Assembly (NCBI GenBank): GCA_965228875.1 | Contig: OZ245843.1 | Span: forward strand, 2,028,616 to 2,092,615 | Length of the DNA stretch: 64,000 nucleotides | Source of the DNA: Thalassobaculaceae bacterium | GTDB taxonomy: Bacteria; Pseudomonadota; Alphaproteobacteria; Thalassobaculales; Thalassobaculaceae | Reading direction: 5' to 3' | Shown here: positions 1 to 64,000 of the stretch, one piece after another | How positions within the stretch are numbered: the first letter of the stretch is position 1 | How the letters are laid out: every line of letters starts with the position of its first letter | The notes under the pieces: generated by a model | The model's input: only the letters and a program-made list of their open reading frames with translations | The model's database searches: none | What the model was told of the DNA's origin: nothing | Translations under genes and position numbers: made by a program

Positions 1-106
1 GCACGGTCTCGAAGGCGTGCGGCAGCCGGGTCTGATCGATGATCTCCACCGCCGCGCCGTCGCTTGCCTGCCAGATCGGGCGGTAGTGGGTGCCGTTGAC
101 GTTCAT
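1..106 (-). CDS. mtnA: Methylthioribose-1-phosphate isomerase, N-terminal part (runs off the window)
   Basis: Manual translation from ATG at 106: [35 protein letters not shown]; the IIDQTRLPH motif is typical of MtnA; GGAGAGG RBS upstream. Not in the ORF track. Confidence 0.85.
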
Positions 107-209
107 CGTCCTCTCCTTCGCCAGGGCTCTCCTGCCAGGGCTCTGATGACTTCCGCGGGGCCGGATGATATGACCCTCGCCTGCCAACCGCCACCGGAGT
201 CCTGCCCGA

Positions 210-1508
<1,299 letters not shown>

Positions 1509-1560
1509 CGACCTGTCGGCCGGCCGTCGACACCGACGCGCCGGCCGATCCTCGGCGCCG

Positions 1561-2586
1561 TTATTCGGGATCGATGAGGAACGTCGTGAGGACCCACCGC
1601 TGGCCTTCGGTCACCGGCCGGTCCTCGTGCAGCAGGTCGCAGCCGAAAACCACGCCCGCGCCCGTCGCCGGGGCATAGAGGTGCGGGCCGTACTCCGGAA
1701 AGACGATCTCGCCGCCCCGATAGCCGTCATTCAGGTTGATCGATACCGCGAACCGCCGCCGCCGCTCCGACCGCAGGCCGTCGCGTCGGGCGGCGTAGAA
1801 ATCCTTGCGCGCGGCATCGTACCCGCTGATCGTGAGCATCTCGAAGCGCAGGGGCGTCTGAAACCCGAACGCCTTCTGGATCTCGCCCATGAGCCGCGGG
1901 CCGATCTGCTCCGCCACGGCGCGCTGCAACTCCGGGTCCGTGATCCGGTGTTCGCGGTTGCGCTTCACCGAAGGGTCGACCGCCGTCTGCGTGCCCTCGC
2001 CGACCGTGCCGTCGGCATTGTCGGCCGTCCAGCGCTCGATCAGCGCGGCGCACATGGTGTCCGGAACCAGCCGGTCGAGCACCATCGCCGGTGCGGCACG
2101 GACCAGCCGTTGGCCACCCGCGGCCGCCGCCTTGGCCTCGATCTCCAGAACCTTGAGCGCGTCCTCCACCGGATCGCGGCTGTTGGCGCTGGTGAACACC
2201 GATAGAACGCGCTGATTGGCATCCAGGGCCGCGACTGCCGCGGCAGGTCGGTCGGACTCGTCGTCGGAGCCGTCGGGCAACGGACGGAACAGCCGCATGC
2301 CGTCGCCATACGGGTCGATCAGTGCCGTGGCCCCGGCATCCATCGCCCCGTCCGGTTCGCGGCGCATGAGGGCGAAGCGATGCACGCCGATCCGGTCCAT
2401 CGCCGCGGACCGACGCGCCAGCGCGGCGAGCAGCCTGCGCCCCTCGCCATCATTGGGATTCGGCGTCGCCGCGATCAGAATAGGACCGCCCGACACCTCC
2501 AGATATAGCTGGCGGGTGCGTCCCTGCAGATCCGGAAAGGTCAGGTTCGGCGCCCGGTCACCCGGGCGCAGCGCGGGAATGCCCAT
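1561..2586 (-). CDS. Redoxin-like N-terminus fused to a 2OG-Fe(II) oxygenase-like domain (HxD motif altered)
   Basis: PGDRAPNLTFPD start; RRFAVSINLNDGYRGGEIVFPEYG...LLHEDRPVTEGQRW prolyl-hydroxylase-like C-terminus. Confidence 0.8.
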   Translation of the reverse strand: MGIPALRPGDRAPNLTFPDLQGRTRQLYLEVSGGPILIAATPNPNDGEGRRLLAALARRSAAMDRIGVHRFALMRREPDGAMDAGATALIDPYGDGMRLFRPLPDGSDDESDRPAAAVAALDANQRVLSVFTSANSRDPVEDALKVLEIEAKAAAAGGQRLVRAAPAMVLDRLVPDTMCAALIERWTADNADGTVGEGTQTAVDPSVKRNREHRITDPELQRAVAEQIGPRLMGEIQKAFGFQTPLRFEMLTISGYDAARKDFYAARRDGLRSERRRRFAVSINLNDGYRGGEIVFPEYGPHLYAPATGAGVVFGCDLLHEDRPVTEGQRWVLTTFLIDPE

Positions 2587-2605
2587 CGTCGCCAGACTGT
2601 ACCGG

Positions 2606-2932
2606 TCAGGTCTCGGACTTGATCTGCGCGGTCGCCGCGACCAGCAGTTCGTTCATCTTGTGCCGCAACCGCGCGTCGCTCAGCTCGCCGCCGGCCGCCG
2701 AGACCTTGTCCATGACGAACGCGACCACGTCGTCATCGCCCGGCTTGTCGAAATCGGCGGCGATGACTTCCTTGGCGAAGGCCGCGCGCGCATCGCCGGT
2801 CAGACCGAGGAATTCGTCGGCGACCCACTCACCAAGCATCCGGTTGCGTCGCGCCGTCGCCTTGAAGAGCAGCTCCGCATCGTGCGCGGACTTATTCTCT
2901 TGGGCCTTTTCACGATCGTCGAAACCGCTCAT
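2606..2932 (-). CDS. DUF1476 / F1Fo ATPase inhibitor zeta-subunit family protein
   Basis: MSGFDDREKAQENKSAHDAELLFKATARRNRMLGEW matches the alphaproteobacterial zeta family; GGAGG RBS upstream of ATG 2932. Confidence 0.9.
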   Translation of the reverse strand: MSGFDDREKAQENKSAHDAELLFKATARRNRMLGEWVADEFLGLTGDARAAFAKEVIAADFDKPGDDDVVAFVMDKVSAAGGELSDARLRHKMNELLVAATAQIKSET

Positions 2933-3111
2933 CACACGCCTCCCAGGCTGGGCGGAACCCTGAATACCAACCGTCGCCCGCGCTTGCCGCCGACGGAACC
3001 GCGCGGACCATACACAACCGCCCCCGCGATGTGAACGCGGGAGTTCGGCGCACCGGGCGAGACCGATTGCCGCTTGCCGGAACCATGGCGAGGCGCCACT
3101 TTTGCCGTCCA

Positions 3112-3882
3112 ATGTGCAGCGTCATCATCCTGCGCCGACCGGGCCACGCGTGGCCCGTGGTCCTGGGCGCCAATCGAGACGAAATGGCCGACCGGCCGTG
3201 GAAGCCGCCGGCCCGACACTGGCCCGACCGTCCGGAGGTCGTCGCCGGCCTCGACGTGCTGGCCGGAGGCAGCTGGTTCGGCATCAACGATCACGGCGTC
3301 GTCGCCTGCATCCTCAACCGCCATGGCACCCTCGGACCGGCGCCGGACAAGCGCTCGCGCGGTGAGCTGGTGCTGGAGGCGCTGGAGCATGCCGACGCAA
3401 CCGACGCCGCGAGGGCGCTGGCGGCGGTCGAGCCGGCCAGCTACCGGGCCTTCAACCTGGTGATCTGCGACAGCCGGGACGCGTTCTGGATCGCCAACCG
3501 CGAGGACGAGGCGCGGGTCGACGTCGCAACGGTGCCCGAGGGCGTGTCGATGCTCACGGCCCACGACCTGAACGACCGCCACGAGTCGCCCCGGGTGGCC
3601 CGTTACCTGGACCGGTTCCGGGCCGCGCCGGCGCCCGATCCGGTGCGCGACGACTGGGATGCCTGGTCCATGCTGCTCGCTTCCCGCGACTTCGCCGCCG
3701 AGGCCGGCCCCGGCGGCGCGATGACCGTGGTCAGCGAGACCGGATTCGGCACGACCAGCGCCGCGCTGGTCGCGCTGCCGGCGCCGGGCGAGGGCCGGCC
3801 GATCCTGCGCTTCGCCGACGGCCGACCGGACACCGCCGCGTTCGCCCCTGTCGATGCCTGGGAACCGACGGTCCGCGCCTGA
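3112..3882 (+). CDS. NRDE/TANGO2 family protein
   Basis: MCSVIIL...ANRDEM...AGLDVLAGGSWFGIN...SRGELV motifs. Confidence 0.92.
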   Translation: MCSVIILRRPGHAWPVVLGANRDEMADRPWKPPARHWPDRPEVVAGLDVLAGGSWFGINDHGVVACILNRHGTLGPAPDKRSRGELVLEALEHADATDAARALAAVEPASYRAFNLVICDSRDAFWIANREDEARVDVATVPEGVSMLTAHDLNDRHESPRVARYLDRFRAAPAPDPVRDDWDAWSMLLASRDFAAEAGPGGAMTVVSETGFGTTSAALVALPAPGEGRPILRFADGRPDTAAFAPVDAWEPTVRA

Positions 3883-4023
3883 GCGGGCGGGGTGTCGCGC
3901 GATTGAGTTGACGGGGGCGGACTGATATAGGGTCCGTCATCCACTGCGACGTGCCGCGATCCGAACCGGCCCGTCGCGACGACCGCAAGACCGGCGCCGA
4001 CACGCCGAGTTGGAGACCGCCCC

Positions 4024-4791
4024 ATGGCCAGACGCCGCAAGCTCTACGAGGGCAAGGCGAAGATCATGTACGAGGGCCCCGAGCCCGGTACCCTGATCCA
4101 GTACTTCAAAGACGACGCCACCGCCTTCAACAACCAGAAGCAGGGCCTGATCACCGGCAAGGGCGTTCTGAACAACCGCATCAGCGAATACCTGATGACG
4201 AAGCTGACCGAGATCGGCGTGCCCAACCATTTCATCCGTCGGGTGAACATGCGCGAGCAGCTCGTCCACGAGGTCGAGATCCTGCCGATCGAGGTGGTCG
4301 TGCGCAACGTGGTCGCGGGCTCCCTCGCCAAGCGCTTCGGCCTCGAGGAAGGCACGGCGCTGCCGCGCTCCATCATCGAGTACTACTACAAGTCCGACGA
4401 ACTGAACGATCCGATGATCTCCGAGGAGCACATCACCTCCTTCGGCTGGGCCACGACCCAGGATCTCGACGACATGGTCGCCCTGTCGCTGCGGGTGAAC
4501 GACTTCCTCGTCGGCCTGTTTCTCGGGGTTGGCCTTCGGCTGGTCGACTTCAAGCTGGAGTTCGGCCGCTGGTACAACGAGCACGAGGAGGTGCAGATCG
4601 TGCTCGCCGACGAGATCAGTCCGGACAACTGCCGGCTCTGGGACATCGCCACCAACGAGAAGATGGACAAGGACCGCTTTCGTCGCGATCTCGGCGGCGT
4701 GAAGGAGGCCTACCAGGAGGTGGCCCGCCGCCTCGGCGTACTGCCGGAGGCGGGGCCGATGGACCTGAAGGGTCCGCAGGTCGTCCAGTGA
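4024..4791 (+). CDS. purC: SAICAR synthetase
   Basis: [39 protein letters not shown]. Confidence 0.98.
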
Positions 4792-4822
4792 CGGGCAAGG
4801 CAGCAGGGAACAGGACCGAACG

Positions 4823-5065
4823 ATGAAAGCCACCGTGCACGTGACATTGAAGACCGGCGTCCTCGACCCGCAGGGCAAGGCGATCGGCCATGCTCTGTCT
4901 ACCCTCGGCTTCGAGGGGGTTGGCGAGGTTCGTCAGGGCAAGGTCATCGAGATCAACCTCGACGAGACCGACGCCGCCAAGGCCGAGGCGGAGGTGACCG
5001 CGATGTGCGAGCGTCTGCTGGCCAACACCGTGATCGAGAACTACAGCATTCGGGTAGAGGGCTGA
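4823..5065 (+). CDS. purS: FGAM synthase subunit PurS
   Basis: VLDPQGKAI...VRQGK...LLANTVIENY. Confidence 0.98.
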   Translation: MKATVHVTLKTGVLDPQGKAIGHALSTLGFEGVGEVRQGKVIEINLDETDAAKAEAEVTAMCERLLANTVIENYSIRVEG

Positions 5066-5116
5066 CGGCCTGCCGGATCGATCCCCCAAAGGGTTGATCT
5101 TGTGGCGCGAGACATT

Positions 5117-5206
5117 CGCGAAATCGGCGGGCGCGAAATCGGCGGGCGCGAAATCGGCGGGCGCGAAATCGGCGGGCGCGAAATCGGCGGGCGCGAAATC
5201 GGCGGG
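5117..5206. repeat. Perfect tandem repeat, 6 x 15 bp (CGCGAAATCGGCGGG)
   Basis: Six identical contiguous units read directly in the purS-kinase intergenic region. Confidence 0.97.
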
Positions 5207-5250
5207 CGGGCCGACCGGGATCTGCGATATGCTTCCTCGGGCCACCTCGG

Positions 5251-7227
5251 TTGAGTAGCCCGGTATCTATGTCCAACAGTCAGCCCCCACCTGATACGTC
5301 GGCCTCTTCGGAAGCTCGCGCGCTGCTCGAAGCGGTCAACCATGCCGGTATCGGGATCGTCGTGCTCGACGCCGATCTCCGCTTGGTGGCCAGCAATCCT
5401 CGGTTCGCCACGATCAACGGGCTGGATCCGGCGGAGCTGTGTCCCGGCTGGGAATACAAGCGCCTGATACGGCTCAACGCCGAGCGCGGAGAGTATGGCG
5501 GCGGCGACATCGAGGCGCGGGTCGAGGAACGTCTGGAGTTCACGTGCACCGCCCTTCCCTTCCAGATTGAGCGCCTGCGCGAGAACAGCTCGGTCTTGAT
5601 GATTACCGGCGCCCGGCTGCCGTCCGGCGGCGTCGTTCTCACCTTCGACGAACGCGGCAAGCATGCCCGGGAGCGCGTCGGCGGTTCGCTCATCAGCTAT
5701 GAGTCGCTGCGCCGCGGACTCGACCACACCCATCAGGGCATCCAGATCTGGGACCCCGGCGACCGCCTGATCTACGTGAACCCGGCGATGGCCCGCATCG
5801 CCCGCGAGACGGGCGTCCCCCTCGAGATCGGCATGACGTTCGAGGAACTGGTCCGCCTGCGCGCCGAACTTGGGGTCGTCTCGGCCGGTGAGACCGATCT
5901 TGAGGACTATGTCCGCCGCCGTGTCCTTCAGCACCAGCGCGGTGGCGAGGAGCACCAGATACGGCTGGCCGGCGGCTACTGGTATCAGATCCGCGACACG
6001 TCGCTGCCGAACGGCGGAACCATCACCACGGTCACCGACATCTCCGAACTGATGCGCGCCGAGCAGGCGCTGCGCGAAAGCGATGCCCGGCTGCGCGACT
6101 TCGTCCGCGCCAGTTCCGACCGGTTCTGGGAACTGGACGCCAAGCTCCGCTTCACCATGCTGATGGACATGCGGAACGACGACGCCCACCTGCCGCCCAG
6201 TCGCTTTCTCGGGCGCACCCGATGGGACGCGGTCGGCGTCGATCTGGAGAACGACGAGGCCTGGCTCGAGCACAAGGCGATGATGGAGCGCCGCGAGCCG
6301 TTCCGGGACTTCCGCTACGACGTGCTGAACCAGCAGGGCGAATGGCGCCACTGGCGGGTGTCCGGCGTGCCTGTGGTCGACGAGGACGGCGAGTTCAAAG
6401 GCTATCGCGGTACCTCGGTCGACGAGACCGACTACCGCGAGGAACTGCAGGCGGCACAACAGGCCCTGCGTCAGGCGCTGCGCGATGCCGAGACCGCCAA
6501 CCGGGCGAAGTCGATGTTCCTGGCGACCGTCAGCCACGAGCTGCGGACACCGCTCAACGCCATCATCGGCTTCTCCGACCTGCTGGTCAGTCAGGTGTTC
6601 GGCCCGCTCGGAGACGAACGCTATGCGGCCTACGCACGCGACGTGCAGGCGAGCGGCCACAGCCTGCTGTCGCTGATCGAGGACATGCTGGACCTCACCC
6701 GGGCCGAGATCGGGCAGATCATGCTGCGCGAGAGCCGGGTCGACATCACCACCGAGGTCACCGCCTCGGTCTCCATGGTGCGCAGCCGGCAGACCGGCGA
6801 CGTCGCGCCGATCGTGGTCGCCGTGCCCGTGGATCTGCCGCCGGTCTGGGCGGACGGGCGGCTGGTCCGCCAGATTCTCTACAACCTGATCTCGAACGCC
6901 CTGAAGTTCACCCCGGAAGACGGAACGGTGACGATCGCGGCGGAGCTGTCCGAAACCGGCCTCGATATCCGGGTCCAGGACACGGGAATCGGCATCCGCG
7001 AGCGCGATGTCGATAAGGTTCTGCGGCCGTTCGAGCAGGTCGACAGCGCCTTGAACCGAAAGTACGAGGGCATCGGGCTCGGGCTGCCGCTGACCAAGGC
7101 TTTTGTTGAACTGCACGGCGGAACTCTCGGTATTCAAAGCGAACTCGGCGTCGGCACCACGGTGACGGTCCGGCTCCCGCGGGGGCGGGTCGGCGCTGAC
7201 GGCCCGGCCTCGACCATCGGCGCCTGA
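5251..7227 (+). CDS. Cytoplasmic multi-PAS sensor histidine kinase (PleC/DivJ/PdhS-like HisKA); start uncertain (TTG 5251 or ATG 5269)
   Basis: Three PAS-like segments, FLATVSHELRTPLNAIIGFS H-box, NLISNALKFT, DTGIGI, GIGLGL; no TM segment seen. Confidence 0.92.
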   Translation: MSSPVSMSNSQPPPDTSASSEARALLEAVNHAGIGIVVLDADLRLVASNPRFATINGLDPAELCPGWEYKRLIRLNAERGEYGGGDIEARVEERLEFTCTALPFQIERLRENSSVLMITGARLPSGGVVLTFDERGKHARERVGGSLISYESLRRGLDHTHQGIQIWDPGDRLIYVNPAMARIARETGVPLEIGMTFEELVRLRAELGVVSAGETDLEDYVRRRVLQHQRGGEEHQIRLAGGYWYQIRDTSLPNGGTITTVTDISELMRAEQALRESDARLRDFVRASSDRFWELDAKLRFTMLMDMRNDDAHLPPSRFLGRTRWDAVGVDLENDEAWLEHKAMMERREPFRDFRYDVLNQQGEWRHWRVSGVPVVDEDGEFKGYRGTSVDETDYREELQAAQQALRQALRDAETANRAKSMFLATVSHELRTPLNAIIGFSDLLVSQVFGPLGDERYAAYARDVQASGHSLLSLIEDMLDLTRAEIGQIMLRESRVDITTEVTASVSMVRSRQTGDVAPIVVAVPVDLPPVWADGRLVRQILYNLISNALKFTPEDGTVTIAAELSETGLDIRVQDTGIGIRERDVDKVLRPFEQVDSALNRKYEGIGLGLPLTKAFVELHGGTLGIQSELGVGTTVTVRLPRGRVGADGPASTIGA

Positions 7228-7340
7228 ACCGCGTGCGCGCCGCCCTTGCACCCGGACGCGCCCGGCCCTAGGTTCCGGCCGAAAGGTCCTCCCCGCCTCC
7301 GCGGCATCGTGCCGTCGGGGCAACCGCCGTTGGAGCGCCC

Positions 7341-8024
7341 ATGAAATCGGCCATCATCGTTTTCCCCGGATCGAACCGCGACCGCGACATGGTCATGGCC
7401 CTGCGCCAGGCCTCGGGCCAGGACCCGGCGATGATCTGGCACAAGGAGACCGAACTGCCGGACGTCGACCTGATCGTCGTCCCCGGCGGCTTCTCCTACG
7501 GCGACTACCTGCGCGCCGGCGCCATGGGGGCGCTGTCGCCGGCCATGCGCACGGTGAAGGAGCGGGCCGACAAGGGCGTGCCGGTCCTGGGCGTGTGCAA
7601 CGGCTTCCAGATCCTCACCGAGGCCGGGCTACTGCCGGGTGCGCTGATGCGGAACGCCGGACTGAAGTTCGTGTGCAAGACCGTCCACCTGAAAGTGGAA
7701 ACCTCGCAGAGCCTGTTCACCAGCGGTTACAGCGACGGTCAGGTGATCTCGGTGCCGGTCGCCCATAACGACGGCAACTACTTCGCCGATGCCGACACGC
7801 TGGACCGGCTGGAGGATCGCGGCCAGGTCGCGTTCCGCTACGTCGCGGCCGACGGGGCCACGGGCGGCAACCCGAACGGCTCCCAGCGCGACATCGCCGG
7901 CATCTACAACGAGACCAAGACGGTGCTCGGCCTGATGCCGCATCCCGAGAACGCGATCGAAGCCCTCCATGGCGGCACCGACGGGCGCGGCCTGTTCGAC
8001 GGCCTGGTGCGCTCGCTCCACTGA
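7341..8024 (+). CDS. purQ: FGAM synthase subunit PurQ
   Basis: [35 protein letters not shown]. Confidence 0.98.
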
Positions 8025-8037
8025 CTCCGGAATTGCC

Positions 8038-10260
8038 ATGACCCTTCCCAACGCCGCCATCACCGACGAGGTCGTGGCCGAGCACGGCCTGACCGCCGAC
8101 GAGTATCAAGTCGTCCTGCGCATCCTCGGCCGTGAGCCGAACCTGACCGAACTCGGCATATTCTCGGTCATGTGGTCGGAGCATTGCTCCTACAAGTCGT
8201 CCAAGCGCTGGCTGAAGACGTTGCCGACGGACGGCCCGCACGTCATCCAGGGACCGGGCGAAAACGCCGGGGTCATCGATATCGGCGAGGGGCTGGCCGC
8301 GGTCTTCAAGATCGAGAGCCACAACCACCCGTCCTTCATCGAGCCCTATCAGGGGGCGGCGACCGGTGTCGGCGGCATCCTGCGCGACGTGTTCACCATG
8401 GGTGCCAGGCCGATCGCCAACCTGAACGCCCTGCGCTTCGGCGATCCGAACCACCCCAAGACCCGTCACCTGGTCTCCGGCGTGGTCGGCGGCATCGGCG
8501 GCTACGGCAACTGCGTCGGCGTGCCGACCGTGGCCGGCGAGGTAAACTTCCATCCGGCCTATAACGGCAACATCCTGGTCAACGCCATGACAGTGGGCCT
8601 GGCCCAGGCCGACCGAATCTTCTATTCGGCCGCCGCCGGACCGGGCAACGCGGTGGTCTATGTCGGCGCCAAGACCGGCCGCGACGGCATCCACGGCGCC
8701 ACCATGGCGTCGAAGGAATTCGACGAGGACAGCGAGGAGAAGCGTCCCACCGTCCAGGTCGGCGACCCCTTCACCGAGAAGCTGCTGCTGGAAGCCTGCC
8801 TGGAGCTGATGGAGCGCGACTGCATCGTCGCGATCCAGGACATGGGTGCCGCCGGCCTCACCTCCTCCAGCGTCGAGATGGCCGACAAGGGCGGCCTCGG
8901 CATCGAGCTCGACCTCGACCGGGTGCCGGTGCGCGAGGAGGGCATGACCGCCTACGAGATCATGCTGTCGGAGAGCCAAGAGCGCATGCTCATGATCATC
9001 CGCCCGGAAAGCGCCGACGAGGCGCGGGCGGTGTTCGAGAAATGGGACCTGGACTTCGCCGTGATCGGCTCGGTCACCGAGACCGGCCATATCGTCCTGA
9101 AGAAGGATGGCGCGGTACAGTGCGACATCCCGGTGGAGCCGCTGGTCGGCGAGGCGCCGGAATACGATCGCCCGCACATCCCCTCCCCCGCCCTGCCGGT
9201 CCTCGCCGCTAGCGACGTCCCGGCACCGAAGGCCCAGCTCGGCGAGGTTCTCGCGACCCTCATGGCCTGCCCGGACATGGCGAGCCGCCGCTGGATCTGG
9301 GAGCAGTACGACCACCTGGTCATGGGCGACACGATGATCCGTCCGGGCGCGGACAGCGGCATGGTACGCATTCGCGACACCGACCGCGGCCTCGCCGTCA
9401 CCGTCGACTGCACGCCACGCTACTGCCTCGCCGACCCGAAGACCGGCGGCGCCCAGGCGGTCGTCGAGACCTGGCGCAACATCACCGCCACCGGCGCCAC
9501 GCCCCTGGCGGCGACCAACAACCTGAACTTCGGCAATCCGGAAAAGCCGACGATCATGGGCCAGATCGTCGGCTGCGTGACCGGCATGGGAGAGGCCTGC
9601 CGGGCACTCGACTACCCGATCGTGTCGGGCAACGTCTCGCTCTACAACGAGACCGAGGGGCAGGCGATCCTGCCGACTCCGGTGATCGGCGGCGTCGGCG
9701 TGATCGACGACGTGTCTCGGCTCGCCACCCCGGCCCTGAAGGTCGCCGGCGAAACCCTGGTGGTCCTCGGCCAGCCCGCCGACCGCACGGACGGCTGGCT
9801 CGGCGCCTCGCTGTACCTGCGCGAGATCGAGGGGCGGGAGGACGGCGCGCCGCCGCCGATCGACCTGGAGGCGGAGAAGCGGACCGGCACCCTGGTGCGG
9901 TCGCTGATCGCCGATAAGGCGGTATCGGCCTGCCACGATATCTCCGACGGCGGTCTGCTGGTCGCCGTGGCGGAGATGGCCCTGGCCGCGCGGGGACTCG
10001 GAGTCGCGGTCCGGGCGCCCGAGGGCGCCGCTCCCCATGCCTGGGCCTTCGGCGAGGATCAGGGCCGTTATGTCGTCGCCACCTCCGATCCCGGCGCCCT
10101 GCGGGCCCGCGCCGAAGCCGCCGGGGTTCCCGCGACGACGATCGGAACCGTCACCGAGGACGCCGAATTGACACTCGACGGCGTCACCCTCATATCGGTG
10201 GAGGCGTTGAGCCGACGGCACGAAGCGTGGCTGCCGGACTACATGGCGGCGGAAAGCTGA
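8038..10260 (+). CDS. purL: FGAM synthase subunit PurL
   Basis: [39 protein letters not shown] at 8038 just after the purQ stop. Confidence 0.98.
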
Positions 10261-10288
10261 GCGCCGGCGGCGACAGGGAGAGAACAGC

Positions 10289-10522
10289 ATGGCCATGGAA
10301 GCGAGCGAGATCGAGCGCCTCATCAAGGAGGCGATCCCCGATGCGCGCGTCACGATCGAGGATCTGCGCGGCGACGGCGACCACTACGCATGCCATGTCG
10401 TGTCGGCTGCCTTCTCGGGAAAGAACCGCGTGCAGCAGCATCAGCTGGTGTACAAGGCTCTCCAGGGCCGAATGGGCACCGAACTGCACGCCCTCGCCCT
10501 GCAAACCGCCGCGCCGGACTGA
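10289..10522 (+). CDS. bolA: BolA/IbaG family protein
   Basis: GDGDHY...FSGKNRVQQHQLVY...LHALALQT. Confidence 0.93.
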   Translation: MAMEASEIERLIKEAIPDARVTIEDLRGDGDHYACHVVSAAFSGKNRVQQHQLVYKALQGRMGTELHALALQTAAPD

Positions 10523-10555
10523 CGGCGCCGGCCAGAGAACGAAAGGAGCGTTCGG

Positions 10556-10906
10556 ATGCTCGACCAGACCCTCAAGACCCGCATCGACGACGAGGTCGCC
10601 GGCAGCGACGTGGTGCTGTTCATGAAGGGCACGCCCGTGTTCCCGCAGTGCGGCTTCTCCGCCGTCGTGGTCCAGGTGCTGAGCCACCTCGGGATCAAGT
10701 TCAAGGGCATCAACGTGCTCGACGACCCGTCCCTGCGCGAGGGCATCAAGGAGTATTCGAGCTGGCCGACCATCCCTCAGCTCTACGTCAAGGGCGAGTT
10801 CGTCGGAGGCTGCGACATCATCCGTGAGATGTTCGAGACCGGCGAGCTGATGGAACTGCTGCACAGCCGCGGCATCGACGTTCGGTCGAGCGAAGGTGCC
10901 GTCTAA
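10556..10906 (+). CDS. grxD: Monothiol glutaredoxin Grx4
   Basis: [33 protein letters not shown]. Confidence 0.97.
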
Positions 10907-11381
10907 CCGCGACCCGGGGTCGCCGGAAGCCGAGCCCGAACCGGAGCGGCGCTTCCGCAGCCCCTTCGCGATCAGCCCGAGGACTCTGATCATCGTCGGT
11001 CTTCTGGCGATCGTGGTCGGAGCCTTCGGCCTGCGCGACCATGTCGGCTTCCTCATCTCCGCCGAACAGGCCGACGCGGAGGTCGTGTCGGTCGAGACCC
11101 TGGACGCCCAGGAGGGGTTCACCCTGTACCGACCGACGGTACGCTACCTGTCGCGCCATGACGGCCTCGTCACGGTCGCCGCCGACACCTATCGTCCGAC
11201 CTCGGCCGGGGAAATTCTCGACGTCGCCTTCGATCCCGAAAATCCGGGCGACGCCCGCCTGATGGACCCCCGCGACCGCTGGATCCTGCCGCTGTGGATG
11301 GCGGCGTTCGGCCTCATCACCGTCGTCATCGGCATGCGGCGCGGTCGCCGGGCGGCCTCGCCACCGCGCGACCCCGCCTGA
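10896..11381 (+). CDS. DUF3592-like two-TM membrane protein
   Basis: TM helix, AEVVSV...YRPTVRY...[12 protein letters not shown], second TM helix. Confidence 0.7.
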
Positions 11382-11385
11382 CCCG

Positions 11386-12114
11386 ATGCTGCACAGCGCC
11401 CTGGCCGCGGCCGGCATCCGCGGGATCGTCTTCGACAAGGACGGTACCCTGATCCGGTTCGACGAGACCTGGACGCCCGTTTTCTGGGCCAGCGCTGAGC
11501 GGCTGGCCGCGGATCTGGGGCGCCCGGCACTGGCCGAGGCGATGATGGTGGCCGGCGGATGGTGCCCCGATACGCGCCGGATCCTGCCGGGCACCGAGCT
11601 GGCCGCCGGCACCACCGACGCGGTCGCCCGGTTGTGGCGCGGTGTCGCCCCGGACCTGCCGGCCGACGATGCCCTGATCCCCTGGCTAGACGCCTTCTGG
11701 CATGCGCAGGCCAAGACCCACCTGACCCCCATAGATCCGCTTGCCGACCTGTTCGGCCGGCTGCGCGGTGCCGGCGTCGACTGCGCGCTGGCGACCAATG
11801 ACAGCGAGGCGGCCGCCCGCGACACGGCGGAGCGTCTGGGCATCGCCGGATTTCTGTCGTTCACGGTCGGCTACGACAGCGGCCACGGCGCGAAGCCGGA
11901 ACCGGGCATGATCGTCGCGGCTCAGCGGCATTGGGGTCTGACGCCCGACCGGACGGCCATGGTCGGCGATTCAACGGCCGATCTGGCCGCCGGCAGCGCC
12001 GCCGGGTGCGGACTGGTGATCGGCGTGCTGTCCGGTGCGTCCGACAGGACCGTGCTCGAACCGCTGGCCGACCTGATCCTCGACGACGTGCACGCCCTGA
12101 CCGTTCAGCGGTAA
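11386..12114 (+). CDS. HAD-family hydrolase (phosphoglycolate phosphatase-like)
   Basis: FDKDGTL, ATND, KPEPG, MVGDSTAD. Confidence 0.92.
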   Translation: MLHSALAAAGIRGIVFDKDGTLIRFDETWTPVFWASAERLAADLGRPALAEAMMVAGGWCPDTRRILPGTELAAGTTDAVARLWRGVAPDLPADDALIPWLDAFWHAQAKTHLTPIDPLADLFGRLRGAGVDCALATNDSEAAARDTAERLGIAGFLSFTVGYDSGHGAKPEPGMIVAAQRHWGLTPDRTAMVGDSTADLAAGSAAGCGLVIGVLSGASDRTVLEPLADLILDDVHALTVQR

Positions 12115-12959
12115 ATCAGCACCGGGATCAGGCAGTTGCGGATCGTCTCGGTCGTCGTCGAGCCGATGAACAGGCTGCGCAGCCGGGAATGGCTGTAGGC
12201 GCCCATCACCAGCAGATCGATTCCCACATCCTCGACATACTTGGCGATCACCTGATCCGGCTGACCGGGAATGACGTCCGTCGAGACCTGGATGTCGCCG
12301 CCCTTGAGCAGCGCGCGAGCCGAGTCCAGGGTCCGGTCGACCTCCGGCGAGCGGTCGCCGACGGTCAGCAGATGTCCCTCCAGCCCGGCGAAGAGGGGCG
12401 TGCGCGCGACATAGTCGACCGCCTTGAGGGCCGTCCGCTGACCGTCGAAGGCGATCAGGAATCGCTTGATCGGCTTGAACGCGCGGGCGGCAATCAGCAC
12501 CGGGACATGGGAGGTTCGGACAACCCGCTCCAGGTTCGAGCCGAGATGCATCTTGGCGAAGTCCGCCGCCTCGCCGCGCTTGCCGATGATGACCAGCTCC
12601 GCGCCCTGCTCCAGAACGCCAAGGCTCTCCACCAGATCGCCGTGACGCAGCTTCGGCGGCAGTGTCTCGACCCCCTGTTCCCTGAGGCCAGCCTGCGCCT
12701 CGTCGAGGATCAGCCGGCCGCGCTTCTGCGCCGCGCGCGCGTTCAGCGCGTCGAGGTCGGCCAGTTCCTGCAGCAGATCCTCGCGCATGCCGGCGGAGAA
12801 GCTGCCGGACAGGTTCGCCGGCGCGCTCGGTCCGTCGCGCCGGCCCAGCACGTGCACGAGTTCGACTTCCGCTCCGAGCCGCCCCGCCGCCCAGGCGGAG
12901 TGGTCGGCCACGCTGCGCGAATAGATCGACCCGTCGATCATGGCGATGATTCTACTCAA
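12105..12959 (-). CDS. Universal stress protein (tandem USP domains)
   Basis: IDGS...IGKRG...LGSNLERVVR; FDG...MGAYSHSRLRSLFIGSTT; typical SulP partner. Confidence 0.92.
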   Translation of the reverse strand: MSRIIAMIDGSIYSRSVADHSAWAAGRLGAEVELVHVLGRRDGPSAPANLSGSFSAGMREDLLQELADLDALNARAAQKRGRLILDEAQAGLREQGVETLPPKLRHGDLVESLGVLEQGAELVIIGKRGEAADFAKMHLGSNLERVVRTSHVPVLIAARAFKPIKRFLIAFDGQRTALKAVDYVARTPLFAGLEGHLLTVGDRSPEVDRTLDSARALLKGGDIQVSTDVIPGQPDQVIAKYVEDVGIDLLVMGAYSHSRLRSLFIGSTTTETIRNCLIPVLIYR

Positions 12960-12996
12960 CCCGCCCTCCCTCGCGGCGCTAGACGGTGCCGGCGGC

Positions 12997-14547
12997 TCAG
13001 TGGCTGAGCAGCTGGTCCATGGCGCCGGGCTTGTCGTGGATGGCCAGGCGATCCACGATGGTCTCGCTGGCCGCGTTCAAACCGACAATCTCGACGTTGG
13101 CGCCCTCGCGGCGAAACTTCAAGACGACCGTATCCAGCGCGGCGACACTCGAGATGTCCCAGATATGGGCGCGGGTCACGTCGATCGTCACCGAGTCCAG
13201 CGCCTCGCGGAAGTCGAAGGCCTCCAGAAAGCGATCGGCGGAAGCGAAGAACACCTGTCCCTCGACCACATAGGTCCGCGACGCGCCGTCCGGCGACAGG
13301 GTCGAGGTGACGCGGAAGATCTGGGAGATCTTCCAGGCGAAGAAGATGCCGGACAGCAGCACGCCGACGATCACCCCGATCGCCAGGTTGTGGGTCGCCA
13401 CCACCACCACCACCGTCGCCACCATCACCACCGACGAGGAACGCGGATGCACCCGCAGATCCTTCAGCGACTGCCAGCTGAAGGTACCGACCGAGACCAT
13501 GATCATGATCGCTACCAGGGCGGCCATCGGGATCTGGCGGACCCATTCGCCGAGGACGACGCAGGCGATCAGCAGGAAGATGCCGGCCAGGAAGCACGAC
13601 AGCCGACCGCGGCCGCCCGACTTCACGTTGATCACCGACTGGCCGATCATCGCGCAGCCGGCCATGCCACCGATGAAGGCGGTGCCGAAGTTGGCGATGC
13701 CCTGGCCGACGCACTCGCGGTGCTTGTCGCTGCGGGTGTCGGTCAGGTCGTCGACGATGGTCGCCGTCATCAGCGACTCCAGCAGTCCGACGACGGCGAT
13801 CCCGGCCGAGTAGGGCAGGATGATCTGCAGCGTCTCCAGCGTCAGCGGCACGTCCGGCAGCAGGAAGATCGGCAGGGTGTCCGGCAGCGCGCCCATGTCG
13901 CCGACGGTGCGCAGGTCGAGGCCGAAGCCCATGGCGACCGCCGTCAGAACGACGATGCAGACCAGCGGCGACGGCACGGCGGTCGTCAGACGCGGAAGCA
14001 GGTAGATGATCGCCAGCCCGGCGGCGACCATGGCATAGGTCAGCCACGGCACGCCGATCAGCTCGGGAAGCTGGGCCATGAAGATCAGGATGGCGAGCGC
14101 GTTCACGAAACCGGTCATCACGCTCTTCGAGACGAAGCGCATGACGGTCGCCAGCCGCAGGAATCCGGCGGCGATCTGAAGGAGGCCGGCGAGCGCTGTC
14201 GCCGCGAGCAGGTACTCGAGCCCGTGGTCGCGCACCAGGGTGACCATCAGCACCGCGGTCGCCGCCGTCGCGGCCGAGATCATGCCCGGCCGTCCGCCGA
14301 AGATGGCGGTCAGCACGGCGATCGAGAACGAGGCATACAGCCCGACCTTCGGATCGACGCCGGCAATGATGGAGAACGCGATGGCCTCCGGAATCAGGGC
14401 GAGCGCGACAACCATGGCCGCCAGCACGTCGCTGCGGACGGTGCCGAGCCAGTCAGTCTTCAGCGAATTGAGCGAGGTCCCCTCCTGGGTGCCGGATCGG
14501 TCGCAGGAGGCTAGAGGTACCGAACGCCGCCGCCTATTGCAACGCAA
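12997..14547 (-). CDS. SulP family inorganic anion transporter with STAS domain (true start probably nearer 14470)
   Basis: [51 protein letters not shown]-terminal STAS. Confidence 0.95.
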
Positions 14548-14573
14548 CAGTCAGATTATTTTGCACTGCAACA
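14537..14573. promoter_or_regulatory. Two TGC-N3-GCA boxes (TTGCAACGCAACA / TTGCACTGCAACA), possible PhaR-type sites
   Basis: Direct repeat with 24-bp period in the AT-rich divergent promoter region. Confidence 0.4.
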
Positions 14574-14653
14574 TAAAACACGTCCGGACGAGACCCGTTC
14601 GATGGCGCGCGCCGGCCCGCCATGATAGGAGTGGGGAACGCCGAACGCCCGAC

Positions 14654-16291
14654 ATGGATTGCGATCCTCTCATGCGTCAATCGCCGCTCCAGGCGGCTCG
14701 CGGAGCCGTCGTGCAGGATCCGTCCGACGCCGCCGCCCTCGCCCGCCTATCGATCGCGCTCGGCCCGACGGCGGCCGCGTTCCGCTGCTTCTCCCGCCTC
14801 GTCCTGCTGGCCGATTTCGGGATCGTCAAAATGGACGGGATCCTGCTGCGCAACGCGATCCTCGCGACCCGCAGCGTCCCTGCGGAGGCGTTGAAGGCTC
14901 AGGCCGCGACCATCGACTTCGACCACCCGGTGAAGGTGGAGCTTGCCGTCTTTCTCGCCGCGGCGTTCCTGGCGACCCGACGGGTCGACCTCGACGCCTT
15001 GGCGGTCCGGCGGATCCGGTACGACACCTGCGACGACGGCCTGCTCCGAGTGCTCAGCCTGCTGTCGGAGCACACCGAGCCGGGCTCGCCCGTCCAGGCC
15101 TACATCCTGTCGGTCCTCAAGCACTACGTCACCATCGTCCTGCGCGTCGCCGGGTTCCCCGACGCGGCGCGGCGGATGGCGGACGACGCCGTCACCTTTC
15201 AGCGCGGGATGCGCCGGCGCTTCAATCCGGACGGCAGCCGCATCTTCTCCTGGCGATGGACGTTCGCCATCGGCCACATGGTGGTCACCGCCTTCCTGGT
15301 GAAAGGCCAGGCCGCCGGTCTGCTAGACGCCGGTCTGCTGGACGCCGGCCCACTGGATGCGGGCCCCGCCAAAGTGTGGGACGGGCGGATGGCCAACCCG
15401 GCGCTGCGGTCGCGCCTGCTGGAGCTTTCCGACAGCGTCGTGCCGGTCCCGCAGGACACGATGTACGCCGACCCCTTCGACACCCAGTACCGGGAGATCG
15501 TCGACGGCCGCCCCGTGGATCTGTTCGACGCCTGCGGCATCATCGCTGACCGGACGGGCGACGCCCGCGGCGCGATCATGCGGCGGCCCGCTCCGGACGA
15601 TCCGGCCCTGACCCGGTTCTACGGCGAAACCGGCCTGACGCCCGAGGATCCGATCGTGACCCTGCACGGGCGCGAGGGCGGTTTCCGCACCGATCTTCAC
15701 CAGTCCCTGCGCAACGTCGACATCCGGGCCTGTCTGCCGGCGATCCGGGCCCTGGTCGCCCGCGGCTACCGGGTGGTGCGGCTCGGCGATCCCTCGATGT
15801 CGCCGCTTCCGCCACTGACCGGGGTGGTCGACTACGCGTTGTCGCCCCTGAAGACGCCTGAACTCGACATCCTGCTGCCGGCCGCTGCCGCGTTCCATAT
15901 CGGATCCAGTTCCGGCCTGTCCAAGGTGCCCCTGCTGTTCGGCACGCCGACCCTGTTCCTGAACTGGTATCCCTGCGAGATGCTGCCCTGGGGCCGCGCC
16001 AACTGGACGGTTCTGCGCCCGATCGTGCGCCGCGAGGACGGCACGCGGGTTGCGGACTGGCGGCGTTACGCCCGCCTGGGATCGCTGCACTCGAGGCTGC
16101 TGCTCCGCCAGACCGGCCACGATGTCGGCGACCTGACGGGCGAAGAGATCGAACGGATCGTCCTGGACTTCGCCGCGACCCTGGCCCCCACGCCGCCGGC
16201 CCCAACCGGCGTCAACCGAGGCCGGATCCTCCTTCCGGGCGACGGCGCCCTGGTCGAGATCTCCCCCGACGCCACGCCGTCGCGGGGCTAA
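14654..16291 (+). CDS. TIGR04372-family putative glycosyltransferase
   Basis: [39 protein letters not shown]...FGTPTLFLN; start uncertain. Confidence 0.75.
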
Positions 16292-16373
16292 CCCGCGTTG
16301 CGCGTCCGGATCATCCAAACTCCCGACGCAGGAGCCGAGCGCCACGCGACACTCGGTCAGCCGTCGGACCCGA

Positions 16374-16586
16374 TCAAACGTGCTGTTTCGTCCGGTTCGT
16401 CACCATCCGGCCGTGCAACTCAGTGATCGCCCTGCTGCCGGTCTTGGTGAAGAGGAAGGGCAGCAGGCCGTGCACCAGGCAGGCCAGGCCGCCGAGGATC
16501 ATGCGGGCGCCGAACCCGCCGGCCATGCCCATGTGTTCCAGGTAGGTCTCCCCCACCGCCCGGGGGTGCTCGGTGAACAGCTTCAT
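16374..16586 (-). CDS. DUF6356-like small protein
   Basis: FTEHPRAVGETYLEHM...ACLVHGLLPFLFTKTGS. Confidence 0.8.
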   Translation of the reverse strand: MKLFTEHPRAVGETYLEHMGMAGGFGARMILGGLACLVHGLLPFLFTKTGSRAITELHGRMVTNRTKQHV

Positions 16587-16734
16587 GCGCGGCGCTCCAC
16601 TTCCGAGGTGCTAACATTTCAATTGACGATCACTGACAAGGCAATTGTCGAGCTACACAGATTATGCCTCCCACAGAGGCGAAAGAGTTTGCCAATGTTG
16701 CCTTATGGAGCCTCTATATGTAGATTTTTTTCCC

Positions 16735-17196
16735 ATGGATGATATCGATCGGAAAATTCTCTCCCTGCTGCAGGCCGATGCCGGGTTGGCCCTGGCGGAG
16801 ATCGCGGAGGCGGTGGGGCTGTCGACCACGCCGTGCTGGCGGCGGATCCAACGGCTGGAAAAGAACGGTGTGATCCGCCGACGGGTTGCCCTGCTGGACC
16901 GCGATGCCATCGGTCTTGGCGTCACCGTCATCGTGCGGGTCCGCACCAACCGGCACGACATGGAGTGGCTGGAGCAGTTCGCGCGCACCGTCGACGACAT
17001 TGACGAGATCGTCGAGGTCTACCGGATGAGCGGCGACATCGACTACGTCCTGAAGGTGGTGGTGCCGGATATCGCGACCTACGACGCGATCTACAAGCGC
17101 CTGATCACCGCCGTTCCGCTGATGGACGTCAGTTCCAACTTCGCGATGGAGGAGATCAAGTTCTCCACCCGACTGCCGCTCAACTACGCGCTGTGA
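16735..17196 (+). CDS. Lrp/AsnC family regulator (DecR-like)
   Basis: MDDIDRKILSLLQ, VGLSTTPCWRRIQRLE, YRMSGDIDYVLKV. Confidence 0.93.
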   Translation: MDDIDRKILSLLQADAGLALAEIAEAVGLSTTPCWRRIQRLEKNGVIRRRVALLDRDAIGLGVTVIVRVRTNRHDMEWLEQFARTVDDIDEIVEVYRMSGDIDYVLKVVVPDIATYDAIYKRLITAVPLMDVSSNFAMEEIKFSTRLPLNYAL

Positions 17197-19102
17197 CCGG
17201 CCCCTCTGCGGCCGGTTCGGCGCTGGGCGCCGGGTCGGCCGGATACCCGTTTGAAGGCGTCAGGTTCGCGGCGGTCCTATCGGCGGGAGCCAGATCGACG
17301 ACCCGGCCGGAAGCGCCCCCGCCGGTCATCGGCCCTGACCGGACCTCCTGGGGCAGTTCCGAGTAGAGACAGACGCAATCGCGCCCGGACCGCTTCGCCG
17401 CGTAAAGCGCGGTGTCCGCCATGGCGATCAGCGTGGCCTCGTCGTTGGCGGGGTCGTCGGCGGGGCCGTCGGCGACGCGGACCACACCGGCGCTCAGGGT
17501 GTGGGCGATCATCGCACCCTCGAAGCGGGTCGGCGTGCCGGCGAAGCGGCGTCGCACCCGTTCGGCGACACCGCGTGCCGCCGCTTTGGAGCCGGCCTCG
17601 AACAGCAGGATGAACTCCTCGCCGCCGAACCGCGCGGTCACGTCGTCGGCCCGGAACTCCCGGCGCAGCAGGCTGGCGAAGTGGCGCAGTACCGTGTCGC
17701 CGGCGGCGTGACTGTGGGTGTCGTTGATCTGCTTGAAGCGGTCGAGGTCGATGAGCACGAGCCAGTAGCGCCCCGGCCAGCGCCCGGCTGCACGGAGATG
17801 CGCGACCTGGGCGTCGAAACCGCGGCGGTTCAGCAACCCGGTCAGGGCGTCGCGGCTGGCTGCGTGTTCGGCGGCGATGCGGCGGACCTCCTGTCCGCGC
17901 AGCCACTGCGCCAGCGACGCACTGAGCAGCAGACTCTCCACCACCGTGCTGGCGAAGGTGAAGCGCAGGAAATCGATGTGCGACAGCGACAGGAAGGCGA
18001 GGTCGGCGACGCTCGCCACCGTGACCATCAGGCAGGTGGCCACCACCCCGCCCCAGCCGATCAGCATCCAGCGGGCGTAGTCGAGACCGTCGCGCCGCCA
18101 GGCGCGCCAACTCAGCCAGGCGATATAGAGCGGTGTGGTGACGAAGGCGAAGAAAACCAGCAGGTTGGCCGCCGCGGGGAACGGATCGGGCACCGCCAGA
18201 ACCGTCCCCGCGCCGTAGAGCAGGATACCGGTGCGCAGGATCCGGTTGTCGACCGGGTGCAGCCGCGCGATGTCCAGGTGGCGTCGCGCGAATTCCAGCG
18301 CGGTCCCGAACAGGAAGAGGATCGACCAGTTGAAGCCGAGCTGCTGCAGCCAGGATCCCGACGGGAACAGGAACTGCAGGCCGATGCCCGAGAAGATAAC
18401 ATAAGCGGAGGCCACGCCCGCCATGTACAGGGCATAGACGATCAGGCGGGCCTGGCGCATGAAAACGCCGTACAGCAGCCAGAACGCCGCGGCGGCACAC
18501 AGACAGCCGATCCAGAACACAAAATAGGCCGTGTTGGCGACCGAGTGCCGTTGAAAGCCGAGTTCGCTCCAGACCCGCAGGTCGAGGTGGAGCGGGACCG
18601 GCGACACGCTGCCGAAGCGCACGACGATCTCGCGGGTCGCGCCGTCCGGCACCGTCACCACCGCCGCCGGTCCGGCATGGGCCAGAGGCCGCTCGACATA
18701 GGGTTGGGTCGCGTCGAAGGCGACCCTCTCGCTGGTCCCGTCCGGCGCGAGAACGAAAGCGGTGAACGTCGTCAGCCGCGTGATGTCATGGGTGACGACG
18801 ATCCGCCTGGGCGCCCCTGTATCGTTCTCCAGACGAAAGCGGACCCACACCTTGTTCGCGGTGATGCCCAGTTTGCGATGATCGGCCGTGATCGGTTCCC
18901 AGCCCTCCGCGCGCAACGCCCGGTCGAGGGTGATCGGGCCGCTGCGCTCCTCCAGGAAGTGGGCTCGCCCGATCGGACGGGAGCCATCCTCCAGCGACGA
19001 CAGCGCGATCGTCGGGTCGTCCGCCCGCGCGGTCGACGGCAACGACACCGCCAGGACGGCCAGCCAGACAGCCAGCATCAGATCACTCAGTCGAAGTCGC
19101 AT
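17180..19102 (-). CDS. Diguanylate cyclase with 7TM-DISM extracellular and 7TM domains
   Basis: Signal peptide, WVRFRLEN DISMED2-like motif, multiple TM helices, DALTGLLNRR, DLDRFKQINDTHSHAAGD, RFGGEEF, RxxD I-site. Confidence 0.92.
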   Translation of the reverse strand: MRLRLSDLMLAVWLAVLAVSLPSTARADDPTIALSSLEDGSRPIGRAHFLEERSGPITLDRALRAEGWEPITADHRKLGITANKVWVRFRLENDTGAPRRIVVTHDITRLTTFTAFVLAPDGTSERVAFDATQPYVERPLAHAGPAAVVTVPDGATREIVVRFGSVSPVPLHLDLRVWSELGFQRHSVANTAYFVFWIGCLCAAAAFWLLYGVFMRQARLIVYALYMAGVASAYVIFSGIGLQFLFPSGSWLQQLGFNWSILFLFGTALEFARRHLDIARLHPVDNRILRTGILLYGAGTVLAVPDPFPAAANLLVFFAFVTTPLYIAWLSWRAWRRDGLDYARWMLIGWGGVVATCLMVTVASVADLAFLSLSHIDFLRFTFASTVVESLLLSASLAQWLRGQEVRRIAAEHAASRDALTGLLNRRGFDAQVAHLRAAGRWPGRYWLVLIDLDRFKQINDTHSHAAGDTVLRHFASLLRREFRADDVTARFGGEEFILLFEAGSKAAARGVAERVRRRFAGTPTRFEGAMIAHTLSAGVVRVADGPADDPANDEATLIAMADTALYAAKRSGRDCVCLYSELPQEVRSGPMTGGGASGRVVDLAPADRTAANLTPSNGYPADPAPSAEPAAEGPVTARS

Positions 19103-19205
19103 GCCGTATCCATCGGGTCGCGGTCGGTCGGCGCCCCGATCCGTGCGTCGGCCGGAGTCTTGCACGTTTTGCCGGTCCCGGCGACGGGCCTTCGCACGCC
19201 TCGCG

Positions 19206-20114
19206 CTATCCGGCGGCGACCGGCTCCGAATAGGCGACCGGCGCCGTGGCACCCTTGACCTGGGTGCGGCGCATCAGCCGTCGGGAGGATGCATCGAACG
19301 GATCGCGGCGATGCATGGTGGCGCGATTGTCCCACATCAGGATGTCGCCGACCCGCCAGCTGTGACGGTAGGCATTCTCCTCCCGGGTCGCGTAGGCCCA
19401 AAGCTCGTCGAGCAGCGCCTCGGACTCGGCCAGATCCAGTCCCTCCACATGCGCCATGCGCCGACGGCCGAGATAGAGCAACGGCTTCCCGGTGTTCGGG
19501 TGCGCGATCACCATCGGGTGGTAGGTGCCCGGACTCTCGCGCGGGTCGTCGGTCGGCGTCACGCCCTGGCGCACGTAGCCGCCGGAATTGTAGGTGCCGT
19601 CGTGCTTGATCCGTCGCCCGGCGATGCGCCGCTTCAGCGTCTCGGGCAGCGCCATATACGCCGCGTGCATGCCGCACAGCCAGGTGTCGCCGCCGGCCGG
19701 CGGCACCTCGATGGCGTGAAGCATGGAGATGTCCGGCGGCGTCTCGAGATAGGACATGTCGGTGTGCCACACCGCCTCGCCGGCCCCGAGGCTCCCGATC
19801 TCCTTGCCGTCGGACCCCTTGATGTTCGACACCAGATAGACCTCCGGCAGGCCGGGCACGGCGGTCCGGCCGTTCTCCATCACCGGCGCGTGGTCCAACG
19901 CGCCGAACCGGCGGCTGAAGGCCACAAGCTGCTCCGGCGACAGATCCTGCCCACGGAACAGCAGCCCGGCATGGCGGTCGAACGCCTCGCGGATCGCCGC
20001 GAAGCCGACGTCGCTCAGGTCTGCGAGATCGGCACCGATCACCTCGGCGCCGACAACCGGCGTCAGAGGGTGCAGTTCGACGCCTCCGGCCTCCTGCTTG
20101 GCCGCATCGCTCAT
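19206..20114 (-). CDS. TauD/TfdA family 2OG-dependent dioxygenase
   Basis: WHTDMSY, GGDT, HPMVIAHP, WDNRATMHRR. Confidence 0.93.
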   Translation of the reverse strand: MSDAAKQEAGGVELHPLTPVVGAEVIGADLADLSDVGFAAIREAFDRHAGLLFRGQDLSPEQLVAFSRRFGALDHAPVMENGRTAVPGLPEVYLVSNIKGSDGKEIGSLGAGEAVWHTDMSYLETPPDISMLHAIEVPPAGGDTWLCGMHAAYMALPETLKRRIAGRRIKHDGTYNSGGYVRQGVTPTDDPRESPGTYHPMVIAHPNTGKPLLYLGRRRMAHVEGLDLAESEALLDELWAYATREENAYRHSWRVGDILMWDNRATMHRRDPFDASSRRLMRRTQVKGATAPVAYSEPVAAG

Positions 20115-20211
20115 GTCTTCCTCCCTCATCGTTCTTGGTCTTTTTCACAGGCTACACCTGCCGGTGGCAGACCTGCTAGCGTTGGTAGCATCGGTATGGG
20201 CGGAGGATCAC

Positions 20212-21180
20212 ATGCAGCAGCGCGGTCTCGGACCACTCGGAGCGGTAAGCGCCCTCACTCTCGGCGGCGGCGGGCTCGGCCATCTCTGGGGCGAGACAAC
20301 GCGGGAGGAGTGCGTCGCCACGGTCAAGGCCGCCGTCGACGCCGGCATCACCCTGCTCGACATGGCGCCACGCTACGGCGACGGCGAGGCCGAGACGGTC
20401 GTCGGCGAAGCCTTCGGCGGCCGCCTGCCGGCCGGCGTGCGTGTCACCACCAAATGCCTGCTCGGCGGCACACCGCCGGCCGAGATCGAGACGCGCCTGC
20501 GCCAGTCGATCGCCCGGTCCCTCGAGCTGATGAAGCTGGAGCGGGTCGACCTGTTCTTCCTGCATTCCAACGTCGCGCCGGACGACCACCCGATGCGCGA
20601 CCACCCGGACGCCGCCACCCGCGTCACCCCCCTGTCGGTGTTCCGCGAGACCGTGCGGCCGGTCTTCGAGACGCTCGTCGCCGAGGGGCTGATCGGCGCC
20701 TGGGGGCTGACCGGGATCGGCCAGCCGGATGCCATCATCGACCTGCTTGGCGACGGTCCGCCCCCGGCCGCGGTGCAGTGCATCGCCAATCCCATCGACA
20801 GCCCCGGCTCGCTGAAGTTCTACGACGGACCGACCCGCCCCCGCGACATCATGGCGACGGCGCGGGCCAACGGGGTCGGCGTGCTCGGCATCCGCGTCGT
20901 TCAGGCCGGCGCGCTTGCCGCCGAGATCGACCGACCGCTGCCGGCCGACCACCCGGAGATGCGCGACTACCGCCGGGCCGCGCGCTGGCGCGCCCTGGCG
21001 GCGGATCTCGGCGAGGATCCGGCCGATTTGGCCCACCGCTACGCGCTCAGCCTGCCGGATGTCGACACCGTCGTCCTCGGCATCAAGAACCGGCGGGAAC
21101 TCGCCATGTGCGTCGCCGCCGAAGCCCGCGGCCCGCTGAATCCCGAACTGATGCGGCGAATCGAGGAGAGCTTCGACTGA
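20212..21180 (+). CDS. Aldo/keto reductase
   Basis: GITLLDMAPRYGDGEAE, VTTK, SLELMKLERVDLFFLH; GGAGG RBS. Confidence 0.9.
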   Translation: MQQRGLGPLGAVSALTLGGGGLGHLWGETTREECVATVKAAVDAGITLLDMAPRYGDGEAETVVGEAFGGRLPAGVRVTTKCLLGGTPPAEIETRLRQSIARSLELMKLERVDLFFLHSNVAPDDHPMRDHPDAATRVTPLSVFRETVRPVFETLVAEGLIGAWGLTGIGQPDAIIDLLGDGPPPAAVQCIANPIDSPGSLKFYDGPTRPRDIMATARANGVGVLGIRVVQAGALAAEIDRPLPADHPEMRDYRRAARWRALAADLGEDPADLAHRYALSLPDVDTVVLGIKNRRELAMCVAAEARGPLNPELMRRIEESFD

Positions 21181-21350
21181 GCCGGTTCGGGGCGCGCCGC
21201 CACTGGTCCGCGGCCGCGTTACTGCGCAGAACGGGCGACCGCTCACGACCCCTCGTGCATCGCCCGGCGAGCCGGTAGCATCTGCACCGCCCGCAGCGGG
21301 CGGGCCACCTGGATCCGGTTGACCGGACGCCACCTCACAGGGAGAGACGC

Positions 21351-22592
21351 ATGCCCCGCAACGCGATCGCGATCGACGGACAGCGGTTCTGGTCGACACT
21401 GATGGCCTCGGCCGAGATCGGCAAGGGACAGCGCGGCGGCCTCGCGCGGCTGACGTTGAGCCCGTCCGATGCGGAGATGCGCCACCTGTTCGCCCAGTGG
21501 TGCACCGACGGCGGCTACGCGCTGACCGTCGACCGCCTCGGCAACATGTTCGCGCGCCGCCCCGGGACCCACGACACCCTGCCCCCGGTGGTGATCGGCA
21601 GCCATCTCGACACCCAGGCCGCCGGCGGCCGGTTCGACGGCATCCTCGGCGTGCTGGCGGGACTGGAGATCCTGCGGGCCCTGGACGATCAGGGAATCGA
21701 GACCCGCCGGCCGATCGAGGTGGTGAACTGGACCAATGAGGAGGGCGGACGCTTCCCGCCGCCGATGCTGTGCTCGGGCGTCTTCGCCGGCGTGCACGAG
21801 TTGGACTGGGCCCTGGCCCGTACCGACGAGAACGGAAACACGGTCGCCGAGGCCCTGGACGCCATCGGATATTCCGGCGACGCCCCGGTGGGCGGCCGCG
21901 ATCTCGACAGCTACTTCGAGATCCACATCGAGCAGGGCCCGGCGCTGTACGACGCCGGCCTCAAGCTCGGGCTGGTCACCGGAACGTATCTCGCCCGGGG
22001 CATGCGGATCGAGGTCGAGGGCGTGAACGCCCACAGCGGCCCCACGCCGATGACCCGGCGGCGCAACGCGCTGGTCGGCGCGGCGGCGGTGGCGCTGGAG
22101 GTCGATCGGATCGGGCTGAAATATGCCGACAGGGACGCCAAATCGACGGTCGCCCGCCTGGAGGCCTCGCCGAACATACCGGGCATCATCTCCGACCGGG
22201 CGACGCTGTTCGTCGATTTCCGCGCCCCCGACCCCGCCCTGACCGACGCCATGGAGCGGGAGATCCGCGATGCCCTGCCCGGCTGCGCCGAACGGTCACG
22301 CACGGACGTCGCCGTGGGCGACGCCTGGACCTTCGGCACGCCGGTCTTCGACGCCGAGCTGCAGGACCTGGTCCGCCGCACCGCCGCCGATCAGGGGGTG
22401 GACCTGATGGAGCTGCGCAGCCAGGCCGGACATGACGCCTACCACATCGCCCATGTCGCTCCGACGGTCCTGCTGTTCACCCCCTGCGACGACGGCATCA
22501 GCCACAACGAGGCGGAGAACACCCGGCTGGAGGACCAGCTTCCAGGCGTCCAGGTTCTGGCCGAGGCCGTGGTGGCATGGGCCAACAGGTAG
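21351..22592 (+). CDS. M20 Zn-dependent amidohydrolase (N-carbamoyl-amino-acid hydrolase / beta-ureidopropionase type)
   Basis: GSHLDTQ, GRFDGILGV, WTNEEG, EIHIEQGP, AGHDA, SHNEAE. Confidence 0.93.
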   Translation: MPRNAIAIDGQRFWSTLMASAEIGKGQRGGLARLTLSPSDAEMRHLFAQWCTDGGYALTVDRLGNMFARRPGTHDTLPPVVIGSHLDTQAAGGRFDGILGVLAGLEILRALDDQGIETRRPIEVVNWTNEEGGRFPPPMLCSGVFAGVHELDWALARTDENGNTVAEALDAIGYSGDAPVGGRDLDSYFEIHIEQGPALYDAGLKLGLVTGTYLARGMRIEVEGVNAHSGPTPMTRRRNALVGAAAVALEVDRIGLKYADRDAKSTVARLEASPNIPGIISDRATLFVDFRAPDPALTDAMEREIRDALPGCAERSRTDVAVGDAWTFGTPVFDAELQDLVRRTAADQGVDLMELRSQAGHDAYHIAHVAPTVLLFTPCDDGISHNEAENTRLEDQLPGVQVLAEAVVAWANR

Positions 22593-22628
22593 GTGGCGAA
22601 ACGCGAAGCGCCGGCCGGCAAGGCCGGT

Positions 22629-22859
22629 TCAGGCCTGGGAAATGGTCTTGATCTTCGCGCGCCGGCGGTTTGAGCGCCGGGCGATCTCGTTGTCCTGATC
22701 CTCGATCGCCGTCCGCGCCAGGTCCAGCAGGGCGTCACCGAAAGACTCGTCCAGCCGGTCATTCTCGACCCGGCGGTTGGAGGTGATCGTACCGTCCTCG
22801 TAGGTCACGTTGAACATCGTGAACGTCGCCGGTTTGGATCTGGATTTACTGCGGGCCAT
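22629..22859 (-). CDS. Small hypothetical protein, apparently conserved in alphaproteobacteria
   Basis: FNVTYEDGTITSNRRV...IEDQDNEIA; GGAGG RBS. Confidence 0.75.
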   Translation of the reverse strand: MARSKSRSKPATFTMFNVTYEDGTITSNRRVENDRLDESFGDALLDLARTAIEDQDNEIARRSNRRRAKIKTISQA

Positions 22860-22889
22860 TGATGCGACCTCCCTTGATTCCGGCGCGCG

Positions 22890-23069
22890 TCAGGCCACGC
22901 GAATGGAGACGCTCTTGCCGAAGCGCCCGGCGAGAAGCGAGGTCGCGTGGCGGATCATCTTGCCACCGGCAGGGGCGCCGATCGTGAAGACGCTCTGCCC
23001 GCCGACGCTGCTATGGGTGACATAGGTGTGCAGGCCGTAGGTGATAAGAAAGTTGTCAGCGTTGTTCAT
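22890..23069 (-). CDS. Small hypothetical protein, 59 aa (not in the ORF track)
   Basis: MNNADNFLITYGLHTYVTHSSVGGQSVFTIGAPAGGKMIRHATSLLAGRFGKSVSIRVA; TAAGGA RBS; co-oriented with neighbours. Confidence 0.65.
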   Translation of the reverse strand: MNNADNFLITYGLHTYVTHSSVGGQSVFTIGAPAGGKMIRHATSLLAGRFGKSVSIRVA

Positions 23070-23334
23070 TGGAATTCCTTATGGTTGGGCAGCGATCCCG
23101 ACAGGCGCTTCCAGGCCGGGCCGAGCGCGTCGATCGCTGGGTTCTACCGTCGCCGGTATGCGGGGGCGCTCAGGGCGCCGGTGAGGCCGGCCCCAGGCTC
23201 CGCCGCAGGCGTACGGCATGAAGCTGGAAAATCGCGACCACACGGACACGTCTGATCGTCCGATTCTCGTCCATCTTTACGAAGTCAGGGAAAGGCTCGC
23301 CGTTCAGACAAACCCCGCCTGGGCTGGGCGCACT

Positions 23335-23505
23335 CTACGCGCCGTCGTCGTCGTTCCGCTGTGCCGGCATGTCGGATGCCTCGGCGGGCGTTTCCGCAGG
23401 CGTCTCGGACGCGGCCTTCTTCTCCGCGGCCCGTTTGGCCTTCTTCTCCATCTTCAGGCGCTCACGCTCTCGGCGCTCGAAACTGTAGTTGGGTTTTCTG
23501 GCCAT
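23335..23505 (-). CDS. Small basic protein, 56 aa (not in the ORF track)
   Basis: MARKPNYSFERRERERLKMEKKAKRAAEKKAASETPAETPAEASDMPAQRNDDDGA; resembles small KPNYxFE proteins of proteobacteria. Confidence 0.7.
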   Translation of the reverse strand: MARKPNYSFERRERERLKMEKKAKRAAEKKAASETPAETPAEASDMPAQRNDDDGA

Positions 23506-23574
23506 AGGCCTGCATCCATTAGGTTCGTGTGACGGCCGGAGTTCCCGGAACCGGGTCCGCGTCGGGGACGCCCC

Positions 23575-23683
23575 GGGCCATTTCCAGGGGCGTTTTCGGG
23601 AATTTTCCCCCGGGAGTTCCCCCTGGGATTTTCTCCCCGGGAGATTTCCACCGGGAGAGTTCCCCGAGAGTTTCCCCCCGGGG
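23575..23683. repeat. Degenerate tandem array of about 8 semi-palindromic 11-14 bp units (GGGA-N1-3-TTCCCC-like)
   Basis: gggccatttcca/ggggcgttttc/gggaattttccccc/gggagttccccct/gggattttctcccc/gggagatttccacc/gggagagttcccc/gagagtttcccccc. Confidence 0.75.
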
Positions 23684-23697
23684 CAACCGACATGTGG

Positions 23698-23907
23698 TCA
23701 GTCGATGACCGAGAGGTTCTCCGCGGCCGGCTTGCCGTCGCGGCCGTCCCGCAGTTCGAAGGAGACCTTCTGCCCCTCGTTCAACGTGTGCAGACCGGCC
23801 CGTTCAACGGCCGAGATGTGGACGAAGGCGTCCTTGCCGCCGTTCTCCGGCTCGATGAAACCGAAACCCTTGGTCGAATTGAACCACTTAACAGTACCGT
23901 TAGCCAT
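23698..23907 (-). CDS. cspA: Cold-shock protein
   Basis: [21 protein letters not shown]. Confidence 0.95.
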
Positions 23908-24150
23908 GTGAAGTCCTCAAACATGCGTTACGGGTCCGCGGGATTCCGGCAGACGCCGGCGCGGCCTTCTGAGCGATGACATTGTCGGGGGATAGCGGCG
24001 CTAAACGGTGTCGCCGGCCACGCCTGACGACACCAAACGAATGTATCACAGTTCCCTCTAACGTAGAGGTCGACGCCGCGAAGTCAATGACTCTGCATCA
24101 ACGGCAGAGTGGCGACCCAAGCCACCGATGGGGGCCAAACGTCGATCTTC

Positions 24151-24175
24151 GCAAATGATACTCAGAATCGTTTGC
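24151..24175. promoter_or_regulatory. Fur-box-like inverted repeat GCAAATGATACTCAGAATCGTTTGC
   Basis: AT-rich dyad about 90 bp upstream of the TonB-dependent receptor. Confidence 0.6.
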
Positions 24176-24262
24176 ATTAACGGTCCTGCATGGACATACT
24201 CCGCGGCGCCTCGGGTGGGAGCGGGGCGGCCACACAACCATTGACCGGGGGGTCGACGGAGC

Positions 24263-26203
24263 ATGTCCGCACGCTCTTTGGCGCGCGTATTCGGCGCGTT
24301 TTCACTGTCCTTGATGTCTACCGCCGCAACCGCGGAGGTATTCGAACTGAAACCGGTGGTCGTCACCGGATCCAACACCCACGAGTCGCAGAAGGTCCGG
24401 ACCCAGGTCGACAACGCGTATAACAGCAGCCGGTCGGCCTCGGAGGTCGACGGCAGCGTCGTGCAGAACCTGAACCCGATCAACAAGGGCGACGCCCTGC
24501 GCTACAACGCCACCGGCCTCATCAGCCAGCCGTTCAGCGGCGACCGGTTCGGCGGCGGCACCAAGATCCGCACCTTCGGCGACTGGGGCGCCTCCCAGTC
24601 GATCGACGGCTTGCCGGCGGTGAAGTTTCAGGGCGGCGACGGCGGCGGCTTCGGGGACACGATCATCCCCTCGATCGCCGTCGACAAGATCACGGTGCAG
24701 AAGGGCGGCCGCGGCGTGCGCTACGGCGATGGCAGCGATGGCGGCGTCGTCGACACTCGGATCAAGTCCGGCCGCGATTACACGGATCACCAGGCGATCA
24801 GCCTGGACGCCAGCTCAGCGCGGGAGGGCCTCGCCCAGGGCGAGATCGCAGACCACGGCGACAACTGGGACTACTACGCGGCGGCCAACGGGTTCTACGG
24901 CCACTACGACGGCGACCCCGAGAACCTGGACGAGCAGTCGGTGCTCGGCGGCCTCGGCAAGCTCGGTTACAACTTCGGCGACGACACGCGGGTCGAGATG
25001 CTGGCCATCGGCGACCGCAACCGTCCCGACATCATCCGCAACGGCGAGGTTCAGGACATCCGGAACCATACCCTGTTCGGGTCCCTGACCCTGGACCACC
25101 GGTTGAACGACGCGCAGGCGCTGCAGGTCGGTCTCCTCGCCTCGGACGCCCGGACGCAATGGGACGCCCGCAACCGCGACCGCAGCGTCGCCAACCAGGT
25201 CCTGTTCGCCAACCACTTCCTGAGCGCCGCCCTGTCCGACGGCATCGACTATGACGGCTCGCTCGGTGCCGAGGTCAAGCGCACCAACATGGAGCGCGAC
25301 AAGATCTGGGACAACACGTTCACGGACTACGCGTTGAAGTCGACCAACGCCGTCACCTTCAACGACAACCTGACCGTGACCGGCGGCCTGCGCCATACCT
25401 GGTTCACGAACGATGTGAACTACGACGGTCAGGAGTACGACACGCTGTCGACCGACGGCGTGCTCTCGTACCAGGTCGGCGCCTCCTACAACGTCCTTGA
25501 GCGGACCCGCGTGCGGGTGTCCTACGCCTCGGGCTTCAACCGCTTCTTCGAGAAGTACGGCAACTTCGGCACCGACGTTCTGGACACCGCCGGCGCCGGC
25601 GACGAGGTGGTCGAGTCCCGCACCATCGAGGCCGGGATCAACCAGAGCTGGGCGGACGGCTATGTCGATCTGGCGCTGTTCAACATCGTCCAGGACAACG
25701 TCCCGCGGCGGGACAACGGCGCCATCGAGAGCGTCGAGGTCGATCAGTCGGGGCTGGAGGCGGAACTGCTGGCCCGCGTCACCGACAAGCTGACGGTCTC
25801 GGCCGGCTACATGCGGGTGATCGAACTCGAGGCGACCCGCGCCGACGGCACAGAGGTCAACGGCAACATCTTCTGGGGCGGCCAGGCCACCTCGGTGCCG
25901 GAGAACCAGTTCAGCCTGCGCCTGGACTACCGGCTGAACGACACCGTCGGCCTGTACACCGCCGCCTATCACTCCACCGGCTACGAGGCGGTGGGCGCCG
26001 ACGGCGACGTGACGGAGCGCGACGGCTTCACCCGCTGGGACATGGGCGTGAGCTGGTGGGCCGCGGATAACTGGGCGCTCCGGGCCCGGGTCGAGAACAT
26101 CCTCGACGAGCGAGACTTCGGTTCGACCGTCAAGGGCGTGACGGTGGACGACGAGGGCAAGCTCGGCCGAGTGTTCTGGCTCGGCACCGATTTCGTCTTC
26201 TGA
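24263..26203 (+). CDS. TonB-dependent outer-membrane receptor
   Basis: Signal peptide, PVVVTG TonB box, plug motif ITVQKGGRGVRYGDGSDGGVV, ENILD...C-terminal Phe. Confidence 0.92.
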   Translation: MSARSLARVFGAFSLSLMSTAATAEVFELKPVVVTGSNTHESQKVRTQVDNAYNSSRSASEVDGSVVQNLNPINKGDALRYNATGLISQPFSGDRFGGGTKIRTFGDWGASQSIDGLPAVKFQGGDGGGFGDTIIPSIAVDKITVQKGGRGVRYGDGSDGGVVDTRIKSGRDYTDHQAISLDASSAREGLAQGEIADHGDNWDYYAAANGFYGHYDGDPENLDEQSVLGGLGKLGYNFGDDTRVEMLAIGDRNRPDIIRNGEVQDIRNHTLFGSLTLDHRLNDAQALQVGLLASDARTQWDARNRDRSVANQVLFANHFLSAALSDGIDYDGSLGAEVKRTNMERDKIWDNTFTDYALKSTNAVTFNDNLTVTGGLRHTWFTNDVNYDGQEYDTLSTDGVLSYQVGASYNVLERTRVRVSYASGFNRFFEKYGNFGTDVLDTAGAGDEVVESRTIEAGINQSWADGYVDLALFNIVQDNVPRRDNGAIESVEVDQSGLEAELLARVTDKLTVSAGYMRVIELEATRADGTEVNGNIFWGGQATSVPENQFSLRLDYRLNDTVGLYTAAYHSTGYEAVGADGDVTERDGFTRWDMGVSWWAADNWALRARVENILDERDFGSTVKGVTVDDEGKLGRVFWLGTDFVF

Positions 26204-26219
26204 GCCTGAAGGAAACCAA

Positions 26220-27317
26220 ATGCGGTACCGCACACTGAGACGGTTGCACCTGTGGGTGTCGCTGATTGCGGCGGTACCGCTCCTGGTTCTGAGCCTGTCC
26301 GGCGCGCTGTTGGTGTACGCACCCGAGTTGCAGCGTGCGCTCGACGGGCAGGCTCGGAGCACCGGCCCGGTCGGCGCATCGCTGTCTCCCACCGCGATCG
26401 TCGACCGGGTCGCCCAGCAAGAACCCGACCTCGGGATCTGGTCGATCTCCGTCGCCAAGCCGGATGTCTGGACGGCCTGGCTTTCCGATGGAGCCGGCGT
26501 GATCCGGATCGAACCCGCCACCGGCGATATCCTGGAGCACTTCCATCCCAGGGACCGGTTCGAGGGCTGGCTGACCGCCCTGCACCGCCGCTACCTGGTC
26601 GACGGCCCCGCCTCCAAGTGGGTCCGGCACGGCGTGTCGGCGGTGGCGCTGCTGATGATCGTCCAGTTCGCGGTGGGCCTCTGGCTGTGGCTCAAGCCGC
26701 CGTCCCCGTTCCGACGGTTGCCGGTGAGCTTCAGGCAGGGCACGCGGTTCGCCGTCCTGCGCCTGCACCAGGCGACCGGCATCGCCAGCTTCCTGATCCT
26801 GACCGCCGTGTCGCTGACCGGCATGGCCATGTACTGGCACGACCCGATGCGCGTCGCGCTGGAATGGGTCACCGCCTCCAAGGTCGAGGAGGCGCAGCCG
26901 CCGAAGGTGGCGGGGCTCGCGCCGCTGAAGAACCTCGAAGCCGGCATCGCCGCCGCGCGTGAGGCGGCACCCGGCGCCGCGCTCAATCATTTCCGCCTGC
27001 CGCGCCACCCGGGCGACGCCATGGTGGTCGGATTGATGCCCGAGGGCGGCGGCGAGGGTCAGGCGACGCGGATCTGGGTCGGCGACGATCCGGCACGGGT
27101 GCTCTACGTCTTCGCCGCCACCGACGCCAATCTCGCGACCACGCTCTGGCACATGCGCTACATGATCCATGTGGGCAAGTTCGCCGGACCGCTCGTGCGC
27201 GCACTCTGGGTCGTCGTCGCCCTCATCCCCGCCGCCTTCGTCGTCTCCGGCCTGTGGCTGTATCTCGGCCGGCGCCGTCGCGAGGCCCGCGCCCGCACAC
27301 CGGTGACCGCCACTTAG
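26220..27317 (+). CDS. PepSY-associated TM-helix protein (iron-regulated membrane protein)
   Basis: RRLHLWVSL, LHRRYL, LRLHQATG, YMIHVG, SGLWLY. Confidence 0.9.
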   Translation: MRYRTLRRLHLWVSLIAAVPLLVLSLSGALLVYAPELQRALDGQARSTGPVGASLSPTAIVDRVAQQEPDLGIWSISVAKPDVWTAWLSDGAGVIRIEPATGDILEHFHPRDRFEGWLTALHRRYLVDGPASKWVRHGVSAVALLMIVQFAVGLWLWLKPPSPFRRLPVSFRQGTRFAVLRLHQATGIASFLILTAVSLTGMAMYWHDPMRVALEWVTASKVEEAQPPKVAGLAPLKNLEAGIAAAREAAPGAALNHFRLPRHPGDAMVVGLMPEGGGEGQATRIWVGDDPARVLYVFAATDANLATTLWHMRYMIHVGKFAGPLVRALWVVVALIPAAFVVSGLWLYLGRRRREARARTPVTAT

Positions 27318-27385
27318 CGGATTGCCCCCTCGCCCGCGCCATGGTGCAGTCGCCAGTCAATGACGCACGGGCTGGAGGCGCCGCC

Positions 27386-28330
27386 ATGGCAGGAGATCCG
27401 AGGTTTCAACCGGTCGACGCGGCGGTGGTGCCGCGCTTCGCCGATGTCGCCACCTTCATGCGCACCCGGCGCCACGACGTGCATCCGGACGTGGATATCG
27501 GTCTGGTCGGCGTGCCGTTCGACCTGGGCGTCAACTACCGCACCGGCGCGCGCCAGGGGCCGGCCGGCGTGCGCGAGGCCTCGCGGCTGATCCGCAAGGT
27601 CCACCCCACCCTCGGCACCCGGCCGTTCGAGACCCGCAACGTCGCCGACCTCGGGGATGCGCCGGTCAACCCACTGGACAAGGTCAAGTCGCTGGACCTG
27701 ATCCAAGGCTTCTTCGAAGAGCTCCGGGACCACGCCATCGTGCCGATCTCGGTCGGCGGCGACCACACCATCCCGACGCCGATCCTGCGCGGCCTGGTCA
27801 AGGACGGCCCCGTCGGCATCCTGCAGATCGACAGCCATCCCGATACCCTGGCCGATCTCTGCGGCGACACCCTGAACCATGCGACCTTCATGCGCCTCGG
27901 CATCGAGGAGGGCTGGATCGACCCGAAACGCGTGGTCCAGCTCGGCCTGCGCGGCAGCCGGTTCGGCGACGACATCCAGTACGGCCTCGACCAGGGCTTC
28001 ACCGTCATCACCATGGACGACTACGAGGACCTGGGCCGGGCCGAGACCATCCGGCGCATCCACGCCACACTGGGGGACGAGGCGTTCTACCTGACCCTGG
28101 ACATCGACGGGGTCGACCCGGCCTACTGCCCGGGCACGGCGGTGCCGGAGATCGGCGGCCTGATCCCCCGCGACCTGCAGGTCATCATCCGCTCCCTCGC
28201 CGGCAAGCCGATCATCGGCGCGGATATCAGCGAGGTCGCACCCTGCTTCGATCCGACCGGCATCACCTGCGTCACGGCGGCCAACCTGATGTTCGAGATG
28301 CTGTGCGCGATTGCGGAGGGGCGGAAGTAA
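27386..28330 (+). CDS. Ureohydrolase (agmatinase/guanidinobutyrase family) 1
   Basis: PRFADVATFMR, GVPFD, GGDHT, DSHPD, DIDGVDP, EVAP. Confidence 0.92.
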   Translation: MAGDPRFQPVDAAVVPRFADVATFMRTRRHDVHPDVDIGLVGVPFDLGVNYRTGARQGPAGVREASRLIRKVHPTLGTRPFETRNVADLGDAPVNPLDKVKSLDLIQGFFEELRDHAIVPISVGGDHTIPTPILRGLVKDGPVGILQIDSHPDTLADLCGDTLNHATFMRLGIEEGWIDPKRVVQLGLRGSRFGDDIQYGLDQGFTVITMDDYEDLGRAETIRRIHATLGDEAFYLTLDIDGVDPAYCPGTAVPEIGGLIPRDLQVIIRSLAGKPIIGADISEVAPCFDPTGITCVTAANLMFEMLCAIAEGRK

Positions 28331-29334
28331 AGTCCAGCTCTCTTAGCGACCTTACGGACTGATGCCACGGCAGCCGGAGCACAGAAGCCACCTTACTCAC
28401 CGATCGAAGAATGTTTTCAACATCAAAACCTGTTACTCTAAGTCGAAAACAGAACTTCCCAGAAGCAGAGAAGACGGTGCGGCGCGAGTATATTTAGATG
28501 GATCAGGCAGAGTCAAGAGTCAGAGACTACCTAGAGCATATTGGTATTACTGACATCAAATATGAACCAGATGGCAATGTTCCGCCGGATTTTTTGATCG
28601 AAGGACAAATTGCTGTTGAAGTTAGGCGCCTCAATCAAAATACGAAACCTATCAACGGGCGGTTCGAAGGCCTGGAACAAGATTTTCAACGAATATCAGG
28701 CAGAATTGAAAAAATTGCTTCACGAATAAATCCAAGAATCAATAACGAGAGTTGGTTTCTAATTATCGAATTTAAGCGGCCTATCGAAGAGTGGAAATTA
28801 GTTAAAAATGAAATAAGAAAGAAACTTAAGAATTTCTCAGAATCACCAGATCGAAAAGACGATAGCATCATATCAGTCCCATCAATCAAAATAGAACTAA
28901 TAAGAGCATCTTGGGTTTATGAGAAATTTTTTGTGATGGGCGGAATTATAGATTTTGACTCTGGCGGCTGGGTGGTGTCGGAGATGAAACGAAACATAGA
29001 TATTTGTATGAGAGACAAAGAGCAAAAAATAAAGGGATATTATCATAATTATCCCAATTGGTGGCTTATTCTCATCGATCAAATTTCTAATGGATTATCT
29101 AAGCATGAACAGAATGAACTTCGACACTATTGTAATAAAGAAACAGTTTTCGATAAAATTATCATCGTAACTTCGAGCGGATCGCTTTCTGGGTTTGTTC
29201 TTTAACAAATCAATTCTGCACTACATCATCGAAAATAAATACCAAAATTTATCGGCAAATCTAAGAGCTTCCATTTTATGATCGAGATAGACAACCTTGC
29301 CCCAGCATTTTGAACTCTCGGATGAACAGAACAA
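28331..29334. other. AT-rich islet, probably horizontally acquired
   Basis: Abrupt drop in GC between two convergent GC-rich genes; many AAA/ATA/TTA/AGA codons. Confidence 0.85.
28498..29205 (+). CDS. Hypothetical protein, possible PD-(D/E)xK-fold nuclease
   Basis: 235-aa ORF filling the AT-rich islet; E...PPDFLIEGQIAVEVRRL motif. Confidence 0.7.
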   Translation: MDQAESRVRDYLEHIGITDIKYEPDGNVPPDFLIEGQIAVEVRRLNQNTKPINGRFEGLEQDFQRISGRIEKIASRINPRINNESWFLIIEFKRPIEEWKLVKNEIRKKLKNFSESPDRKDDSIISVPSIKIELIRASWVYEKFFVMGGIIDFDSGGWVVSEMKRNIDICMRDKEQKIKGYYHNYPNWWLILIDQISNGLSKHEQNELRHYCNKETVFDKIIIVTSSGSLSGFVL

Positions 29335-30126
29335 CTAGGCTGCACTCTGTCGCGCCAAGTCCGCCGCCAGGGCGGCCGCGATCTCCTGCAAGGGTGCAGC
29401 CAGTGCCGCCGCCGCGTCGTCCGCGCTCAGGGCCGAGCGCAGGTACAACACGTTGATGCAGGCGAAGATCGTCTCGCCGTCGCGGATCGGCACGCCGATG
29501 CTGCTGATCCGGTTCTCGTATTCCCGCGCCATGTAGGCGGGATCCATCGTCGCATAGCCGGCGGCGCGGATCCCGGCGAACAGGTCCCGCGCGAGGCCCC
29601 GGTCGCGGGCGATCGCGTTCCAGGGAGCCGGGTCGGCGGCCACACCGTCGAGGATCGCCGCCCGCTCAGCGGGACCGCAGAACGCCGCATAGGCGAGGCC
29701 CAGCGACGTGGCCAGCATCGGCGCCCGGTATCCGGGCCCGCGGTTGACGAAGATCGGCCCGGCCTCGCGCGAGGTCTCGACCACGATCATCGCGTCGCCG
29801 TCGCGGATCGCCACGTCCGAGGGCCAGCCGATCCGCCGGCGGAAGTCGCCGAGCCTGGGTGCCACGGCGGCGCCCACCGCGCTGTGCGCCCGGTAGCCGG
29901 CGCTGAGTTGCAGGGTCTTGCCCGCGGCGTGGTACAGCCGGGTGTCGTCGTCGCGCACCACATATCCCGCGTGCGCCAGGGTCTCCAGCATCCGCAGGAT
30001 CGTTGCCTTGTCGAGCCCGACCAGCCGGTGAATCTCCGCCAGGCTGGCGCGTCCGGCGAGGCGGTTGACCGCCGCCAGCACATCCAGACACCGAAGCACC
30101 GAAGTCACCGGGCGGTATGACGCCAC
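29335..30126 (-). CDS. IclR family regulator (MhpR-like)
   Basis: YRPVTSVLRCLDVL...GLDKATILRMLETL HTH, IGWPSD, TSLGLAY. Confidence 0.9.
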   Translation of the reverse strand: MASYRPVTSVLRCLDVLAAVNRLAGRASLAEIHRLVGLDKATILRMLETLAHAGYVVRDDDTRLYHAAGKTLQLSAGYRAHSAVGAAVAPRLGDFRRRIGWPSDVAIRDGDAMIVVETSREAGPIFVNRGPGYRAPMLATSLGLAYAAFCGPAERAAILDGVAADPAPWNAIARDRGLARDLFAGIRAAGYATMDPAYMAREYENRISSIGVPIRDGETIFACINVLYLRSALSADDAAAALAAPLQEIAAALAADLARQSAA

Positions 30127-30143
30127 CGTTCCCGACCTTTCGT

Positions 30144-30162
30144 AATTTCATCATATGAAATT
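30144..30162. promoter_or_regulatory. Perfect 8-3-8 inverted repeat AATTTCAT-CAT-ATGAAATT, likely IclR operator
   Basis: Lies in the divergent promoter between the IclR gene and the acyl-CoA dehydrogenase. Confidence 0.7.
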
Positions 30163-30247
30163 CTATTTCATTTACACTCTAACAGGCGCGGCACAGAGTG
30201 CCAACCGACTTCACCAAGAACCGATTGCACGAGCGGAGGAACCACCG

Positions 30248-31408
30248 GTGGACTTTCGACTGACCGAGGATCAGCAGGCCCTGCGCGACACCGCGCGCCA
30301 GTTCGCCCAGACCGAGATGCCGGCGGTCGCCAGGGAACTGGAGGAGAAGGACGAGGCGATCTCGAAGGAGTGGCTGAAGCGCTATGCCGAGATGGGGTTC
30401 CTCGGCATCAACGTCTCGCCGGAGCTCGGCGGCCTCGGCCTCGGCAACCTGGAGGCGCTGATCGTCCTGGAGGAGTTCGCCAAGGTCTCCCCCGCCGTCG
30501 CCTTCCCGATCTTCGAGAGCTCGGTCGGCCCGATCCGCGCGGTCGAGCATTTCGCCGGCGGCGATCTGGCGAAATCCGTGGTGCCGAAGGTCTGCGCCGG
30601 CGAGATCGTCTGCGCCGTCGCCATGTCCGAGCCCGATGCGGGGACCGCGCTGACCGACCTGAAGACCCGCGCCGTGCTGGACGGCGACCACTACATCCTC
30701 AACGGTCAGAAGCGCTGGTGCTCCGGCGGCGGCCATTCCGACAGCTACGTGGTCTACACCAAGCTCTCCGACGAGCCGGGGGCGAAGGGCATCGGCGCGC
30801 TCTACGTGGAGAAGGACCGCGACGGCGTGTCCTTCGGTCCGCGCGAGCGGCTGATGGGTTTCCGCGGCATTCCGTCCGCCGACATCTTCTTCGAGGAGGT
30901 GCGGGTGCCGAAGGAGAACCTGATCGTCCCGGCCGGCGGCTTCAAGAAACTGATGGAGGCGTTCGATCTGGAGCGCTGCGGCAATTCCACCATGTGCCTC
31001 GGCATCGCCCAGGCGGCGCTGGACCAGGCGCTCGACTACGTTCAGGAACGCAAGGCGTTCGGCAAGGAACTGGTCGAGTTCCAGGCGGTGCAGATGAAGC
31101 TCGCCGAGATGGCGCTGAAGGTGGAGGCCTCGCGGCTGCTGATCTGGCGCGCCGCCCAGAACGCCGAGGACGGCCTGCCGAGCATCCTCGACAGCTCGCT
31201 CGCCAAGTGCTTCTCGAACGAGATGGTGCGCGAGGTCACCGGTGCGGCGCTTCAAGTCATGGGCGGCTACGGCTACGCCAAGGAGTATGGTATGGAGCAG
31301 CGGATGCGCGACGGCTGGGGCTGGGGCATCGCCGGCGGCGCGATCGACATCCAGAAGATCAACATCGCCAGCGCCCTGGTCGGCAGACGGTTCAACCAGC
31401 GGGCCTGA
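30248..31408 (+). CDS. Acyl-CoA dehydrogenase
   Basis: GTG start after GGAGG; AMSEPDAGT, NGQKRW, RKAFGK, QVMGGYGY. Confidence 0.95.
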   Translation: MDFRLTEDQQALRDTARQFAQTEMPAVARELEEKDEAISKEWLKRYAEMGFLGINVSPELGGLGLGNLEALIVLEEFAKVSPAVAFPIFESSVGPIRAVEHFAGGDLAKSVVPKVCAGEIVCAVAMSEPDAGTALTDLKTRAVLDGDHYILNGQKRWCSGGGHSDSYVVYTKLSDEPGAKGIGALYVEKDRDGVSFGPRERLMGFRGIPSADIFFEEVRVPKENLIVPAGGFKKLMEAFDLERCGNSTMCLGIAQAALDQALDYVQERKAFGKELVEFQAVQMKLAEMALKVEASRLLIWRAAQNAEDGLPSILDSSLAKCFSNEMVREVTGAALQVMGGYGYAKEYGMEQRMRDGWGWGIAGGAIDIQKINIASALVGRRFNQRA

Positions 31409-31452
31409 CGCCTTCGGGCGGCCGGCGCGCGGAAGCAAAGGGGGCCGACCGG

Positions 31453-32466
31453 ATGGACCGCAAGGGGCTTCTGCGCCGGTACATCGACCTGAACACGGCG
31501 CGGGTGCTGGAGATCGGCCCCCTCGCCTCCCCGCTGGTCGGCCCCGCCGACGCACGGGTCGACTATGTCGACCACCTCGACACCGACGGCCTGCGCCGGG
31601 CCTATCGCGGCCATTCCGGCGTCGATTCCGATGCCATCGTCGAGATCACCCATGTCTGGAGCGACGGCACCTTCGCCGATGCCGTCGGCACGACGGAGGC
31701 TTACGACGCCATCGTCTCCAGCCACGTGTTCGAGCACCTGCCCAACCCAGTGCAGTGGCTGATCGACGCCCACACGGTGCTGGCGCCCGGCGGACAGATC
31801 TACATGGTGGTGCCGGACATGCGGTTCACCTTCGACCGATACCGCGCGAGGACACGTGCCGGCGAGTGGGTCGCCGCCTATCTGGAGCAACGGACACGTC
31901 CCGGCGCCGGGCAGATCTACGACTACAACGCCAACGTGGTCCACGTTCCGCCGGACCATGGCTGGGCGCCGGAGCCCGATGGCGGGTTCGGCCGCGTTCA
32001 CGACGCCACGGCGGCGATGGAGAAGGCCCGCTACGCCGCCGAGACCGAGACCTATCTCGACGCCCATTGCAGCGTCTTCACGCCGGCCAGCCTGCTCCGT
32101 CTGTTCGCGGAGATCGACGCCCTGAACCTGTTCCCGTTCGAGGTTGCCGCGGTGCACCCGACGGAAGCGAACGACATCGAGTTCGCCGTCGTCCTGCGCC
32201 GCATCGACCTGCCGCCGCGCCCGCAGCTCACCCGCGAGGTCGATCAGGCGCTGGCCCGCGAGGCGGGCTATGACGGCGCGTTCGGCTCGGGCGGCTTTTC
32301 CGCCGCCATGGCCGCGGACCCCGGCCTCGAGGCCCGGCACCTCGCTCTCAAGCGCAAGTGGATCCGCGACGCCGCCGCCGCGCGCGGGACGGAGACCCGC
32401 GTTCCGGCCCTCGATCCGGTCCTGCACGACGACTGGCCCGCACCGGACGATCCGAGACTGGCGTAG
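31453..32466 (+). CDS. SAM-dependent methyltransferase-like protein
   Basis: VLEIGPL, VDYVD, SSHVFEHLPNP, LAPGG, VPDMRFTFD. Confidence 0.85.
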   Translation: MDRKGLLRRYIDLNTARVLEIGPLASPLVGPADARVDYVDHLDTDGLRRAYRGHSGVDSDAIVEITHVWSDGTFADAVGTTEAYDAIVSSHVFEHLPNPVQWLIDAHTVLAPGGQIYMVVPDMRFTFDRYRARTRAGEWVAAYLEQRTRPGAGQIYDYNANVVHVPPDHGWAPEPDGGFGRVHDATAAMEKARYAAETETYLDAHCSVFTPASLLRLFAEIDALNLFPFEVAAVHPTEANDIEFAVVLRRIDLPPRPQLTREVDQALAREAGYDGAFGSGGFSAAMAADPGLEARHLALKRKWIRDAAAARGTETRVPALDPVLHDDWPAPDDPRLA

Positions 32467-32540
32467 AGAAAATCACGGTTGGACGGAAAGCTCTGACCGG
32501 GTGAATCCGCCTTATCTGTGATGGTTCAGGGGGGGCGGCG

Positions 32541-33233
32541 TCAGTCGCCGGTCCGCCCACCGGGCGTCAGCTCGAAGTGGTTCGCCCTCTCGTCCGGGTC
32601 GCGACCGCCGCCGTCGACGGTATAGCCGAGGCTCTCGGCCCAGGCACTGGCCATGCGGGTCTCGGCCCTTTCCATCCGCTCGACCTTGGCCAGTTCCCCG
32701 CGCCACTGGTCGGCGGAGACCAGACGGGAGTCGAGCGGATAGATGCAGAGCAGGATGCGCCGGATCTCCGCTCCCTGAAGGCGCATCGGCAGGATCAGTC
32801 GGTCATAGCCGAACGACCTGGTCAGAATCTGGAATTCCCGTCGGTAATAGAGGGCGCGCTGTTCGTCGACCGCCTTGCGGAGCGCCCGCGCGACCTCCTC
32901 GGCGACATCGTGACCGTAGGCTTCGTTGATCAGCAGGCCTGTCGGGTCTGCCCCCAGGAGCTTCTTCAGCGCGTCGCCCACCATCAGGTAGCGGGCGCGG
33001 ATCGGAAACCCTTGCGGGATGGTCTCGTCGTCTTCCGCGTTGGGGCCGACATCGAGCAGGGCGATGTTGGCGAGGCAACCGGGCATGTCCTGGATCGCCA
33101 GATCCTTCTGACGCGGCGGTCCGTCCTCGGAGGCGCGGGACCAGTACGCGTAGAGGTCGGCCATCTCCGGGCGATGAATCGCTGTCAGTGACAGATATTC
33201 CGCCGTGTTCGACCAGATCCGGAACCGTGACAT
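32541..33233 (-). CDS. PAS_5-type domain protein
   Basis: LYAYW...PPRQKDL...LANIALLDV...RYLMVG...YDRLILPM. Confidence 0.7.
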   Translation of the reverse strand: MSRFRIWSNTAEYLSLTAIHRPEMADLYAYWSRASEDGPPRQKDLAIQDMPGCLANIALLDVGPNAEDDETIPQGFPIRARYLMVGDALKKLLGADPTGLLINEAYGHDVAEEVARALRKAVDEQRALYYRREFQILTRSFGYDRLILPMRLQGAEIRRILLCIYPLDSRLVSADQWRGELAKVERMERAETRMASAWAESLGYTVDGGGRDPDERANHFELTPGGRTGD

Positions 33234-33448
33234 CGCTGCAGTGAAACCGCTCTCATGGGCACGCGCGGCACAAGGGCCACCGTTCCGATATAGGGCCGCA
33301 GGCCGATTTGCCATCGTCACCGTGGCCGGAAATCCCGCCGAAGCCTTCGGTTCCGGGCCACGGCGGGTCCCGAAAACCGCCGGCCCGGCGCCATGCTGTC
33401 GGCATACCGCCTCCGACACCCCGGAGGCGGTAGCTTGGATCCGCCGCC

Positions 33449-33949
33449 TCAGAGAGCGTCGACCGCGGTGTGCCGGATCTTCGGCCAGGTCGCTTCTGCG
33501 GCGGCTAGCACCGCCTGCCTGTCGGCGAGGTACTTCCGGAAGACGGCCTCGTTGACGAACAGGTACAGCCTGCCATCGACGATGTCGGCATAGCGGGCGT
33601 CGCCGTCGAGCTTCTTGCCGAGCGAGACGCCGAGCGCGCAGAAGCCGCCGTACTGCGGCAGGAAGGCGTCAGGTTCGCGCGAGAAGCGGTCCCGCGTCGC
33701 CGCCGACGCGAAGTAGTAGTCGACGCCGTCATGCGCCGCCGTGAACTCGGCGTTGCCGAGCCTCGGCGCCTCTCCGTCGAACAGGGACGTCGGATCGATG
33801 CCGTGGACCCCGAGCGGCTTGCCGGTGAGCGTCAGGCCGTTCGACACGTTGTACTCGTCGGCCGCGTACGCTGCGGACGTGTGGAGGACCGGGGCGTAGA
33901 AGATTGCCACCGCGGAGGCGAAGGCGAGGAGAGTCTGTCTCTGAGTCAT
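33449..33949 (-). CDS. Periplasmic YHS-domain protein
   Basis: Signal peptide, GIDPTS, YYFAS, PQYGGFCALG, IVDGRLYL. Confidence 0.88.
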   Translation of the reverse strand: MTQRQTLLAFASAVAIFYAPVLHTSAAYAADEYNVSNGLTLTGKPLGVHGIDPTSLFDGEAPRLGNAEFTAAHDGVDYYFASAATRDRFSREPDAFLPQYGGFCALGVSLGKKLDGDARYADIVDGRLYLFVNEAVFRKYLADRQAVLAAAEATWPKIRHTAVDAL

Positions 33950-34029
33950 CTCTCTGTTCCTTGTGCTGAATGTCTTGCGAGCAGTCGACCGGGAGGCAGT
34001 CGACGGGGAGCCACCGACCGGGCGGCGGG

Positions 34030-34884
34030 TCAGGCGCCGCGGGCGATACGCTCGACGGCCTCGTCGGTCCACCAGACCGCGTTGGCGATCATCCGGAAGT
34101 TGATGAGCGCCGCGAGGTAGCCGTCGCCCTCGGGCACCTTGGCGCCGGCGGTCGCATCGCGGACGACCGCCACCTCGAAGCCGGTCTCAAGCAGCTCGCG
34201 CATGTGGCTCTCGACACACAGGTTGGCGGACATGCCGGCGAGAATGACCTTGTCGATGCCGATCTTGCGGAGCTGGAGAACCAGGTCGTTCTGCTCCGGC
34301 CCGTAGACCTTGTGCGGCGAGCAGACGATGGTCTCGCCGTCCTCGATGTACTTCTTGTACTGCGGCATCCAGTCGGCGCCGGAGCCTTCGAAGCCGGTAA
34401 GGTCGAGCGGGTCCTTGCGGTCGAACATGCCGATGCCGTGCATCACCCGCTCGAGCGTTCCCTCGAACCGCCACTTGTGATCCTGCGGATAGTAGTAGTG
34501 CGGCGAGACGACGACCGGCATGTCGGCGGCCTTCGCGGCCATGAACAGGCGTTCCAGATTGTCGACCACGCCCTGCTCGCTGACGCTCTCGCCGACCACA
34601 CCCCAGGCAACACCCGACGTGTCCAGGAAATCGACCTGCGGATCGACGACGACCAGCGCCGTCCGGGCGGGATCGATGGTCATGTCGATCTGCGGCAGAC
34701 CCGGTGTCTCCGGATCGGCATAGGCGGCGCGCGCCTGCTCGGTGGCCGCCGACGCGGTGCCGCTCGCGCCGACGGCACCGGCGGCCGCCGCTCCCGCCGC
34801 AGCGGCCAGCAGCCGACGGCGGGACATGTCGACATGGTCATGGGCGCTGCCGCAGCCGCAGGCGTGATCGTGCTTGGTATCCAT
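34030..34884 (-). CDS. Tat-exported cysteine hydrolase (isochorismatase family)
   Basis: SRRRLL Tat motif; D (VVDPQVDF), K (SPHK) and C (SANLCVE) triad. Confidence 0.9.
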   Translation of the reverse strand: MDTKHDHACGCGSAHDHVDMSRRRLLAAAAGAAAAGAVGASGTASAATEQARAAYADPETPGLPQIDMTIDPARTALVVVDPQVDFLDTSGVAWGVVGESVSEQGVVDNLERLFMAAKAADMPVVVSPHYYYPQDHKWRFEGTLERVMHGIGMFDRKDPLDLTGFEGSGADWMPQYKKYIEDGETIVCSPHKVYGPEQNDLVLQLRKIGIDKVILAGMSANLCVESHMRELLETGFEVAVVRDATAGAKVPEGDGYLAALINFRMIANAVWWTDEAVERIARGA

Positions 34885-35075
34885 CTCTGTACTCCTTCTC
34901 TTCGGTTTGGGTGCTTGGTCTGGCCGTCGAGACGGATCCGCCGCCAGGCCGGTCGAGGGCCCGGCGGCGACCGCCGGGCAGACCCCTCCCGTTCGCGGAC
35001 GTCGCCCGTCCGCGGCGGAGTGGGGTGTCGGTTCTTCGGTGGGCCGATATCGACCGGCCAGTGAGGCGCCTCGGC

Positions 35076-35540
35076 TTACAGGCCGAGGGCGGACAGCCCG
35101 GAATGGTCCTCGGGACGCGGTCCCTGCGGCCATCGGAACAGGCGTTGGCGTTCGCTGATCGGCAGATCGTTGATCGACGCCACCCGGCGCCGCATCAGTC
35201 CGTCCGGCGCAAACTCCCAGTTCTCGTTGCCATAGGCCCGAAACCAGAAGCCGCTGTCATCGCGGTACTCGTAGGCGAAGCGGACCGCGATACGGTTGTC
35301 CCGAAACGCCCAGAGCTCCTTGATGAGCCGGTAGTCCAGTTCACGTGCCCACTTTCGGCTCAGGAACGCGACGATCCGCTCGCGTCCCTCGAACGTCTCC
35401 GCCCGGTTCCGCCATTGGCTGTCCGGCGTGTAGGCAAGCGCCACCTGCTCCGGGGACCGTCCATTCCAGGCATCCTCGGCTTTGCGGACCTTCAGCGCGG
35501 CCGTTTCCTCGTCGAAAGGGGGAAAGGGTGGACGGCTCAT
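35076..35540 (-). CDS. DUF1348 / NTF2-like protein
   Basis: RPPFPPF...KAEDAWN...WRNR...[15 protein letters not shown]...YGNENW. Confidence 0.93.
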
Positions 35541-35615
35541 TGCCCGTCTCCTCGTATTGGCGGAAAGGCGCGTGCCGCGGGTCGGCCTCGGCAGGTCCCG
35601 CGGCACGCCGAAACC

Positions 35616-36164
35616 TCAGGCCGCGTTGGCGCTGACGGCGGGAAAGTCGATCGGCGTACCGAACGCCTCGTTGAGGTAGTTGGTCAGCGTGTTCAGCGCG
35701 ACGTGCGCCACGATCTCGACGATCTCGCCGTCGCTGTATCCCGCTGCCCGCACGTCGGACACCGCGTCGTCGCTCACATGCCCGCGCTCGCGAACCAGAG
35801 CCACGGCGAACCGGACCGCCGCGTCGGCCTTGGCGTCGCCTGAGGTACCCGCACGGTTCGCGGCGATCTCGGCGTCGTCGAGCTTGGCCAGGTTCTTGGC
35901 CAGGTAGGTGTGGGCGGACAGGCAGTACGCGCAGCCGTTGATCTGCGCCACGGCGAGCGCGATCCGCTCCCGAGTCTGCGGCTTGAGCGTCCCTTTCGCG
36001 AGGGCGCCGTTGAGGCCCAGGTAGCCGTCCAGGGCGGCCGGGCTGTTCGCCGTCATGCGGAACAGGTTCGGAACGCTGCCGAGCATCTTCTCCACCCCCT
36101 TCAGCAGGGGCTGTGCGGCGGTCGGGGCGGCATCGATGGTGGCGGGAAGCGGAAGACGGGTCAT
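35616..36164 (-). CDS. AhpD/carboxymuconolactone decarboxylase family peroxidase-related protein
   Basis: VPNLF, RERIALAVAQINGCAYCLSAH CxxC motif. Confidence 0.92.
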   Translation of the reverse strand: MTRLPLPATIDAAPTAAQPLLKGVEKMLGSVPNLFRMTANSPAALDGYLGLNGALAKGTLKPQTRERIALAVAQINGCAYCLSAHTYLAKNLAKLDDAEIAANRAGTSGDAKADAAVRFAVALVRERGHVSDDAVSDVRAAGYSDGEIVEIVAHVALNTLTNYLNEAFGTPIDFPAVSANAA

Positions 36165-36215
36165 CACTGGCTCCTTGGGTAGGCGCGACATGCGCGTCGT
36201 TTCGATGAACAATGA

Positions 36216-36235
36216 TATACAGACTGGTCTGTCTA
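36216..36235. promoter_or_regulatory. Palindromic TetR (NemR-like) operator TATACAGACTGGTCTGTCTA
   Basis: Near-perfect dyad in the divergent ahpD/tetR promoter. Confidence 0.7.
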
Positions 36236-36303
36236 TATTCAAGAACAATTATCACCGCGGATTCCAGGGAAGTCGTTGCATTCCCCGGCGCCCGCCCTCA
36301 GCT

Positions 36304-36323
36304 TATACAGATCTGTCTGGTAT
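36304..36323. promoter_or_regulatory. Second, related operator TATACAGATCTGTCTGGTAT
   Basis: Similar to 36216-36235, directly upstream of tetR. Confidence 0.55.
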
Positions 36324-36352
36324 CAATGCCGCATGCAGAAGGAGCCGCCGCC

Positions 36353-36949
36353 TTGTCGACCCGCCGCGATGACCTTGTCGATACCGCCCTGCGCCTGTTC
36401 TACACGCGGGGTTTCCACGCGACCGGGATCGACAGGATCCTGGCCGAGTCCGGCGTCGCCAAAATGACGCTCTACAAGCACTTCAAGTCGAAGGACGAGC
36501 TGATCCTCGCCGCCCTGGAGCGCCGGGACGAGCAGTTCCGGACCTGGCTGACGGGCGCGATGGAGCGGGCCTCCTCCGACCCGCGCGAGCGCCTGCTGGC
36601 CATGTTCGACGCGCTCGAGGAGTGGTTCCACGGGCAGGCCTTCAAGGGGCTCGGCTTCTCCGGCTGCGCCTTCATCAACGCCTCCGGCGAGTTCGCCGAT
36701 CTGGACCACCCGGCCCACCGCACGTCGTGCGATCACAAGCAGCGTATCGTGGATTACCTGACGACGGTCTGCGCCGCGGCCGGAGCCGAGGCCCCCGCGG
36801 CCCTCGCCGAACAGCTGGCCCTCCTGAAGGAAGGCGCGATCGTCACGGCCCAGGTCCGGGGCATGCCGGCTGCCGCCAGGACCGCGAAGACGATCGCGGC
36901 GGGACTGATCGCCGCCGCCCTCACGGACCCGCCGCCCGCCGAGGCCTAG
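36353..36949 (+). CDS. TetR/AcrR family regulator
   Basis: TTG start after GAAGGAG; GFHATGIDRILAESGVAKMTLYKHFKSKDEL, GCAFIN. Confidence 0.93.
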   Translation: MSTRRDDLVDTALRLFYTRGFHATGIDRILAESGVAKMTLYKHFKSKDELILAALERRDEQFRTWLTGAMERASSDPRERLLAMFDALEEWFHGQAFKGLGFSGCAFINASGEFADLDHPAHRTSCDHKQRIVDYLTTVCAAAGAEAPAALAEQLALLKEGAIVTAQVRGMPAAARTAKTIAAGLIAAALTDPPPAEA

Positions 36950-36995
36950 TAGACTGTAGCAGAGCTCGAGTACGGTCTCGGTTTTGGGCCGGGAC

Positions 36996-38102
36996 TCAGG
37001 CCGTCCGCTTCTCCAGCTCGTAGCCGCCGTTATAGGCGTCGCTTTTCCGGCGGACCTGCGAATGGTCGACGATCCGCTCGCGCGCGATGCCGCGAAACTC
37101 CTCGATCGAGGAGAAGCCCTTGCGCTGCAGATACTCGCTCAGATCGACGGTCAGTTCCTGGATGAGCTTGACGCCGACGCCGCCGCTGCCCTTCTCCTCC
37201 ATGGCGGCCGTGCAGACCTGCAGGTTTCCGGCCCCGTGCACGATGAAGTTGAAGGCCTCGTGAAACCCTCTGATGCCGCCGATCCCGGAAATCGCCTTGT
37301 CCGGGAATGCCCGGGACAGATCGGACACCCGCTGCAGGGCTTGGTTCAGAATGGCCAGTCCTCCCTGCCCGCCGGAGGTCACGAGACCATCCACCTCGAC
37401 CTCGAACTTGAAGGTCTCCGGGTCCATCAGGGGAATGGACGGGAACGTGTTGCACAGCGAGATGGAGGCCGCGCCCGCGTCGTATGCGGCTGCGGCGGCA
37501 TCCACCAGCGTGGAACTCGACGGTGTCAGCTTGACCCAGACCGGAACGCTGACCACGCCGGTGACCGCCCTCAAAATCGACCGGATGATCTCTTCGTCGT
37601 TGGCGATGTGCGCGCCCATGTCCTTGCGGTCCATGTGCGGGCAGGACAGGTTCAGCTCGAGCGCGTCGCACCCGACATCGACGCAGGCCGTCGCCAGCTT
37701 GCGCCAGTTGTCCATCTCCTCCTCATTCCCCGCGCCGGCCATGATGGACGCGATCAGCATCCGGTCCGGATAGGTGGCCTTGATCTCCTCCAGATCGGGA
37801 AGCCACTGCTCCAGCGGCTGATCGGAAATCAGCTCCCAGTTCCAGGATGAGTGGGAAACGGTCTCCGACCGCTTTGTGCGGGAGACATAGGGTTTGGACT
37901 CGCTCGCACGCTGAAAGATCGTTCTCGGCCCCGCGACGTTCTCGACCGGGTGCAGACCGATGGTCTTGGTGACGACCCCGCCCCAGCCGGCCTCGAAAGC
38001 CTTGAGGATCTTCCGCTTGCTCTCCGTCGGCGGCGCCGACGCCAGGACAAACGGATTAACAAACTCAAGACCTGTGAACGTCGTAGCAAGCGTGTGTTGC
38101 AT
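36996..38102 (-). CDS. preA: Dihydropyrimidine dehydrogenase PreA-like FMN subunit lacking the C-terminal 4Fe-4S domain
   Basis: NPFVLASAPPT, GWGGVVTKT, NWELISD, LELNLSCPH, VWVKLTP, ISGIGGI, LQVCT. Confidence 0.82.
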   Translation of the reverse strand: MQHTLATTFTGLEFVNPFVLASAPPTESKRKILKAFEAGWGGVVTKTIGLHPVENVAGPRTIFQRASESKPYVSRTKRSETVSHSSWNWELISDQPLEQWLPDLEEIKATYPDRMLIASIMAGAGNEEEMDNWRKLATACVDVGCDALELNLSCPHMDRKDMGAHIANDEEIIRSILRAVTGVVSVPVWVKLTPSSSTLVDAAAAAYDAGAASISLCNTFPSIPLMDPETFKFEVEVDGLVTSGGQGGLAILNQALQRVSDLSRAFPDKAISGIGGIRGFHEAFNFIVHGAGNLQVCTAAMEEKGSGGVGVKLIQELTVDLSEYLQRKGFSSIEEFRGIARERIVDHSQVRRKSDAYNGGYELEKRTA

Positions 38103-38291
38103 AGCGGATCCTTGAGTCGTTTGAAGAGGGAATCGTCAGTTTGGAATCCTGAGATGTCAATGGTTTTCCTGGTCGGACCGCCCCGGAACCCGGCCGGTGG
38201 GCGATGGAGCGAGGCGAGCGGCGTTCGCGGTGTTGCACCGTGCCTCGGCGTTGCCCCACACTTCGGGTTTACCGTTACCGGAGACCTCCCT

Positions 38292-39239
38292 ATGGCCGAG
38301 TTCGACGACCCGATGGTGCGCCCGCGCTACGTGGGCATTCCGACGTTCATGCGCGCGCCCTTCGCCGATGACTGGCGCGGGATCGATATCGCCATGATCG
38401 GCGTTCCCTACGACGGCGGCGTGACCAACCGGCCGGGGTCGCGCCACGGCCCGCGCGAGGTGCGCAACGCCTCAAGCATGATGCGGAAGATCAACCAGGC
38501 GACCGGCGTCTGCCCGTACGAGCTCGCCCGCATCGCGGACATCGGCGACTGCTTCGTCGAGCGCCCGTTCCAGCTCGAGGGGGCGCATGAGGAGATCGGG
38601 CGCTTCTTCGCCGGGGTGGTAGACGCCGGGCTGGTGCCGCTCTCGGTCGGCGGCGATCACTCCGTGACGCTGCCGATCCTGCGCCAGATCGGCAGGGACG
38701 CCCCGGTCGGACTGATTCAGATCGACGCCCATGCCGACACCGGCGACGACTATCTCGGCTCGCGGTTCCACCACGGCGCCCCGTTCCGCCGGGCCGCCGA
38801 GGAGGGCGTGCTCGATCCCAAGCGCACCGTGCAGATCGGCATCCGCGGCGGCGTCAACGACCGCGACATCTGGTCGTTCAGCCACGAGAGCGGCATGCGG
38901 GTGATCTACATGCACGAGATCCCGGAGATGGGCCTGGAGGCGGTCATCGCCGAGGCGCGCCGCGTGGTCGGCGACGGCCCGACCTATCTCTCCTTCGACA
39001 TCGACGCCTGCGATCCGGCCTATGCCCCCGGTACCGGAACGCCGGAGTTCGGCGGCTTCACCGCCCTGGAGGCGCAACGGCTGATCCGCGGCCTGTCCGG
39101 CATCGACTTCGTCGGCGCCGACATGGTCGAGGTGGCGCCCCCCTTCGACCCCAGCGGCAATACCGCGCTGCTCGGTGCCACTGTGATGTTCGAGGAGCTG
39201 TGCGTCCTGGCCGAGGCCTTCTCCCGCCGGGCCGGCTGA
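38292..39239 (+). CDS. Ureohydrolase (agmatinase family) 2
   Basis: PRYVGIPTFMR, RPGSRHGP, GGDHS, DAHAD, HGAPF, DIDACDP, PGTGTPE, EVAP. Confidence 0.93.
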   Translation: MAEFDDPMVRPRYVGIPTFMRAPFADDWRGIDIAMIGVPYDGGVTNRPGSRHGPREVRNASSMMRKINQATGVCPYELARIADIGDCFVERPFQLEGAHEEIGRFFAGVVDAGLVPLSVGGDHSVTLPILRQIGRDAPVGLIQIDAHADTGDDYLGSRFHHGAPFRRAAEEGVLDPKRTVQIGIRGGVNDRDIWSFSHESGMRVIYMHEIPEMGLEAVIAEARRVVGDGPTYLSFDIDACDPAYAPGTGTPEFGGFTALEAQRLIRGLSGIDFVGADMVEVAPPFDPSGNTALLGATVMFEELCVLAEAFSRRAG

Positions 39240-39361
39240 CCGGACATTCCGGCCGCGGTTGCGGATCGAGTGCCAATTCTCCCTCTACGGATGCCATAGC
39301 CGGCGGGGTCAGGTAAGCTCGGCCCCTGATCTGGCTTCCGATCCGGGAGGAGTGCACCGGA

Positions 39362-40801
39362 ATGCTGCGGGCGATAGCACTGTTGGGCGCGGCTCTCGCT
39401 AACGGTCTCGTCGCCTGTCTCGTCCTCGGCCCGTCCATCGGTCCGGCCAACGCACTGGACGCCTCCAGGTTCGACCCGCCGCCCGGGACCTCCACACCGC
39501 CCGGGACTTCCACACCGACCGGGACCGGCGCGCCGCTGCCGTCCCCCCTTCCCGCCCGCGCGCCCGCCCCCTCGCCGGAGGCCGACCCGACCGGTGTGGA
39601 GAACCGCGACGCGATCGCCGTGGTGATCGGCAACCGGCGCTACGCCCACGGTCTGCCGGAGGTCCGCTACGCCGAAAACGATGCCCGGGAGGTCCGGCGG
39701 TTGCTGGAGACGGTACTGGGCTACCGGGACGGCAACATCATCGACCTGCGCAACGCCTCCCAGGCGGAAATGCTGTCGGTCTTCGGCAATGCCGCCGATC
39801 ATCGCGGCAAGCTCTGGTCGTTCGTGCGACCCGGCGTCTCCGACGTGTTCGTCTACTACTCGGGCCATGGCGTGCCCGGGCTGCGCGACCGACGCGGCTA
39901 TCTGCTGCCGGTCGACGCCGACCCGGCGACACCGGAGATCAACGGCCTGTCCGTCGACCTTCTGCTTGGCAACCTCGCCAAGCTGGAGACCCGGTCGACG
40001 GTGGTCATGATCGAAGCCTGTTTCTCCGGCAACTCCGCAGCGGGCTGGCTGATCGGCTCGGCGTCGCCGGTCTTCGTGCGGCGGGCGCCGGCCGTCCGAC
40101 CCGAAGGCATCACGGTGATCTCCGCCGCTCGCGGCGATCAGGTCGCAAGCTGGGACGAGGAGGCGCGGCTCGGCCTGTTCACCCGCCATGCCATGGACGC
40201 GCTGCTGCGCGGCTTCGCCGATACCGGGGCGGCCGGCAACGGCGACGGTGCCGTCACGCTCGGCGAACTGGAGGCGTATCTCGATTCCGAGATGTCCTAT
40301 GCCGCGCGCCGACGGTTCCGCCGCGCCCAGCAGGCCAGCGTCCAGGGCGATCCGAAGACGGTGCTGGTGCCGGCGGTGCGTCGGCCGGCACCCCGTCCCG
40401 CACCCGCCGCGTCCCTGGCGGCCGTCCCGCCCCCGAGGTCTCCACTGCCGACCGTTGCCCGCCCGGCACCGCAGTCGGGCCGGTACCCGCCGCACGGACC
40501 GAAGGTCGCAGACGGTCAGACCTTCGCGCAGCGCCACTGGCCCGAGATCCGGGGTCGGATCCTCGACTACTACCGGCGCCAGGGCGGCTCCTGGGACTAT
40601 CGCGGCGGCAAGGGCGCCTACGAGCAGGGGGAGCGCATCTCGCGCATCGAGTCCTGGCGGGTCTTCGCGGTGGCTCCAGCCCACCTGGACATGGTCGTGA
40701 CCTACCATTGGTTCGGCGGCGGACGCGACGAACGGGCGGAAGCGAACTTCCGGCTGTCGGTCGGCGCCGACGCGCTGTCGGTCGCGAAGATGTGGCGATG
40801 A
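39362..40801 (+). CDS. Exported caspase-family (peptidase C14) protein with an unknown C-terminal domain
   Basis: Signal peptide, AVVIGN.RY, YAENDA, FVYYSGHG (His169), YLLPVD, IEACFSG (Cys220), GLFT. Confidence 0.9.
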   Translation: MLRAIALLGAALANGLVACLVLGPSIGPANALDASRFDPPPGTSTPPGTSTPTGTGAPLPSPLPARAPAPSPEADPTGVENRDAIAVVIGNRRYAHGLPEVRYAENDAREVRRLLETVLGYRDGNIIDLRNASQAEMLSVFGNAADHRGKLWSFVRPGVSDVFVYYSGHGVPGLRDRRGYLLPVDADPATPEINGLSVDLLLGNLAKLETRSTVVMIEACFSGNSAAGWLIGSASPVFVRRAPAVRPEGITVISAARGDQVASWDEEARLGLFTRHAMDALLRGFADTGAAGNGDGAVTLGELEAYLDSEMSYAARRRFRRAQQASVQGDPKTVLVPAVRRPAPRPAPAASLAAVPPPRSPLPTVARPAPQSGRYPPHGPKVADGQTFAQRHWPEIRGRILDYYRRQGGSWDYRGGKGAYEQGERISRIESWRVFAVAPAHLDMVVTYHWFGGGRDERAEANFRLSVGADALSVAKMWR

Positions 40802-42438
40802 TCGCGCCACTCCGTTGGGCCTCGGCTCTCCTCGCCCTGGTCGTGTGGCTCTGCGGCGCGCACCCGCTGCCGGCAGCGGCGGATGACGGCTGGACCCGCG
40901 CGCTGCTGTCATCGGCCGAGCGTCTCTGGAACCCGCTCCCCCCGGGGAGCCGGATCGCCCTGCGGCCCCTCGACCCCGACGACAGCGGCCTGCCTGACGG
41001 CCTGCTGCGCGAGGTCGAGCAGGCGCTGGCAGCGGCTCTGCTGGCGACGGCACCGCCCGGTGGGGCGATCGCGACACGGCGCGATCTGCCGGCGGTCTGG
41101 GAGGAGGTGGAGAGTTTCGCCGACGCACCGACCCGTCGGTTGCTGGCCGACGCGGCGGTCGATGCGGTGGTGGTTCCCGCGATCGGGGAGACGGCGGACG
41201 GGGTCGGGGTGTCCGGAGTTCTGATATCGGTCGGCGAGGGCGACGCGGGCACGGTGCTGGCGACCCTGCCGGGGGTGGCGCTGCCGGTGGATGTCGGCCG
41301 TTTCGATCTTGCCGACGCGGCCGCCGCAGCTCGGCGCCTCGGCGTGGCGCTTGCCGAGGGTCTGCGCCTGTCTTCCGACCCGGTCGCCCAGTTCGCGGTC
41401 CGGATCGAGCGCCACGGGCCGCGCAGCGACCTGACCGACTGGTTCGGCGCCATGGTCGAAGGCTGGCTGTCCCGCCGCCTGGCGGAGCCCCCACGATACA
41501 TCGCGCGTTCCTTGCGGGACCTGGGCGCGCCGCCGGCGGATGCCACCGTCCGCCTTGAGATGGAGGCCTGGGACCAACGGGAGGGGCGGGTCGACGTCCA
41601 GGCGCGAGCCGCCATGGATGGCGCCAGGGCGGCGGCGACGGTGCGGGTCGCGGCCGCCTCGATCCCGGCGGCCTTCCGGCCCCTGACCCGTGACGGTGGG
41701 CGGATCGGACGCGGCCTGTTCGCCGCTGCCGCAACCTACGTTCCCGACCGCCGGACCGATCCCGTGGAAGCCGGGTTCGCCGCGCGGGTTCTGGCGCGCG
41801 CCGCCGTGATCGACGACCGCCTGCGGCAGGGCGATGGGCCGCACAGGGGCGTCGGCCAGGACGCCGTGGCGCGGGCCATGCGAGGGCTCGAGCGGGCGAT
41901 CCCCCACGAGGAGATCTGGCGGAACCTGCCGGCCGACAGCGGGACGGTCGCACGCGCGGTCCGCGCCCGGGTGGCGGCCGTGGGTGGGGCCGACGCCCCG
42001 CGCCTCGAGGCGGCCGTCGACCGCGCCCTTCACCGCGACGGGGAGCCGTTGCGCGCCCGGCTCACGGTCCGCGGCGGCCGGGCCTTCGTCGCGGCCTATG
42101 CCTGGCAGGCCGATGATACGGTGGTTCGGATCGCCCCCACCGGCCTCCAGGCCCGGCCGGTCGAACCGGAACGCCGGCTTTCCATCCCCTTCCCCGGCGA
42201 GGCCGAGGTCGCCGCGGCGGCGATGCCGGGCTCGCTGGAGACGATGGAGGCGGTGATCGTGGTCGCGTCGGCCATGCCGTTCGCCGCCGATGCGCTGGCG
42301 CCGGCCGCGGCCGGATCGCCGGACGCGAGCCGCGCGGCAGCGGTCGCCATGAGCGGATTCCTCGACGCTCTGGCCCGGCTCGACCTGGCGCGGGTCCGGC
42401 TGGCAGTCCTCCCCTACCGGGTCCGTGCGGGCGAGTGA
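40798..42438 (+). CDS. Exported protein with a CsgG/FlgO-like N-terminus and DUF4384-like C-terminus
   Basis: ATGA overlap with the caspase gene; signal peptide ending AAA; RIALRP...ATRRDLPAVWEE; DRALHRDGEPL...AYAWQADDTVVRIAP...EAVIVVAS. Confidence 0.65.
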   Translation: MIAPLRWASALLALVVWLCGAHPLPAAADDGWTRALLSSAERLWNPLPPGSRIALRPLDPDDSGLPDGLLREVEQALAAALLATAPPGGAIATRRDLPAVWEEVESFADAPTRRLLADAAVDAVVVPAIGETADGVGVSGVLISVGEGDAGTVLATLPGVALPVDVGRFDLADAAAAARRLGVALAEGLRLSSDPVAQFAVRIERHGPRSDLTDWFGAMVEGWLSRRLAEPPRYIARSLRDLGAPPADATVRLEMEAWDQREGRVDVQARAAMDGARAAATVRVAAASIPAAFRPLTRDGGRIGRGLFAAAATYVPDRRTDPVEAGFAARVLARAAVIDDRLRQGDGPHRGVGQDAVARAMRGLERAIPHEEIWRNLPADSGTVARAVRARVAAVGGADAPRLEAAVDRALHRDGEPLRARLTVRGGRAFVAAYAWQADDTVVRIAPTGLQARPVEPERRLSIPFPGEAEVAAAAMPGSLETMEAVIVVASAMPFAADALAPAAAGSPDASRAAAVAMSGFLDALARLDLARVRLAVLPYRVRAGE

Positions 42439-42513
42439 CGCGCCGACGATCGCCCGCACCCATCGAACACCACGACGATTGCGTGTGGCCGAGCTCCGAC
42501 GCACACTGTCGGG

Positions 42514-42538
42514 GGAAAACCCGCCCGCGCCTTCCATG
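42514..42538 (+). promoter_or_regulatory. Repeated promoter-like motif, copy 1 (GGAAAA...TTCCATG)
   Basis: GGAAAACCCGCCCGCGCCTTCCATG, 30 bp before ATG 42569. Confidence 0.6.
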
Positions 42539-42568
42539 AACCCGCCGCAACCAATGGAGGGCGCGGTC

Positions 42569-43555
42569 ATGACAAAGGCGGTGACGCGAATGACGGGGCG
42601 GATGATAGCGCTGGCGATCGTCGGCAGTCTGCTGATCTCCTGCGCCTCGGCGGCGACCGGCCTTCGGGCTGGTGAACTGACGCCCGGCCGGGGACTGGAA
42701 GCTGGCCCGCTGACGGTGCTGGTCATGGGAGAGGACGGACACCGTAATCTGGTGCCGCGCGACGACCCCGCCTTTCGCCGCGTCGTCGCCACCCTGCAGG
42801 AACTCCTCGACCGCCGAGGGTTCAGGGTCGTCGACGAGGAGGCGATCGCCGCCGATCTTGCCTGGGACTCGACCGTCGGTCGGGACAAGATCGACGTGCT
42901 CGAAGTCGCTAAGCTCGCCAATGCGAGCGGGCGGGCGTCGAGCCGGGTGCAGGCGGCGGCGCTGTTCCGCATCGAGGGCGCCTATCGCGACCTGCGATAC
43001 GCGACGCGGATCGATCTCCGGCTGTCCGGCGAACTCTACGACGTCCGCAGCAACCGGTTCCTCGGCGCCTTCGAGGTGCCAGCGGAGTCCGTGACCGCCC
43101 CGGGGCGCTGCCTCTCGGCCGCCTGCGCGTCTCACGCGGTCGGCGAGCGCGCAGGCGATCTGGCGGTCGAGTTGGGCGCCGTGCTCGCCCGCAGACTGGC
43201 AGCCCTGGCCCCGCCCGAGGAGACGGTCACGGATGGCGCGCGGACGTTCGAGTCCGTCTATACGGTCACCTTCCGACACCTCTCCACCGAAGACGCCCTG
43301 TCCATTATCGACGTCATGACCGACGGCTTTCCCGGATACCGCAGCCACGATCTTCTGCGAAGCGGTACCGCCCTGAGACGCTACACCTATGCCACGACCG
43401 CCGGCGCGAACGAGATTGAGCGTTGGCTTACCCTGTTGCTGCTCGACATGGGGCTCGACCCGCAGCGCGAGATCCTGCTGGCGGTCCGCGACGGCGACAT
43501 CCGCATCGAGCGGGTTCTGCCGGCCGCTCCGGCGTCTCAGGCGGCCCGTCCCTGA
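42569..43555 (+). CDS. Exported or lipoprotein hypothetical (CsgG/TolB-N-like alpha/beta domain)
   Basis: GGAGG RBS; signal with possible lipobox LISC; LQELLDRRGFRVVDEEAI; LYDVRSNRFLG. Confidence 0.7.
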   Translation: MTKAVTRMTGRMIALAIVGSLLISCASAATGLRAGELTPGRGLEAGPLTVLVMGEDGHRNLVPRDDPAFRRVVATLQELLDRRGFRVVDEEAIAADLAWDSTVGRDKIDVLEVAKLANASGRASSRVQAAALFRIEGAYRDLRYATRIDLRLSGELYDVRSNRFLGAFEVPAESVTAPGRCLSAACASHAVGERAGDLAVELGAVLARRLAALAPPEETVTDGARTFESVYTVTFRHLSTEDALSIIDVMTDGFPGYRSHDLLRSGTALRRYTYATTAGANEIERWLTLLLLDMGLDPQREILLAVRDGDIRIERVLPAAPASQAARP

Positions 43556-43617
43556 AAGAGTTCCGCCCCGGGACACTTCCGGCCCGGGAAAATTCCGGTC
43601 CTCCGGCGATCGATGAC

Positions 43618-43642
43618 GGAAACCGGGCCTCGCCCTTCCATG
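43618..43642 (+). promoter_or_regulatory. Repeated promoter-like motif, copy 2
   Basis: GGAAACCGGGCCTCGCCCTTCCATG, 31 bp before ATG 43674. Confidence 0.6.
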
Positions 43643-43673
43643 ACCGCAGGAAGACGGCAGAAGGGGCAGGGCA

Positions 43674-44084
43674 ATGGACGACGGTGCGACCACGGGAGCG
43701 ATGACGGAGATCGCGCTGGCCTTGGCCATGGCGTTCTTTTGCATCCTCGTTCTGGCCCTGGTGTCCATGGGCAACCCGCACGCCTCGGTCGACCCGGCAC
43801 TCTCCGCCGAGCGCGTTGAGACTGCCGGTCCCGGGACGCCGCCGCGTCCCCTCGAGGACGACGAGCGCCTGATCCTGTTCCACGCCGACCGGTACCTGGC
43901 GCCGGACGGGAGCTCTGTCGACCCGGCTTCGCTTGCCGGCGAACGGGTCGTGCTCGCCGTCGATCCAAACCTGCCGCTCGCCCGGATCCTCGCCGGCAGG
44001 TCGGCAATCCCCGGCAGTCAGGTCCGGATCACGCCTCTCGATTCCGCCTGGATCGATCATCTCGCCGCAGGAGGTCCCCAATGA
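43674..44084 (+). CDS. ExbD/TolR-like single-TM protein
   Basis: MTEIALALAMAFFCILVLAL TM with an acidic residue; C-terminal VVLAVDPNLPLARI resembles the ExbD periplasmic domain. Confidence 0.65.
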   Translation: MDDGATTGAMTEIALALAMAFFCILVLALVSMGNPHASVDPALSAERVETAGPGTPPRPLEDDERLILFHADRYLAPDGSSVDPASLAGERVVLAVDPNLPLARILAGRSAIPGSQVRITPLDSAWIDHLAAGGPQ

Positions 44085-44878
44085 GACTGCCGATGAGACT
44101 CCCGACAAGACTGCCGACATCCACCGTCCTGCCACTCCTGACTGTCCTCGTCCTGACCCTGGCGGTCCCACCGTCGGAGGCCGCCCGCCCGGCGTCGGAG
44201 GGCACCGCGACGCGGTCGGAGGTGCGTCGCATGGTGGTCCAGGAAGCGTTGCGCAGCGACCGGGTCCCACCCTCCCTCGCGCTGGCCGTCGCCGAGGCGG
44301 AATCGGACTTCGTCGCCGACGCGCTCAGCCCGGCCGGCGCACGCGGGGTGATGCAGATCATGCCGGCGACCGCACGCGGCGAGTTCGGTGTCACCGCCGA
44401 CAGGCTCTGGAACCCGCGCCTCAACATCCAGCTCGGCGTGGCTTTCCTGGACCAACTGATCCGGCGCTACGACGGGCGCTGGGACCTGGCCCTGTCCCAC
44501 TACAACGGGGGCTCCCGCGTCGGTATGGGAGCGGCGGCGCGGGTGATCCCGGCAACCCGCCCCTACGTCGACAAGGTGCTCTCGGTGGAACGGCGCTATG
44601 CCCGCGACGACGCCGCCGTGGCGTTGATCGCGGCCGCCCGCGACGCCAATGCCGATCTCGCCGCGCGGGCCGAACGCCAGGAGGCCGTCGCCGGGGTCGA
44701 GAGGCGGACCGACGACCGGGTGGAACGTCGCCGCCACTTCATGACATTGGCCGACGCGGCACTGGACACCGCCCGCGCGCGTCACCGCAGCCGGGGCGAG
44801 AGGCTGGGTGCCTCGGAACTCCTGGACCGCATCGCCGCGCGCAAGGCCCGCTTTCGGGCGCTCCTGAGCGATGGCTGA
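44081..44878 (+). CDS. Lytic transglycosylase (SLT domain) with a helical C-terminal extension
   Basis: Signal peptide, AEAESDF, GARGVMQIMPATA, ALSHYNGG, TRPYVDKV; ATGA overlap. Confidence 0.93.
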   Translation: MRLPMRLPTRLPTSTVLPLLTVLVLTLAVPPSEAARPASEGTATRSEVRRMVVQEALRSDRVPPSLALAVAEAESDFVADALSPAGARGVMQIMPATARGEFGVTADRLWNPRLNIQLGVAFLDQLIRRYDGRWDLALSHYNGGSRVGMGAAARVIPATRPYVDKVLSVERRYARDDAAVALIAAARDANADLAARAERQEAVAGVERRTDDRVERRRHFMTLADAALDTARARHRSRGERLGASELLDRIAARKARFRALLSDG

Positions 44879-44958
44879 CACGGCGAGCAACCGGGACGTG
44901 CAAGATGACGCAACCTAATCTAGAGTTCCGACGCCCGATGGCTGGCCGGGACACGGCG

Positions 44959-46596
44959 ATGGACGGAATCTCGACGGAACGCGCGCTGCTTACCGGTGCG
45001 ATCAGCCCGCAACTGGACGCGGCGTTCCGGACCGTGGCCGATGCCGATCTCGGCGCCGGTCCCAAATACCCGCCGGCGACCGTCCGCGCCCTGGCCCGCA
45101 CGGTGGTGGCCCGCGCCTACGGCAAGCCGATGCTGGAACTCTGCCACCTGCTGCGGGTGGCGGATGCGGTCGGCGGCCGCCACGGGTGGCCGGCCCTGTT
45201 CTTCGGCGTCCAGGTCGCGCGCGGCGCGGCCTTCCGCGCCCAGATCCAGGAAGGCGCCCGACGATGCCCCGCCTTCGGCACGGATTTCACGCTCGGCGCC
45301 GAGAGCGTAACCGTCGTCTATCCCGACGCCCCGTTCTCCATCGGCTACACCCGGATGGGATTTCTGGCCGCGCTGCTGGAACTGATGGTGACCGCCCTCG
45401 GTTTCCGTGCGGTGGACACCGCGATCCGCGCCTGGCTCGACGACCGGTTCGAGAGCGGCAGCGCACCGCCGCACGCCAACGCGCTGTCGCGGATGTTCTA
45501 CGACCATCTCAAGGACCATCTCGCCACCGCGCAGAGTCTGCGGGTGTTCGCGCGCCTGATCGCCTTTCTCGAAGCCGACCGCGGTCGCGGCTTCACCCTG
45601 GACGACCTCGACGACCGGGCGGTGCTCGACTACTGGTGCCGGGCCGCCGAAGCGGACGGCGACGACGCGGCGGAGCTGCGCGGCTTCCGGGCAGTTACCG
45701 AGCGGGTCGGCCAGCTGCGCACGGCCCTGCAGGCCGCGTTCGAGCGCCACGCCGTAGACAGTGCCCGGCCGGTCGGTCCGGACCGCAGCCTTGGCGAGGT
45801 CGATCCGGACACCGTCCTCTCGGCCCTGGAGACCCATGACGCGGAGGCGGACGAGCTGCGCCGACTGGAGGCGGCGCCGGCGACCGCCGTGAAGTTCCTG
45901 ACCGGTCGGGAGGCCGGCGAGCTCGACCTGATCGCGCGCCTCGGCCCGCATGCGGTTCCCCTGGCGCTCTCGGTCCTGCGCTGCGCAACGTTCGGAAGCC
46001 TGCAGTCCCGGCTCAGCCAGGCGCTGCGCCGCCGCGCATCGCAGGAGGAGACCGCCCGGCTGATCGCTCTGGACGGCTGCGAAACCTACGAGCGACGCCT
46101 CGGCGCCTGGCACACCCTGGAAACGCGTCTCGACCGGATGGCGCTGGCCGCGCTGGCGGTGCTGATCGAGGCCGACCGCGCGGAAGCGGCGCTCGAGGTT
46201 CTGGCACGGTTGCCCCAGTCGGACCTGAGCGGCCTGCGGGCGCACCTGCCGAACGTCGAGGCGGGGAACGTGATCGCTCTGCGTCCGGGGGGCACGGCCG
46301 GCATGGTGGCGGCGCTCGCCGACCCGCGTGTCGTGGGCGGCAAGGTCGCCGGCCTGGTCGGCGACGCGCGGCAGGCCCTGCGCGGGTTGGCCCGGTCGGG
46401 CTTCTCGCCCGATGCCCGCAGAACCCCGGCGGTCGTCGACGGTATGGCGGCCGGCGCTCCTCTGGTCCGCCGGTTGCGCGCCCGGCTGGCGGCGGTCCGC
46501 ACCGCCGCGGAGCTGCGCCTGCCGGAGGACGGATTCGAGGCGGACGGGCATCGGTTCTCCACCGGGCTCGACGCCCTCTACGGGAGACGACCGTGA
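44959..46596 (+). CDS. Cytoplasmic hypothetical protein with an internal ECF-sigma-like (region 2/4) segment; alternative starts 44905 or 44938
   Basis: 545-aa coding-like ORF; DDLDDRAVLDYW...GFRAV and LTGRE...LG...LA...GSLQSRLSQALRRR; the sigma call is a by-eye alignment. Confidence 0.55.
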   Translation: MDGISTERALLTGAISPQLDAAFRTVADADLGAGPKYPPATVRALARTVVARAYGKPMLELCHLLRVADAVGGRHGWPALFFGVQVARGAAFRAQIQEGARRCPAFGTDFTLGAESVTVVYPDAPFSIGYTRMGFLAALLELMVTALGFRAVDTAIRAWLDDRFESGSAPPHANALSRMFYDHLKDHLATAQSLRVFARLIAFLEADRGRGFTLDDLDDRAVLDYWCRAAEADGDDAAELRGFRAVTERVGQLRTALQAAFERHAVDSARPVGPDRSLGEVDPDTVLSALETHDAEADELRRLEAAPATAVKFLTGREAGELDLIARLGPHAVPLALSVLRCATFGSLQSRLSQALRRRASQEETARLIALDGCETYERRLGAWHTLETRLDRMALAALAVLIEADRAEAALEVLARLPQSDLSGLRAHLPNVEAGNVIALRPGGTAGMVAALADPRVVGGKVAGLVGDARQALRGLARSGFSPDARRTPAVVDGMAAGAPLVRRLRARLAAVRTAAELRLPEDGFEADGHRFSTGLDALYGRRP

Positions 46597-47144
46597 CCGG
46601 CCGGTGGCAGGATCTCGACGGGACGCAGCGGGCGCTGGTTGCGGCAGTCTTCGCCGCGCTCGACGCCACGGAACAGTTGGACACCGTGCGACCGCGGGAC
46701 GACGACGCGGCACGGCCCCTCGTCTCCCCGTCTCCGTCGCTGATCTGGTCGTCGCTCATGAGCGGCCGGGAGCTGCCCGACGGAGTGCGGAACGATGACG
46801 ACCTGGAGGCGTTGCTCGCCCGGGCGGCCCGGGCGGTCTTCCCGACGGCCGCCGCGGCGGCGACCCCCGGAGCCGGGCTCGACCGACAGGTCGGGGACGT
46901 GCGCCTGCGGACCGTTCCTTCCCGGGCCGACGCCCGGCAGACTTATCTGATCCTCAGCGTCGCGCCGTCCTCCGCGCCGCAACCGCCGATGCCCGCCCGC
47001 CTGATCGTCGTCGCCGACGGCGGATCGCCCGTCGGGATCGATCTGCCCCCGCCGGTCGACGGCACGGTGCAGGTCCTGCTCGCGGATGACGCCGCCATCC
47101 TCGTTGCCTTGACGGCGCCGGACTCCCGCATTTACCTCGTGTGA
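46593..47144 (+). CDS. Cytoplasmic two-domain hypothetical protein with a poly-Ala linker (anti-sigma-like)
   Basis: GTGA overlap; helical N-terminus, FPTAAAAAT linker, beta-rich C-terminus. Confidence 0.55.
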   Translation: MTGRWQDLDGTQRALVAAVFAALDATEQLDTVRPRDDDAARPLVSPSPSLIWSSLMSGRELPDGVRNDDDLEALLARAARAVFPTAAAAATPGAGLDRQVGDVRLRTVPSRADARQTYLILSVAPSSAPQPPMPARLIVVADGGSPVGIDLPPPVDGTVQVLLADDAAILVALTAPDSRIYLV

Positions 47145-47183
47145 GGGTTGAACGGCGCGGGTTGAGCCGATGGATCGGGTTGC

Positions 47184-48377
47184 ATGAGAGGACGGCTTCG
47201 GGTGGTCGTCGCCACCACGGACGGGCCGAGCACGGTCCGGCGGATCACGCCGGAGGACCCGGCGCTGCGCTCCGTCGTCTGTCTCGCGGGCACCGCCGAA
47301 GCCTTACCGATCTCCACCGAATACGACGCCTTCGTGCGACGGCCCACCGGCGTGGTGGAACGGGACACCGGCCATGGGGTCTACCGTGTCGATGTCGACC
47401 GGCCGATCGATTCCGGTCGGAGCTGGCAGCTCGGCCTCTATCTCGCCCATCGCCTGAAAGCGGCGGATCGTCTCGCCGAGGACGACCAGCCGGCGGAGGC
47501 CATCGTCTGGGCCACGGGAACGGTCGACACCGATCTGAACATCGGCCCGGTCGAGCGGGTTGCCGACAAGGCCCGCCGCTCGGTCGACCTGATCCGTTCC
47601 GGGCCGCCAGTGCTGTCGGTCGCCGCTGCCGCCTGCGCCGACTCCCTCCCCGCCGGGAGCGAGGCCCTGGCCGCGGACCGGATGGAGACGGTGTTGCACC
47701 GTCTGCACCTGACGCCCCCAGCGACCGGCGCGCAAGGCGGCCGCCGGCGTTTGTCGGCAACCGTGCTTCTGGCCATCCTCCTGATCGGCACCGGAGCCGC
47801 GGCCTGGATCGCCCTGCGCCCCCCGGACCCAGCCGGGCCACCCGCCCGCGAGATGCTGCAGGGCGGCACCTCCATAGCCGGCACCGCCGCCGAAGCGCCG
47901 CTACCTTTCGATCCGCGCGACGTGGTCTTCGACGTGCTCGAGTCCCGTCCTCGAGACGGGGTTTGCGCTCCAGGCGCGACGGTCGATCCGGCAATTCCGT
48001 CGCCGCTCGGCGTCTGCGCCGTCGTCTTCCGCGCCCGGAACGCCGGGCGACGGCCGGCGCGGATCCGGCTCTACGGCGCCGTGCAGGGATCCGTGCGTGA
48101 ATACGCGTCCCGCCGCCGGCACAGCGAACTCGTCGACGCCTCACTGGCACCCGGGGAGAGCGCGACGGTGCGGGTGCAGCCGCCCGACTGGGTACGCCGG
48201 GCACTGGTCGTTCGAGGCCTGTTGGTGGTGACGCAGCGCGACAACCTCCAGGTCGACCGGGCCTTGACGTCGATCGACCTGTTGTCGGCGGGCGAACTCG
48301 ACGCCCTGGCCGGCAGCCTGCGCGACCTCGGCGCCGACGTGAGGGAGATTTTCCATCGGGTGACGCCGGCGCGCTGA
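47184..48377 (+). CDS. Membrane-anchored Lon-type (S16-like) protease domain with a C-terminal extracytoplasmic domain
   Basis: DSGRS80W...WAT111G...GPVERVADK129; TM at about residues 190-211; C-terminal Cys pair. Confidence 0.7.
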   Translation: MRGRLRVVVATTDGPSTVRRITPEDPALRSVVCLAGTAEALPISTEYDAFVRRPTGVVERDTGHGVYRVDVDRPIDSGRSWQLGLYLAHRLKAADRLAEDDQPAEAIVWATGTVDTDLNIGPVERVADKARRSVDLIRSGPPVLSVAAAACADSLPAGSEALAADRMETVLHRLHLTPPATGAQGGRRRLSATVLLAILLIGTGAAAWIALRPPDPAGPPAREMLQGGTSIAGTAAEAPLPFDPRDVVFDVLESRPRDGVCAPGATVDPAIPSPLGVCAVVFRARNAGRRPARIRLYGAVQGSVREYASRRRHSELVDASLAPGESATVRVQPPDWVRRALVVRGLLVVTQRDNLQVDRALTSIDLLSAGELDALAGSLRDLGADVREIFHRVTPAR

Positions 48378-48400
48378 AAATCCGCTCTCGCCCGTCCATG
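48375..48400 (+). promoter_or_regulatory. Repeated promoter-like motif, copy 3
   Basis: TGAAAATCCGCTCTCGCCCGTCCATG, 35 bp before ATG 48436. Confidence 0.55.
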
Positions 48401-48435
48401 GCCCGGTGGAGAACGTACCGCCGGAGACCCGAGCC

Positions 48436-48981
48436 ATGGCCCCATCCCCCATTCAGACCACCGTTTCCGCCGCCGCGGCCGCGCTCGGCCTGGCGGTCGC
48501 GCTATCGGCCTGCGTCGCCACCGCACCGCCGGTTGCCGAGGGCATCGGCTACCGTGAGGCGCGCTTCGCCGAGGTCGAAGCCATGCGCGCCTACCGTGCC
48601 TGCCGAGACGAGGGAATGGCGCTCGACCGTCAGGCCCGCGCCGGTGGCGAGGCCGGGCGGTTTCTCGCGGTCGCGCGGGTTCTCGAAGGCTGCGAGGCCG
48701 ATCTCGGGCCGGTGGCCGAGGCGCTGAACGTGGAGGAACGGATGCGGGCCTATGCCGTCGCCGTTCAGAGTCGTCTCAAGGGCGGCGACGTCGCCGCCGC
48801 ACGCCAGGGCCTGGAACGGTTCGACGCGGCCTTCCCCGGCCGCGACCTGTTCTTCGACGACGGGGCCTCGTTCATCGAGACGATGTCGGCCATTCTTGCC
48901 GGCGGGGTGTCGGCGGGTGCCGCCAACATTCCGAGGCCCCTGGCGGAGGATCTCGCCCGCATCGACCGGTGGAGCCGGTGA
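48436..48981 (+). CDS. Helical (TPR-like) lipoprotein
   Basis: GGAG RBS; lipobox LSAC; helical body with a further Cys pair. Confidence 0.75.
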   Translation: MAPSPIQTTVSAAAAALGLAVALSACVATAPPVAEGIGYREARFAEVEAMRAYRACRDEGMALDRQARAGGEAGRFLAVARVLEGCEADLGPVAEALNVEERMRAYAVAVQSRLKGGDVAAARQGLERFDAAFPGRDLFFDDGASFIETMSAILAGGVSAGAANIPRPLAEDLARIDRWSR

Positions 48982-49856
48982 TGCGGGCCCTCCGGTTCGC
49001 GGCGATGGCCACGGCGATCGTCTGCCTCGCCGGGCCGGCAACCGCCGAGGAGGCGCCGGCCCAGGCCCCGGTGTGGGCGCCCGTGGCGAGCGAGCGCCTC
49101 GTCCGCCTCCCGGCCGGCTACCTCGAGAAGGCGGTCGAGCGGGATTTCCGGGACTCGCCGCTGGCGGCGGCGATGGAAGAGCAAGCGAGCGCCCTCGAAG
49201 GAAGCGCCGCCTCCCTTGCCGAGTTGCAGGCAGCCGCGGAGAGCGCACGCGGCCCGATCCGCGACGATCTTCGGCATCAGTTTCTGGTCGCCAAGCAGGA
49301 CTACGTCTCGCTCATGGGCGCGCGTCAGGACCTGGACCGGCAGCGGGTCGATACGCGCCTGCGCCTCTACCGCCGGCTGCTGGCCCGGATCGAGCGTGCC
49401 GGCGACCCCGGCTCGGACCCCGCGCTTGCCGCCCTGGTCGAGCGGCGCACGGCCGCCCTGAAGCGCTTCGAAGGGACGGCGGGGGCGGTCGACATGAAGC
49501 TGTTCGCCGCCTCCGCCGCACAGGAGAGCCGCTATGCGCAGGAGTATCGGCGGCACGCGACGGCGGTCGAGGACCTGGTGCGCGCGATCGACGCCCATCC
49601 CATGAACGCCGCTCCCGTGGTCGACGGCCGCTCGGTCGGCAAGGCCGACTACCTGCGGCACCTGATCGCCGCGGCCGAGACCGACGCGGCGCTGCTCGAT
49701 CAGAAGGACCTTGTGCTCGCCTACATGGCCAAGCTGGTCGCACTCGACGCCATGGCCCTGGCCGACGAGGTCGACGGCGCGCGGGATCCGGAGGACGCCG
49801 GCGGCGACCTTCGGGACGTCACTGCCGCCGTCGAGTTCTTTACCGCTCCCAACTGA
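48981..49856 (+). CDS. Exported coiled-coil hypothetical protein
   Basis: TGATG coupling; signal peptide ending ATA; heptad-rich helical sequence. Confidence 0.75.
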   Translation: MRALRFAAMATAIVCLAGPATAEEAPAQAPVWAPVASERLVRLPAGYLEKAVERDFRDSPLAAAMEEQASALEGSAASLAELQAAAESARGPIRDDLRHQFLVAKQDYVSLMGARQDLDRQRVDTRLRLYRRLLARIERAGDPGSDPALAALVERRTAALKRFEGTAGAVDMKLFAASAAQESRYAQEYRRHATAVEDLVRAIDAHPMNAAPVVDGRSVGKADYLRHLIAAAETDAALLDQKDLVLAYMAKLVALDAMALADEVDGARDPEDAGGDLRDVTAAVEFFTAPN

Positions 49857-49872
49857 TCCGATGGAGGATGCG

Positions 49873-50259
49873 ATGCCGTCGAAGAGAGCCGTCCTGACCG
49901 TGGCCCTGACGCTGGCGATGTTCACGGGGCCGGCGGTCGCCGATCCGCTGGAGAGCATGGAGCGCGAGCGCGCACGGCTGATCACCACGCTGCTGGACCC
50001 GGACCGCGAAGCCCATGCCCGGCTTGCCGAGGCGGATACGATCCGGCGACGCCTGATCGACCTGGAACGCATCGCCCTGCGCGATCCGGCGACCGCGACC
50101 GATACCAGACCGATCGCGCGCCGGGCTTTCGACGATTACGACCTGACCTTCCTGGCCCATGCCTCGGTCGAGCGGGACATGGCGGTGCTCGACCTGTGGC
50201 TCGATCGCCTCGGTCTGTCGACCGGGCGGATCATGGCGGCCCGGGTGGGACGGCGGTGA
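49873..50259 (+). CDS. Exported small helical hypothetical protein
   Basis: GGAGG RBS; signal ending AVA; DPLESMERERARL, RRLIDLERIAL, YDLTFLAHAS. Confidence 0.75.
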   Translation: MPSKRAVLTVALTLAMFTGPAVADPLESMERERARLITTLLDPDREAHARLAEADTIRRRLIDLERIALRDPATATDTRPIARRAFDDYDLTFLAHASVERDMAVLDLWLDRLGLSTGRIMAARVGRR

Positions 50260-50783
50260 TGCGCGCCGCGACCGCGCCCCGCGTCGTTGCCCGGACGCTC
50301 GGCGACGCCTCGAGGGCGCTGGCGCTCCTGCTCGGCGCGGTGAGCGTCGGTCTGGCATCCGCCGCCTGGCTGACAGGCGAACCGGCGGGCGGACTGGCGA
50401 CCCGCGGTGCGACAGTGCTCGGACCGACCTTCATCGCCGGGATCGTCGGTCTCACCCTGCTGGCGCTGCACGCCGCCGTCAGACTGTGGCGCGATCCGCA
50501 CGACGCGCCCTGGCTCGCCGCCGGTCTGCAGGCGGCCTCCGGCATCGCCACACTGGCCCTGACCTTCACCCTGCTCGGCATCGGCCTCGGTATCGCCAGC
50601 CTCTCGGAGGCCCAGATCGGGCCGGACACGGTCAACGCGGTCATCGCCGAACTGACGGCCCGGTTCGCGCTGGCGTTCAGCACGACGGTAATCGGCCTTC
50701 CGCTGGCGGCGGTTCTCCGGGCCGTGCTGCTGGTTCTGGCGGCGCGCGGCGGCCGACAGGGCGGACCGGGAGACGAGCGATGA
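50259..50783 (+). CDS. Compact MotA/TolQ/ExbB-like proton-channel protein
   Basis: TM helices ATLALTFTLLGI and FALAFSTTVIGL resemble ExbB LGLLGTVxGM and ALxTTAxGL. Confidence 0.72.
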   Translation: MRAATAPRVVARTLGDASRALALLLGAVSVGLASAAWLTGEPAGGLATRGATVLGPTFIAGIVGLTLLALHAAVRLWRDPHDAPWLAAGLQAASGIATLALTFTLLGIGLGIASLSEAQIGPDTVNAVIAELTARFALAFSTTVIGLPLAAVLRAVLLVLAARGGRQGGPGDER

Positions 50784-51346
50784 GGTTCCTGCTGTTCAAC
50801 ATCGTCGTCGGTGTCGCGCTGGCCTACCTCCTGGTCATCGACCGCCAAGACCGTGCCGCCGTCGACCCCGGCACCATCGAAAGCCCCACGGCCTCGGTGT
50901 CCGGTCTTCCCTCGGATCCGCTTCCATCGGCCGGACCGCCGGCATCATCGCCGCTCCCACCGGATCCGGCACTGATCGCACCGGCACTGACCGCATCGGC
51001 GCGGCTCGTCCCCGCACGGCTCGTCCCGGACATTCGGGCCGTCCCTGACCTCGAAACGCCGCCACCCGCCGATGCGGGCCCGACCGTATCGGCACCAGCC
51101 GCGACCGTGCGCCCGTCATCGGATCAGGCCCTCGCTGTCCGGGCGACGGGACCCCGCACAGCCGAACACGACCTATCCATCCTTCGGGCTGGCGCCGGCC
51201 GGGACGACGCCAATGTCGATCCCGCCCGGACGGCCATGCCGGCCCGTTCCCGAACCACCACGCCGTCGTCGGCCGCCGCGCGCGGCCGCGACCTGCGGGC
51301 GCTCGCGCGCGACATGGAGAGCCGGTTCCTGACCGGCCTACGCTGA
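50780..51346 (+). CDS. N-terminal TM, Pro-rich linker and short C-terminal helix
   Basis: ATGA overlap; MRFLLFNIVVGVALAYLL; ARGRDLRALARDMESRFL. Confidence 0.7.
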   Translation: MRFLLFNIVVGVALAYLLVIDRQDRAAVDPGTIESPTASVSGLPSDPLPSAGPPASSPLPPDPALIAPALTASARLVPARLVPDIRAVPDLETPPPADAGPTVSAPAATVRPSSDQALAVRATGPRTAEHDLSILRAGAGRDDANVDPARTAMPARSRTTTPSSAAARGRDLRALARDMESRFLTGLR

Positions 51347-52294
51347 ATGCTCGGCCGGCGGTCGTGTCAGCGCCTGGGCGTGGGGGTGCCGCTCGCTCTC
51401 GCTCTGGCGCTCGCCGTGGCGGCCCTGGTCCCGCCGCCGGTCCGGCCGCCCCCGGCCCGGCTGTCGCCCTCGCCGCCGCCGATATCGACCGCGACAACGA
51501 CCCCCATGACCGAGATCGACGGCCTGGCAACCCTCCCGGACGATCGGTCGTCCGAGGTCGCCGTAACGCTAGCCGCCATCCGACTGCCGCCCCCACCGGC
51601 GGTCCCGGGGCCGAAAGACGCGGTCTCCGAGACGTCTAAGCCGGAGAGGTCGAGGTCGGGGGAACCCGGGCATGCGCCGTCGCCTCCAGTTCCTTCTGCC
51701 CCTGCCCCTGCCCCGGCGCCGCTCGACGGGACAGCGGAGACGCCGATAGCGAGCGACCCCGATCCCGCCGATCGACCACCGGTGACAGACTCCTCCCCGC
51801 GCGACCTGGCGGCCGGGGAAGCGGCGCTGCAGGCCATCGAGGCCGGCAGGGGTCCCGGACTCGTGCTGACTTGGCCAACCGATGCCGAATCCCGGCGCCG
51901 TATCGCCGCGTATCTCGCGCGCTGCGCCGGCCTGACGGTCGCGCTGCTGGCCGAGGGCCAGCTGTGGCGCCTGCAGGACCCGGCCGGCCAGGCGTGGCGT
52001 CCCGATCCGCTCGCGGTCTCGACCATCGTGCGACGCGCCGACGGGATCGCACCGGGCCTCGCCAATCGGCTTCGGGGCCGTCACGGCATCGAAGGCGGCA
52101 GCCCGGTCGCCGTGGTCGCGCGCCGCTACGACGCCCGACTGCTCGGCGGCCTGGGCCGGCTGGCGCCGCTGGGCGGGCGGATCCGCGCCGCCTATGCCGT
52201 CCGTGATGGGGCGCTCCTGGTGACGGCGGTGCGGATCGACGACGCAGCAATCGACGGCACGCTGCGCCTGGCCCGGTTGGACCGATGCGGCTGA
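51347..52294 (+). CDS. TonB/TolA-like architecture protein (TM, Pro-rich stalk, globular C-terminal domain)
   Basis: Starts immediately after the previous stop; LALALALAVAALV TM; long Pro/Ala-rich region; about 140-aa C-terminal domain. Confidence 0.6.
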   Translation: MLGRRSCQRLGVGVPLALALALAVAALVPPPVRPPPARLSPSPPPISTATTTPMTEIDGLATLPDDRSSEVAVTLAAIRLPPPPAVPGPKDAVSETSKPERSRSGEPGHAPSPPVPSAPAPAPAPLDGTAETPIASDPDPADRPPVTDSSPRDLAAGEAALQAIEAGRGPGLVLTWPTDAESRRRIAAYLARCAGLTVALLAEGQLWRLQDPAGQAWRPDPLAVSTIVRRADGIAPGLANRLRGRHGIEGGSPVAVVARRYDARLLGGLGRLAPLGGRIRAAYAVRDGALLVTAVRIDDAAIDGTLRLARLDRCG

Positions 52295-53004
52295 AGCCCG
52301 CCGGCCTCTGGCGGCTCGGGCGGGCCGTCGCGCTGACGTGCGGGATCGCGGCCGCGGCCGTGGGTACCGGTTGCGCGCCGCTTCCCGCCGACGGCCTCGT
52401 CGCCGAACCGGTGCCGGCGGAACACCGGCTTTCCGACGCGTTCTGGCGTCGGGCGCCCGCCTGCGTCCTGGTGCTGCCGGCGACGACGGACGCCACCGGC
52501 GGCGCGGTCAGCCCGCGGAGCGCCGAGCGGGCACTGGCGACGCATCTTTCCGGTCGGGTGGCGCGGGTGATCGGCCCGGACCGCAGAACCGCCGAGACCC
52601 GATATCTCGCGATCGACCTGCGCCGTCCGGAGGACCGCGCCCGCTATGCCGGGGTCTCCGGCTGCGGGCACGGCGTCGAGCTATCGGTCGCCGGGGGCCG
52701 ATCCTTCGCCCTCGTCTGGGCCGGCGCGACGCTGTCGCTGGAGGCCAGTCTTGTCGATCTGGCGAGCGGAGTGGTGCTGTGGACCTCAAGACACCGGGTG
52801 TCCCGCGGCGACGGCGGGTTGCCGGTCTCGCCGCTCGGCCTGCTCGTCGCGGTCGGCCGGGCCGGGCGGATTGCAACGGACCGCGACCTGACCGCGTCGG
52901 TGCTGGCCGATGGGCTGCGGGCGCTGACGGCGTCGCTGCCCGACACCCGCACTCACCGCACCTCGAGGAACTCCAGGGTCAGGCCGTTTTCGTCGCGGAA
53001 GTAG
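52285..53004 (+). CDS. DUF799/GNA1162-like lipoprotein
   Basis: Possible lipobox GTGC; PACVLVLP; LVDLASGVVLW; GGLPVSPLG. Confidence 0.65.
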   Translation: MRLKPAGLWRLGRAVALTCGIAAAAVGTGCAPLPADGLVAEPVPAEHRLSDAFWRRAPACVLVLPATTDATGGAVSPRSAERALATHLSGRVARVIGPDRRTAETRYLAIDLRRPEDRARYAGVSGCGHGVELSVAGGRSFALVWAGATLSLEASLVDLASGVVLWTSRHRVSRGDGGLPVSPLGLLVAVGRAGRIATDRDLTASVLADGLRALTASLPDTRTHRTSRNSRVRPFSSRK

Positions 53005-53402
53005 GCGACCCGCCGCCCGGCGTTCGGTCCCTGGTCGATGACGTAGACCTCTCCCATCGGCGCCAGTCCGTGCGTGTCGGCCATGGCAGTCACCGCGTCC
53101 ATATCGGCCACGTCGAGGGCGAGATGGCTGAACCCGGTGTCGCAGGCCCGGGGTGTGGCGTGGCCGCGATCCTCGGGCGCGTGATACTCGATCAGTTCCA
53201 CCCGGTGTCCGGGACCCTGAACGAAGGCGATGGTGACGTCGCCGCCCGCCACCCCGGTGATCCGTTCGATCGCCGCCGGGTCGCGCGGCGCACGGGACAG
53301 GAGCGCAAAGCCCAGCCCATCGATGAACAGCGCCAGCGCCCGCTCCAGGTTCCCGACGGTGAAGCTCGTGTGGTTCGTGCCGACCACCTGGACCGCGCCC
53401 AT
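52953..53402 (-). CDS. VOC/glyoxalase family protein
   Basis: NHTSFTVGNLERALALF, VELIEY, HLALDV, YFRDENGLTLEF. Confidence 0.9.
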   Translation of the reverse strand: MGAVQVVGTNHTSFTVGNLERALALFIDGLGFALLSRAPRDPAAIERITGVAGGDVTIAFVQGPGHRVELIEYHAPEDRGHATPRACDTGFSHLALDVADMDAVTAMADTHGLAPMGEVYVIDQGPNAGRRVAYFRDENGLTLEFLEVR

Positions 53403-53508
53403 AATCTCCCCCCATGCCCTTGATTGCGCAAAGCGCGAGGCCGATCATAGCGGTCGCTTTTGCGGATATCGAGTGGGGGGCCGGATGACCGGCGGTCCGG
53501 CGGGCAGC

Positions 53509-54402
53509 ATGAACTGGGACGACCTGCGCTATTTTCTGGCGGTCGCGGCGGAGGGGAGCCTGTCGGCAGCGGCGCGCGCCCTGCGGGTCAATCCGGCCAC
53601 GGTCAGCCGCCATGTCGATGCCCTGGAGGCCCGGTTCGAGGTCCGGCTGTTCGACCGACGCCAGGACGGGTACGGGCTGACCGAGGCCGGCGAGAAGCTC
53701 GCCGCGCGGGCCAGGGGCATCGAGGCGGAGATGTTCGGCCTTGCCCGCGCCTTCGACGCCGAGGACAAGGGACTCGCCGGCACCGTCGCCGTCACGTCCA
53801 CCGAGTCCCTGATCGTTCCTTTCCTGATCCGCAATCTGCCGCTGCTGCAGGAGCGCCACCCCGGCATCCGGCTGCAGATCGTCAACGAATATCGCTTCCT
53901 CAACCTGTCGCGACGGGAGGCCGATGTCGCCATTCGCCTGGCGCGCCCGGAGCAGGGCGACCTGGTGATCCGCCGCATCGGCGGCCTCGGATTCGGGTTG
54001 TATGCGGCGCCGTCCTACCTGGAAGCCCACGGCACGCCCGCCCGCCCCGCCGATCTCGCCGGGCACGCGGTGATCGACTGGCTGGACGGATTTCCCGAGA
54101 ATGCGCCGGTGAGCTGGCTGCGTCAGCAGATGGGCGACAGGCCGCCCGCCTTCGCCACCAATCCCGCCAGCGCCCGACTGGCCGCGGCGCGGGCCGGCGT
54201 CGGTATTGCCCTGGTGCCGTGCATGGTCGCGGCGGAGACCGACGACGTCGTCCGGGTCCTGCCCGAGGCCGAGATCCCGGGTGTCGACCTCTGGCTTCTG
54301 GTTCATCGCGATCTTGCTCGTCTCGCCCGCATCCGGGCCGTACTGGACTTCATCCACGAGCGCGCGCAGGCCGAGGCCGACCGGATTTCCGGCGTCGTCT
54401 AG
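53509..54402 (+). CDS. LysR family regulator
   Basis: MNWDDLRYFLAV..EGSLSAAARAL.VNPATVSR, LSRREADVAIR. Confidence 0.95.
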   Translation: MNWDDLRYFLAVAAEGSLSAAARALRVNPATVSRHVDALEARFEVRLFDRRQDGYGLTEAGEKLAARARGIEAEMFGLARAFDAEDKGLAGTVAVTSTESLIVPFLIRNLPLLQERHPGIRLQIVNEYRFLNLSRREADVAIRLARPEQGDLVIRRIGGLGFGLYAAPSYLEAHGTPARPADLAGHAVIDWLDGFPENAPVSWLRQQMGDRPPAFATNPASARLAAARAGVGIALVPCMVAAETDDVVRVLPEAEIPGVDLWLLVHRDLARLARIRAVLDFIHERAQAEADRISGVV

Positions 54403-54603
54403 GCGGATCAGCGACGGGCGCAACCGCACGGAGTTCATGGTTGAACGCGCCTGAGCTCCGCAGTTCAATGGCCGCGCGGACAAGACCGCGATCGCCACAA
54501 CCGGAGGGCTGTGGATGTGATGTGGACAAAATCACGCTTTCCGAACAAAATACCGTACGGGCCTAAGGCCTTCGAAACGAAGGCGAAATCTCGAATCAAC
54601 CTA

Positions 54604-55407
54604 ATGCGACGACGCGAAACCCGGCTCAGTTCGATTCGGTTGAATTTCGCATTTTTTCCAATATCCACAGGGCTTTGCCTGATCCTGGCCCTGGTGTTTT
54701 CCACCTCAGCGGCGCCGGCTCGAGGACAAGGTGCCGTCGATCTGGAGCTGGTTTTCGCCTCCGATGGGTCCGGATCGATCGACGACGACGAACTCCGGTT
54801 CCAGCGTCAGGGCTATGCCGCCGCGCTGGCCGATCCGCGGGTTCAGAACGCCATCGCCGCCGGTCCTCTGGGCCGTATTGCCGTCGCCTTCGTCGAATGG
54901 GGAGCGCCGGAGAGTCAGCACACCATCGTCGACTGGACCGAGATCGCGAGCCGCGAGGATGCGCTGGCCTGGGGCGCGCGGCTGGTTGCGGCGGCGCGTG
55001 CCGCCTACGGCTACAACTCGATCAGCGAGGCCATTGCCTACTCCGCCAACCTGATCCGCACCAACCGCTACGACGGCGCCCGCAAGGTGATCGACCTGTC
55101 CGGGGACGGCCCACAGATCGGCGGCCGGCCGCTCGACCTGATCCGCGACCTGACGGTGGCCGACGGCATCACCATCAACGGCCTTGTCGTCGCCAATCGC
55201 AACGTGCGCACCGGACCGAGCGGGGAGCCTCTGGACGAGCATTACCGCATGGACGTGATCGGCGGGTTCGGCGCCTTCGTGGTTGTGGCGACCGAAGAGA
55301 GGGGCTTTACGCAGACCGTCCTGGCGAAGATGGTGCGGGAGATCGCCGACCGGCGGCCCACCGGCGCGCCCCGGCAACTTGCGCAGGACCGTCACGATGA
55401 CCGCTGA
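54604..55407 (+). CDS. DUF1194 (vWA-like) exported protein; start uncertain
   Basis: VDLELVFASDGSGSID, VEWG, RKVIDLSGDG, ITINGL, VIGGFGAFV. Confidence 0.85.
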   Translation: MRRRETRLSSIRLNFAFFPISTGLCLILALVFSTSAAPARGQGAVDLELVFASDGSGSIDDDELRFQRQGYAAALADPRVQNAIAAGPLGRIAVAFVEWGAPESQHTIVDWTEIASREDALAWGARLVAAARAAYGYNSISEAIAYSANLIRTNRYDGARKVIDLSGDGPQIGGRPLDLIRDLTVADGITINGLVVANRNVRTGPSGEPLDEHYRMDVIGGFGAFVVVATEERGFTQTVLAKMVREIADRRPTGAPRQLAQDRHDDR

Positions 55408-55654
55408 GCAGAGCGACCCCGTCGCCCAGACCCTCGACGTGCGCGGGCTCAAGTGTCCGCTTCCCGTGCTCAAGGCGCGGAAGGCGATCGCCGGGATCGA
55501 GGTCGGTGCCCTGCTGGAGGTGCTGGCGACCGATCCGGCGGCGATGCTGGACTTCCGGCACTTCGCGCGCCAGACCGGCCACGAACTCGTGGCCGCCGAG
55601 GACAACGCCGGCGAAACCGGCGTGCTGCGGTTCGTGCTGCGACGTAACGCCTGA
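55397..55654 (+). CDS. TusA family sulfurtransferase
   Basis: LDVRGLKCPLPVLK, LATDP. Confidence 0.92.
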   Translation: MTAEQSDPVAQTLDVRGLKCPLPVLKARKAIAGIEVGALLEVLATDPAAMLDFRHFARQTGHELVAAEDNAGETGVLRFVLRRNA

Positions 55655-55724
55655 CCGGAGCCGGTTTCGACGGCTTCCCATGCCATGCACCGCGCGACTA
55701 TGTTGGCCGCGGGAGGAATTCAGC

Positions 55725-57449
55725 ATGACCGACAATGACAAGCCGCTGGGTCTCGGACGGGGCCTGACCAACTATGGCGACAACGAGTTCAGCATTTACC
55801 TGCGCCGCTCCATGGCGTCGTCCATGGGCTACAGCCGCGAGATGCTGCAGAAGCCGGTGGTCGGCATCTGCTCCTCGGGCAGCGGATACAACAACTGCCA
55901 TCGCCTGATGCCGGAACTGGTCGAGGCGACCAAGCGCGGCGTGCTCGCCGCCGGCGGACTGCCGATCGAGTTTCCGACCATTTCGCTCGGCGAGACCTTC
56001 CTGAACCCGACCTCGCTGATGTACCGCAACCTGATGAGCATGGACGTGGAGGAGATGATCCGCGCCCAGCCGATGGACGCGGTCGTGGTGATCGGCGGCT
56101 GCGACAAGACCCTGCCGGCCCAGATCATGGGCGCCGCCAATGCCGAGGTGCCGGTGGTGTACTGCGCCGTCGGCCCGATGCTCACCTCGCCGTACGACGG
56201 CGAGCGTCTCGGCGCCTGCACCGACTGCCGCCGGTTCTGGGGCAAGTATCGCGCCGGCGAGGTGTCGGACGAGGGCATCACCCGCATCGAGGGCAGCCTG
56301 GCGACCACGGCCGGCACCTGCGCGGTGATGGGTACTGCCAGCACCATGGCCTGCATCGCCGAAGCGCTCGGCATGACCCTGCCGGGCACCGCGTCGATCC
56401 CGGCGGTCCATGCCGACAGGTTGCGCGCCGCCGAAGCGTCCGGAGCGCGGGCGATGCAGCTGGCGCTGGCCAAGGGCGACGACAAGTTGCTGCCGCGCGA
56501 CATCATCACCCGCAAGTCGGTGGAGAACGCCCTGCGGGTCCTGCTCGCCATCGGCGGCTCGACCAATGCGATCGTGCACCTGACGGCGATCGCCGGGCGC
56601 CTTGGCATCCCGGTGCCGCTCGACCGGCTGAACGAGATGTCCGACGAGACCCCGGTGCTGGTCGACCTGAAGCCGACCGGGGCGCACTACATGGAGGACC
56701 TGTTCGCCGCCGGCGGCCTCGTCGGCGTGCTGCACGCCCTGCGCCCGCTGCTCCATCTCGACACCGTCAGCGTGACCGGCGAGACACTGGAGCAGCGGCT
56801 GGACGCCGACACCACCTGGATCGACCACGACATCGTCCGGCCGTTCGACCGGCCGTTCCAGGACAAGGGCGGCCTGGTGGCCCTGTTCGGCTCGCTGGCC
56901 CCGCGCGGCGCCATTCTCAAACGCTCCGCCGCCGATCCGAGCCTGTTCGAGAAGGAGGGGCGCGCGGTGGTGTTCTCGAGCCTGGAGGATCTGGCCGCCC
57001 GGATCGACGATCCGGACCTGGACGTGACGGCCGACGACTTCCTGGTGCTGCAGAACGCCGGCCCGAAGAGCCCGGCCGCCATGCCGGAGGCCGGCTACCT
57101 GCCGATCCCCAAGAAGCTCGCCCGTGCCGGACTGAAGGACATGGTCCGCATCTCCGATGCGCGGATGAGCGGCACCGCCTTCGGCACCATCGTCCTGCAC
57201 GTCACGCCGGAGGCCGCCGATGGTGGTCCGCTGGCGCTCGCGCGCACCGGCGATCGGATTAAGATCTCGGTGGAGAACCGCAGCATCGACCTGCTGGTCA
57301 GCGACGCCGAGCTCGCCCGGCGCTATGAAGAGGTGAAGCCGACCGAGGTCCAGCCGACCCACAAGCGCGGCTACCGCAACCTGTACATGGACCACGTCAC
57401 CCAGGCCGATCAGGGCGTCGATTTCGATTTCCTGATGTGGAAGGACTGA
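55725..57449 (+). CDS. IlvD/Edd family dehydratase
   Basis: NNCH, GGCDKT, GTCAVMGTASTM, GGSTN, MPEAG, SDARMSGT, HVTPE. Confidence 0.93.
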   Translation: MTDNDKPLGLGRGLTNYGDNEFSIYLRRSMASSMGYSREMLQKPVVGICSSGSGYNNCHRLMPELVEATKRGVLAAGGLPIEFPTISLGETFLNPTSLMYRNLMSMDVEEMIRAQPMDAVVVIGGCDKTLPAQIMGAANAEVPVVYCAVGPMLTSPYDGERLGACTDCRRFWGKYRAGEVSDEGITRIEGSLATTAGTCAVMGTASTMACIAEALGMTLPGTASIPAVHADRLRAAEASGARAMQLALAKGDDKLLPRDIITRKSVENALRVLLAIGGSTNAIVHLTAIAGRLGIPVPLDRLNEMSDETPVLVDLKPTGAHYMEDLFAAGGLVGVLHALRPLLHLDTVSVTGETLEQRLDADTTWIDHDIVRPFDRPFQDKGGLVALFGSLAPRGAILKRSAADPSLFEKEGRAVVFSSLEDLAARIDDPDLDVTADDFLVLQNAGPKSPAAMPEAGYLPIPKKLARAGLKDMVRISDARMSGTAFGTIVLHVTPEAADGGPLALARTGDRIKISVENRSIDLLVSDAELARRYEEVKPTEVQPTHKRGYRNLYMDHVTQADQGVDFDFLMWKD

Positions 57450-57477
57450 CAGGAAACGTTCCAGGGAGAGCCCCCGC

Positions 57478-57942
57478 ATGTCCGAGATCCAGACCGAATT
57501 CGTCATGGAGATGAAACTCTCCGTCGCCCAGCCGCTGACGGCGCTCGGCAACACCCAGTACGGCGACCGCCGCATCGCGCGGGTGACCGGCGGCACCTTC
57601 GAGGGGCCGGGCATCAAGGGCACGGTGATGGACGGCGGCGGCGACTGGATCCTGAACCGCACCGACGGCGTCACCCAACTCGACGTCCGCCTGACCATGG
57701 CGACCGATGACGGCCACCTGATCTACATGACCTACAAGGGGCTGCGCCACGGGCCGAAGGAGGTCATGGACCGGATCGCCGCCGGCCAGCCGGTCGACCC
57801 GTCGGAGCTGTACTTCCGCACGGCCCCGTTCTTCGAGGCGGCCGCCGACGGACCCTATGCGTGGATGAACAAGGCGGTGTTCGTCTCCACCGGCGACCGC
57901 AAGCCGGAAGGTCCGATCTACCGGGTATTCAAGGTGCTCTGA
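57478..57942 (+). CDS. DUF3237 family protein
   Basis: GGTFEGP, GGGDW, LDVR, YFRTAPFFE. Confidence 0.9.
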   Translation: MSEIQTEFVMEMKLSVAQPLTALGNTQYGDRRIARVTGGTFEGPGIKGTVMDGGGDWILNRTDGVTQLDVRLTMATDDGHLIYMTYKGLRHGPKEVMDRIAAGQPVDPSELYFRTAPFFEAAADGPYAWMNKAVFVSTGDRKPEGPIYRVFKVL

Positions 57943-58068
57943 CAGCCGGCCGTACCGGCGCTCGGGAACGGTGTGCCGGGGCAAGTGCGTGGATTGATCT
58001 TCTGCTGACGGGGCGCCAAGCTGGCGGGGTCCGAGTATTTCCCTTCCCCGCCCGCATTGGAGACCGCC

Positions 58069-59472
58069 ATGTCCGGCGCCACGCGCTATGACCCCAGACA
58101 GTTCAAGGCCCCGACCTGGTTCGACGCCACCGCCGCCTTCGCCGACGGCGGCGACAGCCCCCGCGCCTATCTGGAGCGGTGCCTGGAGGCGGTCGATGCG
58201 CGCGAGCCGGTGGTCAAAGCCTTCGCGGCGCTGAACCGGGAGACCGCCCGCGCCGCCGCCGACGAGAGCAGCGCGCGGTGGAAGGGCGGCAAGCCGCTGT
58301 CGCCCATCGACGGCATGCCGGTCGGCATCAAGGATCTGCTGGAGACCAAGGACATGCCCACGCAGCTCGGCTGCGAGGCGATGACCGGCAACTTCCCGAA
58401 GAACGACAACGCCGCCGTCTGGGCCCTGCGCCAGGCGGGCGCGGTGATCTTCGGCAAGACCGTGACGGCGGAGCTGGGCGGCAACCATCCGGGGCCGACC
58501 ACCAACCCATTCGACCCGGCGCGCACCCCCGGCGGGTCGTCCTCGGGATCGGCGGCAGCGGTCGCGGCCGGGTTCATGCCGGCGGCGATCGGCTCCCAGG
58601 TCGGGGGCTCGATCATCCGCCCGGCAGCGTACTGCGGAAACTTCGCGCTGAAGCCGAGCCAGGGCGGCATCCACCGCGGCGAGCGCCAGGCCACCTCCAT
58701 GAGCACCCACGGTCCGCACGCCGGATCGATCGAGGACATGTGGCAGGTCGCCATCGAGGTCGCGAGCCGCTGCGGCGGCGATCCGGGGCGGGCCGGAATC
58801 CAGGGGCCGATGACGACGCCGGCGGCGACCCGGCCGAGCCGGCTGATCCTGCTGGAGACCGACGGCTGGGCGCGCACGGATGCCGACAGTCACGCGGCGA
58901 TGGCGGCCCTTCTGGACAGCCTGCAGGCGGCGGGGGTCGAGATCCTGCGCCGGGGCGACCACCCGCTCATCGAGAGCCTGGAGCAGACCCTGGTCGGTGC
59001 CGGCGACCTCGCCAATACCATCACCGCCTGGGAGAACCGCTGGACCCTGCGCAACCTGATCGACAACAGGGGCGAAGGCGTGAGCGAGCGGATCAAGGCG
59101 CGGATCGGGTCGGTCGAGGTGCTGAGTCCGGACGACTACCGCCAGCTCCTGCTGCGCCGCGAGACCCTGCGCGCCGCCTGGCGGATGCTGGCGCCGCTGG
59201 CCGACGCCTTCCTGACCTTCTCCTGCCCCGGTCCGGCACCGCTCTGGCCGGGCGACATCCCGGGCCAGCCCCTGGCGCCGCGGCCGACCGGCGACGCGGT
59301 GTTCAACACGCCGAGCTCGCTTGCCGGCGCCCCGGCGGTGACCATGCCGATGCTGGCGGTCAACGGGCTTCCGGTCGGCGTCCAGGTGATGGGTCAGGAC
59401 GGCCAGGACGCGCGCATGACCGCCATCGCCCGCTGGATCCACACCAGCATCGAGCCGGCGATCGTCAGCTGA
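58069..59472 (+). CDS. Amidase-signature family enzyme
   Basis: PVGIKD, PGGSSSGSAAAV, GSQVGGSIIRPA. Confidence 0.93.
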   Translation: MSGATRYDPRQFKAPTWFDATAAFADGGDSPRAYLERCLEAVDAREPVVKAFAALNRETARAAADESSARWKGGKPLSPIDGMPVGIKDLLETKDMPTQLGCEAMTGNFPKNDNAAVWALRQAGAVIFGKTVTAELGGNHPGPTTNPFDPARTPGGSSSGSAAAVAAGFMPAAIGSQVGGSIIRPAAYCGNFALKPSQGGIHRGERQATSMSTHGPHAGSIEDMWQVAIEVASRCGGDPGRAGIQGPMTTPAATRPSRLILLETDGWARTDADSHAAMAALLDSLQAAGVEILRRGDHPLIESLEQTLVGAGDLANTITAWENRWTLRNLIDNRGEGVSERIKARIGSVEVLSPDDYRQLLLRRETLRAAWRMLAPLADAFLTFSCPGPAPLWPGDIPGQPLAPRPTGDAVFNTPSSLAGAPAVTMPMLAVNGLPVGVQVMGQDGQDARMTAIARWIHTSIEPAIVS

Positions 59473-59549
59473 CGCCGGGCGGGCGATCCCTGACCGGGGA
59501 GGCCGTCTCGAGAGAGCGATCAGATATCTCCATCTGATCATGGGTTTCT

Positions 59550-60266
59550 CTAGAGAGCGACGGTCTCTCCGTTCTGGTCGATCAATGTGCCGCTGCGCTC
59601 GGGCGCCAGGGAATCGATCACGGCCAGCAGCTCGGCGGCGGCGACTTCAGGCGAGCGCACTTTCAGGCCGGATCTGGCGAACGGCGCCGACAGACGCGTC
59701 TCCACCGTGCCCGGGTGCAGCGCGACGCAGACCGCGTCCCTGTGCGTGCGGGCCAGTTCGATGGCGGCGCAGCGCACCAGCTGGTTCAATGCGGCCTTGG
59801 ATGCCCGGTAGGCGTACCAGCCCCCGATCCTGTTGTCGGAGATCGATCCGACCCGGGCGGAGAGCGTGGCAAACACGGCCTTTCCGTCGCGGGGCAATAG
59901 CGGCAGCAGGTGCTTCATCAGAAGCGCGGGCCCCGTCGCGTTGACGGCGAAGGCATGCGCCAGATGCGCCGGATCGAGCTGACGCCACGATTTCTCAGGG
60001 CTGAACCGGTCGTCGTGCAGGAAGCCGGTGGCGTCGATCACGAAGCGCGGTTGCACCGGCATCGAGCGCACCCGGTCCGCCACGGCGGCGATGGCGGCTT
60101 CGTCAAGCAGGTCGAGCGGCGGCTCGCCCGACCGCGACAAGGCGAGCACCGTACCGAACCGGCCGGAGTCCTCGAGGGCGGAGACGAAGGCCGAGCCGAG
60201 GCCGCCACCGGCACCGACGACCAGTGCGCTCGCCGGGTCTGGGAAGGAGGAGAGGTCTGTCATCAC
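59550..60266 (-). CDS. Short-chain dehydrogenase (C-factor/CsgA-like)
   Basis: GAGGGLG, LSARVGSISDN, YRASK, HPGTVET. Confidence 0.92.
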   Translation of the reverse strand: MMTDLSSFPDPASALVVGAGGGLGSAFVSALEDSGRFGTVLALSRSGEPPLDLLDEAAIAAVADRVRSMPVQPRFVIDATGFLHDDRFSPEKSWRQLDPAHLAHAFAVNATGPALLMKHLLPLLPRDGKAVFATLSARVGSISDNRIGGWYAYRASKAALNQLVRCAAIELARTHRDAVCVALHPGTVETRLSAPFARSGLKVRSPEVAAAELLAVIDSLAPERSGTLIDQNGETVAL

Positions 60267-60317
60267 GGCGACGGAAATGGCCGCCGGCGGCCTCCAGTCA
60301 AGGCCGCGCGGTCAGCG

Positions 60318-60740
60318 TCACGGTGTCGGCCGTTCGCCCAGATCCTCGAAGAACCGCAGCAGGTAGCCGTCCGGATCGGCAACTACGAACTGACGGTTGC
60401 CGAGTTCCACGGCATCGCGCCGGTACCAGCGGTCCTCCGGCTCCAGGAAGAGCGGAACGCCGACATGGGCCAACGCCTCCAGAAGCGGCGCGACGGCCGG
60501 GACGCGGATCTGCAGGTTGATCCCGCGGCCGAACGGGTAGCGATCGGGTGCATGGCCATCGTCGAAGGTCCGCCCGAGACCGATCTGGTCGATCATGAGT
60601 TCAGCCTCGCCGAGGGCCAGGTAGGCGAAGCCCTCCTCCTCGCGCCGGTAACGCAACTCGAAGCCGAGAACGTCACAGTAGAACGCGAGACTGCGCCGAC
60701 AGTCGCGAACCGCGAGTTCGGGTACGAGAGTGCCGGCCAT
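60318..60740 (-). CDS. VOC/bleomycin-resistance family protein
   Basis: LVPELAV, FYCDVLGF, PFGRGINLQI, DPDGYLLRF. Confidence 0.9.
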   Translation of the reverse strand: MAGTLVPELAVRDCRRSLAFYCDVLGFELRYRREEEGFAYLALGEAELMIDQIGLGRTFDDGHAPDRYPFGRGINLQIRVPAVAPLLEALAHVGVPLFLEPEDRWYRRDAVELGNRQFVVADPDGYLLRFFEDLGERPTP

Positions 60741-60754
60741 CCCGCTCCGCCCCT

Positions 60755-61426
60755 TCAGGCCGGCTTGCGGGCGATGATGAAGACCGCCTTCCTGGAGCCG
60801 GGCTGCCAGTCCTCAGCAATCTCGAAGCCGGTCTCCCTCAGCATCGCCGTCAGTTCGGCACGGGAAAAGAAGGCAAGGCGTGGCAGCAGACCGACCCACC
60901 GTGCGAGCGCGGCCACCGGCCGCAGCCAGGGAGCGATGTCTCTCAGGCAGGCGGTGCTGGTCACGAACACGCCGCCGGGCTTCAGTATCGCGTAGACCTT
61001 CGCGACCGCCGCTCGCGGGTCGGCCAGGAGGTGCAGCAGGTTCAGCGCGAGCACCGCATCCGCGCTGGCCGCGTCGGCCGGAAAGGCATCGAGATCGGTC
61101 TGCCGGAAGACCACGTTGTCGACACCGGCGTCGATCGCCTTGCGGGCCGCGATGCGGATCATCTCCGCCGACAGGTCGGTGGCCAGGATCCGTCGGACAT
61201 GGGGGGCGTGGGCGATCGCCCTCGAGCCCGTACCGCAGCCGAACTCGATCACCTCCATATCCGCGCGCAGGAACGACCGGGTCATCTCGAGCTTGCGGTC
61301 GTAGCTCTCCCGGTCGCTGACCGGGCGCCGCGCATAGCCGGCGGCATGGCGATCCCAGAACCGCGCCGCCGCCGTGTCGCCCGACGCCACCGTCCGGCGA
61401 TCCGTCCGGCGATCCGTCCCTGCCAT
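60755..61426 (-). CDS. Class I SAM-dependent methyltransferase
   Basis: FWDRHA, EFGCGTG, LKPGG. Confidence 0.9.
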   Translation of the reverse strand: MAGTDRRTDRRTVASGDTAAARFWDRHAAGYARRPVSDRESYDRKLEMTRSFLRADMEVIEFGCGTGSRAIAHAPHVRRILATDLSAEMIRIAARKAIDAGVDNVVFRQTDLDAFPADAASADAVLALNLLHLLADPRAAVAKVYAILKPGGVFVTSTACLRDIAPWLRPVAALARWVGLLPRLAFFSRAELTAMLRETGFEIAEDWQPGSRKAVFIIARKPA

Positions 61427-61700
61427 CTCAGTCTCCCACCGTCTGTTCGTGCCGAATACCGGGCGCCCCCGGTATAGGGCCCGTCATGCTGGAAAGGGAA
61501 GCGATCGAATGCGCCCCTCCCGGCTGGCCGGTCGTCCATCGGGAGCCCCTTGCCGGAAGGCGGGTTGACGTCGTGCTCTAACGGCTTGCCGAGTCACCGG
61601 CGCGTGTGGTCTAGCTAGTCGCGTTTCTGCCTGGGGACTTCTGTGCTATCGTCGGTAGCGAGGGGCCGGCGTGGGAGTTCTGTATCCAAGGTACAGGAGC

Positions 61701-62822
61701 ATGATGAGTGCCCTTAGACCCTGCCTGACCGCTTTTGCCGCCGGATTTCTGGCGGCGCTGACGGTTGGCTTTGACGCGCGGGCGGGAGATCTCTCCGGTT
61801 ACTTCACGCTGGACGAGTACTACCAGCTGCACCCGGATCAGGAACGGCTCTCGGCGGCGTTCTCCGAGACCGTCCGCGCTCCGGCGGCGCCGGTTGCGAT
61901 CACCCAGGTCAGACCGGTTCGCGTTCTCGTCGTCTATCCGGGTCTGCAGGTCTCAGACTACTGGCGGCGCAGTGTCGCGACATTCCGCCGCCGGCTGGAG
62001 GAACTGGGAGTGGAGGCCGAGATACTGGACCACTTCACCCGGCCGGGAACCGAGCTTCGCCAGCAGAGCCAGTTGATCCAGCAAGGTCTCGATGCCTCGC
62101 CGGATTACCTCGTCTTCACGCTCGATGCTCTGCGCCATCGCGGCATCGTCGAGCGGATCCTGGCGCTGCGCTCGACAAAGATCATCCTGCAGAACATCAC
62201 GACCCCGATCAGGGCCTTTGAACCGAACCAGCCGTTTCTCTATGTCGGCTTCGACCATGCCGTAGGCTCGAAGATGCTGGCCGACCGGGTCAAGCAGGCG
62301 AAGCCGGACGGCGCCCGCTTCGCCATCCTCTATGGGCCGGAGGGCTATGTGAGCGCGATGCGTGGCGGCGTCTTCCTGGAACAGATGCGGGATCATGGGA
62401 ACTCCTCGCTGGTCGCGTCGTACTACGTCAATTTCGACCGGGAGCGCGCTTACCTGGCCACCAAGGATCTGCTGTCCCGCCATGACGACCTCGACCTGAT
62501 CTATGCCTGCTCCACGGATATCGCGCTTGGCGTCATCGACGCCCTGAAGGAGCTCGGCAAACTCGACGATATCCTGGTCAATGGCTGGGGCGGCGGTGCG
62601 GCGGAGCTTGACGCGATCGCCGCCGGAGAGCTCGACTTCACCGTGATGCGGATGAACGACGACAACGGGATCGCAATGGCCGAGGCGATCCGCATGGACC
62701 TGACCGGCAGGGGGGATTCGGTGCCGAGCGTCTATTCGGGGGACTTCAAACTGGTCGACCGGACAACCTCCAGCGCGGACATGGCCCAGTTGAGAGCGTA
62801 TGCCTTCAGATACTCGAACTGA
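61701..62822 (+). CDS. luxP: Autoinducer-2-binding periplasmic protein LuxP
   Basis: YPGLQVSDYW, LQNITTP, PFLYVGFDH, YACSTD, NGWGGG, VMRMNDD, VYSGDF, AFRYS match Vibrio LuxP along its length. Confidence 0.9.
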   Translation: MMSALRPCLTAFAAGFLAALTVGFDARAGDLSGYFTLDEYYQLHPDQERLSAAFSETVRAPAAPVAITQVRPVRVLVVYPGLQVSDYWRRSVATFRRRLEELGVEAEILDHFTRPGTELRQQSQLIQQGLDASPDYLVFTLDALRHRGIVERILALRSTKIILQNITTPIRAFEPNQPFLYVGFDHAVGSKMLADRVKQAKPDGARFAILYGPEGYVSAMRGGVFLEQMRDHGNSSLVASYYVNFDRERAYLATKDLLSRHDDLDLIYACSTDIALGVIDALKELGKLDDILVNGWGGGAAELDAIAAGELDFTVMRMNDDNGIAMAEAIRMDLTGRGDSVPSVYSGDFKLVDRTTSSADMAQLRAYAFRYSN

Positions 62823-62826
62823 ATCG

Positions 62827-64000
62827 GTGAGCCCAAGGTTCGAGTTGCGGCTGCCCACGCTCGTGGTGTCGGTCTTTGTCGTGCTGGTCGGGGTCATCTC
62901 GCTGATCGTGCTGATCAGCGGCTACCAGATCGCGCGGCGTGCGATCGAGGCCGATGTCGACCGCCATCGCGACGGAACGCAGCAGATCGCCGTCCTCGTG
63001 GTGGACTCCTGGCTCCAGGATGTCCGCCAGCTGCTCGAACTGACAGTGAACGAGAGCGCGTTGAACAGTGCGATGTCGCTCGGCGACGTCGATGCCGTCC
63101 GGGTGCATCTCGCAAGCGTGTTCTATTCGCGCGAAGAAGGGGCGATCGACGTCCTGTTCGCCCATCTGGTCGATGACAACGTTGTCGTCGACGTTGGCGC
63201 GCTTGTTGTCGATCCGGCGGTCCTGCGGCAGGTGGCAATCGAAAACCGGGCCTTCGTGATGAACGACAGGGTCGTGGCCATTGGCGACGACGGCACCCCG
63301 GAGTTCGTGGTTCTGAGCCGACGGGACGTGATCGATCCCGTGACCGGCAGGGTGCTCGGCGCGCTCTATGGCGGCTTCGCGCTGAACGAGAACGTCAGTC
63401 TGCTGTCCGCCTTCAACCAAGCGGCGGGCGCCGCGGCGGCGGCGTTCGAGATCGACGGCCGCCTGACCGCCCCGGTGTCCGGCCCCGGGGTGCCCGCCGA
63501 TCAGGCCAAACGCCTGTACGAGGCCAGCCCCGGCGGCGGCTACGAGCAGTTCCGGAGTGCGTTGCCACTGACCTATCCGGCGGACCGGCCGCTCCACCTG
63601 GTGAGCAGCCACTCGTTGCGGGCCGTCGACGCCCTTGGTCAGAGCTACCGCGCCGCCATTCTTGGCATCGTCGCTTCCGTGCTTGCGGTCTCGGCCGTCG
63701 GCGCCTGGCTGCTGCACCAGCTTACGCTTGGCGCCTCGGGGTCCCTCACCTCCTACGTGGCGGAGGTGAATCGCAGGAACACCGTCGCCCGCTTCCGCAA
63801 GACGGCGGTCCGCGAGTTCAACGAGGTCGGCACCACACTCTCGCATTTCGTCACGGCACTGCGGGAGAGCGAGGAGCGGGCGCTGGCGATCCTGAACAAC
63901 GCGTCGACGGCGATCACCATCAAGTCGGCGGACGGCCACTACGCCTTCGTGAACCGCGAGTTCGAAGTGTCGATGGCACTGTCGAGCATGGAGGTGGTGG
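62827..64000 (+). CDS. LuxQ-like membrane sensor, partial (runs off the window)
   Basis: Manual translation from GTG 62827: TM, periplasmic domain with RRDVIDPVTGRVLGALYGGFALNEN (LuxQ-like), second TM, HAMP-like VREFNEVG, start of a PAS domain; 4 bp after luxP. Confidence 0.75.
   Translation, partial: MSPRFELRLPTLVVSVFVVLVGVISLIVLISGYQIARRAIEADVDRHRDGTQQIAVLVVDSWLQDVRQLLELTVNESALNSAMSLGDVDAVRVHLASVFYSREEGAIDVLFAHLVDDNVVVDVGALVVDPAVLRQVAIENRAFVMNDRVVAIGDDGTPEFVVLSRRDVIDPVTGRVLGALYGGFALNENVSLLSAFNQAAGAAAAAFEIDGRLTAPVSGPGVPADQAKRLYEASPGGGYEQFRSALPLTYPADRPLHLVSSHSLRAVDALGQSYRAAILGIVASVLAVSAVGAWLLHQLTLGASGSLTSYVAEVNRRNTVARFRKTAVREFNEVGTTLSHFVTALRESEERALAILNNASTAITIKSADGHYAFVNREFEVSMALSSMEVV

Follow-up and report, generated by a model that had tools for sequence, protein, structure and literature searches.

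The analysed stretch of DNA (64,000 nucleotides from a Thalassobaculaceae bacterium, hereafter the window) carries a co-directional run of 15 genes, g1–g15, on the plus strand between positions 39362 and 53004, as seen in a third-codon-position GC frame plot together with the list of open reading frames (Table 1). An earlier note on this DNA had placed the locus at the same coordinates and described consecutive plus-strand genes, which was found to be correct except for their number, which is 15 and not 14, g11 having been omitted. The junctions that it quoted are all present in the sequence: ATGA overlaps at 40798, 44081 and 50780, a GTGA overlap at 46593, TGATG junctions at 48981 and 50259, and, at 51347, an ATG start immediately after a TGA stop with no spacer. 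Beyond these, g14 and g15 overlap by 10 nt, and the widest intergenic gaps lie before g3 (97 nt), g4 (118 nt) and g9 (58 nt). The flanking genes are, as noted before, unrelated to the cluster; they have housekeeping functions, with an arginase-family gene on the upstream side and genes for glyoxalase, LysR, DUF1194, TusA and dihydroxy-acid dehydratase on the downstream side.

Table 1 Features of the cluster in window coordinates. PWM scores of the cluster's own motif copies are circular, the motif having been defined by our own pattern.
Feature	Position	Strand	Module	Description
Motif copy, weak	39271..39302	+		Upstream of g1; PWM 10.2 bits
g1	39362..40801	+	A	Exported caspase-family (C14) protease, Pro-rich linker, extra C-terminal domain
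g2	40798..42438	+	A	Exported; DUF4384 domain near residues 410–490
Motif copy	42511..42542	+		Upstream of g3; PWM 26.7 bits
g3	42569..43555	+	A	Lipoprotein, LISC lipobox
Motif copy	43615..43646	+		Upstream of g4; PWM 30.7 bits
g4	43674..44084	+	B	136-aa bitopic inner-membrane protein, periplasmic domain after transmembrane helix
g5	44081..44878	+	B	Exported SLT-family lytic transglycosylase
g6	44905..46596	+	C	563-aa cytoplasmic, mostly alpha-helical protein
g7	46593..47144	+	C	183-aa cytoplasmic protein, conserved P-x-x-AAA(S/T) stretch and Arg98 (alignment)
g8	47184..48377	+	C	N-terminal cytoplasmic Lon-like proteolytic domain, one transmembrane helix, periplasmic domain
Motif copy	48373..48404	+		Upstream of g9; PWM 32.5 bits, top match of genome
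g9	48436..48981	+	D	Helical lipoprotein, LSAC lipobox, no family
g10	48981..49856	+	D	Exported helical/coiled-coil protein, no family
g11	49861..50259	+	D	Exported 132-aa protein, no family
g12	50259..50783	+	D	174-aa four-helix inner-membrane protein
g13	50780..51346	+	D	N-terminal transmembrane helix, then Pro-rich periplasmic stretch
g14	51347..52294	+	D	N-terminal anchor, Pro-rich stretch, conserved strongly basic C-terminal domain
g15	52285..53004	+	D	Lipoprotein, distantly GNA1162-like

Most of the products are envelope proteins, and the lipoproteins, exported coiled-coil protein and Pro-rich transmembrane proteins described earlier are visible in the translations, while curated-family matches were obtained for the caspase and the lytic transglycosylase only. 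Pfam and NCBIfam scans detected no TonB, TolB, Pal, receptor or flagellar family among the 15 products and, with orthologues scanned too, no DNA-binding, nuclease or translocase family in any of them; family scans of the whole genome likewise placed no secretin or T2SSE-ATPase match inside the window, in agreement with the earlier note. Its CsgG-like proteins found no counterpart in the cluster. No known system matches the cluster, which maps onto nothing described in Pfam, NCBIfam, PADLOC or PHROGs and is in this respect undescribed, as had been proposed.

The exported caspase at the start of module A (g1–g3) was confirmed, with g1 matching Pfam Peptidase_C14 (5.8e-15), NCBIfam caspase_w_EACC1 ('caspase, EACC1-associated type'; 2e-21, under the family cut-off) and the PADLOC caspase (4.5e-6), and its translation showing a signal peptide and the motifs SGHG and EACFSG; both caspase motifs, SGHG and [DE]ACFSG, are present in 12 of 15 sequences. 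The DUF4384 assignment of g2 is weak for the window copy (0.051) but is reached at E<=0.01 by 9 of 10 orthologues, with one passing the gathering score. Three start candidates exist for g3 (42536, 42554 and 42569), the first of which falls within a promoter-like motif described below, and no PDB match, nor a Pfam match in any of 10 orthologues, was found. The caspase module is missing from most loci outside one clade, and module A is an accessory part of the cluster.

Module C comprises g6–g8. The g6 product, for which metagenomes gave 883 representative clusters, has no Pfam, NCBIfam or PDB match, and its AF2 model (pLDDT 91.7, pTM 0.87) retrieved nothing at E<=0.001 with Foldseek (top VIA Z 6.5). 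The transmembrane Lon-like protease recognized earlier in g8 was borne out by profile (Lon protease, 6.5e-6) and by fold, the structure model (pLDDT 86.5) matching Lon P-domains and RadA with E values from 7e-6 upwards and TM-scores of 0.5–0.6 on the target; it is a membrane-anchored Ser-Lys protease domain with invariant Ser80 and Lys129, followed by a transmembrane helix at about 186–210 and a beta-rich periplasmic domain with two invariant Cys. Prediction of the g6-g7-g8 complex gave a score of 0.84 (top of three controls 0.60), with runs sharing at least 93% of contacts and a partner pLDDT of at least 81. The score mark used is passed by 116 of 157 solved complexes and 2 of 215 mismatched pairs, counts that are only rough for the triad as author-built alignments and three chains were used. 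The predicted structure supports a bridging position of g7 between g6 and the Lon-like domain of g8. In the CalpL-CalpT-CalpS system of type III CRISPR, a Lon-family proteolytic domain signals without an AAA+ module; the Lon-type Ser-Lys domain of g8 likewise comes without an ATPase, and a small partner predicted to bind it is encoded beside it, but the cluster lacks a SAVED sensor, sigma factor and anti-sigma factor, its Lon-like domain is membrane-tethered with a periplasmic domain, and its large partner g6 matches no known fold.

The envelope unit is formed by modules B and D (g4, g5, g9–g15). The lytic transglycosylase g5 was correctly recognized before (Pfam SLT, 2.4e-22; AESDF motif in the translation). 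The lipoprotein g9 has two invariant Cys besides its lipobox, 32 of the 36 loci with g12 also have g11 and g14, and g14, for which no PDB match was obtained, has a median pI of 10.7 and a net charge of +14 (33 sequences). GNA1162-like (DUF799) lipoproteins resemble g15 weakly over the same region in 3 of 8 sequences (Pfam 0.01 in the window copy and 2e-4 in 2 of 7 orthologues), with GNA1162 (4hrv; E 0.44) as the best PDB row, although all g15 scores fall under the curated cut-off. The usual partners of such lipoproteins are CsgG-like and DUF4810 lipoproteins, neither of which was found.

The description of the cluster as PMF-driven leaned on an 'ExbB-like' g12 and an 'ExbD-like' g4, neither of which was upheld by the Pfam and PDB-profile searches, and MotA/ExbB and ExbD kinship, respectively, are not established. 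For g4, which also lacks an ExbD-profile match, the lead is Glu12, which is invariant in 19 of 19 aligned sequences and lies where the strongly conserved transmembrane helix meets the cytoplasm. For g12, whose third and fourth helices carry invariant Thr/Gly/Pro in the alignment, it consists of a motif match to MotA/ExbB over 24 columns (hhalign P 0.009–0.013, probability 3–4%) and a language-model atlas neighbour at 0.89 (192 of 256 features in common) with PF01618 on 47% of its members; at least 1411 relatives of g12 exist, and none of the 120 listed has a Pfam family. The g12 product is a candidate for a divergent MotA/ExbB-type channel.

The cluster genes were found to co-occur in other genomes and to be conserved far beyond the source genome. 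In an HMM scan of 60 related loci, g4–g12 and g14 occurred together in 22, B+D without C in 2, C alone in 14 and A+C in 3. Loci with the whole set come from several alphaproteobacterial families (GC 0.37–0.71); the full gene order is repeated in four loci of other families (GC 0.52–0.71), B+D is found at a GC of 0.37, and in L074, L076, L078 and L088 the content is kept while the order is shuffled. Within the order, g6 is present in 18 of 21 g12-holding genomes. The 15 genes constitute a real, modular system that is inherited vertically in marine Alphaproteobacteria.

Operon starts were found to carry a promoter-like motif of two parts, GAAAACC-N12/13-(T/C)CCATA(G/A)C, that stops some 30 nt short of the start codon; in the window it stands before the first gene of each module. 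Only four matches above 10 bits occur in the window, all on the plus strand and before g1, g3, g4 and g9, and the strict pattern has six matches in the 4.96-Mb genome, including that before g3. Across loci, the motif precedes g4 in 16/29, g9 in 15/31, g3 in 6/19, g6 in 4/44 (in three of which g6 heads the triad alone) and g12 in 2/37 (both with g12 as first gene), and it was never found before the internal genes g2, g7, g8, g10, g11, g13, g14 and g15 (0/249). The sigma-type control of its own previously ascribed to the cluster was not found, as a whole-genome scan gave no sigma-70 family match inside the window; the regulator reading the motif is presumably encoded outside the cluster.

Genome-wide, the PWM gave 12 matches above 16 bits, compared to one in a reversed control, and the best after the cluster's three sites precede, by Pfam, genes for a ComF-like protein, DprA, a 167-aa unknown protein and ComM. 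The genes dprA, comM and comF handle incoming transforming DNA. In related genomes, whose sites at these genes were outside the PWM training set, the motif was found at a fixed offset before dprA in 20/29 (above 10 bits), comM in 27/30 and comF in 22/30, while recA was preceded by it in only 3/30 and comEC of G000 had none. As its motif is common to dprA, comM and comF, the cluster probably belongs to a competence-type regulon, and the shared motif points to DNA uptake instead of the repair, contact or defence role suggested earlier. This link has been established for one family only, since none of 11 genomes from other families with g12 and DprA had a motif above 10 bits before dprA (top 8.0); four of these carry the motif before g4 and g9. 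The motif at dprA, comM and comF is also found in five genomes without the protease triad, so the triad is not the (only) regulator, contrary to the proposed induction by transmembrane proteolysis. The three genes occur also in genomes without the envelope unit and are thus not dependent on it.

Our tentative reading is that the cluster supplies the envelope machinery of a competence-type regulon and may be an apparatus for DNA uptake that works without a pilus. The genome (100% complete) encodes ComEC, and the envelope unit would bring DNA over the outer membrane, peptidoglycan and periplasm to it, filling a step for which the genome has no known machine. In such a machine, g12 and g4 would together form an inner-membrane unit driven by ions, of the MotA/ExbB-MotB/ExbD type, the anchored Pro-rich g13 and the very basic g14 would span the periplasm, the SLT enzyme g5 would open the peptidoglycan, and the outer part may be built from the lipoproteins g9, g15 and g3 and the helical proteins g10 and g11. 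The triad would be a separate complex on the cytoplasmic face, in which g7 links the helical g6 to the Ser-Lys protease domain of g8, whose periplasmic domain could act as a sensor of the envelope unit or couple to it; g1, the exported caspase, and g2 would be lineage-specific accessories. If true, this would be a previously unknown route of DNA into the cell. Such a role is disfavoured by the lack of any DNA-binding, nuclease or translocase family match in the cluster, by the restriction of the motif link to one family and by the G050 genome described below.

Known Gram-negative competence machines use a type IV pilus with secretin and ComEA, or the Helicobacter ComB type IV secretion system. 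The cluster resembles these in its motif-based co-regulation with dprA, comM and comF alongside a genomic ComEC, and in combining an envelope-spanning protein set with a peptidoglycan-opening enzyme. In contrast, its proteins are all outside those families, and no match to Secretin, the T2SSE pilus/secretion ATPase, HHH_3/ComEA-type, GTA_TIM, pilin or VirB11-type ATPase was found across the complete genome. ComX of streptococci governs an alternative-sigma competence regulon. There, as here, dprA and further DNA-processing genes share a single asymmetric promoter-type motif with the genes of an envelope apparatus, but phylum and motif differ, and neither recA nor comEC is a conserved member of the present regulon.

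A Tol-Pal/TonB-like role in envelope maintenance or transport, with an alternative-sigma promoter common to dprA, comM and comF through one physiological state (stationary phase, starvation or stress) and no part in DNA uptake, appears less likely but is the most serious alternative. The small polytopic g12 with its bitopic partner g4, an acidic residue at the cytoplasmic end of the g4 helix, the Pro-rich anchored g13 and g14, the periplasmic coiled-coil g10 and the lipoproteins g9 and g15 all recall Tol-Pal and TonB-ExbB-ExbD, and g4 adjoins g12-g13 in the rearranged loci L074, L076, L078 and L085. The absence of the motif before dprA in other families fits this reading, as does B+D without dprA in G050 and G230; G050 (99% complete) holds B+C+D, and no dprA or comM (Pfam family) or comF (G000 protein as sole query) was matched in it. 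However, the 15 proteins and 64 orthologues gave no Pfam match to MotA_ExbB, ExbD, TonB_C, TolA, TolB, Pal or OmpA, and MotA_ExbB and ExbD are already matched elsewhere in the genome, 7 and 4 times, respectively. The cluster further differs in the four helices of g12 without a cytoplasmic domain, in Glu as the acidic residue and in the attached SLT enzyme and Lon-like triad, and three of the four best non-cluster motif matches precede comF, dprA and comM, with no heat-shock or envelope-stress gene identified among the top matches.

Competence-associated wall remodelling or lysis, in which the SLT enzyme and exported caspase free DNA from kin or remodel the wall, is improbable. Murein hydrolases act in this way in the streptococcal competence regulon, and both the shared motif and the encoded SLT enzyme and exported protease would suit such a role, but nine conserved non-enzymatic envelope proteins, some membrane-embedded, exceed the needs of a secreted lysin, and outside one clade most loci lack the caspase module. 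Still less probable is a conflict or defence system in which protease signalling (caspase, Lon-like) answers attacks on the envelope by phages or competitors: the PADLOC and NCBIfam caspase matches, the predicted ternary complex of the Lon-like triad and the gain and loss of modules would agree with it, whereas no further PADLOC match below 0.001 was found among the 15 proteins, the cluster encodes no nuclease, NTPase or toxin-like effector, its caspase is exported and dispensable, and it occupies a conserved chromosomal site with the same housekeeping neighbours across genera instead of a variable island. Although modules do occur separately, a chance mosaic of neighbouring operons that serve separate, unrelated functions is very improbable and already disfavoured, since B, C and D occur together across families and GC contents, even when rearranged, and all modules carry the same rare motif.

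The cluster proposed in the earlier note, a 14-gene run on the plus strand encoding an envelope machine, was recovered as consecutive genes by the third-position GC frame plot and the ORF table. The count was revised to 15 (g1-g15, numbered in order), the gene absent from the first count being g11, which encodes an exported protein of 132 aa. All quoted junctions were verified in the sequence (ATGA at 40798, 44081 and 50780; GTGA at 46593; TGATG at 48981 and 50259; TGA/ATG abutting at 51347), a 10-nt overlap of g14 and g15 could be added to them, and gaps above 50 nt occur only before g3, g4 and g9. The genes are here grouped into module A (g1-g3), the envelope unit formed by modules B and D (g4, g5 and g9-g15), and module C, the triad g6-g8. 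The flanks are indeed unrelated housekeeping genes, with an arginase family gene upstream and glyoxalase (minus strand), LysR, DUF1194, TusA and dihydroxy-acid dehydratase genes downstream; the glyoxalase-family gene runs convergently into g15, overlapping its final ~50 nt. The source genome is a single contig of 4.96 Mb with a GC content of ~0.70, of which the window covers 64 kb.

Only two of the 15 products, g1 and g5, passed a curated family threshold in Pfam. The g1 product is an exported caspase of the peptidase C14 type (5.8e-15, over the cut-off), for which 12 of 15 sequences contain SGHG as well as [DE]ACFSG, the motifs of the His-Cys dyad, and g5 encodes an SLT lytic transglycosylase (2.4e-22; 79.1 bits vs a cut-off of 21.3); both assignments agree with those made from the sequence. 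NCBIfam, PADLOC and PHROGs yielded nothing for the 15 products beyond g1 and g5: the SLT-type rows in PHROGs concerned g5 only, and PADLOC returned a caspase row (4.5e-6) and one weak row (0.0022), with no multi-component match to one defence system. When orthologues were searched against Pfam at E<=0.01, DUF4384 was matched by 9/10 sequences of g2 and a weak TPR_6 row by 1/9 of g9, while g3 (0/10), g10 (0/8), g11 (0/7), g13 (0/5) and g14 (0/8) gave no match. The g15 protein is weakly GNA1162-like, with 15.9-21.4 bits in 3/8 sequences (under the cut-off of 25.9) and 4hrv in the PDB at E 0.44. Profile searches of the PDB gave no significant row for g3, g4, g6, g7, g9, g10, g12 or g14; the best row of g7 was the Mu transposase DNA-binding subdomain (E 0.27, not significant), and g14 had no row under E 1. 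From the translations, lipoboxes were found in g3, g9 and g15, signal peptides in g1, g2, g5, g10 and g11, one N-terminal hydrophobic helix each in g4, g13 and g14, and four in g12. Ten of the 15 proteins are outside any described family.

Comparison of the regions upstream of g4 revealed a bipartite element, GAAAACC-N12/13-(T/C)CCATA(G/A)C, ending ~30 nt before the start codon. A degenerate pattern of this motif was matched upstream of g4 in 16/29 loci, g9 in 15/31 and g3 in 6/19, and less often upstream of g1 (2/15), g5 (1/24), g6 (4/44, three of the four being stand-alone triad loci) and g12 (2/37, both in loci with g12 in first place); upstream of internal genes there was none (0/249). A position weight matrix (PWM) built from 40 pattern-extracted sites gave only four matches above 10 bits in the window, all of them plus-strand sites; they precede g1 (weak), g3, g4 and g9. 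Because it is asymmetric, tied to one strand and constant in its spacing to the start codon, the motif looks like an alternative-sigma or activator-dependent promoter; it resembles sigma-32-type GAAA/CCCAT promoters. A scan for sigma-70 and terminator consensus sequences returned one promoter-like and one terminator-like site, both at chance level. The suggestion that the cluster carries sigma-type control of its own was not borne out, as the ten Sigma70_r2 matches of the genome all lie outside the window. An autoregulated sigma gene was likewise rejected, since none of the ten adjoins a motif match above 12 bits. Two of the ten sigma-70-family genes are RpoH-sized, and these are candidates for the factor reading the motif.

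Scanning the whole genome with the PWM yielded 12 matches above 16 bits, vs one in the reversed-sequence control. The three best were the cluster's own training sites, and the following matches, which were not in the training set, include sites upstream of genes for ComF-type, DprA and ComM proteins; the 167-aa protein and the 111-aa lipoprotein are possible additions to the regulon.

Coordinates and upstream motif scores of the cluster, the genes following motif matches in the source genome (G000), and other genes discussed in the text; L-numbers denote fetched loci
Feature	Position	Strand	Motif upstream	Basis or remark
Cluster, g1-g15	window 39362-53004	+		
ComF-type protein (double zinc ribbon + phosphoribosyltransferase)			22.8 bits	Pfam
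DprA			22.6 bits	Pfam
167-aa protein	L093:1908-2408	-	20.8 bits	No Pfam family; G000, outside window
ComM			20.3 bits	Pfam
111-aa lipoprotein	L095:227-559	+	18.1 bits	No Pfam family; G000, outside window
RecA			17.3 bits	Pfam
RpoH-sized sigma gene	G000:C1:116337		None	Outside window
RpoH-sized sigma gene	G000:C1:3319582		None	Outside window
Glyoxalase-family gene	window 52953-53402	-		
Tandem SLT paralogues	L079:16037-17459			Between g4 and g6
Tandem SLT paralogues	L081:16133-17553			Between g4 and g6

In related genomes the motif precedes dprA at a fixed offset, scoring above 10 bits in 20 of 29 usable loci and 6.6-9.4 bits in seven more, with two loci lacking it. It was found at a fixed offset before comM in 27/30 genomes and before comF in 22/30, the top score elsewhere in these ~3.6-kb loci being mostly below 8 bits. 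Within one family, the motif is common to the cluster and to dprA, comM and comF. At class level dprA had no motif above 10 bits in other families (0/11 loci), though g4 and g9 have it in four other families. Because the motif also precedes dprA, comM and comF in genomes without g6 and g12 (G022, G055, G008, G052 and G053), the triad is not its regulator, or at least not the only one. Of two further candidates for membership of the regulon, comEC of the source genome has no motif site, and recA was rejected, as the motif accompanies it in only 3/30 genomes. Upstream of recA in the source genome (L188, genome position 256908) the match overlaps a GAAC-N7-GTAC element that resembles an alphaproteobacterial SOS box; relatives retain this element and not the motif. 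Neither the cluster nor its triad nor the motif was found described in Pfam, NCBIfam, PADLOC, PHROGs or the literature searched on its families and on alphaproteobacterial competence, though supplementary tables of comparative papers may list these families under different names.

The assembly, 100% complete by marker genes, encodes one ComEC. The complete genome gave no match to the ComEA-type HHH_3 domain, the secretin (PF00263) or the T2SSE/PilB/VirB11-type ATPase (PF00437), the last two being marks of DNA uptake based on type IV pili, type II secretion or type IV secretion. With ComEC and its companions present and the families of the outer machinery unmatched, the inner-membrane and cytoplasmic half of transformation is thus kept, with no recognizable outer half. 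In Rhodobacter, according to a published account, DNA delivered by a gene transfer agent is imported by ComEC, ComF and ComM and integrated by DprA together with RecA (PMC10883770). In the present genome, the gene transfer agent marker GTA_TIM was not matched. No large envelope system other than this cluster lies under the motif.

The earlier note had called g12 ExbB-like and g4 ExbD-like, and of this the layout of g4 stood; family profiles matched neither protein, and the remote similarity of g12 to ExbB is weak. In g4, a single N-terminal transmembrane helix with an acidic residue close to the cytoplasmic side leads into a periplasmic domain, as in ExbD, TolR and MotB, where a conserved acidic residue at this place plays the corresponding role. 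This residue, Glu12, is invariant in 19/19 sequences and lies in a nearly invariant T-E-I-A-L-A-L-A-M helix start. In the alignment of g12, invariant Thr, Gly and Pro residues were found in helices 3 and 4, and together with Glu12 of g4 they recall stator units. At the level of profiles, g4 had no Pfam match, no row in the PDB and an hhalign probability of 0.6% against ExbD, and g12 had no Pfam match at E<=0.1 and no MotA/ExbB/TolQ row in the PDB at E<=10. Aligned to MotA/ExbB with hhalign, g12 covered 24-26 columns only, corresponding to the 'A-x-x-T-T-x-x-G-L' helix (P 0.009-0.073, probability 1-4%), and a deeper g12 alignment of 157 sequences brought no gain. The seven MotA/ExbB/TolQ (PF01618) and four ExbD matches of the genome are all located outside the window. 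In the language-model-based Atlas, PF01618 is annotated in 47% of the members of the first family-bearing neighbour of g12 (0.89, 192/256 features in common). Independent support for a partnership of g12 and g4 comes from rearranged loci, since g4 directly follows g12-g13 in three of these (L074, L076 and L078) and stands beside g12 in a fourth (L085).

The transmembrane Lon-like protease claimed for g8 was supported by both fold and catalytic residues. The N-terminal 180 residues of this 397-aa protein are highly conserved, with Ser80 and Lys129 invariant in an alignment of 28 sequences. A profile search of the PDB retrieved Lon protease 2 (6.5e-6), placing Lys129 opposite the second lysine in the catalytic 'V-K-E-K-L' stretch of Lon; Ser80 was equated with the Lon nucleophile by its position at the helix start, rather than from a printed alignment. 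The AF2 model (pLDDT 86.5) shows a P-domain, then a transmembrane helix and a periplasmic beta-rich domain with two invariant cysteines, and Foldseek gave Lon P-domains and RadA as its top rows (130 rows at E<=0.001; TM-score on target 0.5-0.6). No ATPase family was matched in Pfam or NCBIfam, and an AAA+ module was not found on the chain. The g6 protein (563 aa) was modelled confidently (pLDDT 91.7, pTM 0.87), and neither the PDB profile search nor two fold searches retrieved a solved structure related to it in sequence or fold: Foldseek returned none at E<=0.001, and the top VIA hits were helical bundles only (Z 6.5), the fold comparison covering mainly residues 316-543. Its best Atlas neighbour (0.85) has no family, and its own family comprises 883 representative clusters, the homologues listed being all 'hypothetical protein' or nameless.

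A three-chain prediction of g6, g7 and g8, which supports binding of both partners by g7, scored 0.84, vs 0.60 for the best of three controls; with an unrelated protein in place of g6, the score still reached 0.60. The score mark for a complex, reached by 116/157 solved complexes and 2/215 mismatched pairs, is a rough guide here owing to the use of own alignments and three chains. At least 93% of the contacts agreed between runs, with partner pLDDT of at least 81. In the predicted interfaces the N-terminal 80 residues of g7 (183 aa) lie on g6, and its residues 108-167 on residues 20-70 of g8. The g7 protein has a nearly invariant P-x-x-A-A-A stretch; that g7 is the protease substrate is a guess, because the A-A-A stretch is absent from the confident predicted contacts.

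From the shared motif, a putative promoter, we infer that the envelope unit may move DNA or ready the envelope for it. In this reading, g12 with g4 would act as an ion-driven unit, g5 would open the peptidoglycan for assembly, g14 would contact DNA, as its median pI of 10.7 suggests, and g8 would cleave a partner on a periplasmic cue. A more specific proposal, which we regard as unlikely, is that the envelope unit constitutes a third Gram-negative DNA-uptake machine, independent of type IV pili and type IV secretion and driven by g12 with g4 as a minimal MotA/ExbB-like stator. The basic g14, tethered by a Pro-rich segment, would then pass DNA over the periplasm to ComEC, and coupling to the cytoplasm would fall to the Lon-like protease complex of g6, g7 and g8. 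Several observations count against DNA uptake: no DNA-related family was found in any of the 15 proteins, the regulon link is confined to one family, one genome (G050) has the system and no match to dprA, comM or comF, and these three genes also occur in genomes without the system. The main rival explanation is that the cluster serves a Tol/Ton-like role in the envelope and has no more than a growth-state promoter in common with the competence genes; for g13 and g14, Pfam gave no TonB_C or TolA match, either for the window copies (E<=0.1) or for 5 and 8 orthologues, respectively (E<=0.01). We rate the system as lying outside every known kind, with an energizing principle that may be a divergent member of MotA/ExbB.

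If the DNA-uptake proposal were true, it would account for DNA uptake in the many marine Alphaproteobacteria that have comEC, comF, comM and dprA but lack pili. A functional link would also open a new route for horizontal gene transfer in the ocean, and ion-driven envelope motors, of which few are known, would gain another member. The common motif supplies a testable context, namely competence; in this genome, none of the marker families of the known machines that carry DNA through the outer membrane was matched. Should the link prove non-functional, there would still be novelty in the conserved regulon defined by the motif, in the triad with its membrane-tethered Lon-like protease, and in the confident g6 model, unmatched in two fold searches.

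Searching 41 relatives with g6 gave matches in 16, all of one family, and among the 63 genomes of the order, also one family, 35 have g6 and 21 have g12. Both genes are present in 18 of these 21; the remaining three are fragmented assemblies of 65-90% completeness. In a sample of the class, g12 occurs in 13/401 genomes including the source genome, the other 12 belonging to seven other families, and g12 has no fewer than 1411 relatives in the protein database (E<=0.01). The sizes of the g6 and g12 families mark the system as common yet unstudied in the cell biology of marine Alphaproteobacteria. Two genomes assigned to the same genus (G002 and G010) are only ~1.5 Mb yet scored as 99% complete, and g6, g12, dprA, comM, comF and recA were not found in them.

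HMMs of all 15 genes were run against 60 fetched loci, all found via g6 or g12 and some cut by contig ends. The genes do recur together elsewhere, with g4-g12 and g14 jointly present in 22 of the 60, so that the first refuting condition of the earlier note, a lack of co-occurrence in other genomes, does not hold. The envelope unit was seen without the triad in two loci (L082 and L087), the triad without B or D in 14, complete g1-g3 in 13, and modules A and C only in three. Identical gene order recurs at GC contents of 0.52-0.71, and the envelope unit even at 0.37. Within the family, the locus always lies between the arginase and DUF1194/TusA genes, whatever modules are present. The conserved site and the recurrence therefore indicate a chromosomal, old and modular system rather than a mobile island.

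Variants of the arrangement were also seen. In two genomes of another family, tandem SLT paralogues are located between g4 and g6, and in a 2.5-Mb genome from another family (G149; L084 and L160) dprA lies ~5 kb from a g11-g15 module. In one genome, G019, g6 is present as three paralogues and module D twice, distributed over three loci (L018, L019 and L077). Its locus L077 contains g9-g15 with g3, g8-like and g2-like genes and a caspase gene on the opposite strand, and L019 contains g4, g5, a g6 of 24% identity and g7, followed by a gene for a PcfJ-like protein (Pfam 2.3e-4).

Follow-up and report, generated by a model that had tools for sequence, protein, structure and literature searches.

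Within a stretch of 64,000 nucleotides from a Thalassobaculaceae bacterium (hereafter the window), three genes that we call A, B and C follow one another inside a larger cluster of genes for envelope proteins:

44959-46596, plus strand: gene A, 545 aa, soluble and all-helical, from a large unnamed family; candidate released regulator
46593-47144, plus strand: gene B, 183 aa, soluble; putative adaptor
47184-48377, plus strand: gene C, single-pass membrane protein with a Lon-type domain

The coding frames of all three genes fit the base composition, with a third-position G+C of 0.81-0.89 and a second-position G+C of 0.47-0.62. The stop codon of A overlaps the GTG start of B, and in a related locus (L058) the start of A is itself overlapped by the stop codon of a lytic transglycosylase (SLT) gene. 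The same gene and several others surround the triad here:

39362..42438, plus strand: caspase-like secreted peptidase (Peptidase_C14) plus a secreted protein of 576 aa; both often upstream of the triad
42569..43555, plus strand: g04, predicted lipoprotein with lipobox LISC, no family match; accompanies the triad in many loci
43674..44084, plus strand: g05, 136 aa, no family match, transmembrane helix at the N-terminus; conserved beside the SLT gene
44081..44878, plus strand: secreted lytic transglycosylase with an SLT domain (Pfam PF01464, E 2.4e-22)
48436..53004, plus strand: g10-g15, six proteins (lipoproteins, secreted or transmembrane) that match no family; would form a third operon of the regulon

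Translation of g04 likely begins at the ATG at 42569, which has GGAGG 8 nt upstream, and that of g10 at the ATG at 48436. Arginase, envelope and LysR genes are the neighbours of the triad in the window, and the genome encodes ClpX. In a low-G+C relative locus of 16 ORFs, Pfam matches were limited to SLT and to unrelated neighbours. A preliminary description of this DNA had singled out A and B as the sole soluble proteins of a cluster in a CRISPR-free setting, and both statements hold. B gave zero segments in a hydropathy scan, and the one internal helix picked up in A is buried in a confident structure model, while every remaining protein of the cluster (39362-53004) has an N-terminal signal, a lipobox or a transmembrane segment, as judged by eye for g11 and g12 and by the scan for the others. 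A CRISPR-like array was not found within the 64-kb window.

Gene C can be divided into a cytoplasmic, a membrane and a periplasmic part:

47184..47723, plus strand: residues 1-180, ATPase-less proteolytic domain of the Lon type, cytoplasmic
47421-47423, plus strand: codon of S80, invariant residue
47568-47570, plus strand: codon of K129, invariant residue
47742..47813, plus strand: residues 187-210 (about), single transmembrane helix with RRR on its cytoplasmic, N-terminal side
47901..48377, plus strand: residues 240-397, beta-rich periplasmic domain in which C261 and C278 are invariant

No Pfam or NCBIfam family, Pfam Lon_C included, matched C at E <= 0.1. Structure searches nevertheless assigned it the Lon_C fold, and Lon accounts for 9 of its 13 weak PDB profile matches (best E 0.011); CalpL is absent among the matches listed (best 50) in the structure searches. 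The profile search, a weak alignment with the same best E of 0.011, sets K129 on the lysine of the EKL motif of Lon, which we take to be the catalytic lysine of that enzyme, so that K129 would occupy the catalytic position. In the structure model S80 lies directly N-terminal to helix 81-93. Both residues are unchanged in 27/27 close relatives of C, and S80, W81, G112 and K129 are unchanged in all 22 members of a wider set that includes other classes and reaches down to about 30% identity. The early account of C as a Lon-type domain, one membrane helix and an outer domain, with S80 and K129 named as a pair, is therefore confirmed by the fold, by the helix at about 187-210, by the beta-rich 240-397 and by this invariance. 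The periplasmic domain, in turn, differs from lineage to lineage. Compared with Lon itself (peptidase S16) and with the Lon-like domains of RadA and ComM, to which identity is only 9-17%, C has no AAA+ module and no Pfam Lon_C match, and its domain is N-terminal in a protein that crosses the membrane once. C is probably an ATPase-less Ser80-Lys129 protease acting on B.

The candidate substrate carries one feature that stands out:

46848..46862, plus strand: B residues 86-90 (AAAAA), with A87-A89 invariant; proposed cleavage site, which would become an -AA degron once cut

AAA is the sole invariant internal motif among the 13 B proteins compared, and the distant B proteins examined retain it as x-A-A-[STG] in all but L132. 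The segment C-terminal to the motif varies in length among the 13 proteins, and residues 95-183 form a conserved C-terminal domain that terminates in Y/F-L-x. Modelling of the A-B pair, one of the checks proposed at the outset, predicted an interaction, with ipSAE values of 0.87, 0.87 and 0.88 against a top value of 0.00 for three controls. Of 157 solved complexes 116 reach this ipSAE mark, as do 2 of 215 mismatched pairs; these counts apply only roughly here because our own alignments were used. The model runs share at least 93% of their contacts, and partner pLDDT is at least 78. In the complex model A is contacted only by residues 2-80 of B, the contacts ending before the AAA motif; the N-terminal half of B is thus predicted to wrap A. 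Sequence searches placed B in no known family: none of the 13 B proteins matched Pfam or the sequence models for ASD or zf-HC2, and there was no NCBIfam or PADLOC match and no meaningful PDB profile match. In the Atlas, B retrieves its own unnamed family only, and the nearest named cluster (zf-HC2 in 27% of members), at 0.75, serves as a lead only. No fused or longer forms of B were found, which is weak evidence. The Ala run could also be structural instead of a cleavage site.

The three-gene order, whose conservation the preliminary description had set as a further check, is intact in 13 of the 15 loci from the host's own family. A and C are present, in order, in 8/8 loci from other families or classes, with G+C contents of 41-72%. 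In addition, of the 44 loci retrieved via C, 42 have A, while B is recognised in 41 with an HMM and in 43 on visual inspection; the order A-B-C is retained in 41-43 of the 44. These own-family, distant and C-derived sets overlap in some genomes. Of 63 genomes in the host's order, 35 carry A and 32 carry C, and in 30 of those 32 the two genes are neighbours; the triad belongs to marine proteobacteria, and its spread runs from alpha- to gammaproteobacteria.

A bipartite, ECF-like motif, GAAAAYC-N12-13-TCCATRG, lies upstream of three operons of the cluster:

42515..42539, plus strand: promoter-like site 1, GAAAAC-N11-TTCCATGA, 24.0 bits, genome rank 2, 30 nt before the g04 start
43618..43643, plus strand: promoter-like site 2, GGAAAC-N12-TTCCATGA, 20.2 bits, genome rank 8, 31 nt before the g05 ATG
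48376..48401, plus strand: promoter-like site 3, GAAAAT-N12-GTCCATGG, 27.6 bits, genome rank 1, overlapping the stop of C, 35 nt before the g10 ATG

The ranks come from a matrix of 12 sites, all from other genomes, which was scanned over the 4.96 Mb genome. From its position before g05, site 2 would head a putative operon g05-SLT-A-B-C, and it has a counterpart upstream of the g05 homologues in three loci (L022, L024 and L034). The position after the stop of C, that of site 3, is matched in many other loci. Across the 44 loci, 36 matrix matches fall on the gene strand and 1 on the opposite strand; at least one match is present in 25 loci and none at threshold in the other 19, while distant lineages show variant motifs, seen by eye only. 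The geometry of the motif, AAC-N14-15-C(A/G)TA, resembles that of ECF promoters as given by their consensus. It also resembles the geometry of sigma-32 heat-shock promoters, but a reading as ordinary sigma-32 promoters was rejected because the top genome-wide sites are the cluster's own. The genome's nine canonical sigma genes all lie more than 4 kb from any of the 29 best motif matches. The caspase operon was dropped as a member of the regulon, since no matrix site of at least 14 bits lies upstream of it in this window. As far as sequence can tell, the cluster-specific promoter-like motif needs a dedicated factor.

We put a probability of roughly 0.5 on a reading that builds on the computed fold, dyad, gene order, Ala motif, A-B interface and promoter motif, namely that A, B and C form a CalpLTS-like proteolytic transmembrane switch with a periplasmic sensor that governs a self-contained envelope regulon. 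In the resting state, A would be held by residues 2-80 of B, with the C-terminal domain of B probably docked on the cytoplasmic Lon domain of C. Upon activation, the variable outer domain of C would read a periplasmic cue and switch on the Ser80-Lys129 protease, which would cut B within the invariant Ala run, just past the A-binding part, and the new -AA terminus would send the B fragment to ClpXP. Free A might then switch on three promoters, before g04, before g05-SLT-A-B-C and before g10-g15, in the role of an activator or of a highly divergent sigma-like protein; activation of the second of these promoters would make the switch self-amplifying. Of the CalpS-CalpT-CalpL-like triad originally proposed, the Lon fold and dyad and the gene order stand, joined by the AAA motif, the predicted A-B binding and the promoter motif, whereas the sigma fold expected of A was not found in three structure searches.

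In type III CRISPR the Lon-SAVED protease CalpL is paired with the anti-sigma CalpT and the ECF-like sigma CalpS. A preprint describes CalpL (CCaCalpL) as cutting CalpT in LAAA, which exposes an LAA degron, and release of CalpS as arresting the growth of E. coli (bioRxiv 10.1101/2024.05.08.593097). CalpT and B have in common an Ala-rich motif that separates the N-terminal part, which binds the partner, from a C-terminal domain of some 10 kDa, and likely the same -AA degron logic. An ATPase-less Lon-type Ser-Lys protease would be common to both systems, and by analogy so would a three-part design in which the protease is joined by a small adaptor of two parts and by the partner that is set free; a sequence relation of CalpT to B, or of CalpS to A, is not detectable. 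In place of the SAVED sensor of CalpL, C has a transmembrane helix and a periplasmic domain that contains no Pfam domain. The CalpL system is tied to type III CRISPR, whereas the window has no CRISPR context, and a further difference is that the putative output promoters of the triad drive envelope genes. Our literature search returned CalpL in the CRISPR context and ordinary ECF work, and no membrane-bound Lon triad. The proposed switch would show that the CalpL type reaches beyond CRISPR, as a general signalling module that is also wired to the periplasm. A, B and C are three unnamed families, and the roughly ten envelope proteins under their putative control are likewise unnamed. Direct handles exist in a pair of putative catalytic residues, a candidate site of cleavage in B, the three promoter-like sites and the predicted A-B interface.

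The sigma-E type of control offers a second comparison. There, RseA is cleaved via DegS, RseP and ClpXP in response to an envelope signal. The proposed triad would have in common with it the cleavage of a regulator-holding protein on an envelope signal, a fresh C-terminus in -AA that is passed to ClpXP and an autoregulated regulator operon with an ECF-like promoter. Unlike in the RseA/sigma-E route, the membrane protein C would itself be the protease, with its active site in the cytoplasm, and of the Lon type rather than a PDZ serine protease or a site-2 metalloprotease. B, which would hold the regulator here, is soluble, whereas RseA is a membrane anti-sigma factor.

The family of A comprises 863 representative clusters among 1.84 billion proteins, with no name and no assigned fold or function. 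The preliminary description took the 545-aa protein to be sigma-like, a claim that most searches do not support. No Pfam, NCBIfam, PADLOC or PDB sequence match was obtained for A, the Atlas returned nothing at 0.9 or above, and 75 members of the A family yielded nothing in Pfam, with 0/75 matching its sigma models, Sigma70_r2 and Sigma70_r4 included (E <= 0.1). A sigma fold was absent in three structure searches (Foldseek, wide VIA and a second look with VIA), in which the matches listed cover mainly residues 296-533; such searches with a 545-residue model test single domains poorly and can miss them. Against the six ECF sigmas of its own genome, A reaches a probability of 0.46% with default hhalign. 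Residues 170-375, aligned with ECF profiles, gave a colinear match with a score of 22.7-23.6 (P ~0.01) and an hhalign probability of only 4-5%; the controls scored 10.3-18.6 for 70 block shuffles, 15.0-17.8 for reversed profiles and 11.9-13.5 for other parts of A. This match, weak and reproducible, sets the conserved IDD-x-AVL-x-FW and DFRTF of A on sigma regions 2.1-2.3. At the position expected for the helix-turn-helix of sigma region 4, the model of A has a single long helix (336-357). A LuxR- or region-4-like reading of residues 312-358, made by eye, was discarded, as Pfam gives it no support and the model shows one helix. ECF sigmas (sigma-70 group 4) are one third of the size of A, which differs from them by large extra N- and C-terminal domains.

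These results would also suit a real switch in which A is an effector or scaffold, for instance an enzyme or an envelope assembly factor, released or activated by cleavage of B, the motif being read by an unlinked host factor. The lack of a DNA-binding or sigma domain in Pfam and fold searches and the weakness of the ECF profile signal speak for such a role, but the motif accompanies the cluster across classes, is nearly unique to it in this genome and is carried by no canonical sigma gene, and the cluster has no further conserved soluble protein besides A and B. In addition, the invariant residues of A, chiefly Arg, Trp, Phe and Gly, do not make up a catalytic set, and among the 20 longest relatives of A that were scanned, one bears an N-terminal zinc ribbon of the DnaG DNA-binding type. 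We consider an effector role for A rather unlikely. Within the preferred switch, A probably serves the cluster as its own transcription factor, with sigma identity a candidate only. A more far-reaching version remains tentative and falls short of even odds: A would be an extremely divergent, sigma-like protein, a new RNA-polymerase specificity factor of about 545 aa with its own ECF-like promoter and a split anti-sigma device, in which B is cut in the cytoplasm by C and the Lon domain is switched from the periplasm, and its regulon would be a widespread envelope machine of about ten proteins, lytic transglycosylases among them. If true, split anti-sigma control of this kind would not have been seen before.

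The distribution of A bears on another possibility, that A and B are a toxin-antitoxin-like or abortive-infection pair in which damage to the envelope or an attacking phage would make C eliminate B, the antitoxin, and so arrest growth. A was found in 9 of 401 genomes in a phylum-wide sample, with matches in other classes closer than some relatives. This patchy spread, the tight coupling of A and B through a predicted wrap-around interface, the nearby caspase-like genes and the growth arrest that the CalpL preprint ascribes to release of CalpS are all consistent with such a pair. However, PADLOC is blank for A, B and C, promoter-like sites of the cluster's own precede envelope genes, and in the host's family the cluster occupies a single, fixed chromosomal site, with arginase and LysR genes on its two sides. 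Three genomes hold A without B or C, which indicates that A can act without the switch and would not be tolerable for a toxin. We regard a toxin-antitoxin role as improbable. It is similarly doubtful that the Lon-like domain of C is a binding or scaffold module (as in RadA and ComM) or serves self-processing only, with A, B and C as structural parts of an envelope machine: the missing Pfam Lon_C match would fit, but Ser80 and Lys129 stay invariant down to about 30% identity, K129 falls on the EKL lysine and B retains a CalpT-like Ala motif in an exposed position.

The window covers 64 kb of a genome that is a single contig of 4.96 Mb with about 70% G+C; the nearest named homologues come from Thalassobaculum and related Rhodospirillales. 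Three adjacent genes, here called A, B and C, sit within a run of plus-strand genes at 39362-53004, the first of which encodes a caspase-like peptidase.

39362-40801, + strand: secreted caspase-like peptidase (Peptidase_C14, E 5.8e-15), with signal peptide
44959-46596, + strand: A, 545 aa (codon-position G+C)
46593-47144, + strand: B, 183 aa, GTG start overlapping the stop of A (codon-position G+C)
47184-48377, + strand: C, 397 aa (codon-position G+C)

The cluster also encodes a lytic transglycosylase (SLT domain, E 2.4e-22), while about ten other cluster proteins gave no matches in Pfam, NCBIfam or PADLOC. Every cluster protein except A and B has a signal peptide, a lipobox or a transmembrane segment, these features having been judged by eye for the envelope-type proteins g11 and g12. 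The preliminary description had placed the three genes at the same positions and singled out A and B as the only ones without such features, and this observation is confirmed. The caspase-like peptidase matches the NCBIfam model 'caspase, EACC1-associated type' under the cut-off (76.5 versus 140 bits), and a caspase homologue is also found near the triad in L063 and L064, two loci from another family.

Conservation of the three-gene order, proposed earlier as a check, was borne out in three censuses that have some genomes in common and that agree in showing that A, B and C belong together. In the order-wide census of 63 genomes, 35 carry A and 32 carry C; the two are adjacent and on the same strand in 30 of the 32 C-bearing genomes, the remaining two being fragmented assemblies. 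The order A, B, C was found in 13 of 15 loci taken from the organism's own family. All eight loci drawn from further families and classes (41-72% G+C) have A and C, with a B-like ORF between them in each. The third scan, anchored on C with one genome per species, gave 44 loci, including those of Thalassobaculaceae, Nisaea, Magnetovibrio, SAR116/Puniceispirillum, Moraxellaceae and Cellvibrionaceae; A lies directly upstream of C in 42 of them, and B lies between the two in 41 by HMM, or 43 when two divergent ORFs recognized by eye are counted. With E <= 1e-3 as the cut-off, 863 representative clusters of a 1.84-billion-protein library belong to the A family, whose distribution is patchy: when 401 genomes of the phylum were sampled, 9 had it. 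A stands alone in three genomes of one genus. One relative's genome, G009 (L029, L030 and 415026-415589), carries the full cluster, a second A with g05 and SLT genes and without B or C, and elsewhere an orphan C-like Lon domain.

C is predicted to be a membrane-anchored Lon-type protease, as the preliminary description had it, with one transmembrane segment and an outer domain. Its AlphaFold model, built with an alignment of 27 relatives, has a mean pLDDT of 87.5, and residues 1-180 resemble Lon proteolytic domains, with 98 PDB matches at E <= 1e-3 in Foldseek; among the matches listed, the best are to Lon or to the Lon-like domain of RadA. When the sequence profile of the C family was compared with the PDB, Lon accounted for 9 of 13 weak matches (best E 0.011), and in this weak alignment the invariant K129 falls on the lysine of the Lon EKL motif, which we take to be the catalytic lysine. 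S80, W81, G112 and K129 are invariant in all 22 C proteins compared, including those from other classes at about 30% identity. The Pfam Lon_C model does not match C, and C is without an ATPase module. Arg residues precede the transmembrane helix (187-210), so that the Lon domain should be cytoplasmic. After a linker modelled with low confidence, residues 240-397 form a beta-rich domain with two invariant cysteines, a pattern expected of a periplasmic domain. In many relatives conservation is confined to the first 130-180 residues and the outer part differs, and protein lengths span 362-880 aa. Five proteins of 480-489 aa (P0043-P0047) combine a match to 44-47% of C (56-58% identity) with a Transposase_mut domain (PF00872); either an element inserted into C or a reading-frame artefact of high-G+C DNA could explain this.

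B has no family match. In an alignment of B proteins the N-terminal part is conserved. A87-A88-A89 is the one internal motif that never varies, and its surroundings read P-x-x-A-A-A-[AS]-[TSG]; after it come a stretch of variable length and a C-terminal domain, again conserved, that spans about 90 residues and ends in Y/F-L-x. The core A-A-[STG] is kept in all but one of the distant B proteins, where it appears in forms such as VAAASS, AQAAS and AIAAST. According to a preprint on the type III CRISPR system CalpL-CalpT-CalpS (CalpLTS; bioRxiv 10.1101/2024.05.08.593097), the Ca. Cloacimonas protease CalpL cleaves the anti-sigma factor CalpT within an alanine-rich LAAA, between A204 and A205; the newly formed LAA end acts as a degron, the sigma factor is released once the fragment bearing it has been degraded, and the C-terminal CalpT fragment docks onto CalpL. 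B shares this layout and looks like a cleavable adaptor. The B-type Ala motif was not seen in the C protein of the window or in the other full C sequences read. A C homologue at L058:9141-10589 has this motif, as RVAAAAT, in the cytoplasmic linker immediately ahead of its membrane helix; judged from this, it might cleave itself.

Structure modelling of the A-B pair, suggested earlier as a check, predicted an interface and supports binding of B to A. The complex scored ipSAE values of 0.87, 0.87 and 0.88, and the best of three controls 0.00; in a benchmark that applies only roughly here, since our own alignments were used, 116 of 157 solved complexes reached that mark, as did 2 of 215 mismatched pairs. 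Contact agreement between runs was at least 93% and partner pLDDT at least 78. Confident contacts of B are confined to residues 2-80, immediately ahead of the Ala run, and the C-terminal domain of B is free in the model. On A, the interface comprises residues 13-51, 74-85, 141-153, 188-215, 248-267, 279-305 and 323-327.

A had been described as sigma-like; judged from sequence and fold searches, it would not count as a sigma factor under the customary criteria. Its confident, nearly all-helical model (pLDDT 85.6, pTM 0.74) has no Foldseek match at E <= 1e-3, no Pfam family was matched more than once among 75 members of the A family, and default hhalign against the six ECF sigmas of its own genome gave a probability of 0.46%. 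With permissive local hhalign settings, residues 170-375 of A align colinearly with almost the whole ECF profile, scoring 23.6 (P 0.008) against these six sigmas and 22.7 (P 0.0099) against 34 ECF sigmas from 30 genomes; the N- and C-terminal parts of A scored 11.9-13.5 against ECF profiles, reversed profiles 15.0-17.8 and 70 block shuffles 10.3-18.6. The alignment puts the conserved IDD-x-AVL-x-FW and DFRTF of A on sigma regions 2.1-2.3. The signal is reproducible and weak (4-5% probability), and we regard the apparent ECF resemblance as a lead. Among the 20 longest A relatives scanned, P0122 (699 aa) carries a DnaG-type CHC2 zinc ribbon (E 1.5e-35) at its N-terminus, ahead of the complete A region, which hints at a DNA-related role; P0122 may be a genuine fusion or an artefact of gene prediction.

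The upstream regions of relatives share a bipartite element, GAAAAYC-N12-13-[GT]TCCAT[AG]G, before three envelope-type genes, g04, g05 and g10. This motif is an addition to the preliminary description. The window has three such sites, and each likely ATG is preceded by a Shine-Dalgarno-like sequence.

42515-42539, + strand: promoter-like site 1, 30 nt to the likely ATG of g04
43618-43643, + strand: promoter-like site 2, 31 nt to the likely ATG of g05
48376-48401, + strand: promoter-like site 3, 35 nt to the likely ATG of g10

With a matrix of 12 sites, all from other genomes, sites 3, 1 and 2 score 27.6, 24.0 and 20.2 bits; when the whole genome is scored on both strands, their ranks are 1, 2 and 8. 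The element precedes the same genes in L022, L024 and L034, lies directly before A in L028, a locus with A-B-C only, and lies before g04 or the caspase gene in the second family (L063, L064). In loci from other classes, sequences read by eye ahead of g05 and g10 have the same A-rich first half, with the second-half variants TTCGTACTC, TTACCTAC, TTCATATTC and TCCTTAG. In the 44 C-anchored loci, at least three of which (L102, L103, L117) are from genomes that supplied matrix sites, a 17.4-bit threshold gave 36 matches on the gene strand versus 1 on the opposite strand; 25 loci have at least one match. Most matches lie either some 3.5 kb upstream of C or immediately past its stop codon. None of the nine Sigma70_r4_2 genes of the genome lies within 4 kb of any of the 29 best matches. 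ECF-type promoters have the consensus AAC-N14-15-C(A/G)TA, and the cluster element shares their asymmetric, fixed-spacing form. Since the element accompanies the cluster in different classes, and A and B are the sole conserved soluble proteins of the cluster, the best candidate for its reader is a factor encoded there, in the simplest case A. The triad would then be autoregulated, as site 2 heads its putative operon.

Just upstream of site 2 (43561-43598) is a partly palindromic 16-bp unit, TTCCGGCCCGGGAAAA, in 2.4 copies, perhaps an operator to which a second regulator binds. A second upstream element, GATGGTTGA...N...ATGCGTGC, unlike GAAAAYC...TCCATRG, occurs before A in L021, L034 and L035 and also before the caspase gene in L021 and L034; L021 and L035 are without g05 and SLT.

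We give a probability of roughly 0.5 to the reading that A-B-C forms a switch of the CalpLTS kind that answers to the periplasm. C would sense a periplasmic signal, its cytoplasmic Lon domain would cleave B at the Ala run, the B fragment would be degraded (the genome encodes ClpX), and A, thus released, would switch on the three operons. That A is itself an effector and not a regulator seems unlikely. An A-B toxin-antitoxin or abortive-infection device is more doubtful still, given the orphan A genes, the fixed chromosomal place of the cluster and the lack of any PADLOC match. A non-catalytic scaffold role of C is just as improbable, as the S80-K129 dyad is invariant. The proposed periplasmic switch resembles CalpLTS in its working logic, and the earlier comparison stands as regards the layout and the absence of a SAVED domain and CRISPR context; for the sigma and anti-sigma parts, A-B-C has no recognizable domain. 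The logic is likewise that of RseA-type regulated proteolysis, with a protease of Lon type and not of DegS or RseP type. The published work found covers CalpL in its CRISPR context and ordinary ECF systems, and a membrane-bound Lon triad is not described there. Should A turn out to belong to a sigma-like class of its own, the finding would be much larger.

Elsewhere in the window, a perfect 15-bp tandem repeat (6.1 copies, 100% identity) occupies 5117-5208, at the start of the ORF 5098-7227. The G+C content of 28001-30000 is 0.547 versus about 0.68 in the flanks, and the ORF calls leave 27317-29335 without a high-GC3 ORF; this stretch may be foreign or RNA-coding DNA.
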